From Candidatus Latescibacterota bacterium (GTDB lineage: Bacteria; Latescibacterota; UBA2968), in contig OZ242010.1 in assembly GCA_965204745.1 (NCBI GenBank), forward strand, positions 3,659,767-3,723,766: 64,000 bases of DNA, written 5' to 3'. The notes below the pieces were generated by a model, which was not told where the DNA came from, did not search any database, and was given only the letters and a program-made list of their open reading frames with translations. Below, piece after piece: positions 1 through 64,000 of the stretch; positions within the stretch are counted from its first letter, which is position 1, and each line of letters begins with the position of its first letter. The translations under genes and the position numbers were made by a program.

Positions 1-666
1 GGCTTCGACCAAATCGCGATCCCCGAGCAACAAGCCCGTGGGCTGTGGCCCGCGGAGGTATTTGCCCCCGCTATACGCGACCAAATTCGCCCCGCGTTGC
101 GTGTAGGGTTCGGGAGATCGCAAGTGCTCTGACGCCGCATCGACCAGCACGGGAACGCCTCGCGGGCGCGCCATCTCGACAATCGCCTCCAGCATCTCAT
201 CCGCCTCCCAAGTGCCCAGTAGGGCGACCATCGCCACCTGCTCTCGGTTGAGCGCGTCATCCATTTCCCGCATAGAATCCACCTCTACGATAGTCGCGCC
301 CACAGACCGAATCGCGTGATCATAAGTAAATCGGCTCTCTTTGGGCATGACGACCTCGGCCTGCATCCCGCGCGTATCGGGCAGGCGAAACATCAACTCG
401 GGATCGCCCCCCGTGATGCAAGCCGCTGTTGCATGGCACAAACACGTTGCCGCGCCGGATGCGACCATGCCCCATTCCGCGGCCGTGAGTTCGGCCAACC
501 GCTCGCCCGCCCCGGCCATGAGTTCGTCCATGTTGACAAAAAAGCGCGACGCATCCCGCATCGCATCGCGCACCTGCGGCAACATCAGCGTGCCCCCGTG
601 AATGGTCCGCGTGCCGCAGCAGTTGATAAACGACCGCACGCCGAGTTGGGTATAGGGATTGTTCAC
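1..666 (-). CDS. SelA-domain PLP-dependent protein (DgaE / L-seryl-tRNA(Sec) selenium transferase-like), N-terminal 222 aa; the gene runs off the window start
   Basis: Reverse-strand translation from GTG at 666 (AGGAGA RBS 6 nt upstream): MISSVNNPYTQLGVRSFINCCGTRTIHGG...AYSGGKYLRGPQPTGLL. The YSGGKY-L-GPQ block resembles the SelA PLP-lysine region (FSGDKLLGGPQ). No stop before position 1, so it is absent from the ORF track. Confidence 0.55.
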   Translation of the reverse strand, partial: MNNPYTQLGVRSFINCCGTRTIHGGTLMLPQVRDAMRDASRFFVNMDELMAGAGERLAELTAAEWGMVASGAATCLCHATAACITGGDPELMFRLPDTRGMQAEVVMPKESRFTYDHAIRSVGATIVEVDSMREMDDALNREQVAMVALLGTWEADEMLEAIVEMARPRGVPVLVDAASEHLRSPEPYTQRGANLVAYSGGKYLRGPQPTGLLLGDRDLVEA

Positions 667-803
667 AGATGATCTCCTCGTTCGCAATAATTTGGGAATG
701 GTGCGAGGACAGGCACGGGCCTGCTACTTTAATTCAGTGGGCCTGTCCCTGCGAGCGACTTGATTTGCCAACCGCTTGGGAGGAGGGAGGGAGATAGGGC
801 GGA

Positions 804-825
804 CTGACAACTGACAACTGACAAC
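804..825. repeat. (CTGACAA)x3 heptamer array abutting the IS fragment
   Basis: ctgacaactgacaactgacaac lies directly before ggcgttgttgcataaat, the IS terminal inverted repeat. Confidence 0.8.
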
Positions 826-1250
826 GGCGTTGTTGCATAAATAGCTATTGCCTGCAAGTTGGGATTGCAAAAAGACAAGCTCCTTCGTAGATTGGGCATA
901 TGGAGCACCGAAACCACTCACCCTTTCTCACCAGGAACCTGTCATGCCCAAGATAACCGCTTCCAAGACCGCCGTCAAGGCCCCTCGTCGCCCTCGTCGC
1001 CCGCGCTGTGCGCCTGTCTATCGGGTTCGGAACTGGCCGGCCTACGAGGCCGGTCTCAAGCAGCGGGGCAGTCTGACGTTTTGGATTACACCGCAAGCCC
1101 TTCGGGGGTGGTACCATCAAGGGCCAACGCAACGGGGGAGGCAAAACACCTTTTCAGATTTGGCTATTCAAACGGCACTGATGTTGCGCTTGGTCTCTGC
1201 CTTGCCCCTGCGTCAAACCGAGGGGTTTCTCACGTCCATCCTGGCGCGTG
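826..1250 (+). mobile_element. Truncated IS5-family copy (IR plus the first ~100 codons of the transposase)
   Basis: 826-960 is near-identical to the reverse complement of 31440-31581, the transposase-proximal end of the full IS. MPKITASK...LPLRQTEGFL matches the N-terminus of the 334-aa transposase at 30458..31462. The similarity ends around 1250. Confidence 0.65.
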
Positions 1251-1450
1251 GAGATGACGCGGGAGAGCGTCACACTGCCCACGCACATCCCGGCCATGAA
1301 CGTGCCGAGCAAGATGCCGAGGGAAATGGCCGAAGACCCGACGACGAGTTGCAACATCTGAAACCAGACGATTTCGTAGATGAGCGCGGCACACCCACTG
1401 CCCGCGAACAGGGCGACGAGCAAGGGGAGAAATTTGGGCTTGGCGCGCAT
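1228..1450 (-). pseudogene. 5' remnant of a spermidine-synthase-like polytopic membrane protein gene, interrupted by the IS fragment
   Basis: MRAKPKFLPLLVALFAGSGCAALIYEIVWFQMLQLVVGSSAISLGILLGTFMAGMCVGS resembles the conserved N-terminus of the membrane-bound spermidine synthase-like family. The reading frame then runs into IS-derived sequence. Confidence 0.4.
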
Positions 1451-1533
1451 ATAATCGTTGTCCTTGAATTGTATTTTTCGTAAGTTTAACGACCGCTAGC
1501 GAAGTTGTGCAGCCCTATTTTAAGGAGATCGTC

Positions 1534-2307
1534 ATGCAACTCACGACCGAACAAATCCGCGAATTTTACGAGCGCGGGTACGTCAAAATCCCCGGTGCCA
1601 TCTCGAAGGCGATGGTGGATACGGCGCGGCAGGCCGTCAACCATTCGATTGGCACGCTAGGGCCGAATGGCGAGGATATGTCCAAGCATCGCGCCGCGCA
1701 GTTTTGCCGCGACTTGAATGGCAGTCCCGTGATTATGGACCTGTTCAACAACAGCCCGGTCTGTTCCCTCGCCGAATCCCTGATGGGAGAGGGCAACTTG
1801 CAAAAGCCCATCCAAGGCGCGCAGGTGGCGCCGCGGTTTCCCAATGTCATCGGCAAAGACCCGGCCGAACCGCGGGGGCATCTCGACGGCATGGGCACGG
1901 GCATGAATGGCATGCCCAAAGGCGTGTACCGCCGCGATTTCACCTGTTTTGCCGTCATTTACCTGGCCGATGTGCCCGAGTCCTTTAGCGGCAATTTCAC
2001 GGTTTGGCCGGGGTCGCATCGCTTTTTTGAATCCTACTTCAAGCGCGAGGGGCTCGAAGTGCTCTCCGATGGTACGCCGCATGTGGCATTGCCCGAAGGT
2101 CCGGATATGATCACCGGCAACGCGGGCGATCTCGTTCTCGCACACCACCAGATGGTCCACAGCGCCGGCCCGAATGCGTCTCCCAATATTCGCTATGCGA
2201 CCATTGCCCGCCTCCGCCACGTCGATTGCACTGAAAACGGCAATCGGGGCTTCCTCGACATCTGGCGCGAATTTCCCCGAGTGCGCGAAGTGCTCGCAGC
2301 GGCATAA
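1534..2307 (+). CDS. Phytanoyl-CoA dioxygenase (PhyH) family Fe(II)/2-oxoglutarate oxygenase, paralogue 1
   Basis: RBS taaggagat then ATG at 1534. H-x-D facial-triad motif (PRGHLDG) and a distal His (HHQMVHSAGPN). 45-50% identity to the next gene. Confidence 0.8.
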   Translation: MQLTTEQIREFYERGYVKIPGAISKAMVDTARQAVNHSIGTLGPNGEDMSKHRAAQFCRDLNGSPVIMDLFNNSPVCSLAESLMGEGNLQKPIQGAQVAPRFPNVIGKDPAEPRGHLDGMGTGMNGMPKGVYRRDFTCFAVIYLADVPESFSGNFTVWPGSHRFFESYFKREGLEVLSDGTPHVALPEGPDMITGNAGDLVLAHHQMVHSAGPNASPNIRYATIARLRHVDCTENGNRGFLDIWREFPRVREVLAAA

Positions 2308-2374
2308 TACCAAAGGGATCAGGCGTTGCTTGTCTAAAGCGTTTGGTCCTTTGATGGCGTTGACCGAGGGGACC

Positions 2375-2696
2375 TATCCCCCGGCCCCTTTCCTACGAGG
2401 AAAGGGGAGTAAAGCTCCATTGATGGCTTCTCGCTCTGGTTGCTCTGATGGCGGTGCGCGAGGGCATAAAGCGATTAAAAACCCCTCACACCATCCCCTC
2501 GTAAAACCCATCCGCGTTCCCCCCTTCCTCGCAGGAAGGGGGGTTAGGGGGGTAGGTCCCGATAGGGCATAAAGCGATTAAAAATCCCTCACACCATCCC
2601 CTCGCAAAACCCATCCGCGTTCCCCCCTTCCTCAAAGGCACAGGCGTAGCCTACAACGAAGCGAAGCGAGTAACGGGGGTTAGGGGGCTGGGCGGT
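2375..2696. repeat. Intergenic composite of GC-rich hairpin modules, including a ~104-bp tandem duplication at 2464-2634
   Basis: Palindromes cccctttcctacgaggaaagggg and ccccccttcctcgcaggaagggggg. The gcataaagcgattaaaaa...gcgttcccccc unit occurs twice. The module gcacaggcgtagcctacaacgaagcgaagcgagtaacgggggttaggggg recurs at 8810, 14640, 21060 and 29840 (reverse). Confidence 0.55.
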
Positions 2697-2742
2697 CTGA
2701 CAACTGACAACTGACAACCGACAACCGACAACCGACAACTGA
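2697..2742. repeat. Heptamer array (CTGACAA/CCGACAA) x6-7
   Basis: ctgacaactgacaactgacaaccgacaaccgacaaccgacaactga. Confidence 0.85.
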
Positions 2743-2754
2743 TAGGAGTTCACC

Positions 2755-3531
2755 ATGTCCATTACCGATGCACAAAAACGCCAATTTGTCGAGGAAGGGT
2801 ATCTCAAAATCTCGGGGGCTGTGCCCAAGCACATGATCGAAACGGCGCGGCGCGCGGTCAATTATTCCATTGGCAATGTGGGCCTTGGCGGTGAAGACCT
2901 CGCAAATCACCGCTCGGGATTCTTTTGCGCCGAACTGTTGGACGCGCCGTTCATCATCGACATGTACAACGAGACGCCGGTGATGGAGATCGCCGAAGCC
3001 CTGATGGGCAAGGGCAATGTCCTGCCGGTTGCACGCGCCAAAACCTATCCGCGCTTCCCCATGCCACTCGGCGCAGAACCCTCGCCGCCGCGGGGCCATA
3101 TTGACGGCATTGGCAACGGCACCAATGGCACGGCCAAGGGCGATTACAAGCGCGGATTCACGGCGTTTGCCGTCGTCTATCTCGTGGATGTGCCCGAACC
3201 GTTCAGCGGCAATTTCACGGTTTGGCCCAAGTCCCATCGCTTTTTTGCGGACTATTTCAAAACGCACGGTCACGAAGTGCTCGCCCAAGGCATGCCTCGC
3301 CCCGATCTGCCCGAAGACCCGGTGATGATCACCGGCAACGCGGGCGATTTCATTCTCGCGCATCATCAGGTCGTTCACGGCTCGTGTCCCAACGCCTCGC
3401 CCAACGTGCGCTTGGCGACCATCTCTCGCCTCAAGCACAAAGATGCCGATCAAATCGGCAAGGATGCGTACACAGAGATATGGCGCGAATGGCCCGGTCT
3501 TCACGACGTGCTCAATGGAAAATCCGAGTGA
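2755..3531 (+). CDS. PhyH family Fe(II)/2OG oxygenase, paralogue 2
   Basis: aggag RBS. PRGHIDG and HHQVVHGSCPN motifs. Collinear similarity to paralogue 1. Confidence 0.8.
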   Translation: MSITDAQKRQFVEEGYLKISGAVPKHMIETARRAVNYSIGNVGLGGEDLANHRSGFFCAELLDAPFIIDMYNETPVMEIAEALMGKGNVLPVARAKTYPRFPMPLGAEPSPPRGHIDGIGNGTNGTAKGDYKRGFTAFAVVYLVDVPEPFSGNFTVWPKSHRFFADYFKTHGHEVLAQGMPRPDLPEDPVMITGNAGDFILAHHQVVHGSCPNASPNVRLATISRLKHKDADQIGKDAYTEIWREWPGLHDVLNGKSE

Positions 3532-3539
3532 GGTACCCC

Positions 3540-4328
3540 ATGCCTATCGCCATAACCGAAGCGCAGAAGCGGCAATACAGGGACGAGGGCTATTTTATCC
3601 TCGAATCCGTTATTCCCGATCACCACCTCGAACTCTTGCGCGGGGCATGCCAGACCTTTATCGACCAAATGCACGCACGCATGGATGAGCGAGGCACGGA
3701 TACCCTTGGCATCAACCATCGCAACAAACGCTACTTTGTCTCCAACTGCTTTCGCCAGCAACCGAGCCTTCGCGCCTTCCTTTTTAGCGATCTCATGGCC
3801 GCTATCTGCCGTGCGACCTTGGACGACAACGCCTATCTTTTTTGGGAACAGTATGTCGTCAAAGGCGCGGAAACCGGCATGAAATTTTCATGGCATCAGG
3901 ACTCTGGCTATGTGGGATATCCGGACCACAAACCCTATCTCACCTGCTGGTGCGCGTTAGATGATATGCGCGAAGAAAACGGCACGATTCACCTCTTGCC
4001 CTATTCGCGTAGCGGCATCCGATCTTGGGTACAACACATCGCGGAAGAAGGTAGCAACGACAAAGTCGGCTATTTTGGCGATGATCCCGGGCTGATTGTC
4101 GCAGTGCCCGCGGGCAGTATTGTCGCTTTCTCCAGTATCGTCTTTCACAGCAGCAGCACCAACACCACCCCAAATCTGAGACGCGCTTACCTCGGGCAAT
4201 ACTCCTGTGAACCCATCCTCTCGGCCGATGGCAACAAACTCTGGGGCAATGCCGAACCCTTCCTCCGCGATGGGCAATCCGCAGTCGGTGAACCGCCACC
4301 CGTCTTGTCACCGAGGCCGGATGAGTAA
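3540..4328 (+). CDS. PhyH family Fe(II)/2OG oxygenase, paralogue 3
   Basis: ATG at 3540, 9 nt after the previous stop. SWHQDSGY (H-x-D) and VFHSS. The ORF-track N-terminal extension from 3222 overlaps the upstream gene and is rejected. Confidence 0.75.
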   Translation: MPIAITEAQKRQYRDEGYFILESVIPDHHLELLRGACQTFIDQMHARMDERGTDTLGINHRNKRYFVSNCFRQQPSLRAFLFSDLMAAICRATLDDNAYLFWEQYVVKGAETGMKFSWHQDSGYVGYPDHKPYLTCWCALDDMREENGTIHLLPYSRSGIRSWVQHIAEEGSNDKVGYFGDDPGLIVAVPAGSIVAFSSIVFHSSSTNTTPNLRRAYLGQYSCEPILSADGNKLWGNAEPFLRDGQSAVGEPPPVLSPRPDE

Positions 4329-4359
4329 GACCAAATCGCCCTTTTTGGTATAACGCCAG

Positions 4360-5208
4360 TCAAGACCTCGGATGCCCCGCTTCCTCCATCAACCGCAACC
4401 AATCTCTGTGACTCGTTGCAACCCGCTCTGGATCGACCCGGCTTCGGGCGACAAAACCGGGCACCTGCTCGCGCCCGGTTGGCAATCTGTAATCGCTGTA
4501 TCGAATGTCCAGGCTCCAGCGGATGTGGTCGGCCTGGTTTGGAAATGAGCGATGGACGGTCTTGTGCTGAATCAGGGCCGCGCCCCCGGCTGGCAACGCG
4601 GACGAGACGCGCTCGCCCGGCGGCAACTCCGCTTCGGGAATTTCCAACTCGCCCCCCACTTTTTGGTGGAGAATAATCCCGTGCTTATGGCTTCCGGCCA
4701 AAATTTCCAGACAGCCATTTTCCACATGGGTAGGGACCAGCGGCACCCAAAAGTTGATCATAAACGTCTCTTCCACCTCTGGATCCAAAAACGCGATGTC
4801 CTGATGCCACGCCACTTCTGCTTCGCCGGGCATTTTTGCGCGGATGTTAAACTGCGGATGCACCAGGATTTCCGGGCCAATAATCGACTCGACCACGTTC
4901 AGGATGGCGGGATGGGTGAGCAAATAAAACAATCCCGCAGTCTTGTGGGCCTTGCCCAAAATCTCGCTGACAAACCGCTTGTCCGTTCCCATAGCCGCGC
5001 AGAGAAGTGCCAACCGCCGCTCAAATGGCGCGTCTGCAAACACCTCCCCCAACTGACCACGCGCCTGGGCCTCCCGCGCCCTGCGGTCAATCGCCGCATT
5101 AAACTCCTCCACCAACGGCTGATACGCTTCTGTGGGCAGGCATTCGCCCAGCAACAAATATCCTTCCGATTTGTAAAAAGCAATCTGCTCCTCCGTCAAA
5201 CCAGCCAT
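4360..5208 (-). CDS. PhyH family Fe(II)/2OG oxygenase, paralogue 4
   Basis: ATG at 5208 with a GGAGGAGGA RBS. MAGLTEEQIAFYKSEGYLLL... WHQDIAF (H-x-D) ... IQHKTVHRS. The 150-codon upstream extension in the track is low-complexity and rejected. Confidence 0.7.
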   Translation of the reverse strand: MAGLTEEQIAFYKSEGYLLLGECLPTEAYQPLVEEFNAAIDRRAREAQARGQLGEVFADAPFERRLALLCAAMGTDKRFVSEILGKAHKTAGLFYLLTHPAILNVVESIIGPEILVHPQFNIRAKMPGEAEVAWHQDIAFLDPEVEETFMINFWVPLVPTHVENGCLEILAGSHKHGIILHQKVGGELEIPEAELPPGERVSSALPAGGAALIQHKTVHRSFPNQADHIRWSLDIRYSDYRLPTGREQVPGFVARSRVDPERVATSHRDWLRLMEEAGHPRS

Positions 5209-5224
5209 TGTCCTCCTCCTGTTT

Positions 5225-6007
5225 TTATCTCGCCCGAAAATCCCTATCGCCTTTGAACGGCATGGTCTCGCCCGGAATATATCGCGGGCGCGGGGCGTAG
5301 GCATTTTTGACATCGGGATCGGCTTTGCCGCGTACGAGGATGTTTTCGTGGTTTTCTCTTTGAACCCATGTGGTCGTTGGAATATAGCGCAGGGTGAGGC
5401 CAACGCGCCATTGGTCGGATGTGTTGGCATTGGAGCCGTGGATGATATTGGGATTGTGGATCGAGACGTCGCCGGCCTGGAGTTCGAGATCGACCGCGTC
5501 TGAATCGTCGATCTGGTCCGGGCGAATGCCCACGCCGAGCACGTACTTTTCCGCGTCCAAGGCCATGAGTTCGCGGCGTTTGAGCAAGTGCTTGTTCTGC
5601 GTGCCGGGCAAGACGCGCATGCAACCATTTTCAATTGTCGATGCCGTGCCCGCAACCCAGAGGGTGGTCACTTCCATCGGCTCGAGGGGCCAGTAAGAAC
5701 CGTCTTGATGCCACTGCACGGCCCGACCATCGCCCGGGGGTTTGGCGATGTAATGCGCCGCAAATAGCGCGATGTCGGGGCCGAGGAATTGTTCGGCGAT
5801 ATCGACGAGGCGTTCATCCCCTACGAGCCGGTGCATGAATGGATCGTGCGCCAGCAGATGGTGATGCAGGTGTTCTGGACGCACGCCAGGGTTTCTTTCG
5901 ATCAACCAATGGACGTGCTGAACCGTTTCTGCGGCGAGCTCTGGATCGATGGCGTTCCGTGCGATCACATAGCCGCGTTGGTCGTAGTCGCGCCGTAAAT
6001 TTTTCAT
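5225..6007 (-). CDS. PhyH family Fe(II)/2OG oxygenase, paralogue 5
   Basis: WHQDGSYW and IHNPNIIHGS motifs. Its start overlaps the upstream sulfatase stop by 4 bp (ATGA). Confidence 0.75.
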   Translation of the reverse strand: MKNLRRDYDQRGYVIARNAIDPELAAETVQHVHWLIERNPGVRPEHLHHHLLAHDPFMHRLVGDERLVDIAEQFLGPDIALFAAHYIAKPPGDGRAVQWHQDGSYWPLEPMEVTTLWVAGTASTIENGCMRVLPGTQNKHLLKRRELMALDAEKYVLGVGIRPDQIDDSDAVDLELQAGDVSIHNPNIIHGSNANTSDQWRVGLTLRYIPTTTWVQRENHENILVRGKADPDVKNAYAPRPRYIPGETMPFKGDRDFRAR

Positions 6008-7494
6008 CGCGCACGCTCCTGTCGCGGTGTCGTGCGTTGGCTTGCTCGGATGTCGCGCAGCCGGTTCGCCATCTGCTCCGCGATAGCCGGATGGGCTGAC
6101 GCCACATTTTCGATCTGCCCGATGTCGCCCGACAAGTCGTAGAGTTGTGGGGCCGGCGCATTGCCGGTTTCGATGTTGACATTGGTATTCACGGGCGGGC
6201 CTTCATGTGGCGGAATGAAAACCCAGTCTCCCCGTCGCAAAACGGTTTTTGCCTGTATGCCTTCCAAGACGATCTCGGCGCGGCCCGCATCGCTTTGCCC
6301 CAACAGCGCGTCGAGCACATTCGCGCTGTCGGGCCCCGCGTCAGAATCGAGCGAAACGCCGGCCAGCGCGGCAAAAGAGGCGAGGAAATCGACCTGACTG
6401 ACCAGCGCTTGGGATGCGCCGGGGTTGACCCTGCCGGGCCAAGACAAGATGAAGGGCACGCGAGTGCCGCCGTCATACATGCTGTATTTGCCGCCGCGCA
6501 ATGGGCCTGCGGGACGGTGATCCCCGCAGCGTTCAACGGCTTGGTCGTAGTACCCGTCGTTGAGCACCGGGCCGTTGTCGCTGGAGAAGATCACTATCGT
6601 GTTTTCTTTGAGCCCATGCCGGTCGAGCGCGTCGAGCATTTCGCCGACGCACCAGTCCATTTCGGCGATGGTATCGCCGCGCGGCCCCAGTGTCGTGCTG
6701 CCCACAAACCGGGGATGGGGCAGGCGCGGGACATGGGGTTGGTGGAAAGCGTAGTACAAGAAGAAGGGGTTGTTTTTGTTTTGTTCGACGAATGATAGGG
6801 CTTTTCCCAAAAAGACGTCGGCCATTTCTTCATCGACCCAAAGGGCTGCGTCGCCGCCTTTCATGTAGCCGATGCGGCTCACCCCATTGACGATGCTCAT
6901 GTCGTGCCCATGGTGGTATTTCATTTTGAGCAATTCGGGATTGTCCTTCCCGGTGGGCAGGCCGGGAAAGGGCTTGTTTCTGTTGTACTCGACTTCGATG
7001 GGATCGGCTGGATCCAGACCGACGACATCCCTGCCGTCGAGGTACACGCAGGGCACGCGGTCATTGGTTGCGGCCATGATGAAAGACGAGTCAAATCCAA
7101 TGTCGAGCGGGGTTCCGGGAAGGGGCGCGTTCCAATTTTGATTGCCCGCGCCAATGCCGAGGTGCCATTTGCCCACAACGCCGGTTGCGTAGCCGGCCCG
7201 TTTGAGCATCGAAGGCAAGGTGCAGGTATCGGGGTCGATGATGAGGGGCGCGTCGCCGGGCAAGATGTGGGCGCGTTCATCGCGCCAGGAATAAGACCCG
7301 GTGAGCAAGCTGTAGCGCGAGGGAGTACACGTCGCGGCAGTGGCATACCCGTTGTGGAACATCACGCCCTCGGCTACGAGGCGGTCGATGTTGGGCGTGT
7401 CGAGTGCGGTGGCGCCGTAACAGCTCACGTCGCCAAAGCCGAGGTCGTCGGCGTACATGACGATGATATTGGGGTGTTGCGTGGAATCGGCCAT
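6004..7494 (-). CDS. Sulfatase (Cys-type arylsulfatase family)
   Basis: C-T-P-S-R formylglycine signature (ATCTPSRYSLLTG). The N-terminus MADSTQHPNIIVMYADDLGFGD has no signal peptide. Start 7494 chosen at the conserved N-terminus. Confidence 0.8.
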   Translation of the reverse strand: MADSTQHPNIIVMYADDLGFGDVSCYGATALDTPNIDRLVAEGVMFHNGYATAATCTPSRYSLLTGSYSWRDERAHILPGDAPLIIDPDTCTLPSMLKRAGYATGVVGKWHLGIGAGNQNWNAPLPGTPLDIGFDSSFIMAATNDRVPCVYLDGRDVVGLDPADPIEVEYNRNKPFPGLPTGKDNPELLKMKYHHGHDMSIVNGVSRIGYMKGGDAALWVDEEMADVFLGKALSFVEQNKNNPFFLYYAFHQPHVPRLPHPRFVGSTTLGPRGDTIAEMDWCVGEMLDALDRHGLKENTIVIFSSDNGPVLNDGYYDQAVERCGDHRPAGPLRGGKYSMYDGGTRVPFILSWPGRVNPGASQALVSQVDFLASFAALAGVSLDSDAGPDSANVLDALLGQSDAGRAEIVLEGIQAKTVLRRGDWVFIPPHEGPPVNTNVNIETGNAPAPQLYDLSGDIGQIENVASAHPAIAEQMANRLRDIRASQRTTPRQERAR

Positions 7495-7602
7495 AGGGTA
7501 TCCTTTCTCATAATGGGACGGGCAATATAGGGCGTCGTCCAACTGGCAAGCAAGCAGAAAGACGCATGCGCGTTTGGCAGAAGAAATGAAACAAAAACAG
7601 CA

Positions 7603-7703
7603 TTCTGACGTAAAAGGCGATGAGATGGCACCTTGCGTCTTGCCTCTTGCCTCTCACCTCTTGCCTCTTGCCTCGTTCTGACGTAAAAGGCGATGAGATG
7701 GCA
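7603..7703. repeat. 28-bp direct repeats (tctgacgtaaaaggcgatgagatggcac) flanking a CCTCTTG/CCTCTCA heptamer insert
   Basis: Exact duplication at 7603-7630 and 7676-7703, with 45 bp of cttgcctcttgcctctcacctcttgcctcttgcc between them, directly upstream of the RBS of the 7726 gene. Confidence 0.6.
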
Positions 7704-7725
7704 CATTCACACAAAGGAGGGAACG

Positions 7726-8511
7726 ATGATGCGATTGGCAGTTGTTGCGGCGTTGTTGAGTTGGGCGGCCCAAAACGCCGCGGCGGAAACCCATCCGGCG
7801 GCAGAGGGCTTTGATCAGGCGGGATCCGATGCCGAGGCCATCGAGATCGCGGACGCGGTGATGGCAAAAATGGGCGGGTGGAAAAATTGGGATCAGACGC
7901 GGTACCTTACGTGGCGTTTTTTTGGCCGGCGTCTGCACGTCTGGGACAAGTGGACGGGCGATCTGCGGCACGAGGATGGGGACAGGCTCGTTTTGATGAA
8001 TCTCGGGACGAAAACGGGCCGCGTGTGGTTTGGCGGCACAGAGGTGACACAGGCGGATTCCGTGAGAAAATACGTGAATCAGGGGTACAGGCGGTGGATC
8101 AATGATTCGTATTGGCTGGTGATGCCCTACAAGTTGAAGGATTCGGGCGTGACCTTAAAATACAGCGGCGAGGATGAAACGCAGGATGGCCGCCCCGCGC
8201 ATAAATTGACCCTGACATTTGCGGATGTGGGCGTCACGCCGCAAAACAAATACGATGTGTGGGTGGATAAAGAGCGCAATCTGGTGACGGAGTGGGCTTT
8301 TTATCCCAAAGCATTAGACGTGGAACCCCGCTTCCGCAATCCGTGGACGAATTGGACAAAGCACGGCAATATCCTGCTTTCGGATGGCCGCGGGTCCACG
8401 CGCAGAGGCGAACGCAAGCATTCGGATATCGCGGTTTTCGACGCGCTGCCAGCATCGGTATTTGAAAGCCCGGATCCCGTGGATCTGATGGCGTTGAAAA
8501 ATCGACAGTAG
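7726..8511 (+). CDS. Hypothetical secreted protein
   Basis: AAGGAGG RBS then ATGATG. Signal peptide MMRLAVVAALLSWAAQNAAA. No recognisable family. Confidence 0.6.
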   Translation: MMRLAVVAALLSWAAQNAAAETHPAAEGFDQAGSDAEAIEIADAVMAKMGGWKNWDQTRYLTWRFFGRRLHVWDKWTGDLRHEDGDRLVLMNLGTKTGRVWFGGTEVTQADSVRKYVNQGYRRWINDSYWLVMPYKLKDSGVTLKYSGEDETQDGRPAHKLTLTFADVGVTPQNKYDVWVDKERNLVTEWAFYPKALDVEPRFRNPWTNWTKHGNILLSDGRGSTRRGERKHSDIAVFDALPASVFESPDPVDLMALKNRQ

Positions 8512-8894
8512 GCGGTCCGTGCAACGTTGCCCTTCCGCGCCGCCGTGTCTGAATCGCGGATTAAACGGATTAGGGGATTGCGCGGATTACCACCCACCGC
8601 CCTACCGCCATAGACCTATCCCCCCGGCCCCCGTTATTCGCTTCGCTCATTGTAGGCTACGCCTGTGCCTACAAGGAAAGGGGGAGCGCATGGCTTTTTG
8701 AAGGTTTATATCCCTGTCTGTTTTGATGGCTTTGCGCGAATGGATCACGCCATAGAAACCCAAACCCCTCTCGCGTAAATCTCTCGCAAGACCCATCGCC
8801 ATTCCCCCTTGTATCTTCCTCGCAGGCACAGGCGTAGCCTACAACGAAGCGTAGCGAGTAACGGGGATTAGGGGGGTAAGTCCCGATTTGTGCA

Positions 8895-10283
8895 TCAATA
8901 CCCCTTTGCCAGGTCCGCTCGGCTTTGGGCTTCGGCGGCTTCGGGGTCGCGTCTCAATTCTTTGGTCAAGAGGGCGTGTAGGTGTGCGATGCGCTCTGCC
9001 TGCGCGGGGTCCGCGGCGAGGTTGTCGAACTCCCCCGGATCAGCTGCGAGATGGTACAGTTCGCGTTCCGGGCCGTGGTCCGCGTCGAAGCGCGTGTGGT
9101 ACACGTATTTCCATGGCCCTTGCCGGATCATCGCCATGCCCGACGCGATGTTGTGACCGTAGTATTCGCTGATGGCAATGTCGCGCCAACCGCTGGTCTC
9201 GTCGTCCAAATAATTGAGCAGGGACGCGCCATCCCAATCGTCTGAGGATTCCGCGCCGCCGATCTCGGCGATAGTTCGCGCCAGATCGACCAGTGAACAC
9301 GTGCCTGCCCGTCGTTGTCCGCCGGCCCAGCGTTTTGGGTAGGATGCGATGAGGGGCATCCGCGCTGCGTGTTCGTACAGGTTGTTTTTCCACCACAAGC
9401 CGTGGTCGCCCTTGTTCTCGCCGTGGTCCGAGCAGTAAATGACGATGGTGTCGTCCGATACGGCTGATTCGCCGAGCGCGTCGAGCAACTTGCCGATCTC
9501 GTCGTCCAACCAGTTCACAAAGCCCCAGTAGAGTTCGCGGCCCAATTTCGTCTGCGCGGCCGTGGCCTTTGTCACCCCAAATCCGGCCCGCAGATGTTTG
9601 TAATTGGTCGGCAAGGTGTCCAAGAACCCGTCGGGGATCTCGGGCATGGGCACTTTGTCTTTGTAGGGCGCGTGATACGCCTCGGGGATGGTCAAGGGAA
9701 AGTGCGGCGCGAGGTAGCCAGCCAGCAAGAAGAAGGGTTTGTCATCGGCGTTGCGATTTCGCAAAAACGCGCTGCACTCCGCCGTTACTTTGCGATCTTT
9801 TTCCAGGATGGGCGACGTATCGCCGGTTTTGAACGCGGCTACCCGGCCTTCCCAACCGCGACTCGATTCCGACAGGTCGTCGTACGCCCGCCGCCCGCCC
9901 TTGCCGGATTTTTGCCCTTGGTTCGCGCCGGGATACACATCCCGAAAACCATAGCGGTGCGCGCTGGCAAAGTGCATTTTGCCGCCGAGCCAGCATTCGT
10001 AGCCGGCCGCGTTCAAGGCGTGGGGCAACGAGGGATACTCGTCTGTGGGCAGTTGGCAATCATTCGTCCACACCCCGCACCGGCTCACGTATTGCGCTGC
10101 TGTGAAACTCGCCCGCGCAGGCGCGCAAAGCGGCGAACTCGTGTACGCCGCGTCAAAGACGATGCCCCTTTCTGCCAACCCATCCAAATGCGGCGTTCGC
10201 ACAATGGGATCGCCATAACACCCCATCACCCCCGGGTCGTGTTCATCGGACATGATCATCAAAATATTCGGTCGGTCAGCCAT
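8895..10283 (-). CDS. Sulfatase family protein
   Basis: SPLCAPARASF (C-x-P/A-x-R). N-terminus MADRPNILMIMSDEHD without a signal peptide. AAGGAGA RBS before ATG 10283; the longer track ORF is rejected. Confidence 0.8.
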   Translation of the reverse strand: MADRPNILMIMSDEHDPGVMGCYGDPIVRTPHLDGLAERGIVFDAAYTSSPLCAPARASFTAAQYVSRCGVWTNDCQLPTDEYPSLPHALNAAGYECWLGGKMHFASAHRYGFRDVYPGANQGQKSGKGGRRAYDDLSESSRGWEGRVAAFKTGDTSPILEKDRKVTAECSAFLRNRNADDKPFFLLAGYLAPHFPLTIPEAYHAPYKDKVPMPEIPDGFLDTLPTNYKHLRAGFGVTKATAAQTKLGRELYWGFVNWLDDEIGKLLDALGESAVSDDTIVIYCSDHGENKGDHGLWWKNNLYEHAARMPLIASYPKRWAGGQRRAGTCSLVDLARTIAEIGGAESSDDWDGASLLNYLDDETSGWRDIAISEYYGHNIASGMAMIRQGPWKYVYHTRFDADHGPERELYHLAADPGEFDNLAADPAQAERIAHLHALLTKELRRDPEAAEAQSRADLAKGY

Positions 10284-10300
10284 GAAATTCTCCTTTCCAT

Positions 10301-10990
10301 TCAGCCGCGTCCATCCGCGGCGTCTGCGATGTAGGTCAAATAGGCGCTGTGCCCGTGCGATACGGGACATGAGATGGGCAAATGCCCGAGGTGTTTTTTG
10401 AGGGTTTTGAGGCGGCCTTTGACCGTGGTCACGCAAAGCGCGATATTTTTATCCCGATTTAAAAATGAAAAATCGTGCAAAAAAATATCCACCCGAGCGG
10501 CCAGTCGGGCCGCGATGAGCGCGTGCCCAATGCGGGTTGCTTCCGATTCAGAGGGCATGGGAATGACCAGGATATGGGGCGCGGATCGCAACGTAGGGGG
10601 AACCGAGATGCCGAGTTCGGTTTTGCCAGTGTTGCGTGCGTCGCAAATTTTTTGCACCACTGCATGGACCAAGAATATTGCGAGGCACAGGATCAGGCCC
10701 ATACCCACATGCTTCATCAACCCGCTGTAAAACGCGCTCTGTTGGGGATCCTCGGCGTGGAAGAACGCATTCTGAAAATGTTCGGGCGATTCCGCGACCA
10801 ATTTTCGGGCGATAACGCGCACTTGTGCGTTCGCCGCAGGGGGCAATGGCGAGACGCGCTCAAAGCCATACAGGGTGCGGATCATCTCTCTCGCGACGCG
10901 CAGGGCCTGTTCCTCCCGCGCAGGGGCCACGGCCCATGCGGTAGCGACCGCGCAAAACCCAACGAGTATGATGGTGCAGATTTTCAACAT
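10301..10990 (-). CDS. Hypothetical signal-peptide/membrane protein
   Basis: MLKICTIILVGFCAVATAWA signal-like N-terminus and an internal TM helix GMGLILCLAIFLVHAVV. No family recognised. The upstream part of the track ORF runs through repeat DNA. Confidence 0.35.
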   Translation of the reverse strand: MLKICTIILVGFCAVATAWAVAPAREEQALRVAREMIRTLYGFERVSPLPPAANAQVRVIARKLVAESPEHFQNAFFHAEDPQQSAFYSGLMKHVGMGLILCLAIFLVHAVVQKICDARNTGKTELGISVPPTLRSAPHILVIPMPSESEATRIGHALIAARLAARVDIFLHDFSFLNRDKNIALCVTTVKGRLKTLKKHLGHLPISCPVSHGHSAYLTYIADAADGRG

Positions 10991-11349
10991 TTTATCGGTC
11001 ACTCCGATCAACGGCCGAGCACGGGGGCATGGAAAAAAAAGGTGAGAGGTGAGAGGCAAGACGGGAGAAGACCTACACTCACTGCTCGCCTTTGGACTGG
11101 CTGTCGCTAGTTGTACCCCGCTCGTGGCTAAACTTGCCTCTTGCCTCTTGCCTCTTGCCTTTTTAGGCGAGCACGGGGCGTCGCCCCTACACATATCGCT
11201 CACCTTTGAACTGGCTATCGCCAGTTGTACCCCGCTCGTGCCTTTTGCGCCTTTTGTGGCTAATCGCCTTTTGTGGCTCACTTCAGGTTGGGTGGGCGGG
11301 TGTGGACTGACCACTGACTACTGACCACTGACTACTGCCTCTTCCCTTT

Positions 11350-14464
<3,115 letters not shown>

Positions 14465-14488
14465 GTCAGTAGTCAGTAGTCAGTAGTC

Positions 14489-14719
14489 AATGCGAATTAA
14501 GAGTAGAAAACGAGTAAGAAGCAAGCCGCGGCCAATCGCCCAAAGACCTCAACGAGTCATCCATTATAGAATCGCCCCTTAGAACTTGTCTGAAAACAAA
14601 CGATGCCCTCTCCTCCGGCTCCTCCCCGCAACGCAGAGACGTTATTCCCCCCTTCCTCGCAGGCACAGGCGTAGCCTACAACGAAGCGTAGCGAGTAACG
14701 GGGGTTAGGGGGGTAGGTC
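14489..14719. mobile_element. Truncated copy of MITE family B (TIR aatgcgaattaagag), next to a (CAGTAGT)x3 array
   Basis: Collinear with the reverse complement of 29781-30054 and with 18942-19269. Only the left TIR is present; the hairpin module A forms the right end. Confidence 0.5.
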
Positions 14720-14721
14720 AC

Positions 14722-15186
14722 TCATTTTTTTCGCTCGTAATATACCACCGTGAATTGATCGTGCGTCTCTTTTTGCGTTATGACCCATTCCCGTTCATCG
14801 AACTCGGGAAAGTATGCGTCGCCTTCGTACTCCGCGTGGATGTACGACAAAATCATGCGGTCGGCTTTTGGGAGGGTTGCGCGGTAGATTTCACCGCCCC
14901 CGCAGATGAATACCTCCCTGCCGTAAGACTCGGCTTTTTGGATCGCTTCTTTGAGGGACCGGCAAACGTCCACATCTTTTGCTTCGGGCATGGATCGGCT
15001 CACAATCACATGCGGGCGGCCCGGCAGGGGTTTGCTCCCGATAGATCGATAGGTCCTTCGCCCCATCAAAATAACGTGCCCGCTCGTCGTGCGCCGAAAG
15101 TGCTGCGACTCTGCCGATATATGCCAGGGCATTTTGTTGTCTTTCCCAATCACGCGGTTTTTGTCCATAGCTGCGATGATGGTCAT
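14722..15186 (-). CDS. folA: Dihydrofolate reductase
   Basis: MTIIAAMDKNRVIGKDNKMPW...ILMGRRTY typical of DHFR. Confidence 0.85.
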   Translation of the reverse strand: MTIIAAMDKNRVIGKDNKMPWHISAESQHFRRTTSGHVILMGRRTYRSIGSKPLPGRPHVIVSRSMPEAKDVDVCRSLKEAIQKAESYGREVFICGGGEIYRATLPKADRMILSYIHAEYEGDAYFPEFDEREWVITQKETHDQFTVVYYERKK

Positions 15187-15342
15187 GGCGTTTCCTTAGC
15201 TACGATGATGGTCATGGCGTTTCCTCTGAACTGGCTGTCGCCAGTTGTACCCCGCTCGTGCCTTTTGTGGTATCGAAGAACAATTCGGTATTACGCCTAT
15301 CAGTCCGCAGAATTTTCTTTTTATCGTTAAGGAGCGAGAACG

Positions 15343-15579
15343 ATGAGCGCGCTTACTGTTCGTTTGCCAAATTCCCTGCATGTGAAAATTAAAGAACTGG
15401 CTCAGGCCGAAGGGTTGTCGATCAATCAGTTTATAGTGACTGCTGCTGCTGAAAAAATGGCGGCCCTGCTCTCGGAAGACTATCTGGATCACGAGGCAAA
15501 ACGCGGTCACCGTGCAGATTTTGAAAAAGTCTTAAAAGCCGTCCCGCACATTGAGCCAGAAGAACACGACCAGCTTTGA
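15343..15579 (+). CDS. HicB-family (RHH-type) antitoxin-like protein, apparently orphan
   Basis: 78 aa, MSALTVRLPNSLHVKIKELAQAEGLSINQFIVTAAAEKMAAL matches the short HicB-like antitoxin family. AAGGAG RBS. Lies in an AT-richer ~400-bp islet with no hicA on either side. Confidence 0.6.
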   Translation: MSALTVRLPNSLHVKIKELAQAEGLSINQFIVTAAAEKMAALLSEDYLDHEAKRGHRADFEKVLKAVPHIEPEEHDQL

Positions 15580-15695
15580 AGTAGCAAACCGGCGGAATCG
15601 GGATGAGCAGAGGGAGGAAGCACCCCTACGATTGCCGTTGTTTAATCCCGTTCATTCTTTTTTTTCGTATAACGGTGTACAACTTCGACAGGAGT

Positions 15696-17045
15696 TTATC
15701 CCGATCCGCCCTTCGCCTCTGCAATCTCGAGCAGGGCATTGGTTTTGACGACATGCCCGATCAAATCGTGCTCGGTGGCGTCGGTGATCTCGACGTCGAC
15801 GAAATCGCCGATTTGGGCGGGGCCGGTGAAGAACACGCCGCCGTCGATCTCGGGCGCGTCCATGCGCGTGCGGCCCACATAGTGATATGCCGGATCGTCC
15901 GACACCTCGTCCACCAACACCTTGAACGTGCGCCCAATGTGCGCGGCGTTCAAGTCGCCTGAGATGCACGCCTGCAATGCCATGATGTCGTTTAGCCGCT
16001 CGCGCTTGACTTCATCGGGCACGTCATCGGTCAAGTGACTCGCCCGCGTGCCATCCTCGTGCGAATAGGTGAACCCCACGAGGCGATTGAATTGCATTTC
16101 ATCGACAAAATCCATCAATTCCGCGACGTGTTCATCGCGCTCCCCCGGAAATCCCGCGATGATCGACGACCGAAGCGTCAAATTCGGGATGCGAGCGCGC
16201 AAGGCGTGGATCAACTTGCGGATGCCCGCTTGCGTGGTGCTGCGGTTCATCGCCTTCAAAATGGGGTCGGATGCGTGCTGAATGGGCAAGTCGATGTACC
16301 CGCACAATTTCTCTTCCCTCGCCAACAGGTCGATCAACTCATCGCGCCAACCCGTTGGATACGCGTACAGCAGGCGCACCCAATCGAGGCCATCGATCTC
16401 GACCAACGCCTTCAGCAAATCCGTCAATCGGGGCTTGCCGTACACATCCGCGCCATAGCGCATGGTATCCTGCGCGACGAGGGCGATTTCGCGCACCCCT
16501 TGTGCCACCAAGCGATGGGCTTCGGCCACCAAGCGATAGAGGTCTTCGCTCTCGTTCTGCCCGCGAAAACTGGGAATGGCGCAAAACGCACACGCCCGGT
16601 CGCAGCCATCCGAGATCCGCAAATACGCCCAGTGCTTCGGGGTGAGCAAGTGCCGGGACTCCGCGTCTCGAATCGTCTGAATGCGCGACGTGCCCAGCAA
16701 GTGATCGCAATGCGCCACGATGTCGCGCTCTCCCGCAAGGCCCACGATCATGTCCGCCTCCACGAGTTCGGCTTCCAATTCCGTGCGGTATCGCTCGGCC
16801 AAACAACCGGTGACGATCACCCCGCGGCACCTGCCCTCGTCCTTGTACTCGGCGGCGTCCATCACTGCGGCAATGGATTCTTCCTTAGCCGAGTCGATGA
16901 ACCCGCAGGTATTGACGACAATGACATCGGCGTCTTCGGCATCGTCCGACAGGTCGTACCCATTCAGCGCGAGGAGGCGGTGCATGCGCTCGGAATCCAC
17001 CGTGTTTTTCGGACAGCCCAGGGTGATGAGGTTAATCGTCGGCAT
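15696..17045 (-). CDS. rimO: Ribosomal protein S12 methylthiotransferase
   Basis: Radical-SAM CAFCAIP motif, an N-terminal MTTase domain (INLITLGCPKN) and a C-terminal TRAM domain. Confidence 0.85.
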   Translation of the reverse strand: MPTINLITLGCPKNTVDSERMHRLLALNGYDLSDDAEDADVIVVNTCGFIDSAKEESIAAVMDAAEYKDEGRCRGVIVTGCLAERYRTELEAELVEADMIVGLAGERDIVAHCDHLLGTSRIQTIRDAESRHLLTPKHWAYLRISDGCDRACAFCAIPSFRGQNESEDLYRLVAEAHRLVAQGVREIALVAQDTMRYGADVYGKPRLTDLLKALVEIDGLDWVRLLYAYPTGWRDELIDLLAREEKLCGYIDLPIQHASDPILKAMNRSTTQAGIRKLIHALRARIPNLTLRSSIIAGFPGERDEHVAELMDFVDEMQFNRLVGFTYSHEDGTRASHLTDDVPDEVKRERLNDIMALQACISGDLNAAHIGRTFKVLVDEVSDDPAYHYVGRTRMDAPEIDGGVFFTGPAQIGDFVDVEITDATEHDLIGHVVKTNALLEIAEAKGGSG

Positions 17046-17059
17046 AAAAACCACCTGTG

Positions 17060-17953
17060 TTATGCGGAAACGCCCAATTGCGAACCGGCGTGGACATGGA
17101 CTTCAATGCCCGCCTGCGCGTTGCGGATCAAATCCTCGTCAAAGACAATGCGCCCGGGTTCAAACAGGAGCACCAGCGTGGATCCACCGAATTGAAAATA
17201 GCCCTTTTCCGCGCCGCGTGCAACCCGGCCCGTGCGATATGTTTGGACGATGCGCCCCACGGCCCAGCCCGCGATTTCCATGATCATCACGCGGCCAAAG
17301 TCCGCGGTTTCGAGGTACGTAACCGCGCGCTTGTTGTGGGCGAACAAATCCGGTTTGACGTCGAGCAAGATGGGGTTGACGAGATAGTAGCGCCCGGCAA
17401 TTTCAGTCGGCGGCGTTGCGATGCCATCCACCGGAAAGTGAAAGCGATGATAATCTGCCGGCGCGAGTCGAATCACCAGCGCGGCGCCATTGCAATACGG
17501 CGTTGCCGCTGTTTGCGATGCCAAGAGCTGGGCGATATCCACATGCGCGCCTTTGACCGGCAACCGGGTTTGTTCGCAGAGCTCGGGATAGACCAGCGCC
17601 TTGCCATCCGCGGGCGAGCAGAAAACGCGCAGATCGGAGACAAAGGGGCGGGCGCCGGGTTTGAGTTTGCGCGCGAAAAACGCATTCAAATTTTTGTATC
17701 GCGCGATGGGCTGTTCGACTTCGTCGAGGTCGATGTCGTATTTCTCGACAAAGGCGGGGATTTTCTTCCGCGATCCCGCCCAATCCATCCCCTTGCCAAG
17801 CAACCAGCAAAACCAATGCGTGTTGAGGATCATATCGCCGATCCACATCGCCACGCGAGACCGCGCAAGGGCATCTTGCACTTTGGGCAAAATCAACGCC
17901 TCGGAAATCATCTCACCGGTCACACGGTCGCGGTAGATCACTTGCTCGGTCAT
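17060..17953 (-). CDS. psd: Phosphatidylserine decarboxylase
   Basis: FGGST pyruvoyl-forming cleavage motif near the C-terminus (FQFGGSTLVLLF). Confidence 0.85.
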   Translation of the reverse strand: MTEQVIYRDRVTGEMISEALILPKVQDALARSRVAMWIGDMILNTHWFCWLLGKGMDWAGSRKKIPAFVEKYDIDLDEVEQPIARYKNLNAFFARKLKPGARPFVSDLRVFCSPADGKALVYPELCEQTRLPVKGAHVDIAQLLASQTAATPYCNGAALVIRLAPADYHRFHFPVDGIATPPTEIAGRYYLVNPILLDVKPDLFAHNKRAVTYLETADFGRVMIMEIAGWAVGRIVQTYRTGRVARGAEKGYFQFGGSTLVLLFEPGRIVFDEDLIRNAQAGIEVHVHAGSQLGVSA

Positions 17954-17978
17954 GGGATGTCCTTATTCGGCCCCCTCC

Positions 17979-18629
17979 TCAAGACGGGGGGTAGATCACG
18001 GGCCAAAACGATTCTGGTTCGGCTTCAAATGTCATGCGTGTTTTTTTTGTCGGATGCGTCACGCGGATGGCTTGGGCGTGGAGGCCGATGGCGCGGTTGG
18101 GGAATGGCTTGCGCGATCCGTACTTGAAATCGCCCACTATCGGATGCCCGATATGCGCGAACTGCACGCGAATTTGATGATGGCGGCCCGTGGCGAGGTT
18201 CACGCGGATGCAGGAGATGCCATGGCGATAGGCCAACCGCTCAAACGAGAGTTCTGCGCGTTGTCCCGCGTGCGATACGATGCGGCTCTTGGTCTGTCGC
18301 CGCGCAATGTGATGCACCAGCCGCCCGGTCTTGACAACTTTGCCCTCCACCAGTGCTATGTAGTGTTTTTCCACGGTTCGCCTGCGGAACTGATCCGACA
18401 AGCGACGCGCGGCAACCGAGGTGCGCGCAAAAACCACCACGCCAGAGACGGGCCGATCCAAGCGATGGACCAAGCCGAGAAACACATTGCCGGGCTTGCC
18501 GAATGCGACCTTGAGATAGGCTTTGCCCATGTCGAGCAAATTTTCATCCGCCGTGTGATCGCCCTGGATGAGCAACCCAGCGGGTTTTCGCACGACCAGC
18601 AGATGATTGTCAAGGTAGAAAATGTCCAT
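17979..18629 (-). CDS. RluA-family pseudouridine synthase
   Basis: HRLDRPVSG catalytic Asp motif. Confidence 0.8.
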   Translation of the reverse strand: MDIFYLDNHLLVVRKPAGLLIQGDHTADENLLDMGKAYLKVAFGKPGNVFLGLVHRLDRPVSGVVVFARTSVAARRLSDQFRRRTVEKHYIALVEGKVVKTGRLVHHIARRQTKSRIVSHAGQRAELSFERLAYRHGISCIRVNLATGRHHQIRVQFAHIGHPIVGDFKYGSRKPFPNRAIGLHAQAIRVTHPTKKTRMTFEAEPESFWPVIYPPS

Positions 18630-18730
18630 GGCAACTGCAATTTACACGCGCAATGCCCAAAGCGCAACCACCGCGCCCATTTTCAGATTGACCACGAGTT
18701 GCGAAGGCGGTATAAATGACAAAAAGCAAC

Positions 18731-18846
18731 ATGAAAGGCGTGAGACGTGAGACGTGAGACGTGAGATGAAAGGCGTGAGACGTGAGATGAAAGGCGTGAG
18801 ACGTGAGACGTGAGACGTGAAATGAAAGGCGTGAGACGTGAGATGA
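18731..18846. repeat. Tandem array of GTGAGAC heptamers interleaved with the 14-mer gtgagatgaaaggc
   Basis: gtgagacgtgagacgtgagacgtgagatgaaaggcgtgagacgtgagatgaaaggc... The minus-strand ORFs here (SRLTPFISRLT...) are translation artefacts of the repeat. Confidence 0.85.
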
Positions 18847-18941
18847 CCATCATCATTCCGGCGTAGGCAGGCACGCGCAAGCACAACGCAAGTAATCCAG
18901 TGACTTTCCGGCGGTTGGGCGGGGACTGACAACTGACAATG

Positions 18942-19269
18942 CGAATAAAGCGTTGCATCCATTTATTGGGACCTACCCCCCTGGCCCCCCTTCCTCACAG
19001 AAAGGGGGGAATGGCGAGAGGTTGTGCGAGGGGTTTGGGTTTCTAGGGCGTGATCTATTCGCTCAAAGCCATCAGAACAGCTAGGGAGACAAACCTTCAA
19101 AAAGCCATGCGCTCCCCCTTTCCTTGTAGGAAAGGGGGCCGGGGGGATAGGTCCTACGAGAAAGGGGAAGAACATCTCTCGTTGCGGAGATGCGCCGGAT
19201 GACTCGTCCATGTCTTTGGGCGATTGGTCTCGGCTTGCTTCCTACTCGCTTTCTACTCTTTATTCGCAT
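18942..19269. mobile_element. MITE family B copy (TIRs aatgcgaataaag / ctttattcgcatt), embedded between CTGACAA arrays
   Basis: Both TIRs are present. The interior holds hairpin modules (ccccccttcctcacagaaagggggg; cccctttccttgtaggaaaggggg) shared with 29781-30054. Confidence 0.55.
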
Positions 19270-19312
19270 TGACAACTGACCACTGACAACTACCTTCCCA
19301 AAGAAACTCCCC

Positions 19313-20761
19313 ATGAAAAAACTCATCCTCCTCATCCTCCTCATCCTCCTCACCAGCGCGCCGCTTCGGGCTGATGAAGTCCAGCGCCAAACTGCTGTGA
19401 ACGCGATGGTGAAGGCCACGCGCTATTTTCGCACGCATGTCGCCACAAATGGCGGGTACTTGTGGCGGTACAAAACCGACTTCTCCCTGCGCGAGGGCGA
19501 AGGTACGGCGTCTGCCACTACGATTTGGGTGCAACCCCCCGGCACGCCTTCGGTGGGCATGGCCTTGCTCGCGGCGTATGAAGCCACGCGCGATACCCTG
19601 TTTCTCAATGGCGCGGTGGATGCGGCGCACGCGCTCGCTTGGGGGCAACTCGCGTCGGGCGGTTGGGATTATCGCATCGAGTTTGACGCGGGCCAAAGCA
19701 ACCGCTGGCACTATCGCCGGGATCTTGAGCGGGGCGATATACAGACAGATGACCGCCGCAATCGCACCACGTTAGACGACAACACCACGCAAAGCGCGTT
19801 GCAACTGCTGATGCGCGTCGACAAAACACTCGGGTTCGAGGATGCGAAAATCCACAGGGTCGTGCAATTTGGCCTCGACGCCCTGCTCAAAGCGCAGTAT
19901 CCAAATGGCGCGTGGCCGCAGCGGTTTGAAGCGTTTCCGGATCCGGAAAAGTTTCCAATCAAAAAAGCGCGTTACCCCAAAACCTGGCCGCGAACCCATC
20001 CGGATACGCGCTATGTGGATTATTACACGTTCAACGACAATGCGATTGCCGACGTGATTGAGACGATGATCGAAGCCCACGCGATTTACGGCGATGCGCG
20101 CTATTTGGACGCGGCCATACGCGGAGGTGATTTCATGTTGCTCGCGCAGATGCCCGCGCCACAACCCGCGTGGGCGCAACAGTACAATCTGGACATGGAG
20201 CCGACTTGGGCGCGGCGATTTGAACCGCCGGCCATCACCGGGTGCGAGAGTTTTGGGGTTATGCAAACGCTGTTGGACTTGTACATTCAAACTGGGATGC
20301 AACGCTTTCTCGATCCCATTCCCCCCGCGCTCGATTGGGCCAAACGCTCGCGCTTGGCCGATGGGCGCATAGCCCGTTTTTACGAACTCCAGACCAATCG
20401 CCCCCTGTATTTTACCCGCGATTACGCGCTCACGTACAGCGACGCGGACCTGCCCACGCATTACGCATTCAAGGTGGGTGGCAGCCGGCTCGAGCGGACC
20501 GAGAACTTGTACCAGCGCGTCAAAGCAGAAGGCAGGGAAACGCTATTGGCAGAACGCGGCCGCGTCTCGGCGCCAAGTGTCGAACAAGTACGACAAATCA
20601 TCGCCGCACTCGACGACCAAAACCGCTGGGTGGAACGCGGCTCCTTGCGAAATCCACACAATCGGCGGGAACGCATCGCCGCAGAAATTCTCTCGTGCCG
20701 CACGTTCAACCGCAATCTCGAAGTGCTGGCGCGCTATGTCAAAGGACGAACAGACGAATAG
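19313..20761 (+). CDS. Secreted (alpha/alpha)6-toroid protein, PL10-like pectate-lyase family candidate
   Basis: Signal peptide MKKLILLILLILLTSAPLRA. HVATNGGYLWRY... motif as in PelA/PL10-like proteins. The family assignment is from memory only. Confidence 0.45.
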   Translation: MKKLILLILLILLTSAPLRADEVQRQTAVNAMVKATRYFRTHVATNGGYLWRYKTDFSLREGEGTASATTIWVQPPGTPSVGMALLAAYEATRDTLFLNGAVDAAHALAWGQLASGGWDYRIEFDAGQSNRWHYRRDLERGDIQTDDRRNRTTLDDNTTQSALQLLMRVDKTLGFEDAKIHRVVQFGLDALLKAQYPNGAWPQRFEAFPDPEKFPIKKARYPKTWPRTHPDTRYVDYYTFNDNAIADVIETMIEAHAIYGDARYLDAAIRGGDFMLLAQMPAPQPAWAQQYNLDMEPTWARRFEPPAITGCESFGVMQTLLDLYIQTGMQRFLDPIPPALDWAKRSRLADGRIARFYELQTNRPLYFTRDYALTYSDADLPTHYAFKVGGSRLERTENLYQRVKAEGRETLLAERGRVSAPSVEQVRQIIAALDDQNRWVERGSLRNPHNRRERIAAEILSCRTFNRNLEVLARYVKGRTDE

Positions 20762-20780
20762 ACGAATCTGTGTCTTTGAA

Positions 20781-21242
20781 CTAGGTCGTGTTGACATTTT
20801 ATTTTTTTAGGTCACGCACAGATTAGCAAATGTGTTGCTTGCTCATTTAATGCGTTTCCTTTGATGGCTTCTATCTCTGGTTGCTCTGATGGCGGTGCGC
20901 GTGGGGACTATCCCCCGGCCCCTTTCCTACGAGGAAAGGGGAGTAAAGTGCCTTTGATGGCTTCTCGCTCTGGGTTGCTCTGATGGCGGTGCGCGAGGGC
21001 ATAAAGCGATTAAATATCCCTCATCAATCCCCTCGCAAAACCGCTCACAGTTCCCCCTTCCTCACAGGCACAGGCGTAGCCTACAACGAAGCGAAGCGAG
21101 TAACGGGGGTTAGGGGGGTAGGTCCCGATAAGGAGCGACTGTTCCAGTTTCTCAAATCGAGAGCATATCCTGAGATAGGGCTTGATTTTCTCGATAAACC
21201 GCTCAAGCCGGTGCATGGCTCGTAAATGTCAACATAACCTAG
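20781..21242. mobile_element. MITE family A copy (~460 bp) with 19-bp terminal inverted repeats ctaggtYRtgttgacattt
   Basis: Left end ctaggtcgtgttgacattt (20781-20799); right end the reverse complement of ctaggttatgttgacattt (21224-21242). The interior contains hairpin modules A/B. The 80-aa ORF 20983..21225 is probably not coding. Confidence 0.55.
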
Positions 21243-21336
21243 TCAGCCCCCACACGACAACCCCGAACCCGATGCAATTTGATGAGCGGCTATGGCGATT
21301 GTACTCCGCTCCGTTGATTCGTAAATAGGAGAAACT

Positions 21337-21729
21337 ATGCCCCGCCTCTATTTCGCGGCACTTTTCAGCCTGTTGATGGCGTGTCAGGATCCGCCAGCGC
21401 AAAAAGCCGAACCGCCTCAACGCCCGCAATTCACTGCGGCAGAGCTCGAAAAGGGTCAGGCCCTATACACAAAATACGGGTGTGCGGTTTGCCACGGGCG
21501 CAATGGCCGCGGCAATGGGCAGATCGCGCGCACGCTCAACCCCAGGCCCCGCGACTTTCACGATCCCACGGTGTACAAATACGGTCGCTCGGTCGAGGCT
21601 GTTTCGCGCACCATCCTCAACGGCGCGCTCAATGAACGGGGCATGGGCATGCCGGGCTATCCCCAAATCCCAGAAGAAGAACGCAGGGCTATCGCCGCGT
21701 TTATCGTCTCCCTCCAGGGTCAGGATTAA
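21337..21729 (+). CDS. Class I c-type cytochrome lipoprotein
   Basis: Lipobox LLMAC. Single CAVCH haem-binding motif. Confidence 0.75.
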   Translation: MPRLYFAALFSLLMACQDPPAQKAEPPQRPQFTAAELEKGQALYTKYGCAVCHGRNGRGNGQIARTLNPRPRDFHDPTVYKYGRSVEAVSRTILNGALNERGMGMPGYPQIPEEERRAIAAFIVSLQGQD

Positions 21730-21740
21730 AGGATTTTTAG

Positions 21741-22184
21741 ATGTACCTCCTTTTCTTAATCGTGCTTTTGGGGATGGGATGCGAGGGACAGGACGCGACC
21801 TATCTCACCATCAAAAACCCACGGGTGCGCGAGAACATTCCACCGCAGAGGATCACGGCGGCGTATGTGTCGATCCACAATCGCGGGCCGGCAACCGCGC
21901 TCATCTCTGCATCCACGCCCGCGGCTGAGGTCGCAGAAATCCATGTGATGACCACCGATGGCAATATGATGCGGATGAAAAAAATCAACCGGTTGCCCAT
22001 CCCGGCACGCGGCTCGGCAACCCTACAACCCGGCGGCAATCACCTCATGCTCATCGGCCTCAAGCGCGACCTGACACCGGGCGATTCCCTCGCCCTCACC
22101 CTCACCTTCGCAAATGACCACGTACAGACGGTCTGGGCACACATCCTTTCAACTTCACAGATAAACGCAGATGGACACAGATAG
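21741..22184 (+). CDS. Copper chaperone PCu(A)C (DUF461)
   Basis: Lipoprotein N-terminus. H-x-M ... M-x-M pattern (IHVMTTDGNMMRM) typical of PCuAC. Adjacent to SCO1. Confidence 0.7.
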   Translation: MYLLFLIVLLGMGCEGQDATYLTIKNPRVRENIPPQRITAAYVSIHNRGPATALISASTPAAEVAEIHVMTTDGNMMRMKKINRLPIPARGSATLQPGGNHLMLIGLKRDLTPGDSLALTLTFANDHVQTVWAHILSTSQINADGHR

Positions 22185-22204
22185 AATGCAAAAAATCAAA
22201 GTAT

Positions 22205-22530
22205 TATTTTTTTCGCACCTGTCAGGGCAACGATGGATCGGTCAACACACCCGTCAGGGCAACGATGGATCGGTCAACGCACCCGGCGGCGTGGGGATAG
22301 GTTGGAAACGCACAAGGCGGCGCAGAGGTAGGTTGGGCACGCACATGGCGGCGCGGTGGCGAGGTTGGGCACGTACAAGGCGGCGTGGTGGCAGGACAGG
22401 GAACGCACAAGGCGGCGTGGTGGCAGGACAGGGAACGCACAAGGCGGCGTGGCGGCGAGGCGGGGAACGCACAAGGCGGCGAGGCGGCAGGACAGGGAAC
22501 GCACAAGGCGGCGAGGCGGCGAGGCGGGGC
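22205..22530. repeat. ~32-bp minisatellite, ~10 degenerate tandem copies (gcacaaggcggcgtggtggcaggacagggaac)
   Basis: Units share the gcacaaggcggcg core and diverge gradually. The region is stop-free in all six frames. Repeats are contiguous with no spacers, so this is not CRISPR. Confidence 0.7.
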
Positions 22531-23112
22531 CTGCTCTTTACACTCTGCACCCTACACTTGTTTTTAGTCGCCTGTCAACCCCTTGAACGCACGCCGCAAG
22601 TCGATTCCGATCTCGCGCTTTCCGCTGAACCGTATGCTTTTGGGGGCGATTTTACGCTGATCGATCACGATGGCAATGCCTTCCGCTTGGCGGAGCAACA
22701 GCGTCCGTTTTTCCTCTTTTTGGGCTATGCGAGTTGTCCGGATGCCTGCCCGCAAACGCTGGCGCGTCTCGCCCGCGTGTACGCGCTTTTGGGCGAGGAG
22801 GCACGCGATCTCGGCACGCTTTTTGTCAGCGTGGATGCCGAACGCGATTCGCCCGCTGTGCTCAAAACCTATTTGTCGCACTTTGACGTGCCCGCCATTG
22901 GCCTGACCGGGGCGCAGGATAGTATTGACGCGGTGGTCAAACGCTATGCTGCCCACTATGAAATCAACGATCAGGCATCCGCCGCGGGGTATCTCATCGA
23001 CCATTCGCTCTACATCTACCTCATCGATCAACACGGCGATTCGCGCTTCTTCTTTCGCCCCTCGCATACCGCCGAAGAAATCGCCACCGTCGCCCGACAG
23101 TTGTTTCGCTAA
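22531..23112 (+). CDS. SCO1/SenC family copper chaperone (thioredoxin-like); 5' boundary uncertain
   Basis: C-x-x-x-C-P motif (ASCPDACP). Lipoprotein-like LLFTLCTLHLFLVAC. The only in-frame starts are CTG at 22531 or an ATG deep inside the minisatellite. Confidence 0.6.
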   Translation: MLFTLCTLHLFLVACQPLERTPQVDSDLALSAEPYAFGGDFTLIDHDGNAFRLAEQQRPFFLFLGYASCPDACPQTLARLARVYALLGEEARDLGTLFVSVDAERDSPAVLKTYLSHFDVPAIGLTGAQDSIDAVVKRYAAHYEINDQASAAGYLIDHSLYIYLIDQHGDSRFFFRPSHTAEEIATVARQLFR

Positions 23113-23147
23113 CGCTCAACCCTTCACGATAACAAAGGAGTGCGACC

Positions 23148-23360
23148 TTGATTACCGTCCATTTACCTTCTGAAATCGAGCAACGCATTGCGGACCTCGC
23201 CGCTCGAACTGGCCGTACCGAGACATTCTACATTGAGGAAGCCATCATGGAATACTTGGATGAACTGGAAGATAAATACTTGGCATTAAATCGCTTGGAG
23301 AATCCCACCAAACGCTGGACATTGGATGAAATGGAGCAAGGCATTGACAGTTGCGTTTGA
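23148..23360 (+). CDS. RelB/DinJ-family ribbon-helix-helix antitoxin-like protein
   Basis: TTG start with AAAGGAG RBS. N-terminal RHH (ITVHLPSEIEQRIADLAARTG) and a C-terminus RLENPTKRWTLDEME similar to RelB RLRNPKPVRVTLDEL. No RelE-like gene follows; instead it overlaps the methyltransferase gene by 35 bp. Confidence 0.6.
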   Translation: MITVHLPSEIEQRIADLAARTGRTETFYIEEAIMEYLDELEDKYLALNRLENPTKRWTLDEMEQGIDSCV

Positions 23361-24471
23361 CAACCGCGCTGTGCCGCCCACAGAGGGGATCAAGTATGCG
23401 GGGTCTAAGTTGAAGCTCCTTCCGCATATCTTGCAACTGGCCGCAAAGGTCGGGGCGAAGACGGTGTTGGATGGGTTCTCGGGGACGACAAGGGTGTCGC
23501 AGGCACTCGCCAGATCGGGGTATGCGGTCGTCTGCAACGATATTGCCGCGTGGTCTGAAATTTTTGGGATGTGCTATTTGCTCAATCAAAAGAAGCGGTC
23601 GGATTACCAACCGCTCATCGATCACCTCAATGCCGTGCGGCCCGTGGATGGATGGTTCACGCAACACTATGGCGGATATCCCAACGAGGGTTGCGCGATT
23701 CAGCGCGATGGGCGCAAGCGGCCATGGCAGATTCACAACACCCGAAAGCTGGATGCGATTCGGGAGGAGATCGAGGCCCTCGCGCTCGATCCCGTCGATA
23801 AGGCCGTGGCACTGACGAGCCTAATTTTGGCACTCGACCGCGTGGATAGTAGCCTCGGGCACTTTGTCTCGTATCTCAAAGACTGGTCCCCGCGCTCCTA
23901 CAAAAAACTCGAACTCAAAGTGCCATCTGTCTTTCCGTCCTCTGGGGAACATCGCGTGTTCCGAAAGGACATTTTTGACCTCGCGCCGCGCATCGACACG
24001 GACTTGGCGTATTTCGATCCGCCGTATGGATCGAACAATGAGAAAATGCCGCCATCGCGCGTGCGCTATGCGTCTTATTACCACGTCTGGACGAGCGTCA
24101 TTCTCTACGATAAACCCGCCCTTTTCGGCAGGGCCAATCGCCGCGTTGATACGTCTGACCCGGTGGCGGCATCCGCGTTTGAGGAGTTCAGACGCAACGC
24201 AAATGGTCGCTTCATCGCGGTCGAAGCCATTGAGAAACTCATCGCTACGACGCGAGCGCGCCATGTCATCTTGTCGTACAGTTCTGGAGGCAGGGCAACA
24301 GCCAAAGCGTTGAACGACGCGATGCAATGTCACGGCAGGCTTTTGGATGTGGTCGCGATCAATTATCAGAAAAACGTGATGGCGGGCATGACGTGGACGC
24401 ACGAATGGCTACGAGAGGTCGATCACCCAAACCGAGAGTTCTTGTTCTTGCTCGAAAAGCAACGTGCTTGA
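23326..24471 (+). CDS. Dam-like (D12 class, alpha-group) N6-adenine DNA methyltransferase, orphan
   Basis: IKYAGSK (SAM-binding region, cf. Dam FLKWAGGKY), FSGTT, and the DPPY catalytic motif (AYFDPPYG). Start either ATG 23326, overlapping relB, or GTG 23369. Confidence 0.8.
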   Translation: MKWSKALTVAFDNRAVPPTEGIKYAGSKLKLLPHILQLAAKVGAKTVLDGFSGTTRVSQALARSGYAVVCNDIAAWSEIFGMCYLLNQKKRSDYQPLIDHLNAVRPVDGWFTQHYGGYPNEGCAIQRDGRKRPWQIHNTRKLDAIREEIEALALDPVDKAVALTSLILALDRVDSSLGHFVSYLKDWSPRSYKKLELKVPSVFPSSGEHRVFRKDIFDLAPRIDTDLAYFDPPYGSNNEKMPPSRVRYASYYHVWTSVILYDKPALFGRANRRVDTSDPVAASAFEEFRRNANGRFIAVEAIEKLIATTRARHVILSYSSGGRATAKALNDAMQCHGRLLDVVAINYQKNVMAGMTWTHEWLREVDHPNREFLFLLEKQRA

Positions 24472-24521
24472 AGGAACGAAGTCAGTAAAAGCGCGAAAGG
24501 GAAAACCACCGATGGGCGTAC

Positions 24522-24677
24522 GAGGACAGGTACAGGGGCCTGTCCCCGCGCACCACCTGGCCCAACCCAACCGAATACGACGCCCGCGCCGCGCACTTGG
24601 CTCGGCTATTTAAGGAAAATTTCGCGCAATTTGAAACCGGCGTCTCGGATAAAATCCTCCGCGCAGGGCCTGTGTGA
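24522..24677 (+). pseudogene. pckA: 3' remnant (~50 codons) of ATP-dependent phosphoenolpyruvate carboxykinase
   Basis: YEDRYRGLSPRTTWPNPTEYDARAAHLARLFKENFAQFETGVSDKILRAGPV* matches the conserved PckA C-terminus (...PRNTW..P.EY...A..LA.LF..NF.K.....G..I..AGP). There is no upstream body; the methyltransferase stop lies 50 bp upstream. Confidence 0.55.
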
Positions 24678-24765
24678 TACCAAATATTGGAACACCTCAA
24701 CCCGTTTTCAGAGGGGAATTTCGGCATGGTTGCAAATGAAACAAAAGTCATCTTGAGAAAGAGAT

Positions 24766-25746
24766 ATGATTGAACGATACTCAAACGCCATTATTCAAGG
24801 CGATTGTTTAGAATTGCTAAAAACAATGCCCGATAACTCGGTAGATGTCGCGTTTGCGGACCCACCCTTTAACCTCAAAAAATCCTACAATAGCTACAAA
24901 GATCGCCGAAAACTCCGAGAATATTTGGACTGGTGCGAACTTTGGATAACCGAAATGGTTCGCATTGCCAAACCAACGGGCAGTATTTTTGTCCACAACA
25001 TACCGAAATGGCTCACATTTTATACGGCGTATCTGAATAAAATTGCCGATTTCAAGCACTGGATAAGTTGGGACGCGCCGACCGCACCAATGGGAAAAAC
25101 CCTGCAACCCTCGCATTATGGGATTTTATTTTACGCCAAAGACATCGAACAATTGAAATTTTATGAAATTCGTTATCCGCACAAACGCACGCGAAAAGAA
25201 GGGCTATTGGCAAAAGATTACGGCGGCAAAAAAAGACTCTTACACCCATTCGGCCCTCTCGTGTCCGATGTGTGGACGGATATTCACAGGGTCAAGCACA
25301 ATAAATACAGAGACAAACACCCCTGCCAGTTGCCCATACATTTATTGGAACGCATCATTTTAATGTCCTCAGATGAGGGCGATATCATTCTCGATCCCTT
25401 TAGTGGCACGGGCACAACGGCGTTGGCTGCCAAGCGTTTGGGCAGAAATTTCATCGGTTTTGAATTGGACGACAAATACGTTGAAATAACGCAAAATAAA
25501 CTTTTGCAAGAGAAGATGAGCTCGAAATTGGGTCGCTGTTGGGTCAGTTTTTATCTGGATAAATTGGTCACCTTAAGAGACGAAGATTGGAATGACATAA
25601 AAGAATTTTTCCACATTCCATCTCAAATTGAAAAGATAGATCTCATGCCGATTGTCTTAAAATCAAACGCGGCGAGTTCCATATCTTCCGAAAAAAATGG
25701 GAATAATCGCAAAGACGCGCTCCAAGAAGAACTCACATTGTCTTAG
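24766..25746 (+). CDS. Beta-class DNA methyltransferase (N4-cytosine or N6-adenine), low-GC, orphan
   Basis: DPPF catalytic motif (FADPPFN) precedes the FSGTGTT SAM motif, which is the beta-class order. Markedly AT-rich relative to the flanks. C-terminal ~70-aa extension of unknown function. Confidence 0.8.
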   Translation: MIERYSNAIIQGDCLELLKTMPDNSVDVAFADPPFNLKKSYNSYKDRRKLREYLDWCELWITEMVRIAKPTGSIFVHNIPKWLTFYTAYLNKIADFKHWISWDAPTAPMGKTLQPSHYGILFYAKDIEQLKFYEIRYPHKRTRKEGLLAKDYGGKKRLLHPFGPLVSDVWTDIHRVKHNKYRDKHPCQLPIHLLERIILMSSDEGDIILDPFSGTGTTALAAKRLGRNFIGFELDDKYVEITQNKLLQEKMSSKLGRCWVSFYLDKLVTLRDEDWNDIKEFFHIPSQIEKIDLMPIVLKSNAASSISSEKNGNNRKDALQEELTLS

Positions 25747-25793
25747 CGCGCGACTAGACGCCCCCCGCTGACCGCTTGGAGGCTTGGGATTAA

Positions 25794-25892
25794 CTGACAA
25801 CTGACAACTGACAACTGACAACTGACAACTGACAACTGACAACTGACAACTGACAACTGACAACTGACAACTGACAACTGACAACTGACAAC
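25794..25892. repeat. (CTGACAA)x14 perfect heptamer tandem array
   Basis: 99 bp of uninterrupted ctgacaa at the right edge of the methyltransferase islet, upstream of lgt. Confidence 0.95.
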
Positions 25893-25980
25893 TTGAGAGG
25901 AACAGCGCGGTGGCCTTCTCCCGTCTCCCCTCTTGCCTCTTGCCTCTCCCGTCTTCCCTCTACCCTCTTCCCTTCACCTC

Positions 25981-26733
25981 ATGTCTCCAATCCTCTTTGA
26001 ATACGGCCCCCTTCGCATCGGCGTTTACGGCACAATGCTCGCCGTGGGGTTCCTTTTTGCATCGTGGGTGCTCAAGCGCGAATTTCGGCGGCGTGCGCTC
26101 GATCCCGCGCTGTCGGACCGCATTGCGTTTGCCGCGGTGATCGGCGGCCCTGTGGGCAGCAAAATTTTTCACGTCCTTGAATATCCCCACGCCTTTGTCG
26201 CCGATCCCTTTGGCACGGTTTTTTCCACGCTGGGTTGGGCGTGGTATGGCGGGTTTTTGGGTGGCGCGGCTCTCGTGCTCCTCGCGCTTCGCCGGCACAA
26301 CGCCTTGAATTGGTCCGCTTTGGACGCGTTCGCGCCGGCCCTTGTCGTGGGCTACTTTTTTGGCCGCGGGGGGTGCGAACTCTCCGGCGATGGATGCTAT
26401 GGCATGCCCACTGATCTGCCGTGGGGCAAAGCCTATCCCAAGGGCCTCGTGCCCACAGTTGAAGTCGTACATCCCACGCCGATTTACGAAATGATCCAGA
26501 TGGTCTGCATTTTCGGCATTTTGTGGGCCTTGCGCGGTCGTCTCAAACCCGGTGTGACTTTTGGCCTATATCTCGTTTTGATGGCCCTCGCCCGGTTCGC
26601 TGTCGAATTTGTCCGCCTCACGCCCGAAGTTTTTTTGTTTCTCACTGTGCATCAATGGGTCAGCATCGGCCTCGTGCTCGCCGGGCTTTACATCGTCGCG
26701 TCGTGTCGAAACAAAAATTCTATCCGAGGATAA
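25981..26733 (+). CDS. lgt: Prolipoprotein diacylglyceryl transferase
   Basis: GVYGTMLAVGFL... polytopic membrane protein with Lgt-signature blocks. Start ATG at 25981. Confidence 0.8.
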   Translation: MSPILFEYGPLRIGVYGTMLAVGFLFASWVLKREFRRRALDPALSDRIAFAAVIGGPVGSKIFHVLEYPHAFVADPFGTVFSTLGWAWYGGFLGGAALVLLALRRHNALNWSALDAFAPALVVGYFFGRGGCELSGDGCYGMPTDLPWGKAYPKGLVPTVEVVHPTPIYEMIQMVCIFGILWALRGRLKPGVTFGLYLVLMALARFAVEFVRLTPEVFLFLTVHQWVSIGLVLAGLYIVASCRNKNSIRG

Positions 26734-26864
26734 AACGAGCCGTCTCCCATGCCCGTTCATCTGCAACAAAGGACGAGTCGTTGGGGTGGTGAAGCTATAG
26801 CGATTGACAAAGGGCGAGATATTTTTTTCATTTTCACCTTGACCCCCACACCTCGAACGCAATT

Positions 26865-28361
26865 ATGGACATTCGATTTTACAATACCCTGACCAATCGC
26901 ACGGAAATTTTTGAACCGCTCGATCCCCCGCATGTGGCGATGTATTCCTGCGGTCCAACCGTGTACGATTTTGCCCACATCGGCAACTTCAAATCCTTTT
27001 TGTTCTCGGACGTGCTCCGCCGCTTCTTGGAACTGGCCGGGTACCGCGTCGCCCATGTTATGAACATCACGGACGTGGGGCACATGACCGACGATGATGT
27101 GGCCGATGCCACGGGCGAAGACAAAATCGCGGTGGCTGCGCGCAAACTCAAAGAAGCAAAAAAATCCGGCGCCCTGCCCGATGGGATTTCCAACCCGGAC
27201 GACCCGTATCAGATCGCGCAATACTTCACGGACGCATTCGTTCAAGACGCCCGCGCACTCGGCATCAAAGTCGCGCACGATTATCCGCGCAACATGCCTC
27301 GGCCCACCGAACACATCGACGCCATTCAAGCGATGATCCAAACGCTCTTGGCCAAGGGCCACGCGTACATCGCCGATGATGGCGTGGTTTATTTTAGCGT
27401 GCGATCCTTCCCCGAATACGGCAGGCTCTCGGGCAATGACGTGGCCCAACTCGTCGCCGGATCGGGCGGGCGCGTCTTGGAAGAACACCAAGTTGCCAAG
27501 CGCGACTCCGCGGATTTCTTCCTGTGGAAACCCGATCCATCCCACATCATGAAATGGCCTTCACCTTGGGGCGAGGGCTATCCGGGCTGGCACATCGAAT
27601 GCTCGGCGATGGCGATGAAATTGTTGCGCCGCGAGGTGATCGACATCCACACCGGAGGCGAGGACAATATTTTTCCGCACCACGAATGCGAAATTGCCCA
27701 ATCGCGCTGTGCCACGGGCCAATCGCATTTTGCCAAGTACTGGATTCACCCGCGCTATTTGATGGTCGAAGGCAAAAAAATGTCCAAGAGCAAGGGCAAT
27801 TTTTTCACGGTGCGAGACGTGCTCGAGGGCGAAGTCACCGGGCGGCGGGTTCACCCGGCTGTTCTGCGCTACGAACTCATCAAGACGCACTACCGCACGC
27901 AGACCAATTTCACGCAAAAAGGCATTCGAGACTCGGCCAATGCGGTGCGCCGGTTTTGCGAATTTGGTCAGAATCTCGCCACAGCAACACAGGGCAACGC
28001 GGTCGAGGTGGATAACGCGCATCCGGTCATCGCCGATTTTCTCAACGCACTCGCCAACGACCTCAACATCAGCGCGGCCCTCGCGGTCGTCCACACCTGG
28101 ATGGGGCAAAAAGTAGCGGACGCGCCCGAAGCCTTGGGCGTGTTCGACAAAATCAACGGGGTGCTCGGCATTGCCGATCTGTCCGATTCATCACCATCGT
28201 CAGCCACGGACACCAGCGCGGCCCTGTGCAAACAAATCGACGCGGCCCGCGCAGCCAAGAATTACGACGTCGCAGACCGGTTGCGCCAAGAACTCATCGA
28301 CGCGGGCTACGAAGTGCGCTCCACGCCCGAGGGCACAGTCGCGGTGAAGAAGTTGGCGTAG
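26865..28361 (+). CDS. cysS: Cysteine--tRNA ligase
   Basis: HIGN and KMSKS class I motifs. Zn-binding Cys (MYSCGPTVY). Confidence 0.9.
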
Positions 28362-28532
28362 CCCTATCCACATTAGTTGCAGAGACAACCCCGTGCCTAT
28401 CCTCTACCTAGCGGCGGCCTGACCACTGATTCCTTGAGCGGGATAGCGCGGCTCCCTTCTCGCCTCTCCCGTCTGCCCTCTTACCGAAGGGCGGCTGGGC
28501 GGGCGGCCTGACCACTTCGGACGAGAAACGAC

Positions 28533-29708
28533 ATGTCCATCCAACTGCCCATCTATCTCGACAACAACGCCACTACGCCCGTGGATGAATGGGTGCTCGC
28601 GGCGATGTTGCCCTATTTCAAGGATCGGTTTGGCAATGCGGCCAGCCGCACGCACGCCTTTGGGTGGGAGGCCGAGGACGCAGTCGATAGGGCGCGAGAA
28701 CAAATTGCCAGCCTCATCAACGCACAGCCCAAAGACATCGTCTTTACCAGCGGGGCCACGGAATCCGACAACCTCGCCATTAAAGGCGTGGTGGCCGCGG
28801 CGCGGTCCGCGCACCTCATCACGCAGGCAACCGAACACCACGCCGTGCTCGATTCGTGCCGCGCAGTGGAACGCGCAGGCGTCTCGGTCACGGTCTTGCC
28901 CGTGGACTCGCATGGGATTGTGGATCCGCAGGATGTTGCAAACGCCATCACAAAGCACACGGTTCTGGTCTCCATCATGGCGGGGAACAACGAAATTGGC
29001 ACCTGTCAGGCGATAGGAGAAATCGGCGCGCTGTGTCGAGAAAAAGACATTTACTTTCACACGGATGCCGCGCAGGCCATTGGCAAAATTCCGCTCGACG
29101 TGGAAGCCATGCACATCGACCTGCTCTCCATTTCCGCGCACAAGTGCTATGGCCCCAAAGGCATGGGCGCGCTCTACGTGCGGAGTCGCCCGCGTGTGCG
29201 CTTGGTGGGGCAGGTGGATGGCGGCGGCCATGAAAAAGGCATGCGCTCGGGCACGCTCAACGTGCCGGGCATCGTGGGGCTTGGAAAAGCCTGCGCGCTC
29301 GCACAACAGCACCTCGCGGCGGACGCCGAACACTGCTGGAAATTGTGCCATCGCTTGCGCGATCAGCTCTTCAACGCGCTGGATCAACGCCAACTCAACG
29401 GCCACCCCAACCAGCGTTTGCCGGGCAATCTCAACATCAGCTTTGCCGGCGCGGATGGCGAAAGCCTGCTGATGGGCTTGCGCGATGTGGCCCTCTCGTC
29501 TGGATCGGCGTGTACATCCGCGTCTCTGGAGCCGTCTTATGTGCTCAAAGCTATCGGCGTTGGCGACGAGATGGCGCGAAACAGCATCCGCTTTGGCATT
29601 GGCCGGTTCAATACCGAAGCCGAGATCGACTACGTCGCGGACCGCGTGATCCGAGAAGTCAACCGCCTCCGCGAAATCTCGCCGAATTACAAAAGCCACA
29701 AAAAATAA
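28533..29708 (+). CDS. Cysteine desulfurase (IscS/NifS family)
   Basis: SGATESDN and SAHK (PLP lysine) motifs. Active-site SSGSACTS. Confidence 0.85.
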   Translation: MSIQLPIYLDNNATTPVDEWVLAAMLPYFKDRFGNAASRTHAFGWEAEDAVDRAREQIASLINAQPKDIVFTSGATESDNLAIKGVVAAARSAHLITQATEHHAVLDSCRAVERAGVSVTVLPVDSHGIVDPQDVANAITKHTVLVSIMAGNNEIGTCQAIGEIGALCREKDIYFHTDAAQAIGKIPLDVEAMHIDLLSISAHKCYGPKGMGALYVRSRPRVRLVGQVDGGGHEKGMRSGTLNVPGIVGLGKACALAQQHLAADAEHCWKLCHRLRDQLFNALDQRQLNGHPNQRLPGNLNISFAGADGESLLMGLRDVALSSGSACTSASLEPSYVLKAIGVGDEMARNSIRFGIGRFNTEAEIDYVADRVIREVNRLREISPNYKSHKK

Positions 29709-29710
29709 AA

Positions 29711-29735
29711 AGCCATCAGCTCGTTTTGCTGATGG
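29711..29735. terminator. 9-bp stem hairpin (gccatcagc/gctgatggc) in an A/T context; candidate bidirectional terminator
   Basis: Directly after the cysteine desulfurase stop. The U-run is better on the minus-strand reading. Confidence 0.45.
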
Positions 29736-29780
29736 CTTGAAGCCGGAGATCGGGCGGCCTGACCACTGCATTTATCTTCG

Positions 29781-30054
29781 AATGCGAATTAAGAGTTGAA
29801 TCCATTGCGTACTTGTCTTTTTTTGGACCTACCCCCCTAACCCCCGTTACTCGCTACGCTTCGTTGTAGGCTACGCCTGTGCCTGCGAGGAAGGGGGGAA
29901 TAACATCTCTCCGTTGCGGGGATGAACCGGAGGAGGGAACATCGTTTTTTTTAGACAAGTTCTAAGGGGCGATCCTATAATGGATGAGTCGTTCATGTCT
30001 TTGGACGATTGGTTGCGGCTTGCTTCTTACTCGCTTTCTACTCTTAATTCGCAT
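29781..30054. mobile_element. MITE family B copy with intact TIRs aatgcgaattaagag / ctcttaattcgcatt
   Basis: Reverse-complement collinear with 14489-14719 and 18942-19269. Contains hairpin module A. Confidence 0.55.
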
Positions 30055-30134
30055 TGACCACTGACCGCTTGGGGTGCTGGGTAGCCCTCTTACGTCTTCC
30101 CTCTCCCGTCTCACTTGCGGAAGGGCGGTGCGGG

Positions 30135-30173
30135 GACTGACTACTGACTACTGACTACTGACTACTGACTACT
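30135..30173. repeat. (CTGACTA)x5 heptamer array
   Basis: gggactgactactgactactgactactgactactgactacttgg. Confidence 0.9.
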
Positions 30174-30403
30174 TGGGGTGCTAGGCGGTCCTCTTGTATC
30201 TTTGGGCGAGCACGGGGGCATCGCCCCTACATATATATCGCTCACCTTTGAACTGGCTATCGCCAGTTGTACACCGCTCGTGCCTTCTGTGCCTTTTGTG
30301 GCTAAAATCCCGTCTTCCCTCTCCCGTCTCACTTGCGGAAGGGCGGCGCGGGGACTGACAACTGACAACTGACAACTGACAACTGACAACTGACAACTGA
30401 CAA

Positions 30404-31581
30404 CGGCGTTGTTGCATAAATGTTGTCGTGGCTAAGTTCGTCCCTTTCCCGCGAAATTTAAGCCCTTCTTTCTATGGGATAGGACACGGGTTTCGCGATC
30501 CTCATCATGCGATTGAGCACCGCACATCCCAACCGTGCTTCCGTTTCTTGGTTCTTCTTTTTTCGTGCGCGCAACTGCCGCCCAATGAGTTGTTTGTAGC
30601 GGCCTATGTGGGTTTCAACGACCGAGCGACGATGATAGCCACTGGTGCGTTTCCACTGTCGGCGGCCTTGACGCCGGATGGCTCGGATGATTTCATCGCG
30701 GGCGAGGGGGGGTGCCTTCCTGTTTCCGTGTTGTTCAATTTTGGCATCATGGCGCGGGGGAATCAGAGGTCGGATGGGGGCTCCTTGTTTGGGGGCGGCG
30801 CATGTGTTGAAGACCTTGCGTTTGTCATAGCCGCCATCGGCGCCCAGCGTATGGACAGGGGCCGGGACTTGATCGAGCAAGGGGTTGACCTGCGAAGCGT
30901 CATCAACGCTTGCCGAGGTCAGGGTCTGTGCGACAATCTCCCCGGTGGCCTCATCGACGCCGATGTGCAATTTGCGCCAAGTCCGGCGCTTGCAAAAGCC
31001 GTGTTGACGCACCTTCCATTCGCCTTCGCCATACACTTTCAGGCCGGTAGAATCCACCACCAAGTGGATCGGCTCGTGACGGGATTGGACAGGTAAATCC
31101 ACGTTCAAATCGCCCTGTCGCCGGCAGAGGGTCGTGTGATCGGGCACACGCAAATCCACCCCCATCAATGCCAGGATGGACTTGAGAAACCCCTCGGTTT
31201 GACGCAGGGGCAAGGCATAGACCAAGCGCACCATCAATGCCGTTTGAATAGCCAAATCTGAAAAGGTGTTTTGCCGCCCCCGTTGCGTTGGCCCTTGATG
31301 GTACCAGTTCCGAAGGGCTTGCGGCGTGATCCAAAACGTCAGACTGCCCCGCTGCTTGAGACCGGCCTCGTAGGCCGCCCAGTTCCTAACCCGATAGACA
31401 GGCGCACAGCGCGGGCGACGCGGGGACTTGACGGCGGGTTTGGAAGCGGTTATCTTGGGCATGACAGGTTCCTGGTGAGAAAGGGTGAGTTGTTTTGGTG
31501 ATCTATATGCCCAATCTACGAAGGAGCCTGTCTTTTTGCAATCCCAACTTGCAGGAAATTGCTATTTATGCAACAACGCCA
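30404..31581 (-). mobile_element. Complete IS5-family insertion sequence (~1.18 kb), inserted in a (CTGACAA)n array
   Basis: Perfect 17-bp terminal IRs ggcgttgttgcataaat (30404-30420) and atttatgcaacaacgcc (31565-31581). (CTGACAA)x7 on both flanks; removing the IS plus one AC restores the heptamer phase, consistent with a 2-bp duplication. Confidence 0.8.
30458..31462 (-). CDS. IS5-family DDE transposase
   Basis: 334 aa, MPKITASKPAVKSPRRPRCAPVYRVRNWAAYEAGLKQRG... typical IS5-family N-terminus. Confidence 0.85.
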   Translation of the reverse strand: MPKITASKPAVKSPRRPRCAPVYRVRNWAAYEAGLKQRGSLTFWITPQALRNWYHQGPTQRGRQNTFSDLAIQTALMVRLVYALPLRQTEGFLKSILALMGVDLRVPDHTTLCRRQGDLNVDLPVQSRHEPIHLVVDSTGLKVYGEGEWKVRQHGFCKRRTWRKLHIGVDEATGEIVAQTLTSASVDDASQVNPLLDQVPAPVHTLGADGGYDKRKVFNTCAAPKQGAPIRPLIPPRHDAKIEQHGNRKAPPLARDEIIRAIRRQGRRQWKRTSGYHRRSVVETHIGRYKQLIGRQLRARKKKNQETEARLGCAVLNRMMRIAKPVSYPIERRA

Positions 31582-31650
31582 CTGACAACTGACAACTGAC
31601 AACTGACAACTGACAACTGACAACTGACAACTGACCACTGGAGCCTCTCT

Positions 31651-32643
31651 ATGCTACGCACCTGCGTCATCGGCCTCGGCCCAATCGGCAACCGGCACGC
31701 CGACATCTACGTCGAAAATGAACGCGCCGAACTCATCGGCGTGTGCGACATTGACGAAACCCGCGCCAATGCCGCCGCCGCCCGCTTGGGCATAACCGCA
31801 TTTTACAATGTTCAGAAAATGCTCGATGAATGCCGGCCCGATGTGGTCAGCGTGGCCACGGGCGGGTATGAATACAGCAGCGACCACTACGCGCCCACCA
31901 TGCAAGCCCTCGAGGCGGGTTGCCACGTCTTAGGCGAAAAGCCCATCTCCAACAGCATTGCCCACGGCGGAGAAATGGTCGCCAAAGCCAAAGAAATGGG
32001 CGTGTGTTATGGCATTGACCTCAACCACCGCTTTACCCCTGCGGCGCGCCTCGCCAAGAAGTGGGTGGACGAAGGCCGCTTGGGCCATCTGCTCTTTGTC
32101 AACATGGCGATGTGGATCATGAACCCGGCAGAGAGTTCGCCGTATTACCACCTCAAAGCCCTGCATCCGCACACGATTGACGTGATGCGCTATTTTTGCG
32201 GGGATGTGGAAGCGGTTCACTGTTTTGCCACCAAAGCGCCGGGGCGCGCGATCTGGTCGACCGCGCAGTTCAACATGCGGTTCACAAACGGCGTGGTCGG
32301 CTCGCTCACGGGCAGTTACGACATCGAGCGCGGCCATCCGATGGAACGTTGCGAAGTCGCAGGCACAGGCGGGCGGTTTGTCCTCGAAGACATGTGGCAC
32401 GAACTCACCTTGTACCCGGCGGGCGAGTTGGAAAAAACCGTGTACACGGACCCGGCATTTGGCGGGTTTGGCGATTTTATCGACACGTTCCGAGACCGCA
32501 TCGACACCTTTCTCCGCGAGGTCGGCGCCGGGGTCGCGCCCGAGGATATCGACGGCTCTGCCGAAGATGCCTTGGCCGCGCAAAAAGTCATTGCCGCAGC
32601 CATAGAATCGCTGGATGCGGAAACCGTTGTTTACGTGAAATAG
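31651..32643 (+). CDS. Gfo/Idh/MocA family oxidoreductase
   Basis: N-terminal Rossmann fold VIGLGPIGNRHA. EKP catalytic motif (HVLGEKP). Confidence 0.8.
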   Translation: MLRTCVIGLGPIGNRHADIYVENERAELIGVCDIDETRANAAAARLGITAFYNVQKMLDECRPDVVSVATGGYEYSSDHYAPTMQALEAGCHVLGEKPISNSIAHGGEMVAKAKEMGVCYGIDLNHRFTPAARLAKKWVDEGRLGHLLFVNMAMWIMNPAESSPYYHLKALHPHTIDVMRYFCGDVEAVHCFATKAPGRAIWSTAQFNMRFTNGVVGSLTGSYDIERGHPMERCEVAGTGGRFVLEDMWHELTLYPAGELEKTVYTDPAFGGFGDFIDTFRDRIDTFLREVGAGVAPEDIDGSAEDALAAQKVIAAAIESLDAETVVYVK

Positions 32644-32651
32644 GAGTCATC

Positions 32652-33701
32652 ATGGACAAAGTTCACATCGGCGTCATCAGCCACGCGCACGGACACATCA
32701 ACACCTATTGCGGTCAGATGCAGCAATTTGACGACGTGGCACTCGTCGCCACCTGGGACGACAATGAAGACCGCGGGCGCGCCAATGCCGACAAATTCGG
32801 TTTGGAATTTCGCACGTCAGCAGACGCGGTGCTCAACGATCCCGACATCGACACGGTCATGATCGGCATCGAGACCAACCGGCATGCGGACTACGCGCAG
32901 ATGGCCGCACAGGCGGGCAAAAACATCTTGCTTCAAAAACCCATGGCCACCACCCTCGAAGATTGCGACCGAATCATCGACGCGGTGAACGACTCGGGCG
33001 TCAAGTTCAGCATGGCCTTTCAGATGCGCCAGGATCCGGTCAATCGCAAAATCAAAGCCCTGGTGGAGCGCGGCACAGTGGGCGAGATCGCGGTTGTTCG
33101 CCGGCGACATTGCATCCCGGTGTTGCTCAATCCCCGCTTTGCCACGAGCGCGTCCAAATGGCACCTCGACCCGGTCGCCAACATCGGCATGTATTTCGAC
33201 GACGCCATCCACGCCGCGGACTGGTTCTACTGGATCTTTGGCCGCCCGGTGTCCGTGATGGCCGAGATCGACAGCGTTGTGACGAATTTCGCGCCCGACG
33301 ACAATGGCGTCGCGATTTTCCGGTTTGAAACCGGGATGATGGGCATTTTGTTCAACGGCTCGACCACGGTCGCAGGCGTCAACACCACGGAAATCTACGG
33401 GGACGAGGGCAGCATCATCCAAGACTACGGGGACGCGCCTTCCACGTCTGCGCCGCGTGCCCAAGACGCTGTGCCGCTCAAGTACATCCGGCGCGGCGAC
33501 GAGTGCTGGACCGAGTTCAAAATGGACATTCCCAGCGGGCAGGGCGAGCGCATCGCGGCCATTCCCCGGCCGTTCATCGACTACATCCGCGGCCTGAGCG
33601 ACGAGCGCGTCTCTGCGGAAGATGGGCGCGTTTCCGTAGAAATGATCCTCGCCGCCTATCAATCGGCCAAAGACGGCCGCCGAATTTATTTTTCGGATTG
33701 A
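32652..33701 (+). CDS. Gfo/Idh/MocA family oxidoreductase
   Basis: TAGGAG RBS then ATG 32652. IGVISHAHGH...LLQKP. The track extension from 32196 overlaps the upstream gene. Confidence 0.8.
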   Translation: MDKVHIGVISHAHGHINTYCGQMQQFDDVALVATWDDNEDRGRANADKFGLEFRTSADAVLNDPDIDTVMIGIETNRHADYAQMAAQAGKNILLQKPMATTLEDCDRIIDAVNDSGVKFSMAFQMRQDPVNRKIKALVERGTVGEIAVVRRRHCIPVLLNPRFATSASKWHLDPVANIGMYFDDAIHAADWFYWIFGRPVSVMAEIDSVVTNFAPDDNGVAIFRFETGMMGILFNGSTTVAGVNTTEIYGDEGSIIQDYGDAPSTSAPRAQDAVPLKYIRRGDECWTEFKMDIPSGQGERIAAIPRPFIDYIRGLSDERVSAEDGRVSVEMILAAYQSAKDGRRIYFSD

Positions 33702-33788
33702 GAGGAGAGAAACGCGGAGAAATCGTCCGCATTGAAGCACGCCCGTAGTTTTGTTTTTCAACGCCAATCCTCATTCAAAGGACAACCC

Positions 33789-34433
33789 ATGCATCAAACC
33801 TATCCGGATCTCGACGCGTACAGGCGGGAGGTTTTCGCCCGTGAAGATGAGTTGCTCAAGGGCCTTATGCCCGCAGCGGTCGAACAGGGCATTCCGCGCA
33901 TCTCCGTCAGCCCCGAAGCCGGGCAAACCCTGTATTTGCTCGCCAAAGCCATCGGCGCGAAAAAAATCCTCGAATTTGGCGCGCTCGCCGGCTACTCGGG
34001 CATCTGGCTCGCCCGCGCCCTGCCCGCAGACGGTCGATTCATCACCTTGGAAATCGAACCCAAACACGCCGAAGTCACGCGGCGCAATTACGAAAACGCC
34101 GGGCTGTCAGCCCGAACAGAAGTGCGGTTGGGAGACGGGGCAACCCTGATGAAAGACGCGGTGCAGGACGGCCCGTTTGACCTCGTCTTCATCGACGCAG
34201 ACAAGGAAAACTATCCCACGTACCTCGACTTTGCCCTTGAAAACACGCGCCCGGGCGGCCTCATCATCGCCGACAATGCCAACGGGCACGGGCACGCGCA
34301 CCGCGCACTTCCCAAAGGCGACGGTCGCCGCGGCATCCAGGACTACAACCACCGAGTCGCCAACCATCCCAAACTCGTCTCCAACATCATCCCGGTCGGG
34401 GGCTGGCTCGCGGTCTCGCTCGTTTTGGAATGA
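33789..34433 (+). CDS. Class I SAM-dependent O-methyltransferase (family 3, caffeoyl-CoA OMT-like)
   Basis: ILEFGALAGYSGIWLA SAM motif and DLVFIDADKENY. Confidence 0.7.
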   Translation: MHQTYPDLDAYRREVFAREDELLKGLMPAAVEQGIPRISVSPEAGQTLYLLAKAIGAKKILEFGALAGYSGIWLARALPADGRFITLEIEPKHAEVTRRNYENAGLSARTEVRLGDGATLMKDAVQDGPFDLVFIDADKENYPTYLDFALENTRPGGLIIADNANGHGHAHRALPKGDGRRGIQDYNHRVANHPKLVSNIIPVGGWLAVSLVLE

Positions 34434-34480
34434 ATGGTAGGGACATGGCCCCGTGCTCACCCGAAGAAAGGAGGTCGCGC

Positions 34481-34951
34481 ATGGCGTTTGAAGCGCGGAT
34501 CGAAGGCATCTTTATCGACAGCCAATTTGAAGAGCAAGTCGTCATGCTCAAAGAAAAGGATGGGCACCGCCGCGTGCCCATCTGGATTCAAATGGGCGAA
34601 ATGCTCGCGCTCGCCCTTCAGTTGGCCGGCACTGAACCCCCGCGGCCGTTTGCACACGACTTGATCCGCACGGTCCTCCGCAACCTGCAAGCGCGTGTTC
34701 GCCATGTGGTCATCGCGGATATCGTCGATCACATCTACCACGCGCGCGTGTCTCTCACAGCGCCCGAAACCCCTTTGGACGTTGACGCCCGGCCGAGCGA
34801 CGCGATCTTGCTGGCACTCAAATTCGACGCGCCCATTTACGTCGCCAATCGGGTCGCAGACAAGAACGCCGCACGCGACTACTCGCCCGAACTCCTGCAA
34901 CAACGGCTACAACAACTGCGCCCGGAAGATTTTATCAACTTCGTCCGATGA
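34481..34951 (+). CDS. Bifunctional nuclease (BFN/DUF151) family protein
   Basis: GAAAGGAGG RBS. Typical BFN blocks (KDGHRRVPIWI, HVVIADIVDHIYHARV). Confidence 0.6.
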   Translation: MAFEARIEGIFIDSQFEEQVVMLKEKDGHRRVPIWIQMGEMLALALQLAGTEPPRPFAHDLIRTVLRNLQARVRHVVIADIVDHIYHARVSLTAPETPLDVDARPSDAILLALKFDAPIYVANRVADKNAARDYSPELLQQRLQQLRPEDFINFVR

Positions 34952-36159
34952 AAAAATTACCCATACTCCTGCTTTGCCTCTGCATTCAGGCGTCCGCAGA
35001 GCGAGCCGGTCGAGAATTGCCCGCACGCCATAAAATCGGCATCATCGCCCCGTTGGGCACGCCACACGGCGAAGCCCTACGCAACGGCATTTTGATCGCC
35101 CGCGACCACACCCCCCTCGCAGAACCGGTCGGCTTGGTATTTGAAGACTCTGAAGGCGATCCCATTCGCGCAGTGCGCGCCGCGCAACGCCTCGTTGAAG
35201 ACCGCGAGGTCATCGCGATCATCGGCGCGCTCACCAGCGCGGAAACCACGCCTATCGCGGCCCTGCTCGGCGTGCAAGAAATGCCCTTGGTGGCCCCAAC
35301 CGCGTCAGACGACGGCATTGCCTCGCTCAGCCCGTACATTTTTCAAGTCAACGCCACCCCCGGCGCGCAGGGCCGCCGCATCGCAGAACACGCTGTACGC
35401 GAACAGGGCTTGCGAACACTGGCAACCCTCGCGTCTCGAGATGGGTATGGCAGGCGCATCGCCCGCGAATTTACGACCAAAGCCGAGGATCTCGGCGCCG
35501 AGGTCCTCATCCAAGAATGGTACGAGCCGGGCACGACGGACTATCGCCGCCAATTCGAGCGCATTCGCAGCATGGGCTTGGCACTGCGTCCGCCCGCTGA
35601 CCTCGCTTCGGAAATTGACGCTTTGATCCTCGGCGATTTGTACGTCGCACCGCCCCTGGTCGAGGTCGATCCGGATACGGCCCAAGCCGACGTGGTCGAG
35701 ACCTTAGACGGCATTCTCATCGCGGGCGATGATGCGGACATCTTGCTCATCGCCCCGCAATTTCACTCCGCACTGGTCGCTTCCCAAGTGCTCGGCAGCG
35801 ATGGTTGGAACCACGCCGAAGTCGCGCGAGATGGCGGCACTTACGTGGAGGGCGCGGTTTTTGTCGGCAAATACTACGAACAAAGTCCCCTCGAATCCGT
35901 GCAATTTTTCGTCAACGCGTACCGCTCGCGCTTTGGCACGGACCAAAATATCGTCTCGGCCCTCGGGCACGACGCCATGCTGTCAATCCTGCACGGCATC
36001 AACGCAGGCGGCACCACCCGCGCCCTCCTGCGCGACCGCCTCGAAACCCTGACCGACCTCCCCGGCGCAACCGGCAAAATCTCCTTTGCCCCAGGCAATC
36101 GAGAAAATGGCTGGCTACACATGCTCACCATCCGGAAGGGGAAAATAGAACTGTATTGA
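34948..36159 (+). CDS. ABC transporter substrate-binding protein (type I periplasmic-binding fold, Liv-like)
   Basis: Signal peptide MKKLPILLLCLCIQASA. Periplasmic-binding-protein architecture. Confidence 0.6.
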   Translation: MKKLPILLLCLCIQASAERAGRELPARHKIGIIAPLGTPHGEALRNGILIARDHTPLAEPVGLVFEDSEGDPIRAVRAAQRLVEDREVIAIIGALTSAETTPIAALLGVQEMPLVAPTASDDGIASLSPYIFQVNATPGAQGRRIAEHAVREQGLRTLATLASRDGYGRRIAREFTTKAEDLGAEVLIQEWYEPGTTDYRRQFERIRSMGLALRPPADLASEIDALILGDLYVAPPLVEVDPDTAQADVVETLDGILIAGDDADILLIAPQFHSALVASQVLGSDGWNHAEVARDGGTYVEGAVFVGKYYEQSPLESVQFFVNAYRSRFGTDQNIVSALGHDAMLSILHGINAGGTTRALLRDRLETLTDLPGATGKISFAPGNRENGWLHMLTIRKGKIELY

Positions 36160-36227
36160 GGCGAAAGAGGCGAGAATAGAAGGGCGCGGCCCCGTGTGGT
36201 CATCACCCATAACATCGAGGAGAGGCA

Positions 36228-36578
36228 ATGATCAATTTTTACACATGGAGCAGATGAAGCACCTGTCGCAAGGTGAAAGCGTGGCTTTCGCGAGAAGGTG
36301 TGGAGGTGGTGGAGCGGGACTTTTTTCGGGATGGATTTACAGAGTCAGAGCTTCGAGCTTTGCTCGGGGACATGCCGCCGGGCGACGTCTTCTCGTGGCG
36401 CAGTCCGTCTGCGCGTGCGCTGAACCTCGACCGCGATGCGGTGTCCGCAGATGAACTGATTCGCCTGATGGTGGAACAACCTCGCCTGATCCGCCGGCCC
36501 TTGATCCGCGCAGGCGGGCGCCTGATGGTGGGCACGGACAAGGCGGCGATGGCAGAGGTCTTTCCCGGTTTCGCGTGA
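36228..36578 (+). CDS. ArsC/Spx/YffB-family thioredoxin-fold protein with an in-frame UGA (candidate selenocysteine) at the catalytic Cys position
   Basis: AGGAGAGG RBS then ATG 36228. MINFYTWSR-[TGA]-STCRKVKAWLSREGVEVVERDFF... aligns with Spx [20 protein letters not shown], giving a U-x-x-C motif. Same frame as the track ORF 36273..36578. A hairpin UCGC-AAGGU-GAAAGC-GUG-GCUUUC-GCGA starts 9 nt after the UGA. Confidence 0.6.
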
Positions 36579-36605
36579 TGCGCTTGCAAAAAAAGGATTT
36601 TGCCG

Positions 36606-38303
36606 ATGAATTTCACCGCCAACAACAACACGTTTCGCCAGTTGATGGGCAATGGCCTGAGTTATCGCGTGCCGCAATTTCAACGCGATTATTCCTGGGG
36701 CCCGGACGAATGGGACGATCTGTGGCAAGACATGGTCGGGCTGTTTGGCGAAGACCCGGAACCCGCGCATTACATGGGCTACTTGGTGTTGCAATCGTCC
36801 GACAACCGGGCGTTCGACATCATCGACGGACAGCAACGCATGACAACGCTGAGCTTGTTGATGCTGGCGGCAGTGGCGCATCTGAAAGACTTGGCAGTGC
36901 CGAATGACCCCAATGATCCGCAACACCGACGCGCAGAACAACTGCGAAACAATTACATCGGGTACCTCGATCCGGTGACGCTGGTGCCGCGCTCCAAGTT
37001 GACGCTGAACCGGCACAACGACCGCTTTTACCAGAATTACCTCGTGCCCCTTGAGCACCTGCCGCAAAGGGGGCTGAATGCTTCGGAACGCCTATTGCGA
37101 AGGGCGTTTCAGTGGTTTGGGGAACGCATCGTGGCATACGCGGGAAATGATGGCGAAGCGGTGGCGCGCTTTGTCGATAGCGCCGTTGATAAGTTGTTTT
37201 TTACGGTGATCACGGTGACGGACGAGTTGAATGCGTTCAAGGTCTTCGAGACCCTGAATGCGCGGGGCGTGCGCCTGTCTGCCACCGATTTGTTGAAAAA
37301 CTACCTGTTTTCCATGGTCTCGAGGGACGGCGTACACGAATCGGAAATCGAGGCATTAGAAGAACGCTGGGAGAGCATCGTCGGGCTGTTGGGCAGTGAG
37401 CGTTTTCCCGAGTTTTTGCGCGTCTATTGGAACAGCCACAATAGGTTGGTCCGCAAGGCCGATTTGTTCAAAACCATCCGCAATGCGATCCGCGACAAGT
37501 CCCAAGCCTTTGCCTTGATCCGCGCGATGGACCGGCATGCACGGGTGTACGCGGCATTGCGAAACCCAGAAGACGATTCGTGGACAGCCGCAGAGCGCGA
37601 CAGCCTATCCCAGTTGCTTATGTTCGACGTGCGCCAGCCCTTGGCCTTATTGCTGGCGGCCTTTGATCGATTCGCCGAAGACGACAGGGCCGGCCTCGGG
37701 CGTTTTCTTCGGGCTATTGCCGTGGTGTCTTTCCGCTACAACGCGATCTGCGGTTACCCGAGCAACGAGCAAGAGACGATGTACAACCGCATCGCACGCA
37801 ACATATCAACGGGCCAGATCGCCAATGCGACCGCCGCCATTGCGGAACTGAGGCCGGTTTATCCCGATGACGCAAAATTTAAGGCCGCGTTCGCCGACAA
37901 GGTGTTGCGAACCACCAGCAGTCGCGACAAAAAGGTGGCGCGCTTCATCCTGTTCCGACTCGAGGAGCAGTTGTCCGGCAATCGCTTTGATATTGAGAGC
38001 GCGAAATACAACATCGAGCATGTGTTGCCAGAAAGCCCCGGCAACGGCTGGGACCAATTCGACGATCAGCAACGCGATGCGTTCACCCATCGTTTGGGCA
38101 ACCTGACGCTTTTGGCAACAGCGGATAATCGCACCTTGGGAAATACCTCCTTTTTAGAAAAGCGTCCCATTTACCAAAAAAGCCAATTTGCCATCACGCG
38201 CAAATTGGCTGAAAATTTCGATGCCTGGACCGCAGAAAAAATTCGTTCACACCAGACCTGGATGGGCAAACAAGCCACGGCCATCTGGCGCGTCAATTTC
38301 TGA
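36606..38303 (+). CDS. GmrSD-family type IV (modification-dependent) restriction endonuclease, DUF262 + DUF1524
   Basis: N-terminal ParB/Srx-like DUF262 with IDGQQR. C-terminal His-Me finger (DUF1524: EHVLPES...W...HRLGNLTLL...NR.LGN). Confidence 0.75.
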   Translation: MNFTANNNTFRQLMGNGLSYRVPQFQRDYSWGPDEWDDLWQDMVGLFGEDPEPAHYMGYLVLQSSDNRAFDIIDGQQRMTTLSLLMLAAVAHLKDLAVPNDPNDPQHRRAEQLRNNYIGYLDPVTLVPRSKLTLNRHNDRFYQNYLVPLEHLPQRGLNASERLLRRAFQWFGERIVAYAGNDGEAVARFVDSAVDKLFFTVITVTDELNAFKVFETLNARGVRLSATDLLKNYLFSMVSRDGVHESEIEALEERWESIVGLLGSERFPEFLRVYWNSHNRLVRKADLFKTIRNAIRDKSQAFALIRAMDRHARVYAALRNPEDDSWTAAERDSLSQLLMFDVRQPLALLLAAFDRFAEDDRAGLGRFLRAIAVVSFRYNAICGYPSNEQETMYNRIARNISTGQIANATAAIAELRPVYPDDAKFKAAFADKVLRTTSSRDKKVARFILFRLEEQLSGNRFDIESAKYNIEHVLPESPGNGWDQFDDQQRDAFTHRLGNLTLLATADNRTLGNTSFLEKRPIYQKSQFAITRKLAENFDAWTAEKIRSHQTWMGKQATAIWRVNF

Positions 38304-38396
38304 TAGGGAAGTGATGTCTAGCCAAACCGAGTTGTCAACGTTTGAGCCGCTGGTATTCCCGACGCGCTTCCATCAGGGAAGGCGGCACAGATCCTC

Positions 38397-38420
38397 AAAT
38401 TACCGAGCACTCGGTAATTT
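38397..38420. promoter_or_regulatory. Perfect 10-bp-arm palindrome aattaccgag-cact-ctcggtaatt upstream of the 38450 gene
   Basis: Sits between the gmrSD stop and the next start. Operator-like symmetry, or a hairpin. Confidence 0.3.
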
Positions 38421-38449
38421 GAATCACTCACTTTTCATGGAGGTGTATC

Positions 38450-39094
38450 ATGTTTCGCATCTTGCTTTTAATTTTCAAGGAGATTTTTGGTAAGCCAGCC
38501 CCTCGCGCCCACAAGGCAAGGCAACCTGAAAAGGAACACAAAGATCGGGGTGAATCGTATGATGAGTTGCTAAAAAAAGCAACAGCACTGAAGCGGCAGG
38601 GGGATATTGATGGGGCTTTGGCCCAGATCGACAAGGCGATCTCCGTGGCCTCTGTGGGCGACCGTGGGCGACCACAGGCCCAAAAAAAGCGCATCTACTA
38701 CCTCCTTTTGTCAAAAAGACAAGAGGAGGCACTGAAAACTGCAGGACAGATTATCGCGGAAGCCCCCAACGAAGCCCAAAGCAGAGCTCTTGTTGGGACA
38801 TGTTATTTTTTTGGTTATGAGCAACGGGCGCGCGTACTGTTTTCAATGAAAAAGTTTGTCGAGTCGTTTTTGGATCATGTCCGTGCTGTCTGGCACTGGC
38901 AGGATGCAATGTCGATTCAGGGCAGAACATCGGACGAGCATACACCAGAAAAAGCGGCTGAAACCTTGCGTCAGGAGGCTATGAGATGCAAAATTTCCAT
39001 TCATGATCCTGATGTTTTCATGGGGGCGGCAATGGATGGCCTTGACGATCCAGATCCCGAATTGATGGTAGACAGATTCCGTCCACTCTTGTAA
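38450..39094 (+). CDS. Hypothetical protein, possibly TPR-like, in a low-GC islet
   Basis: 214-aa ORF in AT-rich DNA. Lys/Ala-rich helical repeats (LKKATALKRQGDIDGALAQIDKAI). Confidence 0.45.
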   Translation: MFRILLLIFKEIFGKPAPRAHKARQPEKEHKDRGESYDELLKKATALKRQGDIDGALAQIDKAISVASVGDRGRPQAQKKRIYYLLLSKRQEEALKTAGQIIAEAPNEAQSRALVGTCYFFGYEQRARVLFSMKKFVESFLDHVRAVWHWQDAMSIQGRTSDEHTPEKAAETLRQEAMRCKISIHDPDVFMGAAMDGLDDPDPELMVDRFRPLL

Positions 39095-39200
39095 AACCAA
39101 TCCCTGGTCTCTAGGAGGTGATCGAATCCGCGATAGCGCAGGAATCGACGCACGAAACAGTCCGTCTGACTATCCTCGCAGAGAAGGACGATACTCACGC

Positions 39201-40304
39201 TCATTCGTCCCACCCCCTGGCAATAGATTCGGAGAGCGACAGCCCGTCAACGGCGCGTTTTGGTTCGTCGCTGACACGCACGGGGCCGTCGTCTTGCCGG
39301 GAGAACCACTTGCCGTTGGCACCTGCCATATAATCGATTAAAACCGGGTGATGAGAGACGATGGCGATCTGTTCCAACGATTCTCCACAGCACGCAACCG
39401 CCGCCGCAACCCAAGGCTGAATTTCCGTTAGGGCAAGATAGTTCTCAGGCTCGTCAATAAACAGGGAAACCCGACGGTCTTTTGGGATAAAAATCAGACT
39501 GTACAATGCGATCAGGGTTTTCTGACCGTCGGAAAGTTGGTCGAATCCATATCTGACCAGATCGCTGGATGGGCTGCGAAATACCGCCTTGAGGGCGCGC
39601 GTGTTCTCTCCGGATTTCATCAGGTTGATCGAATCGAATCCGGGAAGGGCTTTGCCGAGTTCGCGGAACAGCGTGACGATTGAACCCATGTTTTCCTGAG
39701 AGGCGTGCCCGTACCATCCGACAAAATTCTGCATCAAAGGCGCCAAAAACTCATCTTCTGTTTTGGTTTCCAACGCGAAGAGCGGGGGGCAGGGGCTAAC
39801 GATGATGCAGTTGGCAATTTCCCTTTTGAATCGGGTCAATTTTCGGTTGTCGTGCCGCTCGTTCAAGACGCCGATTCCGGACTGCGCCCAGTCAAATGGA
39901 TACAAAGGGCCCTGCGTATAATCATCGTGATACAACTGGGCTTGGCCCTTGTGGAAAACAAACAGCGGTTTTCCGTCATGATCGAGTCTCTCGTTGCCAA
40001 TTCGCATTTGGTTGCGTGCGAGGTCGTGTTCAACTGTCAGCGCGTAACAATAGGCGTGCCCATCGATCTGCATTTCGATTTCGAATCGCTGTTCGTCGCT
40101 GTTTTCTCTCAAGGAGAGATCGCGTGCGGGAAACACCTCGTCAACTTTCAATCCGCGCACGACCAGATCCTGAATTTTCCTCAGCACACTCAAGACCGAT
40201 GTCTTACCCGTGCCATTGGCACCGAGGAAGATGTTTATCTCGCCGAGTTTGAGTTCGAAATTGGTCAAACATCGAAAATTATCGGCATAGAATCTCTGAA
40301 TCAT
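39201..40304 (-). CDS. AAA_21/AAA_15-type ABC-like ATPase (defence-associated family)
   Basis: Walker A GANGTGKTS, ABC-signature-like LSDGQKT, Walker B LFIDEPE, H-loop VSHHP. Confidence 0.7.
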   Translation of the reverse strand: MIQRFYADNFRCLTNFELKLGEINIFLGANGTGKTSVLSVLRKIQDLVVRGLKVDEVFPARDLSLRENSDEQRFEIEMQIDGHAYCYALTVEHDLARNQMRIGNERLDHDGKPLFVFHKGQAQLYHDDYTQGPLYPFDWAQSGIGVLNERHDNRKLTRFKREIANCIIVSPCPPLFALETKTEDEFLAPLMQNFVGWYGHASQENMGSIVTLFRELGKALPGFDSINLMKSGENTRALKAVFRSPSSDLVRYGFDQLSDGQKTLIALYSLIFIPKDRRVSLFIDEPENYLALTEIQPWVAAAVACCGESLEQIAIVSHHPVLIDYMAGANGKWFSRQDDGPVRVSDEPKRAVDGLSLSESIARGWDE

Positions 40305-40355
40305 TGGACATCCTCACACTCGTCAGATCGCCGGTCGTCTTCCTCTTGCGGACGC

Positions 40356-41414
40356 TTACCCCACCTCAATTTCTCGGCCCGTGCGGCCGGATTCAAATAC
40401 GGCATTGATGATTTCCACGGCGTGGCGCGCGCTTTCGAGGCCGATCATGGGATCGCGGTCTTCGTTGATGGCCGCGACCAAGTCCTCGATGATCAGGGTG
40501 TGCCCGTCTGAACTGACTGCCATCGGGTCTGCGGAGATGTTCTTCTGTTTGTCTTCCCGGCTGCCGTACAGGCCGAGCATCTCCGCTTCTTCTGCGGCCT
40601 CGTTCTCGCCCTGAATTTTCCACGCGATCAACTTGGACGCATCTTTCATAATGGACCCATTCGCGCCGTAAATGGTCACCAGTTGGGGCAGGCCGGGATA
40701 GCAACAGGTCGTCGTATAAACCGTGCCAATCGCGCCATTCTTGAATTTGAACAGGGCCACAGTCTGATCCTCGGCTTCGATGTCGTGCCCAAAAACGCCG
40801 AACATGCCCATCACAGACGCGACACCGCCGGCGAGCCATTGGATCAGATCGACGGTATGCACCCCCTGATTCATCAACGAGCCGCCGCCATCGAGATCCC
40901 ACGTTCCCTTCCACAAGCCGTGCGCGCCCTGATAATAACTCTGTGCGCGATACCACGGCAAATGCCCATGAACGCCGATCAACTTGCCCAACTTGCCGCT
41001 GTCAATCGCCGCTTTGATGCGCTTGTTCAAGGGATCCAGCCGCGCTTGAAAAATACACCCGACCTTGACGCCCGCATCTTTCACCGCGCCGATGAGTTGA
41101 TCCACGCGCTCGGGCGTGATATCCGCGGGCTTCTCCACGACCATGTGCTTGCCCGCATCTGCGGCCTGAATCCCCAGCGCGGCGTGCTTGCCGGACTCCA
41201 CGCAAATGTTGACGACTTGCACGTCATCGTCCCGAAGCATCTCTTCGTAACTCGTGTACGCCTTGCACCCATGTTGCTCGGCCACCGGCCCCAAACGATC
41301 TTCATCCACATCGCACACCGCCACCAACTTCGCGCCCGCGGCCTCTGTGACAGACCGACAATGGTGCTTGCCCATCCCCAGTCCAACAATGCCAAATCCC
41401 AGTTCTTTTGCCAT
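40356..41414 (-). CDS. Gfo/Idh/MocA family oxidoreductase
   Basis: GFGIVGLGMGKHH Rossmann fold. VVEKP. GGGAGG RBS before ATG 41414. Confidence 0.8.
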   Translation of the reverse strand: MAKELGFGIVGLGMGKHHCRSVTEAAGAKLVAVCDVDEDRLGPVAEQHGCKAYTSYEEMLRDDDVQVVNICVESGKHAALGIQAADAGKHMVVEKPADITPERVDQLIGAVKDAGVKVGCIFQARLDPLNKRIKAAIDSGKLGKLIGVHGHLPWYRAQSYYQGAHGLWKGTWDLDGGGSLMNQGVHTVDLIQWLAGGVASVMGMFGVFGHDIEAEDQTVALFKFKNGAIGTVYTTTCCYPGLPQLVTIYGANGSIMKDASKLIAWKIQGENEAAEEAEMLGLYGSREDKQKNISADPMAVSSDGHTLIIEDLVAAINEDRDPMIGLESARHAVEIINAVFESGRTGREIEVG

Positions 41415-41569
41415 GACATCCTCCCAAAAAAATTGCAGACGATTTCTCAAACGCGGCTCAATCTAATGCGTGGCGTTTTTGCGAACAAGCAAAAAACCAT
41501 CCCGTCTGCGGAATACCTTGACATTTGGGAAAAAGGGGCTATACATGAAGAGGCCGCCCTGCCCCGCCC

Positions 41570-41810
41570 AACTCCTCCAACCCCAAGTAGTCAGTAGTCA
41601 GTTGTCAGTCCCCGCACCGCCCTTCCGCAAGTGAGACGTGAGACGCAAGAGGGCCACCCGGCACCCCAAGTGGTCAGTGGTTAGCCCCCGCCCAACTCCT
41701 CCAACCCCAAGTAGTCAGTAGTCAGTAGTCAGTCCCCGCACCGCCCTTCCGCAAGTGAGACGTGAGACGCAAGACGGGAGAGGGCCACCCAGCACCCCAA
41801 GCACTCAGTG
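41570..41810. repeat. Tandem duplication of a ~120-bp composite unit ((CAGTAGT)n + ccccgcaccgcccttccgcaagtgagacgtgagacgcaaga...gagggccacc.agcaccccaag)
   Basis: Two adjacent copies, a third at 42600-42730, and reverse-orientation copies at 30062-30135 and 30311-30354. Confidence 0.7.
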
Positions 41811-41875
41811 GTCAGCAAAACAAGCGGTGGATAGTGAGGGTCGAAAGCTGATGGTTGTCTTTCAAAGGAATCCCC

Positions 41876-42565
41876 ATGTGTGGTCGATATGTTTATGCTG
41901 CCCAGCGCGATGAGAACCAGCGCGCATTTCCGCAATTTGACTTTCCCTGCGCGATGCCCAAGCGATACAATATCGCGCCGGGGCAGAATATTACCGCGAT
42001 AGCCAACACGGATACGCCGCGTGCAGACACCTTCAAATGGGGGCTGATTCCGTCTTGGGCAAAAGACAGCAAAATCGGCAATCGCCTCATCAATGCTCGG
42101 GGAGAAACCCTTGCGGAAAAGCCCTCGTTTCGGATGGCGTACAAAAAACAGCGGTGCCTCATTCCCGCAACCGGATTTTACGAATGGCAACGCAACCCCG
42201 ATGGCAGAACCAAAACGCCCATGCACATCGCGCTCAAATCCGGCGCGCCCTTTGCCTTTGCCGGCCTTTGGGACGTGTGGCACGCACCCACCGGAGAACG
42301 CATCCAATCCTGCACCATTATCACGACCGAACCCAACGACCTGATGGCACCCATTCACAACCGCATGCCCGTCATCCTTCCGGCAGAGGCGTATGACGCT
42401 TGGCTCGACCCAGAAGAACGCATCGACTTGCGAGAACTCCTCGTTCCATACGCGGCGCGAGAGATGATCGCCCATCCGGTTTCGACCCTTGTCAACAGCC
42501 CGAGAAACGATACCCCGGACTGCCTGAAACCCGCATCGCCGCCCGAACAAGGGGCATTGTTTTGA
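41876..42565 (+). CDS. SOS-response-associated peptidase (SRAP/YedK) abasic-site processing protein
   Basis: N-terminal MCGRY (catalytic Cys2), which defines the start at 41876. Confidence 0.8.
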   Translation: MCGRYVYAAQRDENQRAFPQFDFPCAMPKRYNIAPGQNITAIANTDTPRADTFKWGLIPSWAKDSKIGNRLINARGETLAEKPSFRMAYKKQRCLIPATGFYEWQRNPDGRTKTPMHIALKSGAPFAFAGLWDVWHAPTGERIQSCTIITTEPNDLMAPIHNRMPVILPAEAYDAWLDPEERIDLRELLVPYAAREMIAHPVSTLVNSPRNDTPDCLKPASPPEQGALF

Positions 42566-42858
42566 AAGACACGACAAGGAGTGCGAATGGGCAAACCCTG
42601 CCCAACCGCTGCGCCCAAGTAGTCAGTAGTCAGTGGTCAGTGGTCAGTGGTCAGTCCCCGCACCGCCCTTCCGCAAGTGAGACGTGAGACGCAAGACAGG
42701 AGAGGCCCGCCCAGCACCCCAAGCGGTCAGCGGTCAGTGGTCAGCCCACCCCGCCGCCCTGTCTCATTAGTCGTAGGGAGTTGCCTCTCAAGGCCGTTCA
42801 ACGGTCAGTTGTCACCCCGTTCTCTTTCATCTTTCAACCGATCTCTTTGGAGTCCATC

Positions 42859-43617
42859 ATGACCATTGTCGATACCCATTGCCACATTGGCCTGCACAAA
42901 TACGAACCCGTGGAATCCCTGCTCTACCACATGAACACATCCAAAGTCGATAAAGCCGTTTTCATCCAATACGCGGGAAACGCGGACAATCAGTACATGA
43001 TCGACTGCATGGCGGCGCATCCGGGGAAATTTCAAGCGGCGATGATCGTCGCCCCAACAGACGATGGCACGGCCATGCGCGGATGGGCAGAGCAAGGCAT
43101 CGTGGGCATTCGCCTGCCGGCAAACAGCCGCGCAGATAGCTCCGATCCGCTCGCACAGTGGCGCGTAGCAGCAGAACTCGACCTCGTCGTCAGCGCGCCG
43201 AGCAATCCCCAAAGCCTCTTGAGCGATGAGTTTGCAGAGGTGATCAAAAAATTTTCGAATCTGTCTATCGCAATCGAACACCTCGCGGGCATTGGCGAAG
43301 GCCAACAGCCGCCCTATCACACGTTCAAAGAAATCCTCGCGCTCGCCGAACACCCGAATCTGTCCATCAAACTCCCCGGATTCGGCGAGTTCTGTCCCGT
43401 GCCCATGCCCTTTGACCCCATCCCCCCACTCGCCGATATGGCTATCGAAGCCTTTGGCCCGCAGCGCGTCATGTGGGGCAGCGATTACCCGCCCGTGAGC
43501 AGGCGCGAAGGCTATGACAATTCCCTGCGCGTGCCAATGGATTACCTCAGCGGATTCAGCGCAGCCGCCCGAGAATGGATATTCGGAAAAACCGCCCTGA
43601 AAATCTGGCGGTTCTGA
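42859..43617 (+). CDS. Amidohydrolase-2 family metal-dependent hydrolase (TIM barrel)
   Basis: MTIVDTHCHIG metal-binding H-x-H N-terminus. Confidence 0.65.
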   Translation: MTIVDTHCHIGLHKYEPVESLLYHMNTSKVDKAVFIQYAGNADNQYMIDCMAAHPGKFQAAMIVAPTDDGTAMRGWAEQGIVGIRLPANSRADSSDPLAQWRVAAELDLVVSAPSNPQSLLSDEFAEVIKKFSNLSIAIEHLAGIGEGQQPPYHTFKEILALAEHPNLSIKLPGFGEFCPVPMPFDPIPPLADMAIEAFGPQRVMWGSDYPPVSRREGYDNSLRVPMDYLSGFSAAAREWIFGKTALKIWRF

Positions 43618-43735
43618 TCTCGTTGTGACTCATGTCCAATCACGCGAAATTCGACCTTGATTTGAACATCTGTTTTGCGTGATCTCATCGAGACAACCGG
43701 AAGATTTAACCCAACTTCCCCAAGGAGACATTGCG

Positions 43736-44047
43736 ATGGAAACCTACATCATCTCTTACGATATGGCTTGGGGAGGTGATTACAATGCCCTCCATGAGGC
43801 CATTCAAAGCTACGGGGCTTGGGCGCGTATTACCGATTCAACATGGGCTGTGTTGACCGAATATAGTGCTCAAATGATTCGCGATCACTTGAGCGAATAT
43901 CTCCCCGATGGGAGCCGTCTTTTCGTTGTCAGGTCCGGCGATGAAGCGGCGTGGCAATACGTCAATAGCTCTGAGTGGCTGGAAGGTATCCTGTTGCAAG
44001 ATGTAACTCGCCTGAACAAATTGCACTTACTTTCGCAACTCGATTAG
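43736..44047 (+). CDS. Hypothetical small protein (103 aa)
   Basis: AAGGAGA RBS. METYIISYDMAWGGDYNALHEAIQSYGAWARITDSTW... No family recognised. Confidence 0.4.
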   Translation: METYIISYDMAWGGDYNALHEAIQSYGAWARITDSTWAVLTEYSAQMIRDHLSEYLPDGSRLFVVRSGDEAAWQYVNSSEWLEGILLQDVTRLNKLHLLSQLD

Positions 44048-44128
44048 CCAGCCAACAAGTCCAGTCTCGATCATCTCGGTTGCGGTTATCAGCCTCTTGA
44101 TCGGGCAGATAAGATGTGAAAAACAAAA

Positions 44129-44163
44129 AGCGTCGGCTTAAATAGCTGACGCTTTTTTTTTAA
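44129..44163. terminator. Intrinsic terminator: 9-bp stem (agcgtcggc/gctgacgct) plus a T9 run; bidirectional
   Basis: Lies between convergent genes 43736..44047 (+) and 44185..44628 (-). Confidence 0.65.
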
Positions 44164-44184
44164 ATGGATTGTCTATTGCGGGTG

Positions 44185-44628
44185 TTACTCCTCGTATTCG
44201 GGAAATGCGGGGGCGAGCATGAAGGCGCAATCCTCGTGGCATTTGCCGCAGTAGGGCACCATTGCGCGGAACTGCTTGTTCGCCTCTTTGACATTGCCCG
44301 CCTTGGCTGCCGAGGCGATTCCCAACGCCAGGGTTTGAGAGGCTTGGTTGTAAATCGTGTATTTCTCCTCGTGTTCCGGCGGATAGAGCTCGATCACCGC
44401 TTTCAGGGCTTTCTGAATCCGCTCGGCCTCATCGGCGACCCCATCCACTGTCTCGTTTTTCAGCGCGACCATAATTCGGTCTGTGCTCAACTTGATCGCG
44501 CGCATTTCCGCACGCCTCTTGGGCAACTGATTGTCGGCTTGTTCCTGCCCGCCGCCACACCCGACGATAGCCGCCATCATCACACCCAGCGCGACCAACC
44601 CCAGAGCCATCCATCTCACATAGCGCAT
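44185..44628 (-). CDS. Class II c-type cytochrome (cytochrome c'-like) lipoprotein
   Basis: Single CGKCHE haem motif near the C-terminus. Signal/lipobox MALGLVALGVMMAAIVGC. GAGGAGG RBS. Confidence 0.55.
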   Translation of the reverse strand: MRYVRWMALGLVALGVMMAAIVGCGGGQEQADNQLPKRRAEMRAIKLSTDRIMVALKNETVDGVADEAERIQKALKAVIELYPPEHEEKYTIYNQASQTLALGIASAAKAGNVKEANKQFRAMVPYCGKCHEDCAFMLAPAFPEYEE

Positions 44629-44698
44629 TGCATCCTCCTCGTTACCTATTTCACATGAACCAAACCAAAGGTGATGATACACCTTCCCGAACGCAAAA

Positions 44699-45730
44699 TC
44701 AAGTCTTTCCAGAGGGCTTGTCTGGCCCTCCCAGCACTTTTCGCAACCCTTCCTGAACCCGCCGATTTTGATTGATCTGGCGCACTCCGGCCTGAATCAT
44801 AAACCGCGAAAGCCGATCTTTTTTCGCCCGCATCCAGCGGTTGAGCGGCGGGTACGCGTACATCAAAAAACCCGACAAACAGATCGCCAGCGTCACGCAT
44901 GCAACGATATCCGTGTAGATATAGGCGTGGCTATAACCCGCAAAAATGGACCCCGTATGCAAATCGAGCATCACCGAGCGAAAATCGTCAGACCGCACCA
45001 TCACCAGCGAGGTAATCGACATCAGGACCAACAAAATCATGCCGATCAGCCCGGCCCAATAGTGTAGCTTGCGGTTGTACTTAAACACGGTGTTGATAAC
45101 CGTGCGATCCTCCACCAGATACTCAAAGCCGGACAGGCGTTCCATCTGCGCTTCGAGCAACTCGTTGCGATGGGCCATCTCCTCGCGGCGCAACATCATA
45201 TCGACCAACCCGCCGATCTGATCCGCCACTTCTTGCAGAAACTCCTCATCGTCTTTTGTAAAATACCCCGGATCGGCTTTCTTGTTCAGGAGTTCGATCA
45301 CGCCGATAGGCTCTTTGCGCCTGTTGCGAAGCGGATAGGCCAAAATGGTCTGCGCTTCATCCCCATGTGCATTGGAAAACAACGGGTCTTTTGCCGCATC
45401 CCTCACATTTCTCACGTCGCCGCTGCTGAACACCTGCCCGATAATGCCCCGATTGCTCGGCATGCGGACCTGCGTGCCCTCAGAACGCGCGGTGCCCACA
45501 TGCGTGTAAAGCTCATCTGTCAGGCGATTGTGAAAATAAATCGCACATCGATCTGCCCCCAAGTACGTGGATATTTCACGCGCAATGCCCTGGATCAACT
45601 GCCCCTGATTTGACGTGGCATTCATCAACCGGCTGATTGCCAACAGGGATTCCAAACGCTCGACGCGCGCGGCGAGATCTCGAGAAGACGCATCGTCTCG
45701 TGCCATATCTTCAACCTTGAATGCGAACAT
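44699..45730 (-). CDS. GAF-domain protein fused to a C-terminal PepSY-associated TM segment; start uncertain
   Basis: GAF-like block (RCAIYFHN...GIIGQVF...ILAYPL) followed by TM helices. Confidence 0.5.
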   Translation of the reverse strand: MFAFKVEDMARDDASSRDLAARVERLESLLAISRLMNATSNQGQLIQGIAREISTYLGADRCAIYFHNRLTDELYTHVGTARSEGTQVRMPSNRGIIGQVFSSGDVRNVRDAAKDPLFSNAHGDEAQTILAYPLRNRRKEPIGVIELLNKKADPGYFTKDDEEFLQEVADQIGGLVDMMLRREEMAHRNELLEAQMERLSGFEYLVEDRTVINTVFKYNRKLHYWAGLIGMILLVLMSITSLVMVRSDDFRSVMLDLHTGSIFAGYSHAYIYTDIVACVTLAICLSGFLMYAYPPLNRWMRAKKDRLSRFMIQAGVRQINQNRRVQEGLRKVLGGPDKPSGKT

Positions 45731-45890
45731 GTCCCCGCGGGTGTGCGGGAAGCTAAATACGGGTGAACCGATTTCGGCGATCATTCAACGCTTCAATATA
45801 CAAAAGTTTTGGCGAAATACAAAACGTGGCGTAAGTGCAACCATGGACAGGCGTTGGGCGGTCGTCTCAGTCACCGGACTCCGACATTGG

Positions 45891-46574
45891 CTACGCCCGT
45901 GTCGGCGTGACGTTTGCCCTTCGTGGATCACGTCTCACCAATTCCGCCGTGCCCCACAGACTCGGATCGTAAGCCACGGGCAAAATTTCCTCTGCGGTCC
46001 AAACTTGTCGCCCCAACTTTCTGTCGCGGAGCAAATAGGTAAATCCGAGCCGGTTGTTCTCGGCGGGATCGAATCCGGTCAGGGCATCCGCGGGGATGCG
46101 CGCTTCTAGCCGGTACCCGGTTTGGAACACCTTTGACGCCACCTCTAACCGCTCGGGATCGCACAATCGGGGATGTGCCCGTGCCTGTCGCAACCGAAAC
46201 GGCCTGCCCCCGGCCTTCTCCGTGCCATTGCCCGGCCAAAAGCAAAAATGGTGACAATAGCGGCTGCCTCGGGGGGCGGTACGCACGTCGCGCGTGTCGA
46301 CCCACACCTGAAAACCATCCCCGCGCAAGGGCCGCCGAACATCGGGCGCACGCCCACCCGCGCCTTTTACATCAACGGCGAAAAACAACCCATTGTCGCG
46401 CCACGCCATGTACACATCGGCAAAGGCAGATTTCTCCTCTACGCCCATCAAATCGGGCACCAGATGCGTCTCATCCCAGTCGTCGATCTCGCCATCGATC
46501 ACCGGGGCATCTGCGCGAAACGCACATGGAAATGCCACATGAAAAAATGCGCGCTTGGGAATCCCGATATTCAT
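45891..46574 (-). CDS. Hypothetical protein, CBM9/DOMON-like carbohydrate-binding domain candidate
   Basis: VIDGEIDDWDE...FADVYMAWRDNGLFFAV resembles the CBM9-type IDG-x-LDE-W signature. Confidence 0.35.
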   Translation of the reverse strand: MNIGIPKRAFFHVAFPCAFRADAPVIDGEIDDWDETHLVPDLMGVEEKSAFADVYMAWRDNGLFFAVDVKGAGGRAPDVRRPLRGDGFQVWVDTRDVRTAPRGSRYCHHFCFWPGNGTEKAGGRPFRLRQARAHPRLCDPERLEVASKVFQTGYRLEARIPADALTGFDPAENNRLGFTYLLRDRKLGRQVWTAEEILPVAYDPSLWGTAELVRRDPRRANVTPTRA

Positions 46575-46685
46575 ACGTCACGTCTCCGGGCAAATCGGCG
46601 AATCCATTCGGGCAGGCTACGGGTACAGGGGTCAGTTGCCAACCATTCATCTTCGGGCTTATCAACGAAGATATTACGTTGCTTT

Positions 46686-47201
46686 TTACGCACCTTCGGC
46701 GGCTTCATCGGCGAGGTCGCGCTGGGCGAGGTCGCGGTCGAGCAGGAACAGGCCATTGCCTTCTGTGCCGACCAGTTTGAGCGTGTCGATGAGTTCCTTG
46801 ACTGCGGCTTCTTCTTCGACTTGCTCTGTGATAAACCACTGGAGAAAGGTGTGGGTGGCGTGATCGCGTTCAGACAGGGCGAGGTCCGCGATGTTGTAGA
46901 TGCTTTGAGACACTTTTTGCTCGTGGGCGAGACTGTCTTCAAACACGTCCAAAGGGTTGTCCCAGTTCTGCTTGGGCGCGTCCAAGGCTTGAAAGCGGAT
47001 CTCGGCCTCGCGGTCGTCGAGAAAATCGTAAATTTTCATGCCATGCCCGAGTTCCTCTTGGGCCTGAACGCGCATCCAATGGGCGAACCCATTGAGGTTC
47101 TGCGTGAGAAAATACGCCGACATCGCCAGATAGCTATACGCGGAATAGTATTCCAAGTTGAGCTGATCGTTGAGGGCCGCAGCGATTTTGGAATTGATCA
47201 T
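46686..47201 (-). CDS. Ferritin (non-haem, Ftn-like)
   Basis: Ferroxidase di-iron ligands (E-x-x-H ...). 171 aa. Confidence 0.85.
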   Translation of the reverse strand: MINSKIAAALNDQLNLEYYSAYSYLAMSAYFLTQNLNGFAHWMRVQAQEELGHGMKIYDFLDDREAEIRFQALDAPKQNWDNPLDVFEDSLAHEQKVSQSIYNIADLALSERDHATHTFLQWFITEQVEEEAAVKELIDTLKLVGTEGNGLFLLDRDLAQRDLADEAAEGA

Positions 47202-47453
47202 GGTGTTCTCCTCTCGTGAGGGGGGTCAAAAAAACAGCATCCGAATATGAGATAAGTATAGCGAAAATACGGGCTTTGTCAATCTCTTAAAATATGCGTT
47301 GTTTAGAAGGCGGAACACGCGAATCGCCAGGCGCGTTTTTTCATTGATTCTTTTGTCAAAATTGCGTAAGACTTACTTAACAGTACCAAACGCGGAAGTT
47401 TAATCACCCCAGCGTGGCCTTTCGCGCCACCCAACAGGAGGTCTATTTTTGTC

Positions 47454-47933
47454 ATGATTCCCGAAAAGGTCCTCGCGGCCTTGAACGAACAACTCAATTT
47501 TGAGTTTCATTCGGCATTTCACTACCTCGCCATGGAGACCTATTTTCACGAGGTCAATCTGCACGGATTTGCCAAATACATGCGCGAGCAATACAAAGAA
47601 GAACGGCAACACGCGCTCAAGATCGTGGATTACATCAATGCGCGAAACTGCCGGGTCAGGCTCAAGCAAATCGCCGAACCGCCTTCAGAGTGGGCGTCGC
47701 CACTGGAGGTTTTTCAAGACGCCTATCGCCAAGAGCAAAAATCCAGTGGGATGATCAACGACTTGGTCGATCTCGCCCTGGACGAGCGCGACCATGCAAC
47801 GGATATTTTTTTGAAGTGGTTTATCGAAAAACAAGTGGAGGAAGAAGCGCGGATCGGCAGCATCGTCCACAAGTTGAAACTGGTCGGCGATGACACGTAC
47901 GGCTTGTTTTTGCTGGATCGAGATATGGGGTAA
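47454..47933 (+). CDS. Ferritin (second paralogue, divergently transcribed)
   Basis: Similar to 46686..47201 (LNEQLNFEFHSAFHYLAMETYF...). Confidence 0.85.
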   Translation: MIPEKVLAALNEQLNFEFHSAFHYLAMETYFHEVNLHGFAKYMREQYKEERQHALKIVDYINARNCRVRLKQIAEPPSEWASPLEVFQDAYRQEQKSSGMINDLVDLALDERDHATDIFLKWFIEKQVEEEARIGSIVHKLKLVGDDTYGLFLLDRDMG

Positions 47934-48047
47934 GAGGAGTGAGATGTCGTTTTAATTTTTTCGGGACCGATCCCCTAACCCCTTTCTATGTGGGAAGACC
48001 GTCTCCCCTCTCCGTTTCGGGGAGGGGTCATACCGCCCCATGACAAA

Positions 48048-48078
48048 GTGCCCTCCGAGTATTGGAGGGCACTTTTTT
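48048..48078 (+). terminator. Intrinsic terminator gtgccctcc-gagtatt-ggagggcac followed by TTTTTT
   Basis: Downstream of the + strand ferritin. Confidence 0.55.
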
Positions 48079-48110
48079 AATTTCAGCGGATGGTAATTGA
48101 TGGCGTAGCG

Positions 48111-49730
48111 TTACTGGGCGCGCCACAAAAAATAGAACCAACTGACGATGACGCCGATAGTGAGAGTTGAGAAAATCGCGATGATCCCCCAGACGCCCGC
48201 CGGTGTATCGGGCAGAGAAGCGGAGGCAACCGGTGGGCCGGGAATCGCGGTTGGCGCGGGAAATACGGCTTTGTAAGTGGTCTCGTCCCATCGCGTGATT
48301 TGCACTTGAAGCGGGGTATGAGGCTCTGTAGTCAGGGTGGCGGTTGGCGCGAATGCCGTTCCTTTCATCGAGATGGATTCGCCCCCGGATTCGCCAATGG
48401 AAACCCGCTTGTAATTTGGAAAGCCCTCGCCCAAAAATTTTGCGGCGAGTTGCATGCCTTCTCGCGGATTGCAAGGCACGGCACACGTCACTTTTATCCG
48501 ATAGGGGCCAACGGCGCGTTCGGCGATGACCACGGGCGGCGCGCTTTGTGTGCCGTACTCGTAAATGCCTTCGATGGTAGAGAACACCGCGACGACAAAA
48601 TACGCCAGCGTGAGAATGGCGGACACAGTCGCGCCGCGCAACCTCGGTGCAACAGAGGACTTTGCGCGCACCACCCATAAGTACGCGCCCGCCAAAATTG
48701 AGAACGACAGGGCCAGCCCAAAAATGAACCAGATGATTTTGGTCGCAAGCCCGCCGAAATACCCAAAGTGTAGGGGATCGACCAGATCCGTAATAAGGGG
48801 AATGACCGCGAGATCCGCGCTGCGTTGCGCGGCGATAACTCCGCCGCTAAACGGGTGCAACAGCACTTTGTTGGCGCGATCTCTGACCAGGGGATTGCCC
48901 GCTTGCCCATCCAAATAGACCGGCGCGCCAATGCGGTTGGGCATCCGCAAGGATCGGATGGTCAGGCCGGGAAACGCGGCTCGGGCGCGGTTTGCGTATT
49001 CGTTGGGCGCGAGCAATTCGGGCTGCACGCCGTAACTGCCGAGCGACGTTTTATCGACTTGTGGCAAGGGCGGCGGCAACAGTGCTCGGTAATTGTCTGC
49101 GGCTTGAAAACACACTTCCACAAAGTAGAACACACCCGTAGCCGCGATCAGCAACACAAAGAGGAAAACCCATATTCCCGTGGTTTTGTGCAGATCTGAC
49201 CAGCGCCTGCGCGGCCCTTTGTCTGTACGCAACGCGAAGAATTGCGCGCGCCAACCCTTGTAAAAACAGACCCCAGACAGCCCGGATACGAGCAGCGCAA
49301 ACGCGGTGAGGGTGACGAGGACGATACCGCGCGTGCCGTCAAAAAAACGACGGTGAAAGGAGCGGAAGAACCGCTGTACATTAAAAAAACTGGTCTGCCC
49401 TTGCAACGCGCCGGTATGGGGATCGAGATAGACTTTGCGCGTTTGTCCGCTTGAAAAAGCGACATAAGCCAAAGCCGCAAACCCATCGCCGATAGGCGCG
49501 TACACGCCCAACACGCGCCCATCGGGAAATTTATCGGTCAGGGTTTCGCACATCGCGGTCCAGTCATAAGGCGCGTCGCGGGTTTCGGCGCGCACGGCCG
49601 GATTGAGCAACCAGTCCATTTCATGGGATAGGGTGGCAAATGATCCGGAAAAGCAGACCACGAAAAGCAACAAGCCAATATTCAGCCCCAACCAGCCGTG
49701 CAGGCGAAAGAGCATCTTGCGCCAATTCAT
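48111..49730 (-). CDS. PepSY-associated TM helix protein (PiuB-like iron-regulated membrane protein)
   Basis: N-terminal MNWRKMLFRLHGWLGLNIGLLLFVVCFSG typical of PepSY_TM proteins. Immediately downstream of the TonB-dependent receptor. Confidence 0.7.
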   Translation of the reverse strand: MNWRKMLFRLHGWLGLNIGLLLFVVCFSGSFATLSHEMDWLLNPAVRAETRDAPYDWTAMCETLTDKFPDGRVLGVYAPIGDGFAALAYVAFSSGQTRKVYLDPHTGALQGQTSFFNVQRFFRSFHRRFFDGTRGIVLVTLTAFALLVSGLSGVCFYKGWRAQFFALRTDKGPRRRWSDLHKTTGIWVFLFVLLIAATGVFYFVEVCFQAADNYRALLPPPLPQVDKTSLGSYGVQPELLAPNEYANRARAAFPGLTIRSLRMPNRIGAPVYLDGQAGNPLVRDRANKVLLHPFSGGVIAAQRSADLAVIPLITDLVDPLHFGYFGGLATKIIWFIFGLALSFSILAGAYLWVVRAKSSVAPRLRGATVSAILTLAYFVVAVFSTIEGIYEYGTQSAPPVVIAERAVGPYRIKVTCAVPCNPREGMQLAAKFLGEGFPNYKRVSIGESGGESISMKGTAFAPTATLTTEPHTPLQVQITRWDETTYKAVFPAPTAIPGPPVASASLPDTPAGVWGIIAIFSTLTIGVIVSWFYFLWRAQ

Positions 49731-49753
49731 TCCAAACCCCAAGCGGTTGGCGA

Positions 49754-52156
49754 TCAAAATTGATAGCGGACGGTCGCGTCGAAGCTCCGCGGCGTGCCCC
49801 TGAACCCGCCGATGCGACCGCCATACCCCCCGGGAAAGTATTCTTTGTCAAAGAGGTTGTGCAAGTTGATGGCGATGTCGAATCGGTCATAGCGAATAAA
49901 AACAGCGCCATTGGCGACGAAGTACGCGGGCAAATGATCCCCGATAGCGCGGGTGGTGCGCTCGCTGAGATAACTGCCGCCCAAAGCAAACCCCAACCGA
50001 ATGGCATGCGCGAGCGGCATGTCGTAGCGCGACCAAAACCCGATGGCGTTTTTGGGATTGTTGGGATTGGCTCGACCAATGTTGGCCGGGTTGGTGTCTT
50101 TGGTGATTTCGGCTTTGAGGCTGTGGGCAAAGCTACCGTGTACGCGCCAGCGATCCGCGATGAGGCCCGCGATGTCCAGTTCAAAACCCCGGCTTTGGAT
50201 TTCGCCGACTTGCACCCTGCGATCCGGCATGTCTTCGGGCGGGTTGGCATCGCGGAGAATGACGTTTTCCTTGGCGATGTGATACAGCGCGAAGGTGGTG
50301 TTAAAGCGGCCATCTAAGAATGTCGATTTCGCGCCGCCTTCTATGGTCCAACTGTTCTCCGGATCAAAAGGCCCGCCGTATCGGTCCGGGTCAAATGTGT
50401 AGCTAGAACTGACGGGTTCAAATCCCTCGCTGTAGCTCAAATAGGTCGAGATCCATGGAACGGGTTTGAATACGGCCCCGCCGCGCAAAGACCAATGGGC
50501 GTCGCTAGCCCGATTATTCGATCCGCTTTCGGCTTTGTCTTCAAAGGCGTCGTAACGCAGGCCGAGCAACACATTGAACTTGTCGCCAAAGTCGATTTGG
50601 TCTTGAAAATAAAATCCAAAAGCCGAGATGCGGTTATTGAGGCGCGTGGTCAACTGCGAAATGCCCTGCGGAATGTCCGCACCGTAATAGGAAAATTTGA
50701 GCGGGTTATTTTTCGGCGCGAACACGGGATTCGAGATGTTGATGTTGGGCACCGGCCCGCCCCGGCTGGAATCCCGCGCGGTCGCAAACCGGTAAAGCCC
50801 TTCTGTGAGGGTGTATTCCAACCCCGAAAGCACCGTGTGATAGGTCGATGCAACGGTGAGATTGTAGATCAGATTTGCGTTGGTCGTGCGCTGTTGTTTT
50901 TCGCGGTACTGATCGCGAAATTCGCGCAACATGGTTTCGCCATCGGCGAGCAGGCCCCGGGGTTCGTGGTATTCCTGCCGTCGCTGGTTGGTCAAATAAC
51001 TGGCTGAGGCGTCTATTTTTAAGCGATCTGAAAACCGGTGATCGGCGCGCAAGCGATAGGTATAGGCGTCAATGCTGATAAAATCGTCGGGTTCGTTGAC
51101 CGTGTAATCGAGGGGCAGATCGACGAGTTCGCCGTTGAAAAACGGGATGCCCCGATTGCGGTGGCCCTTGTTCAGTTCGTCAAACCATTCGCCGCCGAGG
51201 GTGATGGACGTGCGGTCCGTGGGTAGCCATGAAAAAGCCCCCTTAAACGCGGAAAAAATGAATTGCTCGTGCCGGCGAAACCCCTCGTCATTGGCGTGGC
51301 TGGCGTTGATTTGGTAGAGCAATTTGCCAAAACCGGGGGTGGCGAGCAAGGGGCCTGTAGAAGAAAAATTGGCCTGCGACTTGGAATAAGATCCCAAGGT
51401 GAATTTGAGTTCGCTATTTCGCGCCGCGCGGGGTTGTTTGGTGATGACGTTGATAAATCCACCGGGGCGCGATTGCCCGTAGAGCGCGCCTGCGGGGCCT
51501 TTGACCACTTCGATGCGCGCCACGTTGTCCAAGCGCATCCGGTTAAAAAATCCATGCACTTGGTTGAGGCCGTTTTGCTTGACCGCGCCATCTCCTGTAG
51601 TGCGAAAGCCGCGCATGTTAAAATCGAGATATTCGCTGAAGGGATTGACGCCACTCACGTTTTGCAACACATCGGTGAGGTACGTCAGCCCCTGGTCTTC
51701 GACGAGGTCGCCCGTGATGATTTGCACGGATTGGGGCAAGTCGCGCAAAGCGGTGTTGGTGCGCGTCGCCGTGGTGCGGTCCGAGGCGTACCCCTCTTCC
51801 ACGACTGTGATTTCATCGAGGATGTACGGGGTGTCTTCGATGAGGGTAATCGCGATGGCGGGCACTTGTTGCGCGACAGACACGGGTCGCTCGACGGTTT
51901 TGTAACCCACGTAACTCGCGACGAGGACGTAGTCGCCGCGCGGCACATTGGGAATCGCAAAGTGCCCTCGCCGATCCGTCACAGTGCCCAAGCGCGTGTT
52001 TTTGAGCGCGACGCTCGCGCCGGGCAAGGGATCGTTGGCGCGATCCAAAACCCGGCCGCGAATCTCATGATTTTGCGCGAGGGCAGATGTTGCAAAAACC
52101 GCGAACAGGGCGAGCGACAAACTGGATGAACAAAAGAAACGAAAGCGGGTTGACAC
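49754..52156 (-). CDS. TonB-dependent receptor with N-terminal carboxypeptidase-regulatory-like domain
   Basis: GGAGGA RBS then GTG 52156. Signal peptide RFRFFCSSSLSLALFAVFATSALA. CarboxypepD_reg (GRVLDRANDPLPGASVAL), plug and 22-strand barrel, ending ...RYQF. Confidence 0.85.
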   Translation of the reverse strand: MSTRFRFFCSSSLSLALFAVFATSALAQNHEIRGRVLDRANDPLPGASVALKNTRLGTVTDRRGHFAIPNVPRGDYVLVASYVGYKTVERPVSVAQQVPAIAITLIEDTPYILDEITVVEEGYASDRTTATRTNTALRDLPQSVQIITGDLVEDQGLTYLTDVLQNVSGVNPFSEYLDFNMRGFRTTGDGAVKQNGLNQVHGFFNRMRLDNVARIEVVKGPAGALYGQSRPGGFINVITKQPRAARNSELKFTLGSYSKSQANFSSTGPLLATPGFGKLLYQINASHANDEGFRRHEQFIFSAFKGAFSWLPTDRTSITLGGEWFDELNKGHRNRGIPFFNGELVDLPLDYTVNEPDDFISIDAYTYRLRADHRFSDRLKIDASASYLTNQRRQEYHEPRGLLADGETMLREFRDQYREKQQRTTNANLIYNLTVASTYHTVLSGLEYTLTEGLYRFATARDSSRGGPVPNINISNPVFAPKNNPLKFSYYGADIPQGISQLTTRLNNRISAFGFYFQDQIDFGDKFNVLLGLRYDAFEDKAESGSNNRASDAHWSLRGGAVFKPVPWISTYLSYSEGFEPVSSSYTFDPDRYGGPFDPENSWTIEGGAKSTFLDGRFNTTFALYHIAKENVILRDANPPEDMPDRRVQVGEIQSRGFELDIAGLIADRWRVHGSFAHSLKAEITKDTNPANIGRANPNNPKNAIGFWSRYDMPLAHAIRLGFALGGSYLSERTTRAIGDHLPAYFVANGAVFIRYDRFDIAINLHNLFDKEYFPGGYGGRIGGFRGTPRSFDATVRYQF

Positions 52157-52344
52157 GGTGGTATCCTCCGTATTGATCAACTTGTTGGGATTGAAATTTT
52201 GAGCGGATGTCATTTTTCGTTTGGACATAAGCGGCATTCGGTTTATTTTTAGAACACGTCGCACCTCCTTTGGGGTGTGGCTACGAGCCATCGGTTTTCT
52301 GCTTGACGGGCGATAACCGATGGCATTTTTCGTTTGTGGCATTT

Positions 52345-53730
52345 CTACAAGGATCGCAGAAAGGCGATGAGGGCGTCTCGGTCCGCTTTGGACAAGTTGC
52401 GGACCGCCTCGCGCGATTGCGCGGCTTCGCCCCCGTGGAACATAATGGCTTCGAGCAGGGTTGCTGCGCGGCCATCGTGCAAATAGGCCGGGATCCCGTT
52501 GACGGTCTCCGTTAGGCCAATGCCCCACAGCGGAGGCGTTTTCCACTCGTGGCCCGTGGCTTCGAAGTCCGGGCGATGATCGGCCAAGGCGTCGCCCATG
52601 TCGTGGAGCAACAAATCCGTGTACGGGTGGATGGTTTGATTGGACAGGGACGCGATGCTGTGATTGCCGGTTTGAAAGGTGGGCGTGTGGCAAGCGGCGC
52701 AACCGGTCGATTCAAAGAGGGCTTCGCCGCGCAGGGCTTGCGGGTCGTCCCAATCGCGGCGCGCGGGCACGGCCAGGGTTTGGATGTAAAACGCGGTGAC
52801 GTCCAGCGTCGTTTGACCGATTTCTGGATCGTCGTCCCGGCCGTCATGTTGGGGTTGTCCCCACACGGATTCCCGCGGAAAATAGGGATTGGTCACGCCC
52901 ATGTCTTCGTTGTACGCGCCGGCGGTTTGTTGCAAAATATCGGGATTGTTGGCTTTCAGGCCAAAACGCCCGAGTTCTCTTTGCCCGGTTCGGAAATTGT
53001 ACGCGTAGTTGGGCCGCCCCGAGATGCCATCGCCATCGGCATCTGAGGGATCGGACAGGGCGAGAATGTCGGCCTCGGCTATGGCTTCGAGCAAGCCGCG
53101 GCCAAACACGGGCGGGGCCATGCGCGCGGACAACAGCACGCCCGCGGGCAGGGGTTGGTACGGCGTGACTATGGTGTAGATCGGGTGTTTTAGGCGAACC
53201 TCTGCGCCATCGGACAGGGTTTCCACGGTTTCGTAAAAGCCGACTTGAACCCGCGCTTCGGGTGCGACGCCAAAATTTGCGCGGTCGCCGAGTTGCGTGC
53301 CGAACCCGGGCACCGGGACAGGCCCGCCGTGCGCGGTGAACCCGGGCAGGCTGACGCGCATGAGCATCGAGCCGACAAAGGGCGGTTCAGAGCCGAACGC
53401 GCCGCGGCCGCGCCCATCGCGCAGATGGCATCCAATGCAAGACGTGTGGCTAAACACCGGCCCAACGCCTGCGTTCACGTCTGCCGGTGGGGTGACAAAG
53501 ACTTGTTCAAACGCGACATCGCCCGCGAAAAATTTGTCGCGTTCGTCGGGCGAAAGCGTCGGAATCGGCATTTCAAACGCTTGGCTAGAGGCGTCAAAAA
53601 CAGTGGCATCCCCCCCGGACAAGGCGTTGTCCGGAGAGGGTTGCGGTGGCGCGACTGGGTTGTCCTTACCGCAGGCCCAAAAGCACAGCACTGCGGCGAG
53701 GACGACAAAAATGTGGCGATCTGTTTTCAT
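52345..53730 (-). CDS. Di-haem cytochrome c (DUF1111 / putative peroxidase family) lipoprotein
   Basis: Two CxxCH motifs (CIGCH, CAACH). Lipobox LCFWACG. Confidence 0.7.
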   Translation of the reverse strand: MKTDRHIFVVLAAVLCFWACGKDNPVAPPQPSPDNALSGGDATVFDASSQAFEMPIPTLSPDERDKFFAGDVAFEQVFVTPPADVNAGVGPVFSHTSCIGCHLRDGRGRGAFGSEPPFVGSMLMRVSLPGFTAHGGPVPVPGFGTQLGDRANFGVAPEARVQVGFYETVETLSDGAEVRLKHPIYTIVTPYQPLPAGVLLSARMAPPVFGRGLLEAIAEADILALSDPSDADGDGISGRPNYAYNFRTGQRELGRFGLKANNPDILQQTAGAYNEDMGVTNPYFPRESVWGQPQHDGRDDDPEIGQTTLDVTAFYIQTLAVPARRDWDDPQALRGEALFESTGCAACHTPTFQTGNHSIASLSNQTIHPYTDLLLHDMGDALADHRPDFEATGHEWKTPPLWGIGLTETVNGIPAYLHDGRAATLLEAIMFHGGEAAQSREAVRNLSKADRDALIAFLRSL

Positions 53731-53733
53731 CGC

Positions 53734-54810
53734 TTATTGCTCTGCTAGCACCAGTGGCAAAATATCGCGTTCGAGCGTTTGTTGCACGGTGGCGATGGCC
53801 TGTTGGGCCGCGGTGATTTGCGGGCCGTCCGTGGTCAGCGCGTCCCGGAATGGGAAGGAAATTTTGCCGATTTCCGCGATGGCCGTCTGAATTTCGGTTT
53901 GGAATCGCTGGTCGAGCGCGGAGGCTTTGCCGTTGACAAATTCGTCGAGCCCCACGGCTTCCACATTGTACCCGCCCATGTACACATTTTGAATGCTGCG
54001 GATGTTGTCTTGAAAATCGAGGAGCGAATTGAAGCTGAATTGCGATTCCACCAAGCGCGTATCCCGTTCGGTAAAGGGATCGGCAATTTTGCCATTTCCG
54101 ACTTCGTCTGCGATGCCCACCATGCCGTTGATCATTTCCTGCACCGCGGCTTTTTGCGTGGTGTACGTGTTGCTACCCGCGCCGGCATTGACCACTTGGG
54201 CGCGGAAGTTCTCGCCCGAGGCGATCCAACTCGTGTGTAGCGACACCGCCGCATCTTTGAGCAATTCCGCCGTGGCGATCAAATAATCGTATTGGCGCGG
54301 GGTAAAATCCGCGATGGTCTTGACGCCGCCCTGATCGAAGAGCAAAAATTCGATGGTGTGAAACCCCTTGAGCGTGTTGTCGAGGTTATCCACCGAGGAC
54401 TTGGTCAAGGGCGTGTCGCTCGACAAGACGGCTTCGAGGTCTGCGCGGTTGACCGGCCAGGTGTCCAGCGCGGGATCAAAGCCATTAAAATCAACCGGGC
54501 CGAACAAAAAGCCCTCGCTCTTTTCCCACGGAGAACGCGACGCCACCCATTTTGCGCGGGCAGTTGACAAGGTGGCTGGCGATGGGTTAGCTCTGAGATT
54601 TTGCACTGCGGTGAGGAGTTCCGAGGCTTTGTCGGACAGGTCTTTGTACGTCGGGATGACCGTTTTATCCGCAAAGTCGGTCAGGATAGGCGAGAAGTCG
54701 TACCCGGGATCGGGTTCCGGCTCCGGCGCGACTGGATTTGCGTCCTTGCTGCTGCACGCGGCGAGGGCGAGAGCGAAGGTGATGCCGAAGAAAAATTTAA
54801 CGCGGTTCAT
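53734..54810 (-). CDS. Imelysin (peptidase M75-like) family lipoprotein
   Basis: Lipobox LALAACS. Imelysin-family length and composition. Confidence 0.65.
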   Translation of the reverse strand: MNRVKFFFGITFALALAACSSKDANPVAPEPEPDPGYDFSPILTDFADKTVIPTYKDLSDKASELLTAVQNLRANPSPATLSTARAKWVASRSPWEKSEGFLFGPVDFNGFDPALDTWPVNRADLEAVLSSDTPLTKSSVDNLDNTLKGFHTIEFLLFDQGGVKTIADFTPRQYDYLIATAELLKDAAVSLHTSWIASGENFRAQVVNAGAGSNTYTTQKAAVQEMINGMVGIADEVGNGKIADPFTERDTRLVESQFSFNSLLDFQDNIRSIQNVYMGGYNVEAVGLDEFVNGKASALDQRFQTEIQTAIAEIGKISFPFRDALTTDGPQITAAQQAIATVQQTLERDILPLVLAEQ

Positions 54811-54827
54811 GGTGATCCTCCAAAAAA

Positions 54828-56057
54828 TTAGAATTGAAAACCGAGTGCGAAACTGGCGGTGTTTTCGCCATTGAAATTTGCGGCGCCCAACCGGCGCATG
54901 GCATAATCGGCCTTGAGCACGACCGCATTGCCCATCGCGTAGTTGAGGCCAAACGCGTACACCCGACGGCTAAAGCGCGGGTTGTCGAAAAAATTGGGCG
55001 GGGTTTCGGCCATCGTGTCGTAGGCGTCAAACCGAAAAAACAGGTGGCATTGTTCCTCCTTGCGCGATGTGAAAAAGGGTAAAATATCGTAACCGACTTC
55101 CGCGTACAGCGCGTACGCGGCACTGGCGACGGGCGTTCTCAACACGTCGAGATTGTTGGACAAGGTGCGATTGCGCTGGCTGACAAGGGCCGCGTTTTGC
55201 AGATGACCGTAGAGGTACATGCCCTGTGCGCGGAGGCGGTTGTACCGCAACACGGCGTGGACGTCGAAAATGGATACGTGGGCGTCCGCGTCTTTCATGT
55301 CGGGTTTGGGGCGGTTGTCCGCGCTGTTGCCGCGATAGGCCGATGCGCCGAGCGCGAGCCCTTCTGCGACTTGGTAGTCCAACCGCGCCGCGAGTGCCAT
55401 ATTGGAGGCGCGCACGTCTTCAAAGCGCGTTTGGTGCCCGCCCACGATCCAGTATTGCGAACTAAAGCCCGTGGCGTCCAAGCCATTGACGAGTTGCACG
55501 CGATAGCGCAAGCGGCCGACTTGCCCGTTGATTTCGATGCCGGTCTCGTGCCAGATCGCGGGGATGACGGCGGTTTCCGATTCCGGGCGGCGCGTGCCGA
55601 AAAAGTCTGTGGGGTGGTATTGCTCGGTGGTGAGGCCCACGCCGACGTAGAAATGGCCCAAGCGGAGGTTGAAGGCGTCGGAAAATTCGCGCTCCACATA
55701 GAGTTCTTCGAGGATGATCTCCCCGCCCTTTTCCACTTCGGTTTCGTATTCGCCAAATTCCTCGTATTCAATTTCGAGGGCGCCGCCCGTGCCGCCGTGC
55801 TCGATTTCCACTTCGACTTCGAGCTCGACGCCGTGCAACAGATGGGTTTCCAACTCGAGGGCTAGCCGCGCAATGTCAATCGTGGCGCGGCTATCGCGCG
55901 GCGAACCCATGGGGCCGCTCTTCTGATCGGGGCCATAATCGAAATGCGAGTAGATGAGTTCGCCATATCCCGAGAGTTTGAATTTGGGCTCATCGGCTGC
56001 GATGCTCATGGGCAAGGCGAGCGCGAGACAGATACTGCGGAGAAGCAATGCGTTCAT
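54828..56057 (-). CDS. Outer-membrane beta-barrel (porin-like) protein
   Basis: Signal peptide. Alternating beta-strand pattern. C-terminal ...ALGFQF (terminal Phe). Confidence 0.5.
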   Translation of the reverse strand: MNALLLRSICLALALPMSIAADEPKFKLSGYGELIYSHFDYGPDQKSGPMGSPRDSRATIDIARLALELETHLLHGVELEVEVEIEHGGTGGALEIEYEEFGEYETEVEKGGEIILEELYVEREFSDAFNLRLGHFYVGVGLTTEQYHPTDFFGTRRPESETAVIPAIWHETGIEINGQVGRLRYRVQLVNGLDATGFSSQYWIVGGHQTRFEDVRASNMALAARLDYQVAEGLALGASAYRGNSADNRPKPDMKDADAHVSIFDVHAVLRYNRLRAQGMYLYGHLQNAALVSQRNRTLSNNLDVLRTPVASAAYALYAEVGYDILPFFTSRKEEQCHLFFRFDAYDTMAETPPNFFDNPRFSRRVYAFGLNYAMGNAVVLKADYAMRRLGAANFNGENTASFALGFQF

Positions 56058-56385
56058 AACCCTCCCTCGATGCGATGGGTTGACAAGAATAAGACGGGGG
56101 TTATATTGTGCTGTGCAAGCGCGGAGAGCGCATCTCTCTGGCGCGTGCGCGCGGATGATCGGCGATGGCCAGGCAAGTCAGAACCGATCATCCTTTTTTT
56201 GTCAGTTGGGCTTTATTGTTTTACTAATAAAACAACCGCCCAAAGAATAAAACAGATGTTAAAACTTGTCAACAATTTTTTGCAATCATCGCCGTTCATC
56301 CCTGCTTACCACGCAGAGACATGCCTGTGGTTGCTTTTTTCGCTTTTCAAAACGCTTGAATTTTCAGCCTAAGCGCGTATTTTAG

Positions 56386-56504
56386 CAAGAGGCAAGAGGC
56401 AAGAGGCAAGAGGCAAGAGGCAAGAGGCAAGAGGCAAGAGGCAAGAGGCAAGAGGCAAGAGGCAAGAGGCAAGAGGCAAGAGGCAAGAGGCAAGAGGCAA
56501 GAGG
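56386..56504. repeat. (CAAGAGG)x17 heptamer array abutting the RBS of the downstream oxidoreductase gene
   Basis: The array ends ...caagaggCAAGGAGatcgacATG; the last unit grades into the AAGGAG Shine-Dalgarno of the 56518 gene. Confidence 0.95.
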
Positions 56505-56517
56505 CAAGGAGATCGAC

Positions 56518-57495
56518 ATGTCGAATGGATTAAAGGTCGCGGTGATCGGGGCGAGTGGCATTGGGCAACACCACGCGCGATGGCATCACTTGTCCGGGTC
56601 TCAAGTGGTGGCATTTGCAGGCACGTCGAAAGAAACGTGTGCGAAAACCCGATCCCTGTTGCAGGCGGACTTTGGCTTTGATGGCCGTGCGTACACGGAC
56701 GTGGCGCGCATGCTCAAAGCCGAACAACCCGACGTGGTCGATGTGTCTAGCCCGCCGCATTTGCACAAAGACCACGCGATTTTGGCATTGCAAAGCGGAT
56801 GCCATGTGGTGTGTGAAAAACCCCTGTGTTGGGACGAGGACAAGGGCTTGGACGCGATTTTGGACGATGGACGCGCCGTGGTGGATGCGGCGAAACAGGC
56901 GGGCAAATCCCTGGCGATGTCTGCCCAATATGCCGCGGCGATCCCGATGTATCGCCAACTCTACACGCGGGCGAGAGGCGCGTGGGATCGCGTTGACTCG
57001 GTCGAGATGGTCATGGAATCGAAGGGGCGCAGGGGGCCGAAAGCGCGAGAAGAGATCTGGATCGATCTCGCTTCCCATCCCTTGAGCTTGGTCTTTGGCT
57101 TTTTGCCCGATGGGGAAATCGACTGGTCGAGCGCGGCGTGTGAGATTGGCGAGCGGGAAAATCGCGCACGATTTGACGTGCTCACGCCCAAAGGCCGATG
57201 CGCCGTGCAATTCGCGTTGCGCGACAGGGACGAGGGCGTCCCCATCCGACAATTCGGCGTCAATGGCTTTTTGGTCAACTGGGAGGGCTTTGCCGACGAG
57301 GAGGGGATTTATCGCGCACGCCTCTCAGCCGATGGCGAGACCGCGACTTGCCCGGATTTTATGCACATTTTCATCGGCGAATTTGCCGAGCACATCCGCG
57401 GCACAGGCGGGCAGGTCATCGTTTCCGGCGCGGACGCCCTGAAGAATTTGCAGGCTCAAATCGCGCTGCTCAAGCGCGCGGACAGGCGGGTGTGA
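56518..57495 (+). CDS. Gfo/Idh/MocA family oxidoreductase
   Basis: VAVIGASGIGQHHA Rossmann fold. VVCEKP. Confidence 0.8.
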   Translation: MSNGLKVAVIGASGIGQHHARWHHLSGSQVVAFAGTSKETCAKTRSLLQADFGFDGRAYTDVARMLKAEQPDVVDVSSPPHLHKDHAILALQSGCHVVCEKPLCWDEDKGLDAILDDGRAVVDAAKQAGKSLAMSAQYAAAIPMYRQLYTRARGAWDRVDSVEMVMESKGRRGPKAREEIWIDLASHPLSLVFGFLPDGEIDWSSAACEIGERENRARFDVLTPKGRCAVQFALRDRDEGVPIRQFGVNGFLVNWEGFADEEGIYRARLSADGETATCPDFMHIFIGEFAEHIRGTGGQVIVSGADALKNLQAQIALLKRADRRV

Positions 57496-57499
57496 TCCC

Positions 57500-58804
57500 A
57501 TGAAAGAGGTCTTGTTTATCGCCTATCACTATCCCCCTATCGCATCTGGTACGGCCCGGGTAAAGGGGTTTGTCCAGCACTTACCCGAGTTGGGATATCG
57601 CCCGCACATCTTGACGACGGCAACCTACGGACAGACATCTGACCCTCGGGTGTACCGCGCGCGTGAATTGCTCGGTTTGTACCGGTTTTTGTTTCATCGA
57701 AAACAGCGCGGCGCAATCCCCATTCAGCGGTCTTTTGAGCGCACGCAGATGCGCGGCATTCGCAACTTGGCGCGCCAGTGCAAGCGATTTCTATTCATTC
57801 CCGACGGGCAAATCGGATGGCTACCACACGCGCTTGGGATGGGGTTGCGACTCATCCGCCGGCACCGCATCGAGGTTTTGTATTCCACTGCGCCCCCTTT
57901 TTCGGCTCACCTGTTGGGCCTGATGCTCAAGCGACTGACGGGAATACCCTGGGTTGCAGACTTTAGGGATACCTGGACCTATGACCCGCTTGACGAGGCA
58001 TTGCTGGCTCTGCCCACGCGCCTGCAAATTGAACGCTGGCTAGAGTGCGCGGTTTTGCACCGGGCAAACAGGGCGATTGCCGTTACAGATGTAGCTTTTG
58101 AAGATTTTGCCCATCGCTATCCCGCACTGCGCGACCGGTTGCTGTTCATTCCAAATGGGTTCAATCCCGAGGACGTACCCAAACCCATTCCCTGCCCCGC
58201 AGAGCGTGCGCGGCTGCGTTTGGTCTATACGGGGTCCTTTTCTCACAGCCATGTTGCCCGATCTCCCGAGCCTTTTTTTGAGGGCGTCAAACGGTTTGCG
58301 AAGCGGTGTCCACACGAGGCGCGCAAGTTGGAAATCGTGATTGTGGGCGCGCTCAGCCCTTCTGAACGACGATGCGCTGCGGAATTGGCTCAGGTCGTGA
58401 AATTGGTGGGACCCGTTTCTCGGCAAACGGCCATCGGATGGCAACAGCGTGCCGATGTGTTGTTGTTGTCGGATCATGTGCATGCGGTACCGGCCTCAAA
58501 TATCCCGGGAAAGTGTTATGAATATCTGGCCGCTCAAAAGCCCATTTTCGCGCTCGTTCCCGAAGGCGCGACTCGGCGGTTGATCGAGAAATTGCGAGCG
58601 GGTATTTGCGTTTTGCCAGATGATGTCAATGCAATAGAGAGGGGTTTGAAAAAATTGCTGATGGCGCGACAAAATGGCGCGTTAGATACTTGGCGCGTAT
58701 CTCGGGCACAACTGAAATGCTTTCACGCTCGCACGACCGCCGCGCAACTCACTCGATGTTTTGATCGAATCACTTCTGACTGCCCTTCGCGCCTCCCGCC
58801 TTGA
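57500..58804 (+). CDS. Glycosyltransferase family 4 (GT-B) protein
   Basis: GT4-type C-terminal domain with the E-x7-E region (KCYEYLAAQKPIFA). Confidence 0.65.
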   Translation: MKEVLFIAYHYPPIASGTARVKGFVQHLPELGYRPHILTTATYGQTSDPRVYRARELLGLYRFLFHRKQRGAIPIQRSFERTQMRGIRNLARQCKRFLFIPDGQIGWLPHALGMGLRLIRRHRIEVLYSTAPPFSAHLLGLMLKRLTGIPWVADFRDTWTYDPLDEALLALPTRLQIERWLECAVLHRANRAIAVTDVAFEDFAHRYPALRDRLLFIPNGFNPEDVPKPIPCPAERARLRLVYTGSFSHSHVARSPEPFFEGVKRFAKRCPHEARKLEIVIVGALSPSERRCAAELAQVVKLVGPVSRQTAIGWQQRADVLLLSDHVHAVPASNIPGKCYEYLAAQKPIFALVPEGATRRLIEKLRAGICVLPDDVNAIERGLKKLLMARQNGALDTWRVSRAQLKCFHARTTAAQLTRCFDRITSDCPSRLPP

Positions 58805-59174
58805 CACGGCGCGAGTGCCCTGATTCTCGGTTTCAAGAACCAAGAGACCGTTGCATATTCGGTGTCGTTATCTATCGAGACGATAGATCGATCTCAAAAC
58901 AAGGAGAAAGCAAAATGCCTGATCTGTAGCGTGAAACATTCGTAGAGAAGCGCGTCCTGTATCGCCTCAAAGTCCGGGGGCGGGTCGTTATCATTGCGCG
59001 AGTCGATGTCGAGCGGTTGCAACGAGCGGTTTGGGGCCAATGTCAATCCGTTCGCACTATCGAGACGCCCGTGGATGAGTAGCCTAACAGGACAAGCATG
59101 TAACAGGAAATCGAATTTTCCCCATTCCGCAGATTCGCTGGGATGGGTCAACCCCCAACACAAAGGAGCACCCC

Positions 59175-60452
59175 ATGTGGAAATGGATGCAACATAAAAT
59201 CGCTTCAGCACAAGTGCTGTCAGTGCTGTCCTTTATCGCCCTTACATCGCTGGTCTTTACAGGGCCTGCCGGATCCAATTCTGAAAACGCGACCTCGAGC
59301 ACTGAAAGCGCGCCGACAACCAAGACCGCGGGCACGGTCGACCCGAATGGCGATGGCGCGGTTGATTTTTCGGTTGTTGCCTTTGGTCCCAACGCCAATG
59401 CGCGACTGTCATTAGATCTCGATGCCAGTGACAATAAAATGAATGACGGCAACACATCGGGTACTGTTGCAGGTGCTGGTACCGATGTTGTCGTCGAGGT
59501 GTTTATCACGGGGTTGGCAGGCCCAATTATCGGTGGTGAGTTTTCCATTGATACGAATAGGCTGACCGTCAAGAGTGCGGCGGCTACGCCGGGGTTGTCG
59601 GTTCTTGGGACTACCGCAACAACTGTCTCATTTGGTGGTTTCCCACCGGGCATTACCCTGCCCAATGGCTATTTGGGAACGGTTACGCTTACGACAACTT
59701 CTGATGTGACCAATGTGGCGTTCACTGTCTCGGCAAGCATGAATGTGGCGGATGGCACAAATCTTGGTGAGACGGATATGATTACCGCTACACCTTTGTC
59801 GTTTAATACCACCCCGCCACCGCCTCCCTCGCCTCCCTTTTCACTTTCTTTGGATGGCGATGACGCAACCGGCGATCAAGCGGTCAAGGAGGTCGATGTT
59901 TCGCCCGGGGCCGTTGCGACCATCCAGGTCTTTGGCAAAGGGATTCGGAATGCGACCGGCGTTTCTGCGCGTTTTGAATACGATTCCGCGCAGGTGACTT
60001 ACGAGGGATTTGACGCGGGCGGTATTCTGCCCAATGCACAGGTGATTGCCCTACCTTCGAGGAATCCAACGGCTGTCGAGATTAGCCTCGTATCTTTTGG
60101 CGGGCAAGCCACTGCGGATAGCGGCTTGGTGGGCAATATTCGCTTTCGCACGATGAGCGCGTTTTCCAGCACGACGCTTCGGTTGGTGCGTGCGGATCTC
60201 GGCAGGGGGACGCAAACCGAGCGCGTGACGTTTGCCGATACCCAAATCACCTTACAACCCGCGGCACTGACGCCGGACTTCAACGGCGATGGGAGGGTCA
60301 ATTTCGCCGACTTTTTGTTGTTCACCGCGCAATTCGGATTGCGGCGCGGCGACGCGGGTTATGAGGCGCGGTTCGATTTGGATGGCGATGGCACAATCGG
60401 CTTCGGCGATTTCCTGATCTTTGGTCGCGCCTTCGGTCGGGAAGAATCATAA
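59175..60452 (+). CDS. Secreted dockerin-domain protein with cohesin/Ig-like beta-sandwich region
   Basis: Signal peptide. Two C-terminal dockerin Ca-binding repeats DFNGDGRVNFADFLLF and DLDGDGTIGFGDFLIF. An additional DPNGDGAVDFSVVAF loop near the N-terminus. Confidence 0.6.
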   Translation: MWKWMQHKIASAQVLSVLSFIALTSLVFTGPAGSNSENATSSTESAPTTKTAGTVDPNGDGAVDFSVVAFGPNANARLSLDLDASDNKMNDGNTSGTVAGAGTDVVVEVFITGLAGPIIGGEFSIDTNRLTVKSAAATPGLSVLGTTATTVSFGGFPPGITLPNGYLGTVTLTTTSDVTNVAFTVSASMNVADGTNLGETDMITATPLSFNTTPPPPPSPPFSLSLDGDDATGDQAVKEVDVSPGAVATIQVFGKGIRNATGVSARFEYDSAQVTYEGFDAGGILPNAQVIALPSRNPTAVEISLVSFGGQATADSGLVGNIRFRTMSAFSSTTLRLVRADLGRGTQTERVTFADTQITLQPAALTPDFNGDGRVNFADFLLFTAQFGLRRGDAGYEARFDLDGDGTIGFGDFLIFGRAFGREES

Positions 60453-60480
60453 CTGCAGACAAACGAGGAGAGCGTTTGCA

Positions 60481-61410
60481 ATGGAAGCTATGCGTCCAAA
60501 CCGGTCTTTGAAAAGCTACTTCGGAATCGCGCTCAGGGGCGTGTGCATGGGTTCAGCCGATGTCGTGCCCGGGGTGTCGGGCGGCACGATGGCACTGATC
60601 ACAGGCATTTACGAAGAGTTGATTCTGTCGATTCGATCCTTCGATGCACGGGCACTGCGGCTTTTGATGGGGCTTCGGATCAAAGACCTGTTCGGTTACG
60701 TGCGCTGGCCTTTTTTGTGCGCCCTGCTCATGGGGATTCTCTTGGCGATTTTTTCCCTGTCGCGTGCGATTACCTATTTGTTGGAAAACGAGCCGGTTTT
60801 GCTGTGGGCGTTTTTCTTTGGGCTGGTGTTGGCGTCTGTTTATACGGTGGGCAAGCGCGTTCCGCAGTGGCATTGGCGAACTGTTTTGGGCGCGGTTGGC
60901 GCGACCCTGGGCGCGTATTTTCTCGTGGGCTTGGTGCCGGTTGAAATGCCGCACGGGCCACCGTATATTTTTTGTTCGGCTGTGATTGCGATTTGCGCGA
61001 TGATTTTGCCGGGTATTTCCGGGTCCTTTGTGTTGGTCTTGCTCGGGCAGTATGCGTATATTTTGAACGCGGTCAATACGCGCGATCTGTTCGTCATCGC
61101 GGTCTTTGGCGCGGGCGCTGTGGTCGGGCTGATGGCATTTGCGCGCGTTCTGGGCTGGTTTTTTCAGCGGTATCACGACTTGACTATCGCGCTGTTGACC
61201 GGGCTGATGCTCGGCTCGCTCAGGAAAATTTGGCCGTGGAAAGAAACGATAGAGACGATAGTCAATCGGCACGGCGAGGAAGTGCCCTTGGTTCAGGTGA
61301 ACGTGCTACCCGAGACGTGGACGAGTGAAGTGATGGGTGCGCTCGGCCTCGCGCTTTTTGGGCTGATGCTCGTACTGGTGCTCGAGCGTTTGGCCCAGTC
61401 CAAGGAATAA
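60481..61410 (+). CDS. DUF368 family polytopic membrane protein (candidate undecaprenyl-phosphate translocase family)
   Basis: GVSGGT and GISGS motifs in a repeated half-topology. Confidence 0.65.
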   Translation: MEAMRPNRSLKSYFGIALRGVCMGSADVVPGVSGGTMALITGIYEELILSIRSFDARALRLLMGLRIKDLFGYVRWPFLCALLMGILLAIFSLSRAITYLLENEPVLLWAFFFGLVLASVYTVGKRVPQWHWRTVLGAVGATLGAYFLVGLVPVEMPHGPPYIFCSAVIAICAMILPGISGSFVLVLLGQYAYILNAVNTRDLFVIAVFGAGAVVGLMAFARVLGWFFQRYHDLTIALLTGLMLGSLRKIWPWKETIETIVNRHGEEVPLVQVNVLPETWTSEVMGALGLALFGLMLVLVLERLAQSKE

Positions 61411-61471
61411 TACCTCAGCGAATCAACGAATCAACGAAGTGCGTCGGGTTTTGGGGCTGTTGGGCGGGGAC

Positions 61472-61762
61472 TGACTACTGACTAGGTTCTGTTGACATTT
61501 ACGAGCAAAGCAACTGGCTTGAGCGGTTTTGCGAGGGGGACCTACCCCCTAACCCCCTTCCTAAGAGGAAGGGGGAACGGTGATGGGTCTTCCGAGGGAT
61601 TGCTCGAGAGGTTTTTTGGGTTCTATGGCGTGATCCATTCGCCCAAAGCCATCAAAGGAGCTTTACTCCCCTTTCCTCGTAGGAAAGGGGCCGGGGGATA
61701 GGTCCCCTCGCGCTTTGCTAATCTGTGCGTAACGTGAAAAAAATGAAATGTCAACACAACCT
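61472..61762. mobile_element. MITE family A copy (~290 bp, internally deleted, reverse orientation), flanked by CTGACTA arrays
   Basis: TIR ctaggttctgttgacattt (61472-61490) and aaatgtcaacacaacctac (61744-61762). Interior shares hairpin modules with 20781-21242. Confidence 0.5.
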
Positions 61763-61904
61763 ACTGACTACTGACCACTTGGTGGTCGGGTTGGGCGGGA
61801 AACTTGCTACGCATGTGGTCTATTTTTGATTGTGCTTGACGGGGTTGCGTCTTGAAACTTAACATTGTCCCTCCACTTTTAACCCTTAATTCATCGAGGT
61901 AAAT

Positions 61905-62798
61905 ATGGCAAATTCGGATTACAAGATCGGCGTCGTAGGCGTGGGACGGATGGGGGCGAATATCGCGCGCCATCTCAACGACGATGGGTTTTCGGTCGTG
62001 GCGATTTACGACCTGCTCTTCGAAACCGCGTTGGGCATTGCCAGCGAGGTCCGCGGCCGGGCGCACACCGAACTCGCGGCTGTGACAAATTCGGCAGATT
62101 ATATCATCACTGTGGTGACAGACGACGACGCGATGCGGCGCATTTACACCACAGCAGGCGACAACCTGTTGCAAGGTGCAACGGGCAAGGTGTTTATCAA
62201 CTGCGCGACTGTCACGCCGCGGGTTCACGTAGAGATCGAACGCCTCGCCGAGCAAGCGGGCGCGAGCAGTTTGGAAGGTTGCATGGCCAGCAGCATTACC
62301 CAAGCGCGGGAAGGCACGCTCTATTTGATGTGCGGGGGCAAGCGGGCGGTCTTTGATCAGGCGCGTCCGATCCTCGAATCGATGAGCGCGAATTTGATCT
62401 ACGTCGGCGAAGCGGGCCGAGCCGCTCAGGTCAAAGCCCTCGTCAATATGGTGATGAATATCAACACCGCGGGACTGGCAGAGGGTTTGGGACTGGGTGC
62501 CGCGCTCGGCTTGGATTTGAATGTGCTCATGGAGGTATTCTCGCAAACCGGGGCAAATTCCCGCGTGCTCGAGACCGATGGCGAGGATATGGTGAGCCGC
62601 GACCACGAGTGCTATTTCTCTGCGGATCACGCGGCAAAAGATTCGGGAATCGCCCTCTCGCTGGCCGATGACGCGGGCCTCAATCTGCCACTGGCAAAAG
62701 CGACAAAAGCCCAATTTGATCTCTTGAAGGCAAAAGACAAGGGCGACTTGGACAAATCGGCCGTTGCGGAATTGACTTTCCCGGGGCGAGATGATTAG
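61905..62798 (+). CDS. NAD(P)-dependent beta-hydroxyacid dehydrogenase (3-hydroxyisobutyrate dehydrogenase family)
   Basis: N-terminal KIGVVGVGRMGANIA Rossmann fold. HIBADH-family catalytic region. Confidence 0.8.
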   Translation: MANSDYKIGVVGVGRMGANIARHLNDDGFSVVAIYDLLFETALGIASEVRGRAHTELAAVTNSADYIITVVTDDDAMRRIYTTAGDNLLQGATGKVFINCATVTPRVHVEIERLAEQAGASSLEGCMASSITQAREGTLYLMCGGKRAVFDQARPILESMSANLIYVGEAGRAAQVKALVNMVMNINTAGLAEGLGLGAALGLDLNVLMEVFSQTGANSRVLETDGEDMVSRDHECYFSADHAAKDSGIALSLADDAGLNLPLAKATKAQFDLLKAKDKGDLDKSAVAELTFPGRDD

Positions 62799-63099
62799 AC
62801 GGTGGCAAATGACATGGACAAGAAAACGCTCTCGGTCACATCGCTGTTTGAACGATGAAGCGGTGGTAGGGGTGTAGGGAGTAACCGCGCAATCCCAACC
62901 GCAGGATATAAGACGGGGCTAACGCACACGGCAGGGCGGAGATGGGCTGGGCACGCACGGGTGGCGGCGCGGTGAGGCCGCACGGGCGGTTGGGGGCGCG
63001 GAGGGGATAGGGAAAATCACTTGACATCGCGAGAGGGATTGGAGATTATTTATTTTCTTCCGCAAGTTGTTCAAACAATGACACATCAGGAGGTGCCCC

Positions 63100-64000
63100 A
63101 TGGCAGAATACGATACGATTCCCAAGCAGTTGATTCGCATCTACCCGCAAGACCTCATCCGCTTGGCTCTCGGACGCGAGGATGTCGAAATTGAAGTTGA
63201 AGAAATTCTCGACACCGAACTCCCCAGGGTTGAAACGCGCCTGGTCGATAGCCTCCTTCGCGTGCGGATCGATGGCAAGGAAGCCTTGGTTCACATCGAA
63301 TTTCAAACCGCCGACAGCGCGGATATGGCTATTCGCCTGGCTTCCTATATCATCCGACTCATCGAGCAGTATGGCTTGCCGGTCTATTCCTTTGTCATCT
63401 ACCTGCGTCCCAATGCCGGGCACCGCGATAAAGGATACTACACGCAAGAACTTCCCGGTCATCGCGTCTTTGTCGAGTACAAGGTGCTTCGGTTGAGCGA
63501 GATGGACGGGCGAGGCATTCTTGAAGGCGGTCAGGCAGGCTTGCTTCCTTTCGCGCCATTGATGAAGCCGCCTGTGGGGATGGGTTCCGAGGATTGGTTG
63601 CGCGAGTGTGTTCGCAAGAGCGATTCGGTTTCGTTGGATCAAGCAGACAAGGCGAATTATTTGAGTAGCTTGGCGGTCTTGAGTGGGTTGGCGTACGATC
63701 CAAGCACCATCACGCGGATTCTTTCACAGGAGGGTCTTATGGACGCGATTATGCGTGAGTCATCGTTTGCCCAGTACCTCGAGGAACGCGGCATCGAGCG
63801 CGGCATCGAGCAGGGAATCGAGCAGGGAATCGAGCAAGGGGGTAGAGAACATACCATTGACGCTATCCTCGACGTGTTGGAGGTTCGTTTTGATCCGGCC
63901 GTTGCCGGTCAGTTCGCCGGTCGTATTGCGGTTATCGACGATTTGCAACGGCTCAAGCGGTTGCTTCGCTCGGCAGTGCAAGTGGATGATCTGGCGGCCT
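63100..64000 (+). CDS. Rpn-family recombination-promoting nuclease / putative transposase (PD-(D/E)XK, C-terminal DUF4351), 3' end beyond the window
   Basis: GGAGG RBS then ATG 63100. VHIEFQ core motif. C-terminal ERGIERGIEQGIEQGIEQG repeats typical of Rpn/YhgA-like proteins. No stop before 64000. Confidence 0.6.
   Translation, partial: MAEYDTIPKQLIRIYPQDLIRLALGREDVEIEVEEILDTELPRVETRLVDSLLRVRIDGKEALVHIEFQTADSADMAIRLASYIIRLIEQYGLPVYSFVIYLRPNAGHRDKGYYTQELPGHRVFVEYKVLRLSEMDGRGILEGGQAGLLPFAPLMKPPVGMGSEDWLRECVRKSDSVSLDQADKANYLSSLAVLSGLAYDPSTITRILSQEGLMDAIMRESSFAQYLEERGIERGIEQGIEQGIEQGGREHTIDAILDVLEVRFDPAVAGQFAGRIAVIDDLQRLKRLLRSAVQVDDLAA

Follow-up and report, generated by a model that had tools for sequence, protein, structure and literature searches.

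A strain-variable heptanucleotide array in the predicted 5′ leader of a Gfo/Idh/MocA oxidoreductase and glycosyltransferase gene pair in the phylum Latescibacterota

Results

In the 64-kb stretch of DNA analyzed here (hereafter the window), a regex search found an exact, perfect run of 17 CAAGAGG units, which is followed by CAAGGAGATCGACATG (Table 1). As the original prediction had stated, this focal array directly abuts the Shine-Dalgarno (SD) sequence of a 325-aa gene, and the Pfam match identified the gene product as the predicted Gfo/Idh/MocA-family oxidoreductase. Tandem Repeats Finder (TRF) called the array at 56385–56508 with period 7, 17.7 copies, 100% matches, and a score of 248; a perfect 119-bp array cannot have arisen by chance. 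Independent assemblies of other samples, built from long reads as well as short reads, had the same array at the same site, which rules out an assembly artefact. The CAAGAGG unit, for which G-quadruplex and H-DNA roles were considered, contains only GG tracts, a single pyrimidine, and no start codon (ATG, GTG, or TTG). Since an in-frame TAG (56383–56385) precedes the array and the first start codon is that at 56518, coding read-through of the array into a repeated peptide (QEARGKR) was ruled out as well. A GT4-family glycosyltransferase gene begins 4 nt past the oxidoreductase gene, and the pair is conserved in L033 to L037; these two genes are probably cotranscribed. Orthologues of the oxidoreductase were found throughout Latescibacterota metagenome-assembled genomes (MAGs). 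Exact-protein look-ups of the window's own protein gave no match, and comparisons were made with cluster members.

Table 1. Coordinates of the repeat arrays, genes, and neighboring features in the window
Feature	Position	Strand	Basis or remark
Direct repeat of 29 bp (7603–7631), tract of 44 bp (7632–7675), direct repeat of 29 bp (7676–7704)	7603..7704	+	
(GGCAAGA)x4, core of ~65 nt, arm TCTTCTCCCGTCTTGCCTCTCACCTCTCACC, T8	10990..11164	-	Full-length module, between co-directional genes
(AACTGAC)x14.6, spacer, pyrimidine heptamer tract up to the LGT gene ATG at 25981	25790..25973	+	Composite module
Two (ACTGACA)n arrays (30354–30404 and 31581–31635) around an IS5-like element (30405–31580)	30352..31641	+	
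Sigma-70-like promoter TTGACA-16-TATATT (56080–56107) and ~90-nt two-hairpin RNA, T7 terminator	56080..56206	+	
Promoter-like box TTGAAT (56356–56361), 16-nt spacer, TATTTT (56378–56383)	56356..56383	+	Conservation
Heptanucleotide array (CAAGAGG)x17	56386..56504	+	Predicted 5′ leader; perfect; TRF and regex
CAAGGAG (SD AAGGAG, 56506–56511) and 6-nt spacer ATCGAC	56505..56517	+	Also junction of the hairpin-arm deletion
Gfo/Idh/MocA-family oxidoreductase gene, 325 aa	56518..57495	+	PF01408 GFO_IDH_MocA, E=5e-22
GT4-family glycosyltransferase gene	57500..58804	+	PF13439, PF13579, PF13692

A promoter-like box lies immediately upstream of the array. The sequence GTTGAATTTT...TATT(T/A)T was kept across orthologous loci at 75–92% protein identity, while the flanks diverged, and in array-free orthologues the box stands approximately 20–45 nt from the ATG. 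It agrees with the sigma-70 consensus at 8 of 12 positions and was missed by a simple promoter scan; its conservation suggests that TTGAAT-N16-TATTTT functions as a promoter. The array starts 3 nt past the TATTTT hexamer, the −10-like element of this conservation-assigned promoter, and its position between box and SD implies that it would be transcribed as part of the 5′ UTR. These findings support the predicted placement of a slippage-prone simple-sequence repeat (SSR) between a likely promoter and the ribosome-binding site. Promoter-spacer phase variation was rejected, since the −10-like box precedes the array. Further upstream, a strong sigma-70-like promoter followed by a two-hairpin RNA (56080–56206) constitutes a candidate sRNA unit separate from the repeat; it matched no Rfam family (best match, E=0.35). 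A search of the whole window likewise returned no Rfam family at the gathering threshold, and the intergenic region gave a chance-level match only.

SD sequences precede 68% of genes in this organism versus 14% in the background. The SD at the focal site is older than the array, as array-free L003 has TATAAGGAGGTCGATATG. Derivation of the array from the SD was rejected, because the SD is already present in array-free relatives; the two-copy or variant proto-arrays at the left end of the inserted element in L035 and L037 also speak against it. With the organism's 16S anti-SD assumed to be canonical, CAAGAGG was predicted to pair with it at −5.8 kcal/mol, compared with −11.6 kcal/mol for the real SD and −0.7 kcal/mol for ACTGACA.

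The number of units at the focal site differed among conspecific loci, which are 98–99% identical in nucleotide sequence and differ in copy number by whole 7-bp units. There were 42 copies in L033, 9 in L034, and 2 in L035, against 17 in the window. For L036 and L038, minimum counts of 12 and 7 were obtained, as short-read contigs break inside arrays. These alleles were taken from metagenome consensus assemblies, in which heterogeneity within populations is hidden and a true high-frequency switch could go unnoticed. L037 has no array at this site and carries a MITE-like insert in its place, and the array is absent from syntenic sister species (89–92% protein identity), which keep the same gene. 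The focal site thus holds a hypermutable simple-sequence tract whose unit number varies between strains. The variation expected by the original prediction was therefore found, and the objection that copy number might not vary among strains fails because alleles of 2, 9, 17, and 42 copies exist alongside the two lower bounds.

Besides copy number, the alleles differed in what follows the array. In four relatives (L033, L034, L035, and L038), a pyrimidine-rich inverted arm and T6 come after the array. Together with the last approximately four units, this arm was predicted to form a terminator-like hairpin of −38.6 kcal/mol (z = −5.35) followed by U6. The hairpin was predicted at 2, at least 7, 9, and 42 copies, and is absent in the window and in L036. 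The repeats hence constitute one arm of a long stable hairpin in those four alleles but not in the window allele, whose leader was predicted to be essentially unstructured upon loss of the arm. Approximately 57 bp separate the array from CAAGGAG in L034 and L033 (GATGGCCTTCTCACGTCTTGCCTCTCACCTCTCACCTTTTTTGTTCGCCCGAAGAGA), and L036 has an intermediate junction, ...GGCAAGAGACAAGGAG. In the window, the array touches the SD because the pyrimidine arm was deleted. The merging of the last unit into the SD, as originally described, is accordingly true of the window yet strain-specific: four other alleles keep the ~57-bp hairpin arm in between, the deletion of which produced the fusion. The inserted element may form this terminator-like hairpin only incidentally.

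The focal array has many counterparts. With period 7, the window contained 20 exact runs of 2.5 or more copies (705 bp), versus 0–2 runs for period 6 and periods 8–12, and the same period-7 excess was found in conspecific loci; relatives at 75% identity had 0–1 arrays per 21 kb. Array placement was determined on a gene map from a codon-usage model, which replaced a greedy longest-ORF map that had dropped the DHOR gene. All 22 period-7 arrays were intergenic (P about 1e-17, given that 83% of the 64-kb window is coding), and two unit families, ACTGACN and NGNRAGA, with their complements made up nearly all of them. Their neighbors are diverse, including LGT, class-III aminotransferase, pectate lyase, PhyH-like, Gfo/Idh/MocA, and DNA methylase genes. 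SSRs in the window thus do not cluster at a small group of surface or host-interaction genes, although the focal operon does include a GT4 gene. Six of the 22 arrays ended at most 21 nt from a start codon (P = 0.03 for this 64-kb window, a small sample with home-made gene calls), and the ACTGACN arrays abutting a start codon were all in forward orientation (4/4, again a small sample). Most arrays lie away from start codons, some of them in convergent or 3′ regions and in either orientation. The other arrays examined also varied between strains and had different left flanks, marking rearrangement junctions, and IS110-family, IS5-like, and MITE insertions were found inside arrays. The focal locus is thus not special, as arrays beside diverse genes are the rule in the window and the others examined were equally variable.

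Individual loci illustrate this behavior. The heptamer insert between direct repeats that had been predicted before the gene at 7726 is present, but the repeats (TTCTGACGTAAAAGGCGATGAGATGGCAC) are 29 bp rather than 28 bp long. The enclosed tract consists of degenerate CTTGCCT/CTCACCT, the reverse complement of the focal array's unit family, and lies 50 nt before the ATG. Between flank anchors, its length is 48 bp in both the window and L049, compared with 27 bp in conspecific L048; all three retain the direct repeats. The array at 25790 has approximately 19 copies in L039 and approximately 2.5 in L040, and the CCTCTTG tract of L039 contains an IS110-family element. The right-hand (ACTGACA)n array beside the IS5-like element ends 9 nt short of the ATG at 31651; the array upstream of this gene was kept in 10 of 10 alleles despite three different left flanks. 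At 10990–11164, the purine array and the pyrimidine arm form the two inverted ends of what behaves as a repeated element, which also has a terminator-like T-run; this reconstruction of a module with inverted heptamer ends is based on a handful of copies.

CAAGAGG arrays were also widespread in metagenomes, occurring on more than 120 contigs with GC contents of 0.34–0.70. The ORF context of 80 metagenomic (CAAGAGG)n loci was discounted as unreliable because the purine strand has no stop codons, and these loci were kept solely as a record of the spread of the unit. A scan of JGI metagenomes with the SD-ATG junction CAAGGAGATCGACATGTCGAATGG gave zero matches; the species is mainly represented in ENA/Logan assemblies.

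Discussion

We consider the focal array to be a heptanucleotide microsatellite that is young, evolves fast, and lies in the transcribed leader of a Gfo/Idh/MocA-GT4 operon, and assign this explanation as a whole a probability of about 0.6. The array would have originated as the expanded purine-rich arm of a small hairpin-forming module, composed of purine heptamers, a loop or core, pyrimidine heptamers, and a T-run, that lodged between the −10 box and the SD in an ancestor of the species. It belongs to a genome-wide population of intergenic 7-bp arrays, whose whole-unit differences between strains are as replication slippage predicts, and which mark rearrangement junctions and are preferentially hit by insertions of IS elements and MITEs. 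In the window allele, a deletion at microhomology (AAGAG/CAAG) took out the pyrimidine arm and the T-run, fusing the array to the pre-existing SD. Arm-bearing alleles would carry a terminator-like hairpin in the leader, with a presumed consequence for expression, and in fused alleles such as that of the window the leader would be long, purine-rich, and unstructured, with GAGG occurring 17 times as a weak SD-like motif. Leader length would be tuned by copy number, similar to known 5′-UTR SSR rheostats. The effect on expression is most likely quantitative rather than a binary switch.

Glycosyltransferase and sugar-type oxidoreductase genes belong to classes that are often phase-variable in pathogens. 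The presence of both in this operon, together with the wide copy-number variation among conspecific strains, would suit a classical contingency locus, in which slippage reversibly turns the operon on and off and thereby generates surface-glycan heterogeneity, for example for phage evasion. Of that original proposal the strain-variable unit number stands, but the array lies neither in a reading frame nor in the −35/−10 spacer, so that the classical on/off mechanisms do not apply; only leader length and context change, and 7-bp steps have no obvious binary effect there. Moreover, similar arrays stand before housekeeping genes and other unrelated ones, the array is missing from sister species, and the largest difference between alleles is an irreversible arm deletion rather than a change in units. 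We therefore regard a contingency locus as highly improbable, with phase variation plausible only as a graded effect. The architecture itself recalls Haemophilus influenzae hmw1A, in which a heptamer SSR in the 5′ UTR forms the left hairpin arm and a non-repeat sequence the right arm (PMC12721329). By analogy, repeats and right arm could form a selected post-transcriptional rheostat, with a 5′-UTR hairpin that is processed (e.g., by RNase III) or terminates transcription, expression that scales with copy number, and the window allele as a de-repressed variant. The hairpin predicted at every copy number in the four arm-bearing alleles, and the U-run behind it, are consistent with such a rheostat; nevertheless, the arm has room to pair with about four units only, and extra copies would leave the hairpin unchanged. 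The loss of the arm from two alleles and the different insert in another speak against strong constraint, and elsewhere the module is found as an ordinary intergenic terminator-like element. Selection for a rheostat of this type is thus unlikely.

It is likewise highly improbable that start-adjacent arrays recruit ribosomes or bind proteins such as S1, Csp, or CsrA-like regulators, or the 30S subunit, and so define a translational regulon. Such a role was considered given the excess of arrays close to start codons, the uniform orientation of the start-abutting ACTGACN arrays, whose unit CAACTGA is one base from TAACTGA and shares its placement (PMC4679880), the persistence of the array before the 31651 gene across changing left flanks, and the weak SD core in CAAGAGG. 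These hints come from a single 64-kb window, however, in which most arrays are not at start codons, and the focal array is missing from close relatives and unconstrained in copy number (2 to 42). A broader alternative is that the arrays are not passive microsatellites but a functional genome-architecture system. IS110-family (bridge-RNA-type) and IS5-like elements would use them as sequence-addressed landing sites, recombination at them would exchange upstream regions between genes, and as transcribed leader or terminator hairpins they would set the expression of the adjacent gene. Although improbable, such a system would make array expansion, arm deletion, and IS capture a means of fast, locus-by-locus rewiring of expression for hundreds of genes.

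The finding extends the heptanucleotide-repeat phenomenon, known before from cyanobacteria, Beggiatoaceae, some Bacteroidetes, Xanthomonas, and Burkholderia, to an uncultured phylum of the FCB group. Because several near-identical closed MAGs exist, a natural allelic series is available at one site, comprising no array and 2, 9, 17, and 42 copies, with and without the hairpin arm. This series is suited to asking whether leader heptamers are neutral or adjust expression in the manner of H. influenzae hmw. Arrays also shape synteny and MAG quality, since they coincide with points of rearrangement and IS insertion, and short-read assemblies of these organisms break at them. Expression or read-level evidence should precede any further use of the label phase-variable contingency gene.

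Several known repeat systems resemble parts of what was found here. REP/BIME-type extragenic repeats are intergenic, hairpin-forming, and terminator-like, and are specific targets of IS110/IS1111-family elements. The present arrays share with them short intergenic hairpin-forming, terminator-like repeats bearing IS insertions, but the targets here are tandem heptamer tracts rather than single palindromes. Cyanobacterial STRR heptamers represent an excess of 7-nt tandem repeats that is mostly noncoding and attributed to polymerase slippage. A similar lineage-specific 7-nt excess, mostly noncoding and ascribed to polymerase slippage, is described for LSSRs with heptanucleotide bias (Mrazek et al. 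2007, as summarized in PMC4679880). The 7-nt tandem excess in noncoding DNA is shared by our arrays, whereas the LSSR/STRR surveys, as far as that summary covers them, did not include this phylum or tie arrays to hairpin modules or IS insertion.

TAACTGA direct repeats of marine Beggiatoaceae, Cyanobacteria, and Bacteroidetes are abundant and exclusively intergenic, can reach tens of copies, and often lie in forward orientation only a few nucleotides from a start codon; their downstream genes have no functional pattern (MacGregor 2015, PMC4679880). The window's commonest unit, CAACTGA (equivalent to ACTGACA), differs from this heptamer by the one base mentioned above, and its arrays are likewise intergenic with diverse neighbors. 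Unlike the TAACTGA case, ours concerns the phylum Latescibacterota and combines several unit families, among them the purine-rich NGNRAGA family of the focal array, and copy-number change between strains, rearrangement junctions, and IS targeting were seen directly. The G-quadruplex-forming GGGNATC heptamers of Xanthomonas and Nostoc are dispersed genome-wide, over-represented in noncoding DNA near ORF ends, transcribed, and variable in unit number (PMC4692102). Genome-wide heptamer arrays of variable unit number in noncoding DNA are common to both; however, GGGNATC has G3-4 tracts and a preference for four units, which fits G4 formation (PMC4692102), whereas CAAGAGG has only GG and no preferred copy number.

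Among 5′-UTR repeats, (AGAT)n of Moraxella catarrhalis uspA2 occurs in 6–23 copies and tunes expression instead of switching it (Attia and Hansen 2006, as cited in PMC4679880). As described there, it shares with the focal array a position between promoter and start codon and a strain-dependent copy number, but its unit is a tetranucleotide, it belongs to one dedicated virulence locus of a host-adapted pathogen, and it has been verified experimentally. The closest architecture is that of H. influenzae hmw1A/hmw2A, which have an (ATCTTTC)n repeat in the 5′ UTR (PMC12721329; PMC8262952). Both systems have a 7-bp SSR in the leader between promoter and start codon, with transcription here deduced from position; in both, the repeats provide the left hairpin arm and a non-repeat sequence the right arm (here in arm-bearing alleles), copy number varies between isolates, and the operon includes a glycosyltransferase gene. 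The hmw hairpin is formed by ten repeats and a G-rich arm, the number of repeats is kept at or above a minimum, and RNase III processing and an inverse dose-response have been shown experimentally (PMC12721329; PMC8262952). Here, by contrast, pairing is limited to about four units, and a U-run behind the arm gives it a terminator-like appearance; the arm is deleted in the window, and the focal array is one of many in the genome rather than a dedicated locus. The focal array is thus a hypermutable heptamer microsatellite, LSSR/TAACTGA-like with an hmw-like 5′-UTR architecture, in a new phylum.

Results

TRF detected in the window a period-7 repeat spanning 56385-56508, with 17.7 copies and 100% matches (score 248), and exact counting resolved it into 17 CAAGAGG units at 56386-56504 followed by CAAGGAGATCGACATG; the (CAAGAGG)x17 array of the original prediction, next to a Gfo/Idh/MocA oxidoreductase gene, is therefore real and perfect. 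Conspecific loci, whose flanking DNA was 98-99% identical to the window, were reached through proteins clustering with the focal one at 90%. The promoter-like box and CAAGGAGATCGACATG were common to all of them, and the copy number varied among strains from 0 to 42, although the counts for L036 and L038 are minimum values, as short-read contigs break off inside arrays. These data demonstrated that the array is a perfect heptamer microsatellite whose copy number differs by strain, and the site offers a usefully rich natural allelic series. Six short-read contigs of this species (L036, L038, L041, L044, L045, and L047) started or stopped within heptamer arrays, indicating that arrays fragment short-read assemblies and that copy numbers there are lower bounds.

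Alleles of the focal site in the window and conspecific loci
Locus	CAAGAGG copies	Arm and T-run	Remarks
L035	2	present	additional TTTTTGGTCTTAAG between -10 and array
L034	9	present (pyrimidine arm)
L038	at least 7	present	contig begins within array
L033	42	present (pyrimidine arm)
Window	17	deleted	array fused to SD
L036	at least 12	deleted	one TAAGAGG variant included; junction ...GGCAAGAGACAAGGAG
L037	0	arm absent	~150-bp MITE-like insert, right end GTTCGCCCGAAGAGA common with arm alleles

A promoter-like box, GTTGAATTTT-N-TATT(T/A)T, was kept across orthologues down to ~75% identity while its flanks diverged, and it lay only ~20-45 nt from the ATG in those orthologues; such conservation suggests that it is the promoter of the Gfo/Idh/MocA gene. 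The array begins 3 nt past this box; the predicted transcription start site thus falls within the first unit, and the array in its entirety would be 5′ leader. We infer that the array is transcribed. Translation through it was excluded by the in-frame TAG at 56383-56385 and by the unit itself, which contains no start codon. In four more distant species (L006, L011, L015, and L017; ~9920-9950, ahead of the orthologous gene), an independent heptamer repeat, (ACTTTGC)x3, occupied the -35 region in the same regulatory region. Further upstream in the window, a candidate small RNA matched no Rfam family; it is conserved, with two compensatory pairs, across 10 Latescibacterota loci.

All relatives of the Gfo/Idh/MocA protein belonged to MAGs of Candidatus Latescibacterota, and many of these MAGs were closed chromosomes assembled from long reads. 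Among sister species, the array was absent from L003 (92% protein identity), which reads ...GCGCGTATTTTATTTCGGTATAAGGAGGTCGATATG, from the syntenic L002 and L004 (89%), which have much intergenic sequence in common with the window, and from the gene of L001 (91%). More distant Latescibacterota (~75% identity) carried 0-1 such arrays per 21 kb, indicating that the heptamer burst is lineage-specific.

In L033, L034, L035, and L038, the array was followed by GATGGCC-TTCTCACGTCTTGCCTCTCACCTCTCACC-TTTTTT-GTTCGCCCGAAGAGA, in which the pyrimidine tract is an inverted and degenerate version of the repeat. Together with the last ~4 units, this arm was predicted to form a hairpin (-38.6 kcal/mol, z = -5.35); U6 comes next, so that the structure resembles an intrinsic terminator. 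Alleles with 2, at least 7, 9, and 42 copies all gave the same hairpin in these predictions. The window allele has lost the arm, and folding prediction left the leaders of the window and L036 essentially unstructured. Deletion between AAGAG/CAAG microhomologies accounts for the fused array/SD junctions. The last unit does merge into the SD in the window allele, as originally described, but this is an allele-specific product of the arm deletion and not a general feature, and the SD, being found in an array-free relative, is older than the array. A fuller version of this module, at 10990-11164 between two co-directional genes, has the appearance of an ordinary extragenic element of the terminator type, and its ~65-nt core is related to the L037 insert. 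We infer that a hairpin module was inserted and that one of its arms expanded into the focal array.

Coordinates of features in the window and related loci
Feature	Position	Strand	Details
Candidate ~90-nt small RNA	56080-56206	+	near-consensus promoter TTGACA-16-TATATT, two hairpins, T7 terminator
Promoter-like box	TTGAAT 56356-56361; TATTTT 56378-56383	+	16-nt spacer; from conservation
SD AAGGAG	56506-56511	+	then ATG at 56518
Gfo/Idh/MocA oxidoreductase ORF	56518-57495	+	PF01408, E=5e-22
GT4 glycosyltransferase gene	starts 4 nt 3′ of Gfo/Idh/MocA ORF	+
Second predicted locus	7632-7675	+	44-bp degenerate CTTGCCT/CTCACCT tract, reverse complement of focal unit family
Direct repeats around it	7603-7631; 7676-7704		29 bp each; upstream of ATG 7726
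Fuller hairpin module	10990-11164	-	(GGCAAGA)x4, ~65-nt core, pyrimidine arm, T8
Composite module copies	41585-41776; 42617-42745; 30085-30175; 30310-30407
IS5-like element ORF	30458-31462	-	element has terminal inverted repeats GGCGTTGTTGCATAAAT; element remnant at 826-1246
IS110-family copies	L039:1953-3230; L049:1-1070, 13536-14843; L001:11031-12390, ~16930-18215		DEDD_Tnp_IS110 + Transposase_20

The window (57% GC) contained 20 exact period-7 runs of at least 2.5 copies, 705 bp in total, and only 0-2 runs for each of periods 6 and 8-12 at the same threshold. On a home-made gene map (codon-usage model trained on long ORFs; 83% coding), all 22 approximate period-7 arrays were intergenic (P ~1e-17), demonstrating that the focal array belongs to a genome-wide intergenic population. 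Nearly all fell into two unit superfamilies, ACTGACN (ACTGACA, ACTGACT, and ACTGACC) and purine-rich NGNRAGA with its pyrimidine complement (GGCAAGA, equivalent to the focal unit, CGTGAGA, and GGTGAGA, plus CGGGAGA in one relative). For six of the 22, a start codon lay no more than 21 nt from the array end (2755+, 14464-, 19313+, 25981+, 31651+, and 56518+; binomial P 0.03), the ACTGACN arrays among them all in forward orientation (4/4). The adjoining genes were diverse (LGT, class-III aminotransferase, pectate lyase, PhyH-like, DNA methylase, and Gfo/Idh/MocA). In addition, >120 JGI metagenome contigs of 34-70% GC (L050-L129 among them) carried CAAGAGG arrays with 4 units or more, reaching at least 20 copies, which indicates that the unit is widespread beyond Latescibacterota; some of these contigs came from a Hot Lake Oscillatoria-type consortium.

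A recurrent tandem-iterated composite, (AGTAGTC/AGTGGTC)n-AGTCCCCGCACCGCCCTTCCGCAA-GTGAGACGTGAGACGCAAGA-GGGCCACCC.GCACCCCAAG-(TGGTCAG)n, was found in both this form and the reverse complement. The surroundings of ACTGACN arrays are thus not random DNA but contain conserved G-rich flanking sequences. The heptamer insert proposed before the 7726 gene exists, although its direct repeats measure 29 bp, not 28 bp. Such nesting of heptamer tracts, in which unique flanking sequence forms direct repeats of a higher order, was seen at 7603-7704, at 18731-18846 (56-bp period, ATGAAAGG + CGTGAGA units), and at L001:12435-12645 (70-bp period, triplicating the start of a glycosyltransferase gene), and could reflect arrays exchanging unequally or an insertion that duplicated a long target.

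Length variation extended to other arrays in conspecific comparisons covering window 21.6-42.6 kb and 0-18.7 kb: the 25790 array had 14.6 copies in the window, ~19 in L039, and ~2.5 in L040; the 30352 array 56 versus 38 bp; the 30134 array 42 versus 28 bp; the 7631 tract 48 versus 27 bp; and the 31578 array 9 units in the window versus 3-6 elsewhere, with differing unit mixes. Arrays of up to 4 units were often constant, matching the slippage prediction. Ahead of the Gfo/Idh/MocA gene at 31651, the array (31578-31641) was kept in 10 of 10 conspecific alleles (window and L039-L047; 3-9 units), with one of three unrelated sequences, one being the 3′ end of pdxA, as its left flank; arrays thus coincide with rearrangement junctions. 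In L042-L045, it formed essentially the entire 24-31-nt spacer after pdxA.

The arrays were clearly associated with IS targeting. All five IS110-family copies had identical junctions (slashes) in pyrimidine tracts, ...CCTCTTG/TATCTT...GAGAGTATCT(TG)/CCTCTTGCC or TCTCCCG, the tract matching the focal unit family read on its pyrimidine strand, and their insertion sites corresponded to window ~25940 and ~11131-11164. This suggests that these elements target the CAAGAGG/CGGGAGA family sequence-specifically. An IS5-like element (DDE_Tnp_1; PF13737/PF01609) sits exactly between two ACTGACA arrays (30405-31580), and copies recur at other ACTGACA arrays of relatives; at the 14463 array, for example, L049 carries one and the window does not. 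Similarly, a 277-bp MITE-like element with inverted ends GGTTCTGTTGACATTT / AAATGTCAACACAACC and internal G/C-rich palindromes lies within an ACTGACT array (61485-61760); L033 has the empty site (14950-14985) and, elsewhere, an inverted copy (19564-19802). Related 'gggacctacccccc...' sequences occur at ~2600-2690, 14640-14730, 18960-19000, and 29830-29900.

Discussion

The original prediction proposed a contingency (phase-variable) locus. The strain copy numbers uphold a hypermutable leader repeat, but a binary switch is mechanistically unlikely, because the position of the array rules out both frameshift and promoter-spacing mechanisms. Expression effects of the array would instead be graded, and the most expression-relevant polymorphism is probably whether an allele carries or lacks the terminator-like hairpin, and this change is non-reversible. 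The organism makes use of SD motifs, an SD core being found in 40 of 59 window genes versus 14% background, and each CAAGAGG unit carries a weak one (-5.8 kcal/mol to a canonical anti-SD versus -11.6 for the true SD); speculatively, then, 30S subunits might use a long fused array as a standby or decoy region.

In architecture, the array comes closest to the (ATCTTTC)n 5′-UTR repeat of H. influenzae hmw1A, where a G-rich right arm pairs with ten repeats, the hairpin is processed by RNase III, and more copies lower expression (PMC12721329). In genomic terms, the nearest counterpart is the population of TAACTGA repeats in Beggiatoaceae, Cyanobacteria, and Bacteroidetes, which are intergenic, lie in forward orientation just before start codons, reach 43 copies, and have no known function (PMC4679880); CAACTGA of the window differs from them by one base. 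The same paper also summarizes the AGAT leader repeat of uspA2 and the bias of long bacterial SSRs towards heptamers. Our literature search found no paper tying such heptamer repeats to Latescibacterota. Nostoc heptamer repeats near start codons (bioRxiv 10.1101/2022.06.06.494920) and G4-type heptamers of Xanthomonas and Nostoc (PMC4692102) are further members of this known kind, which now extends to another phylum, Latescibacterota.
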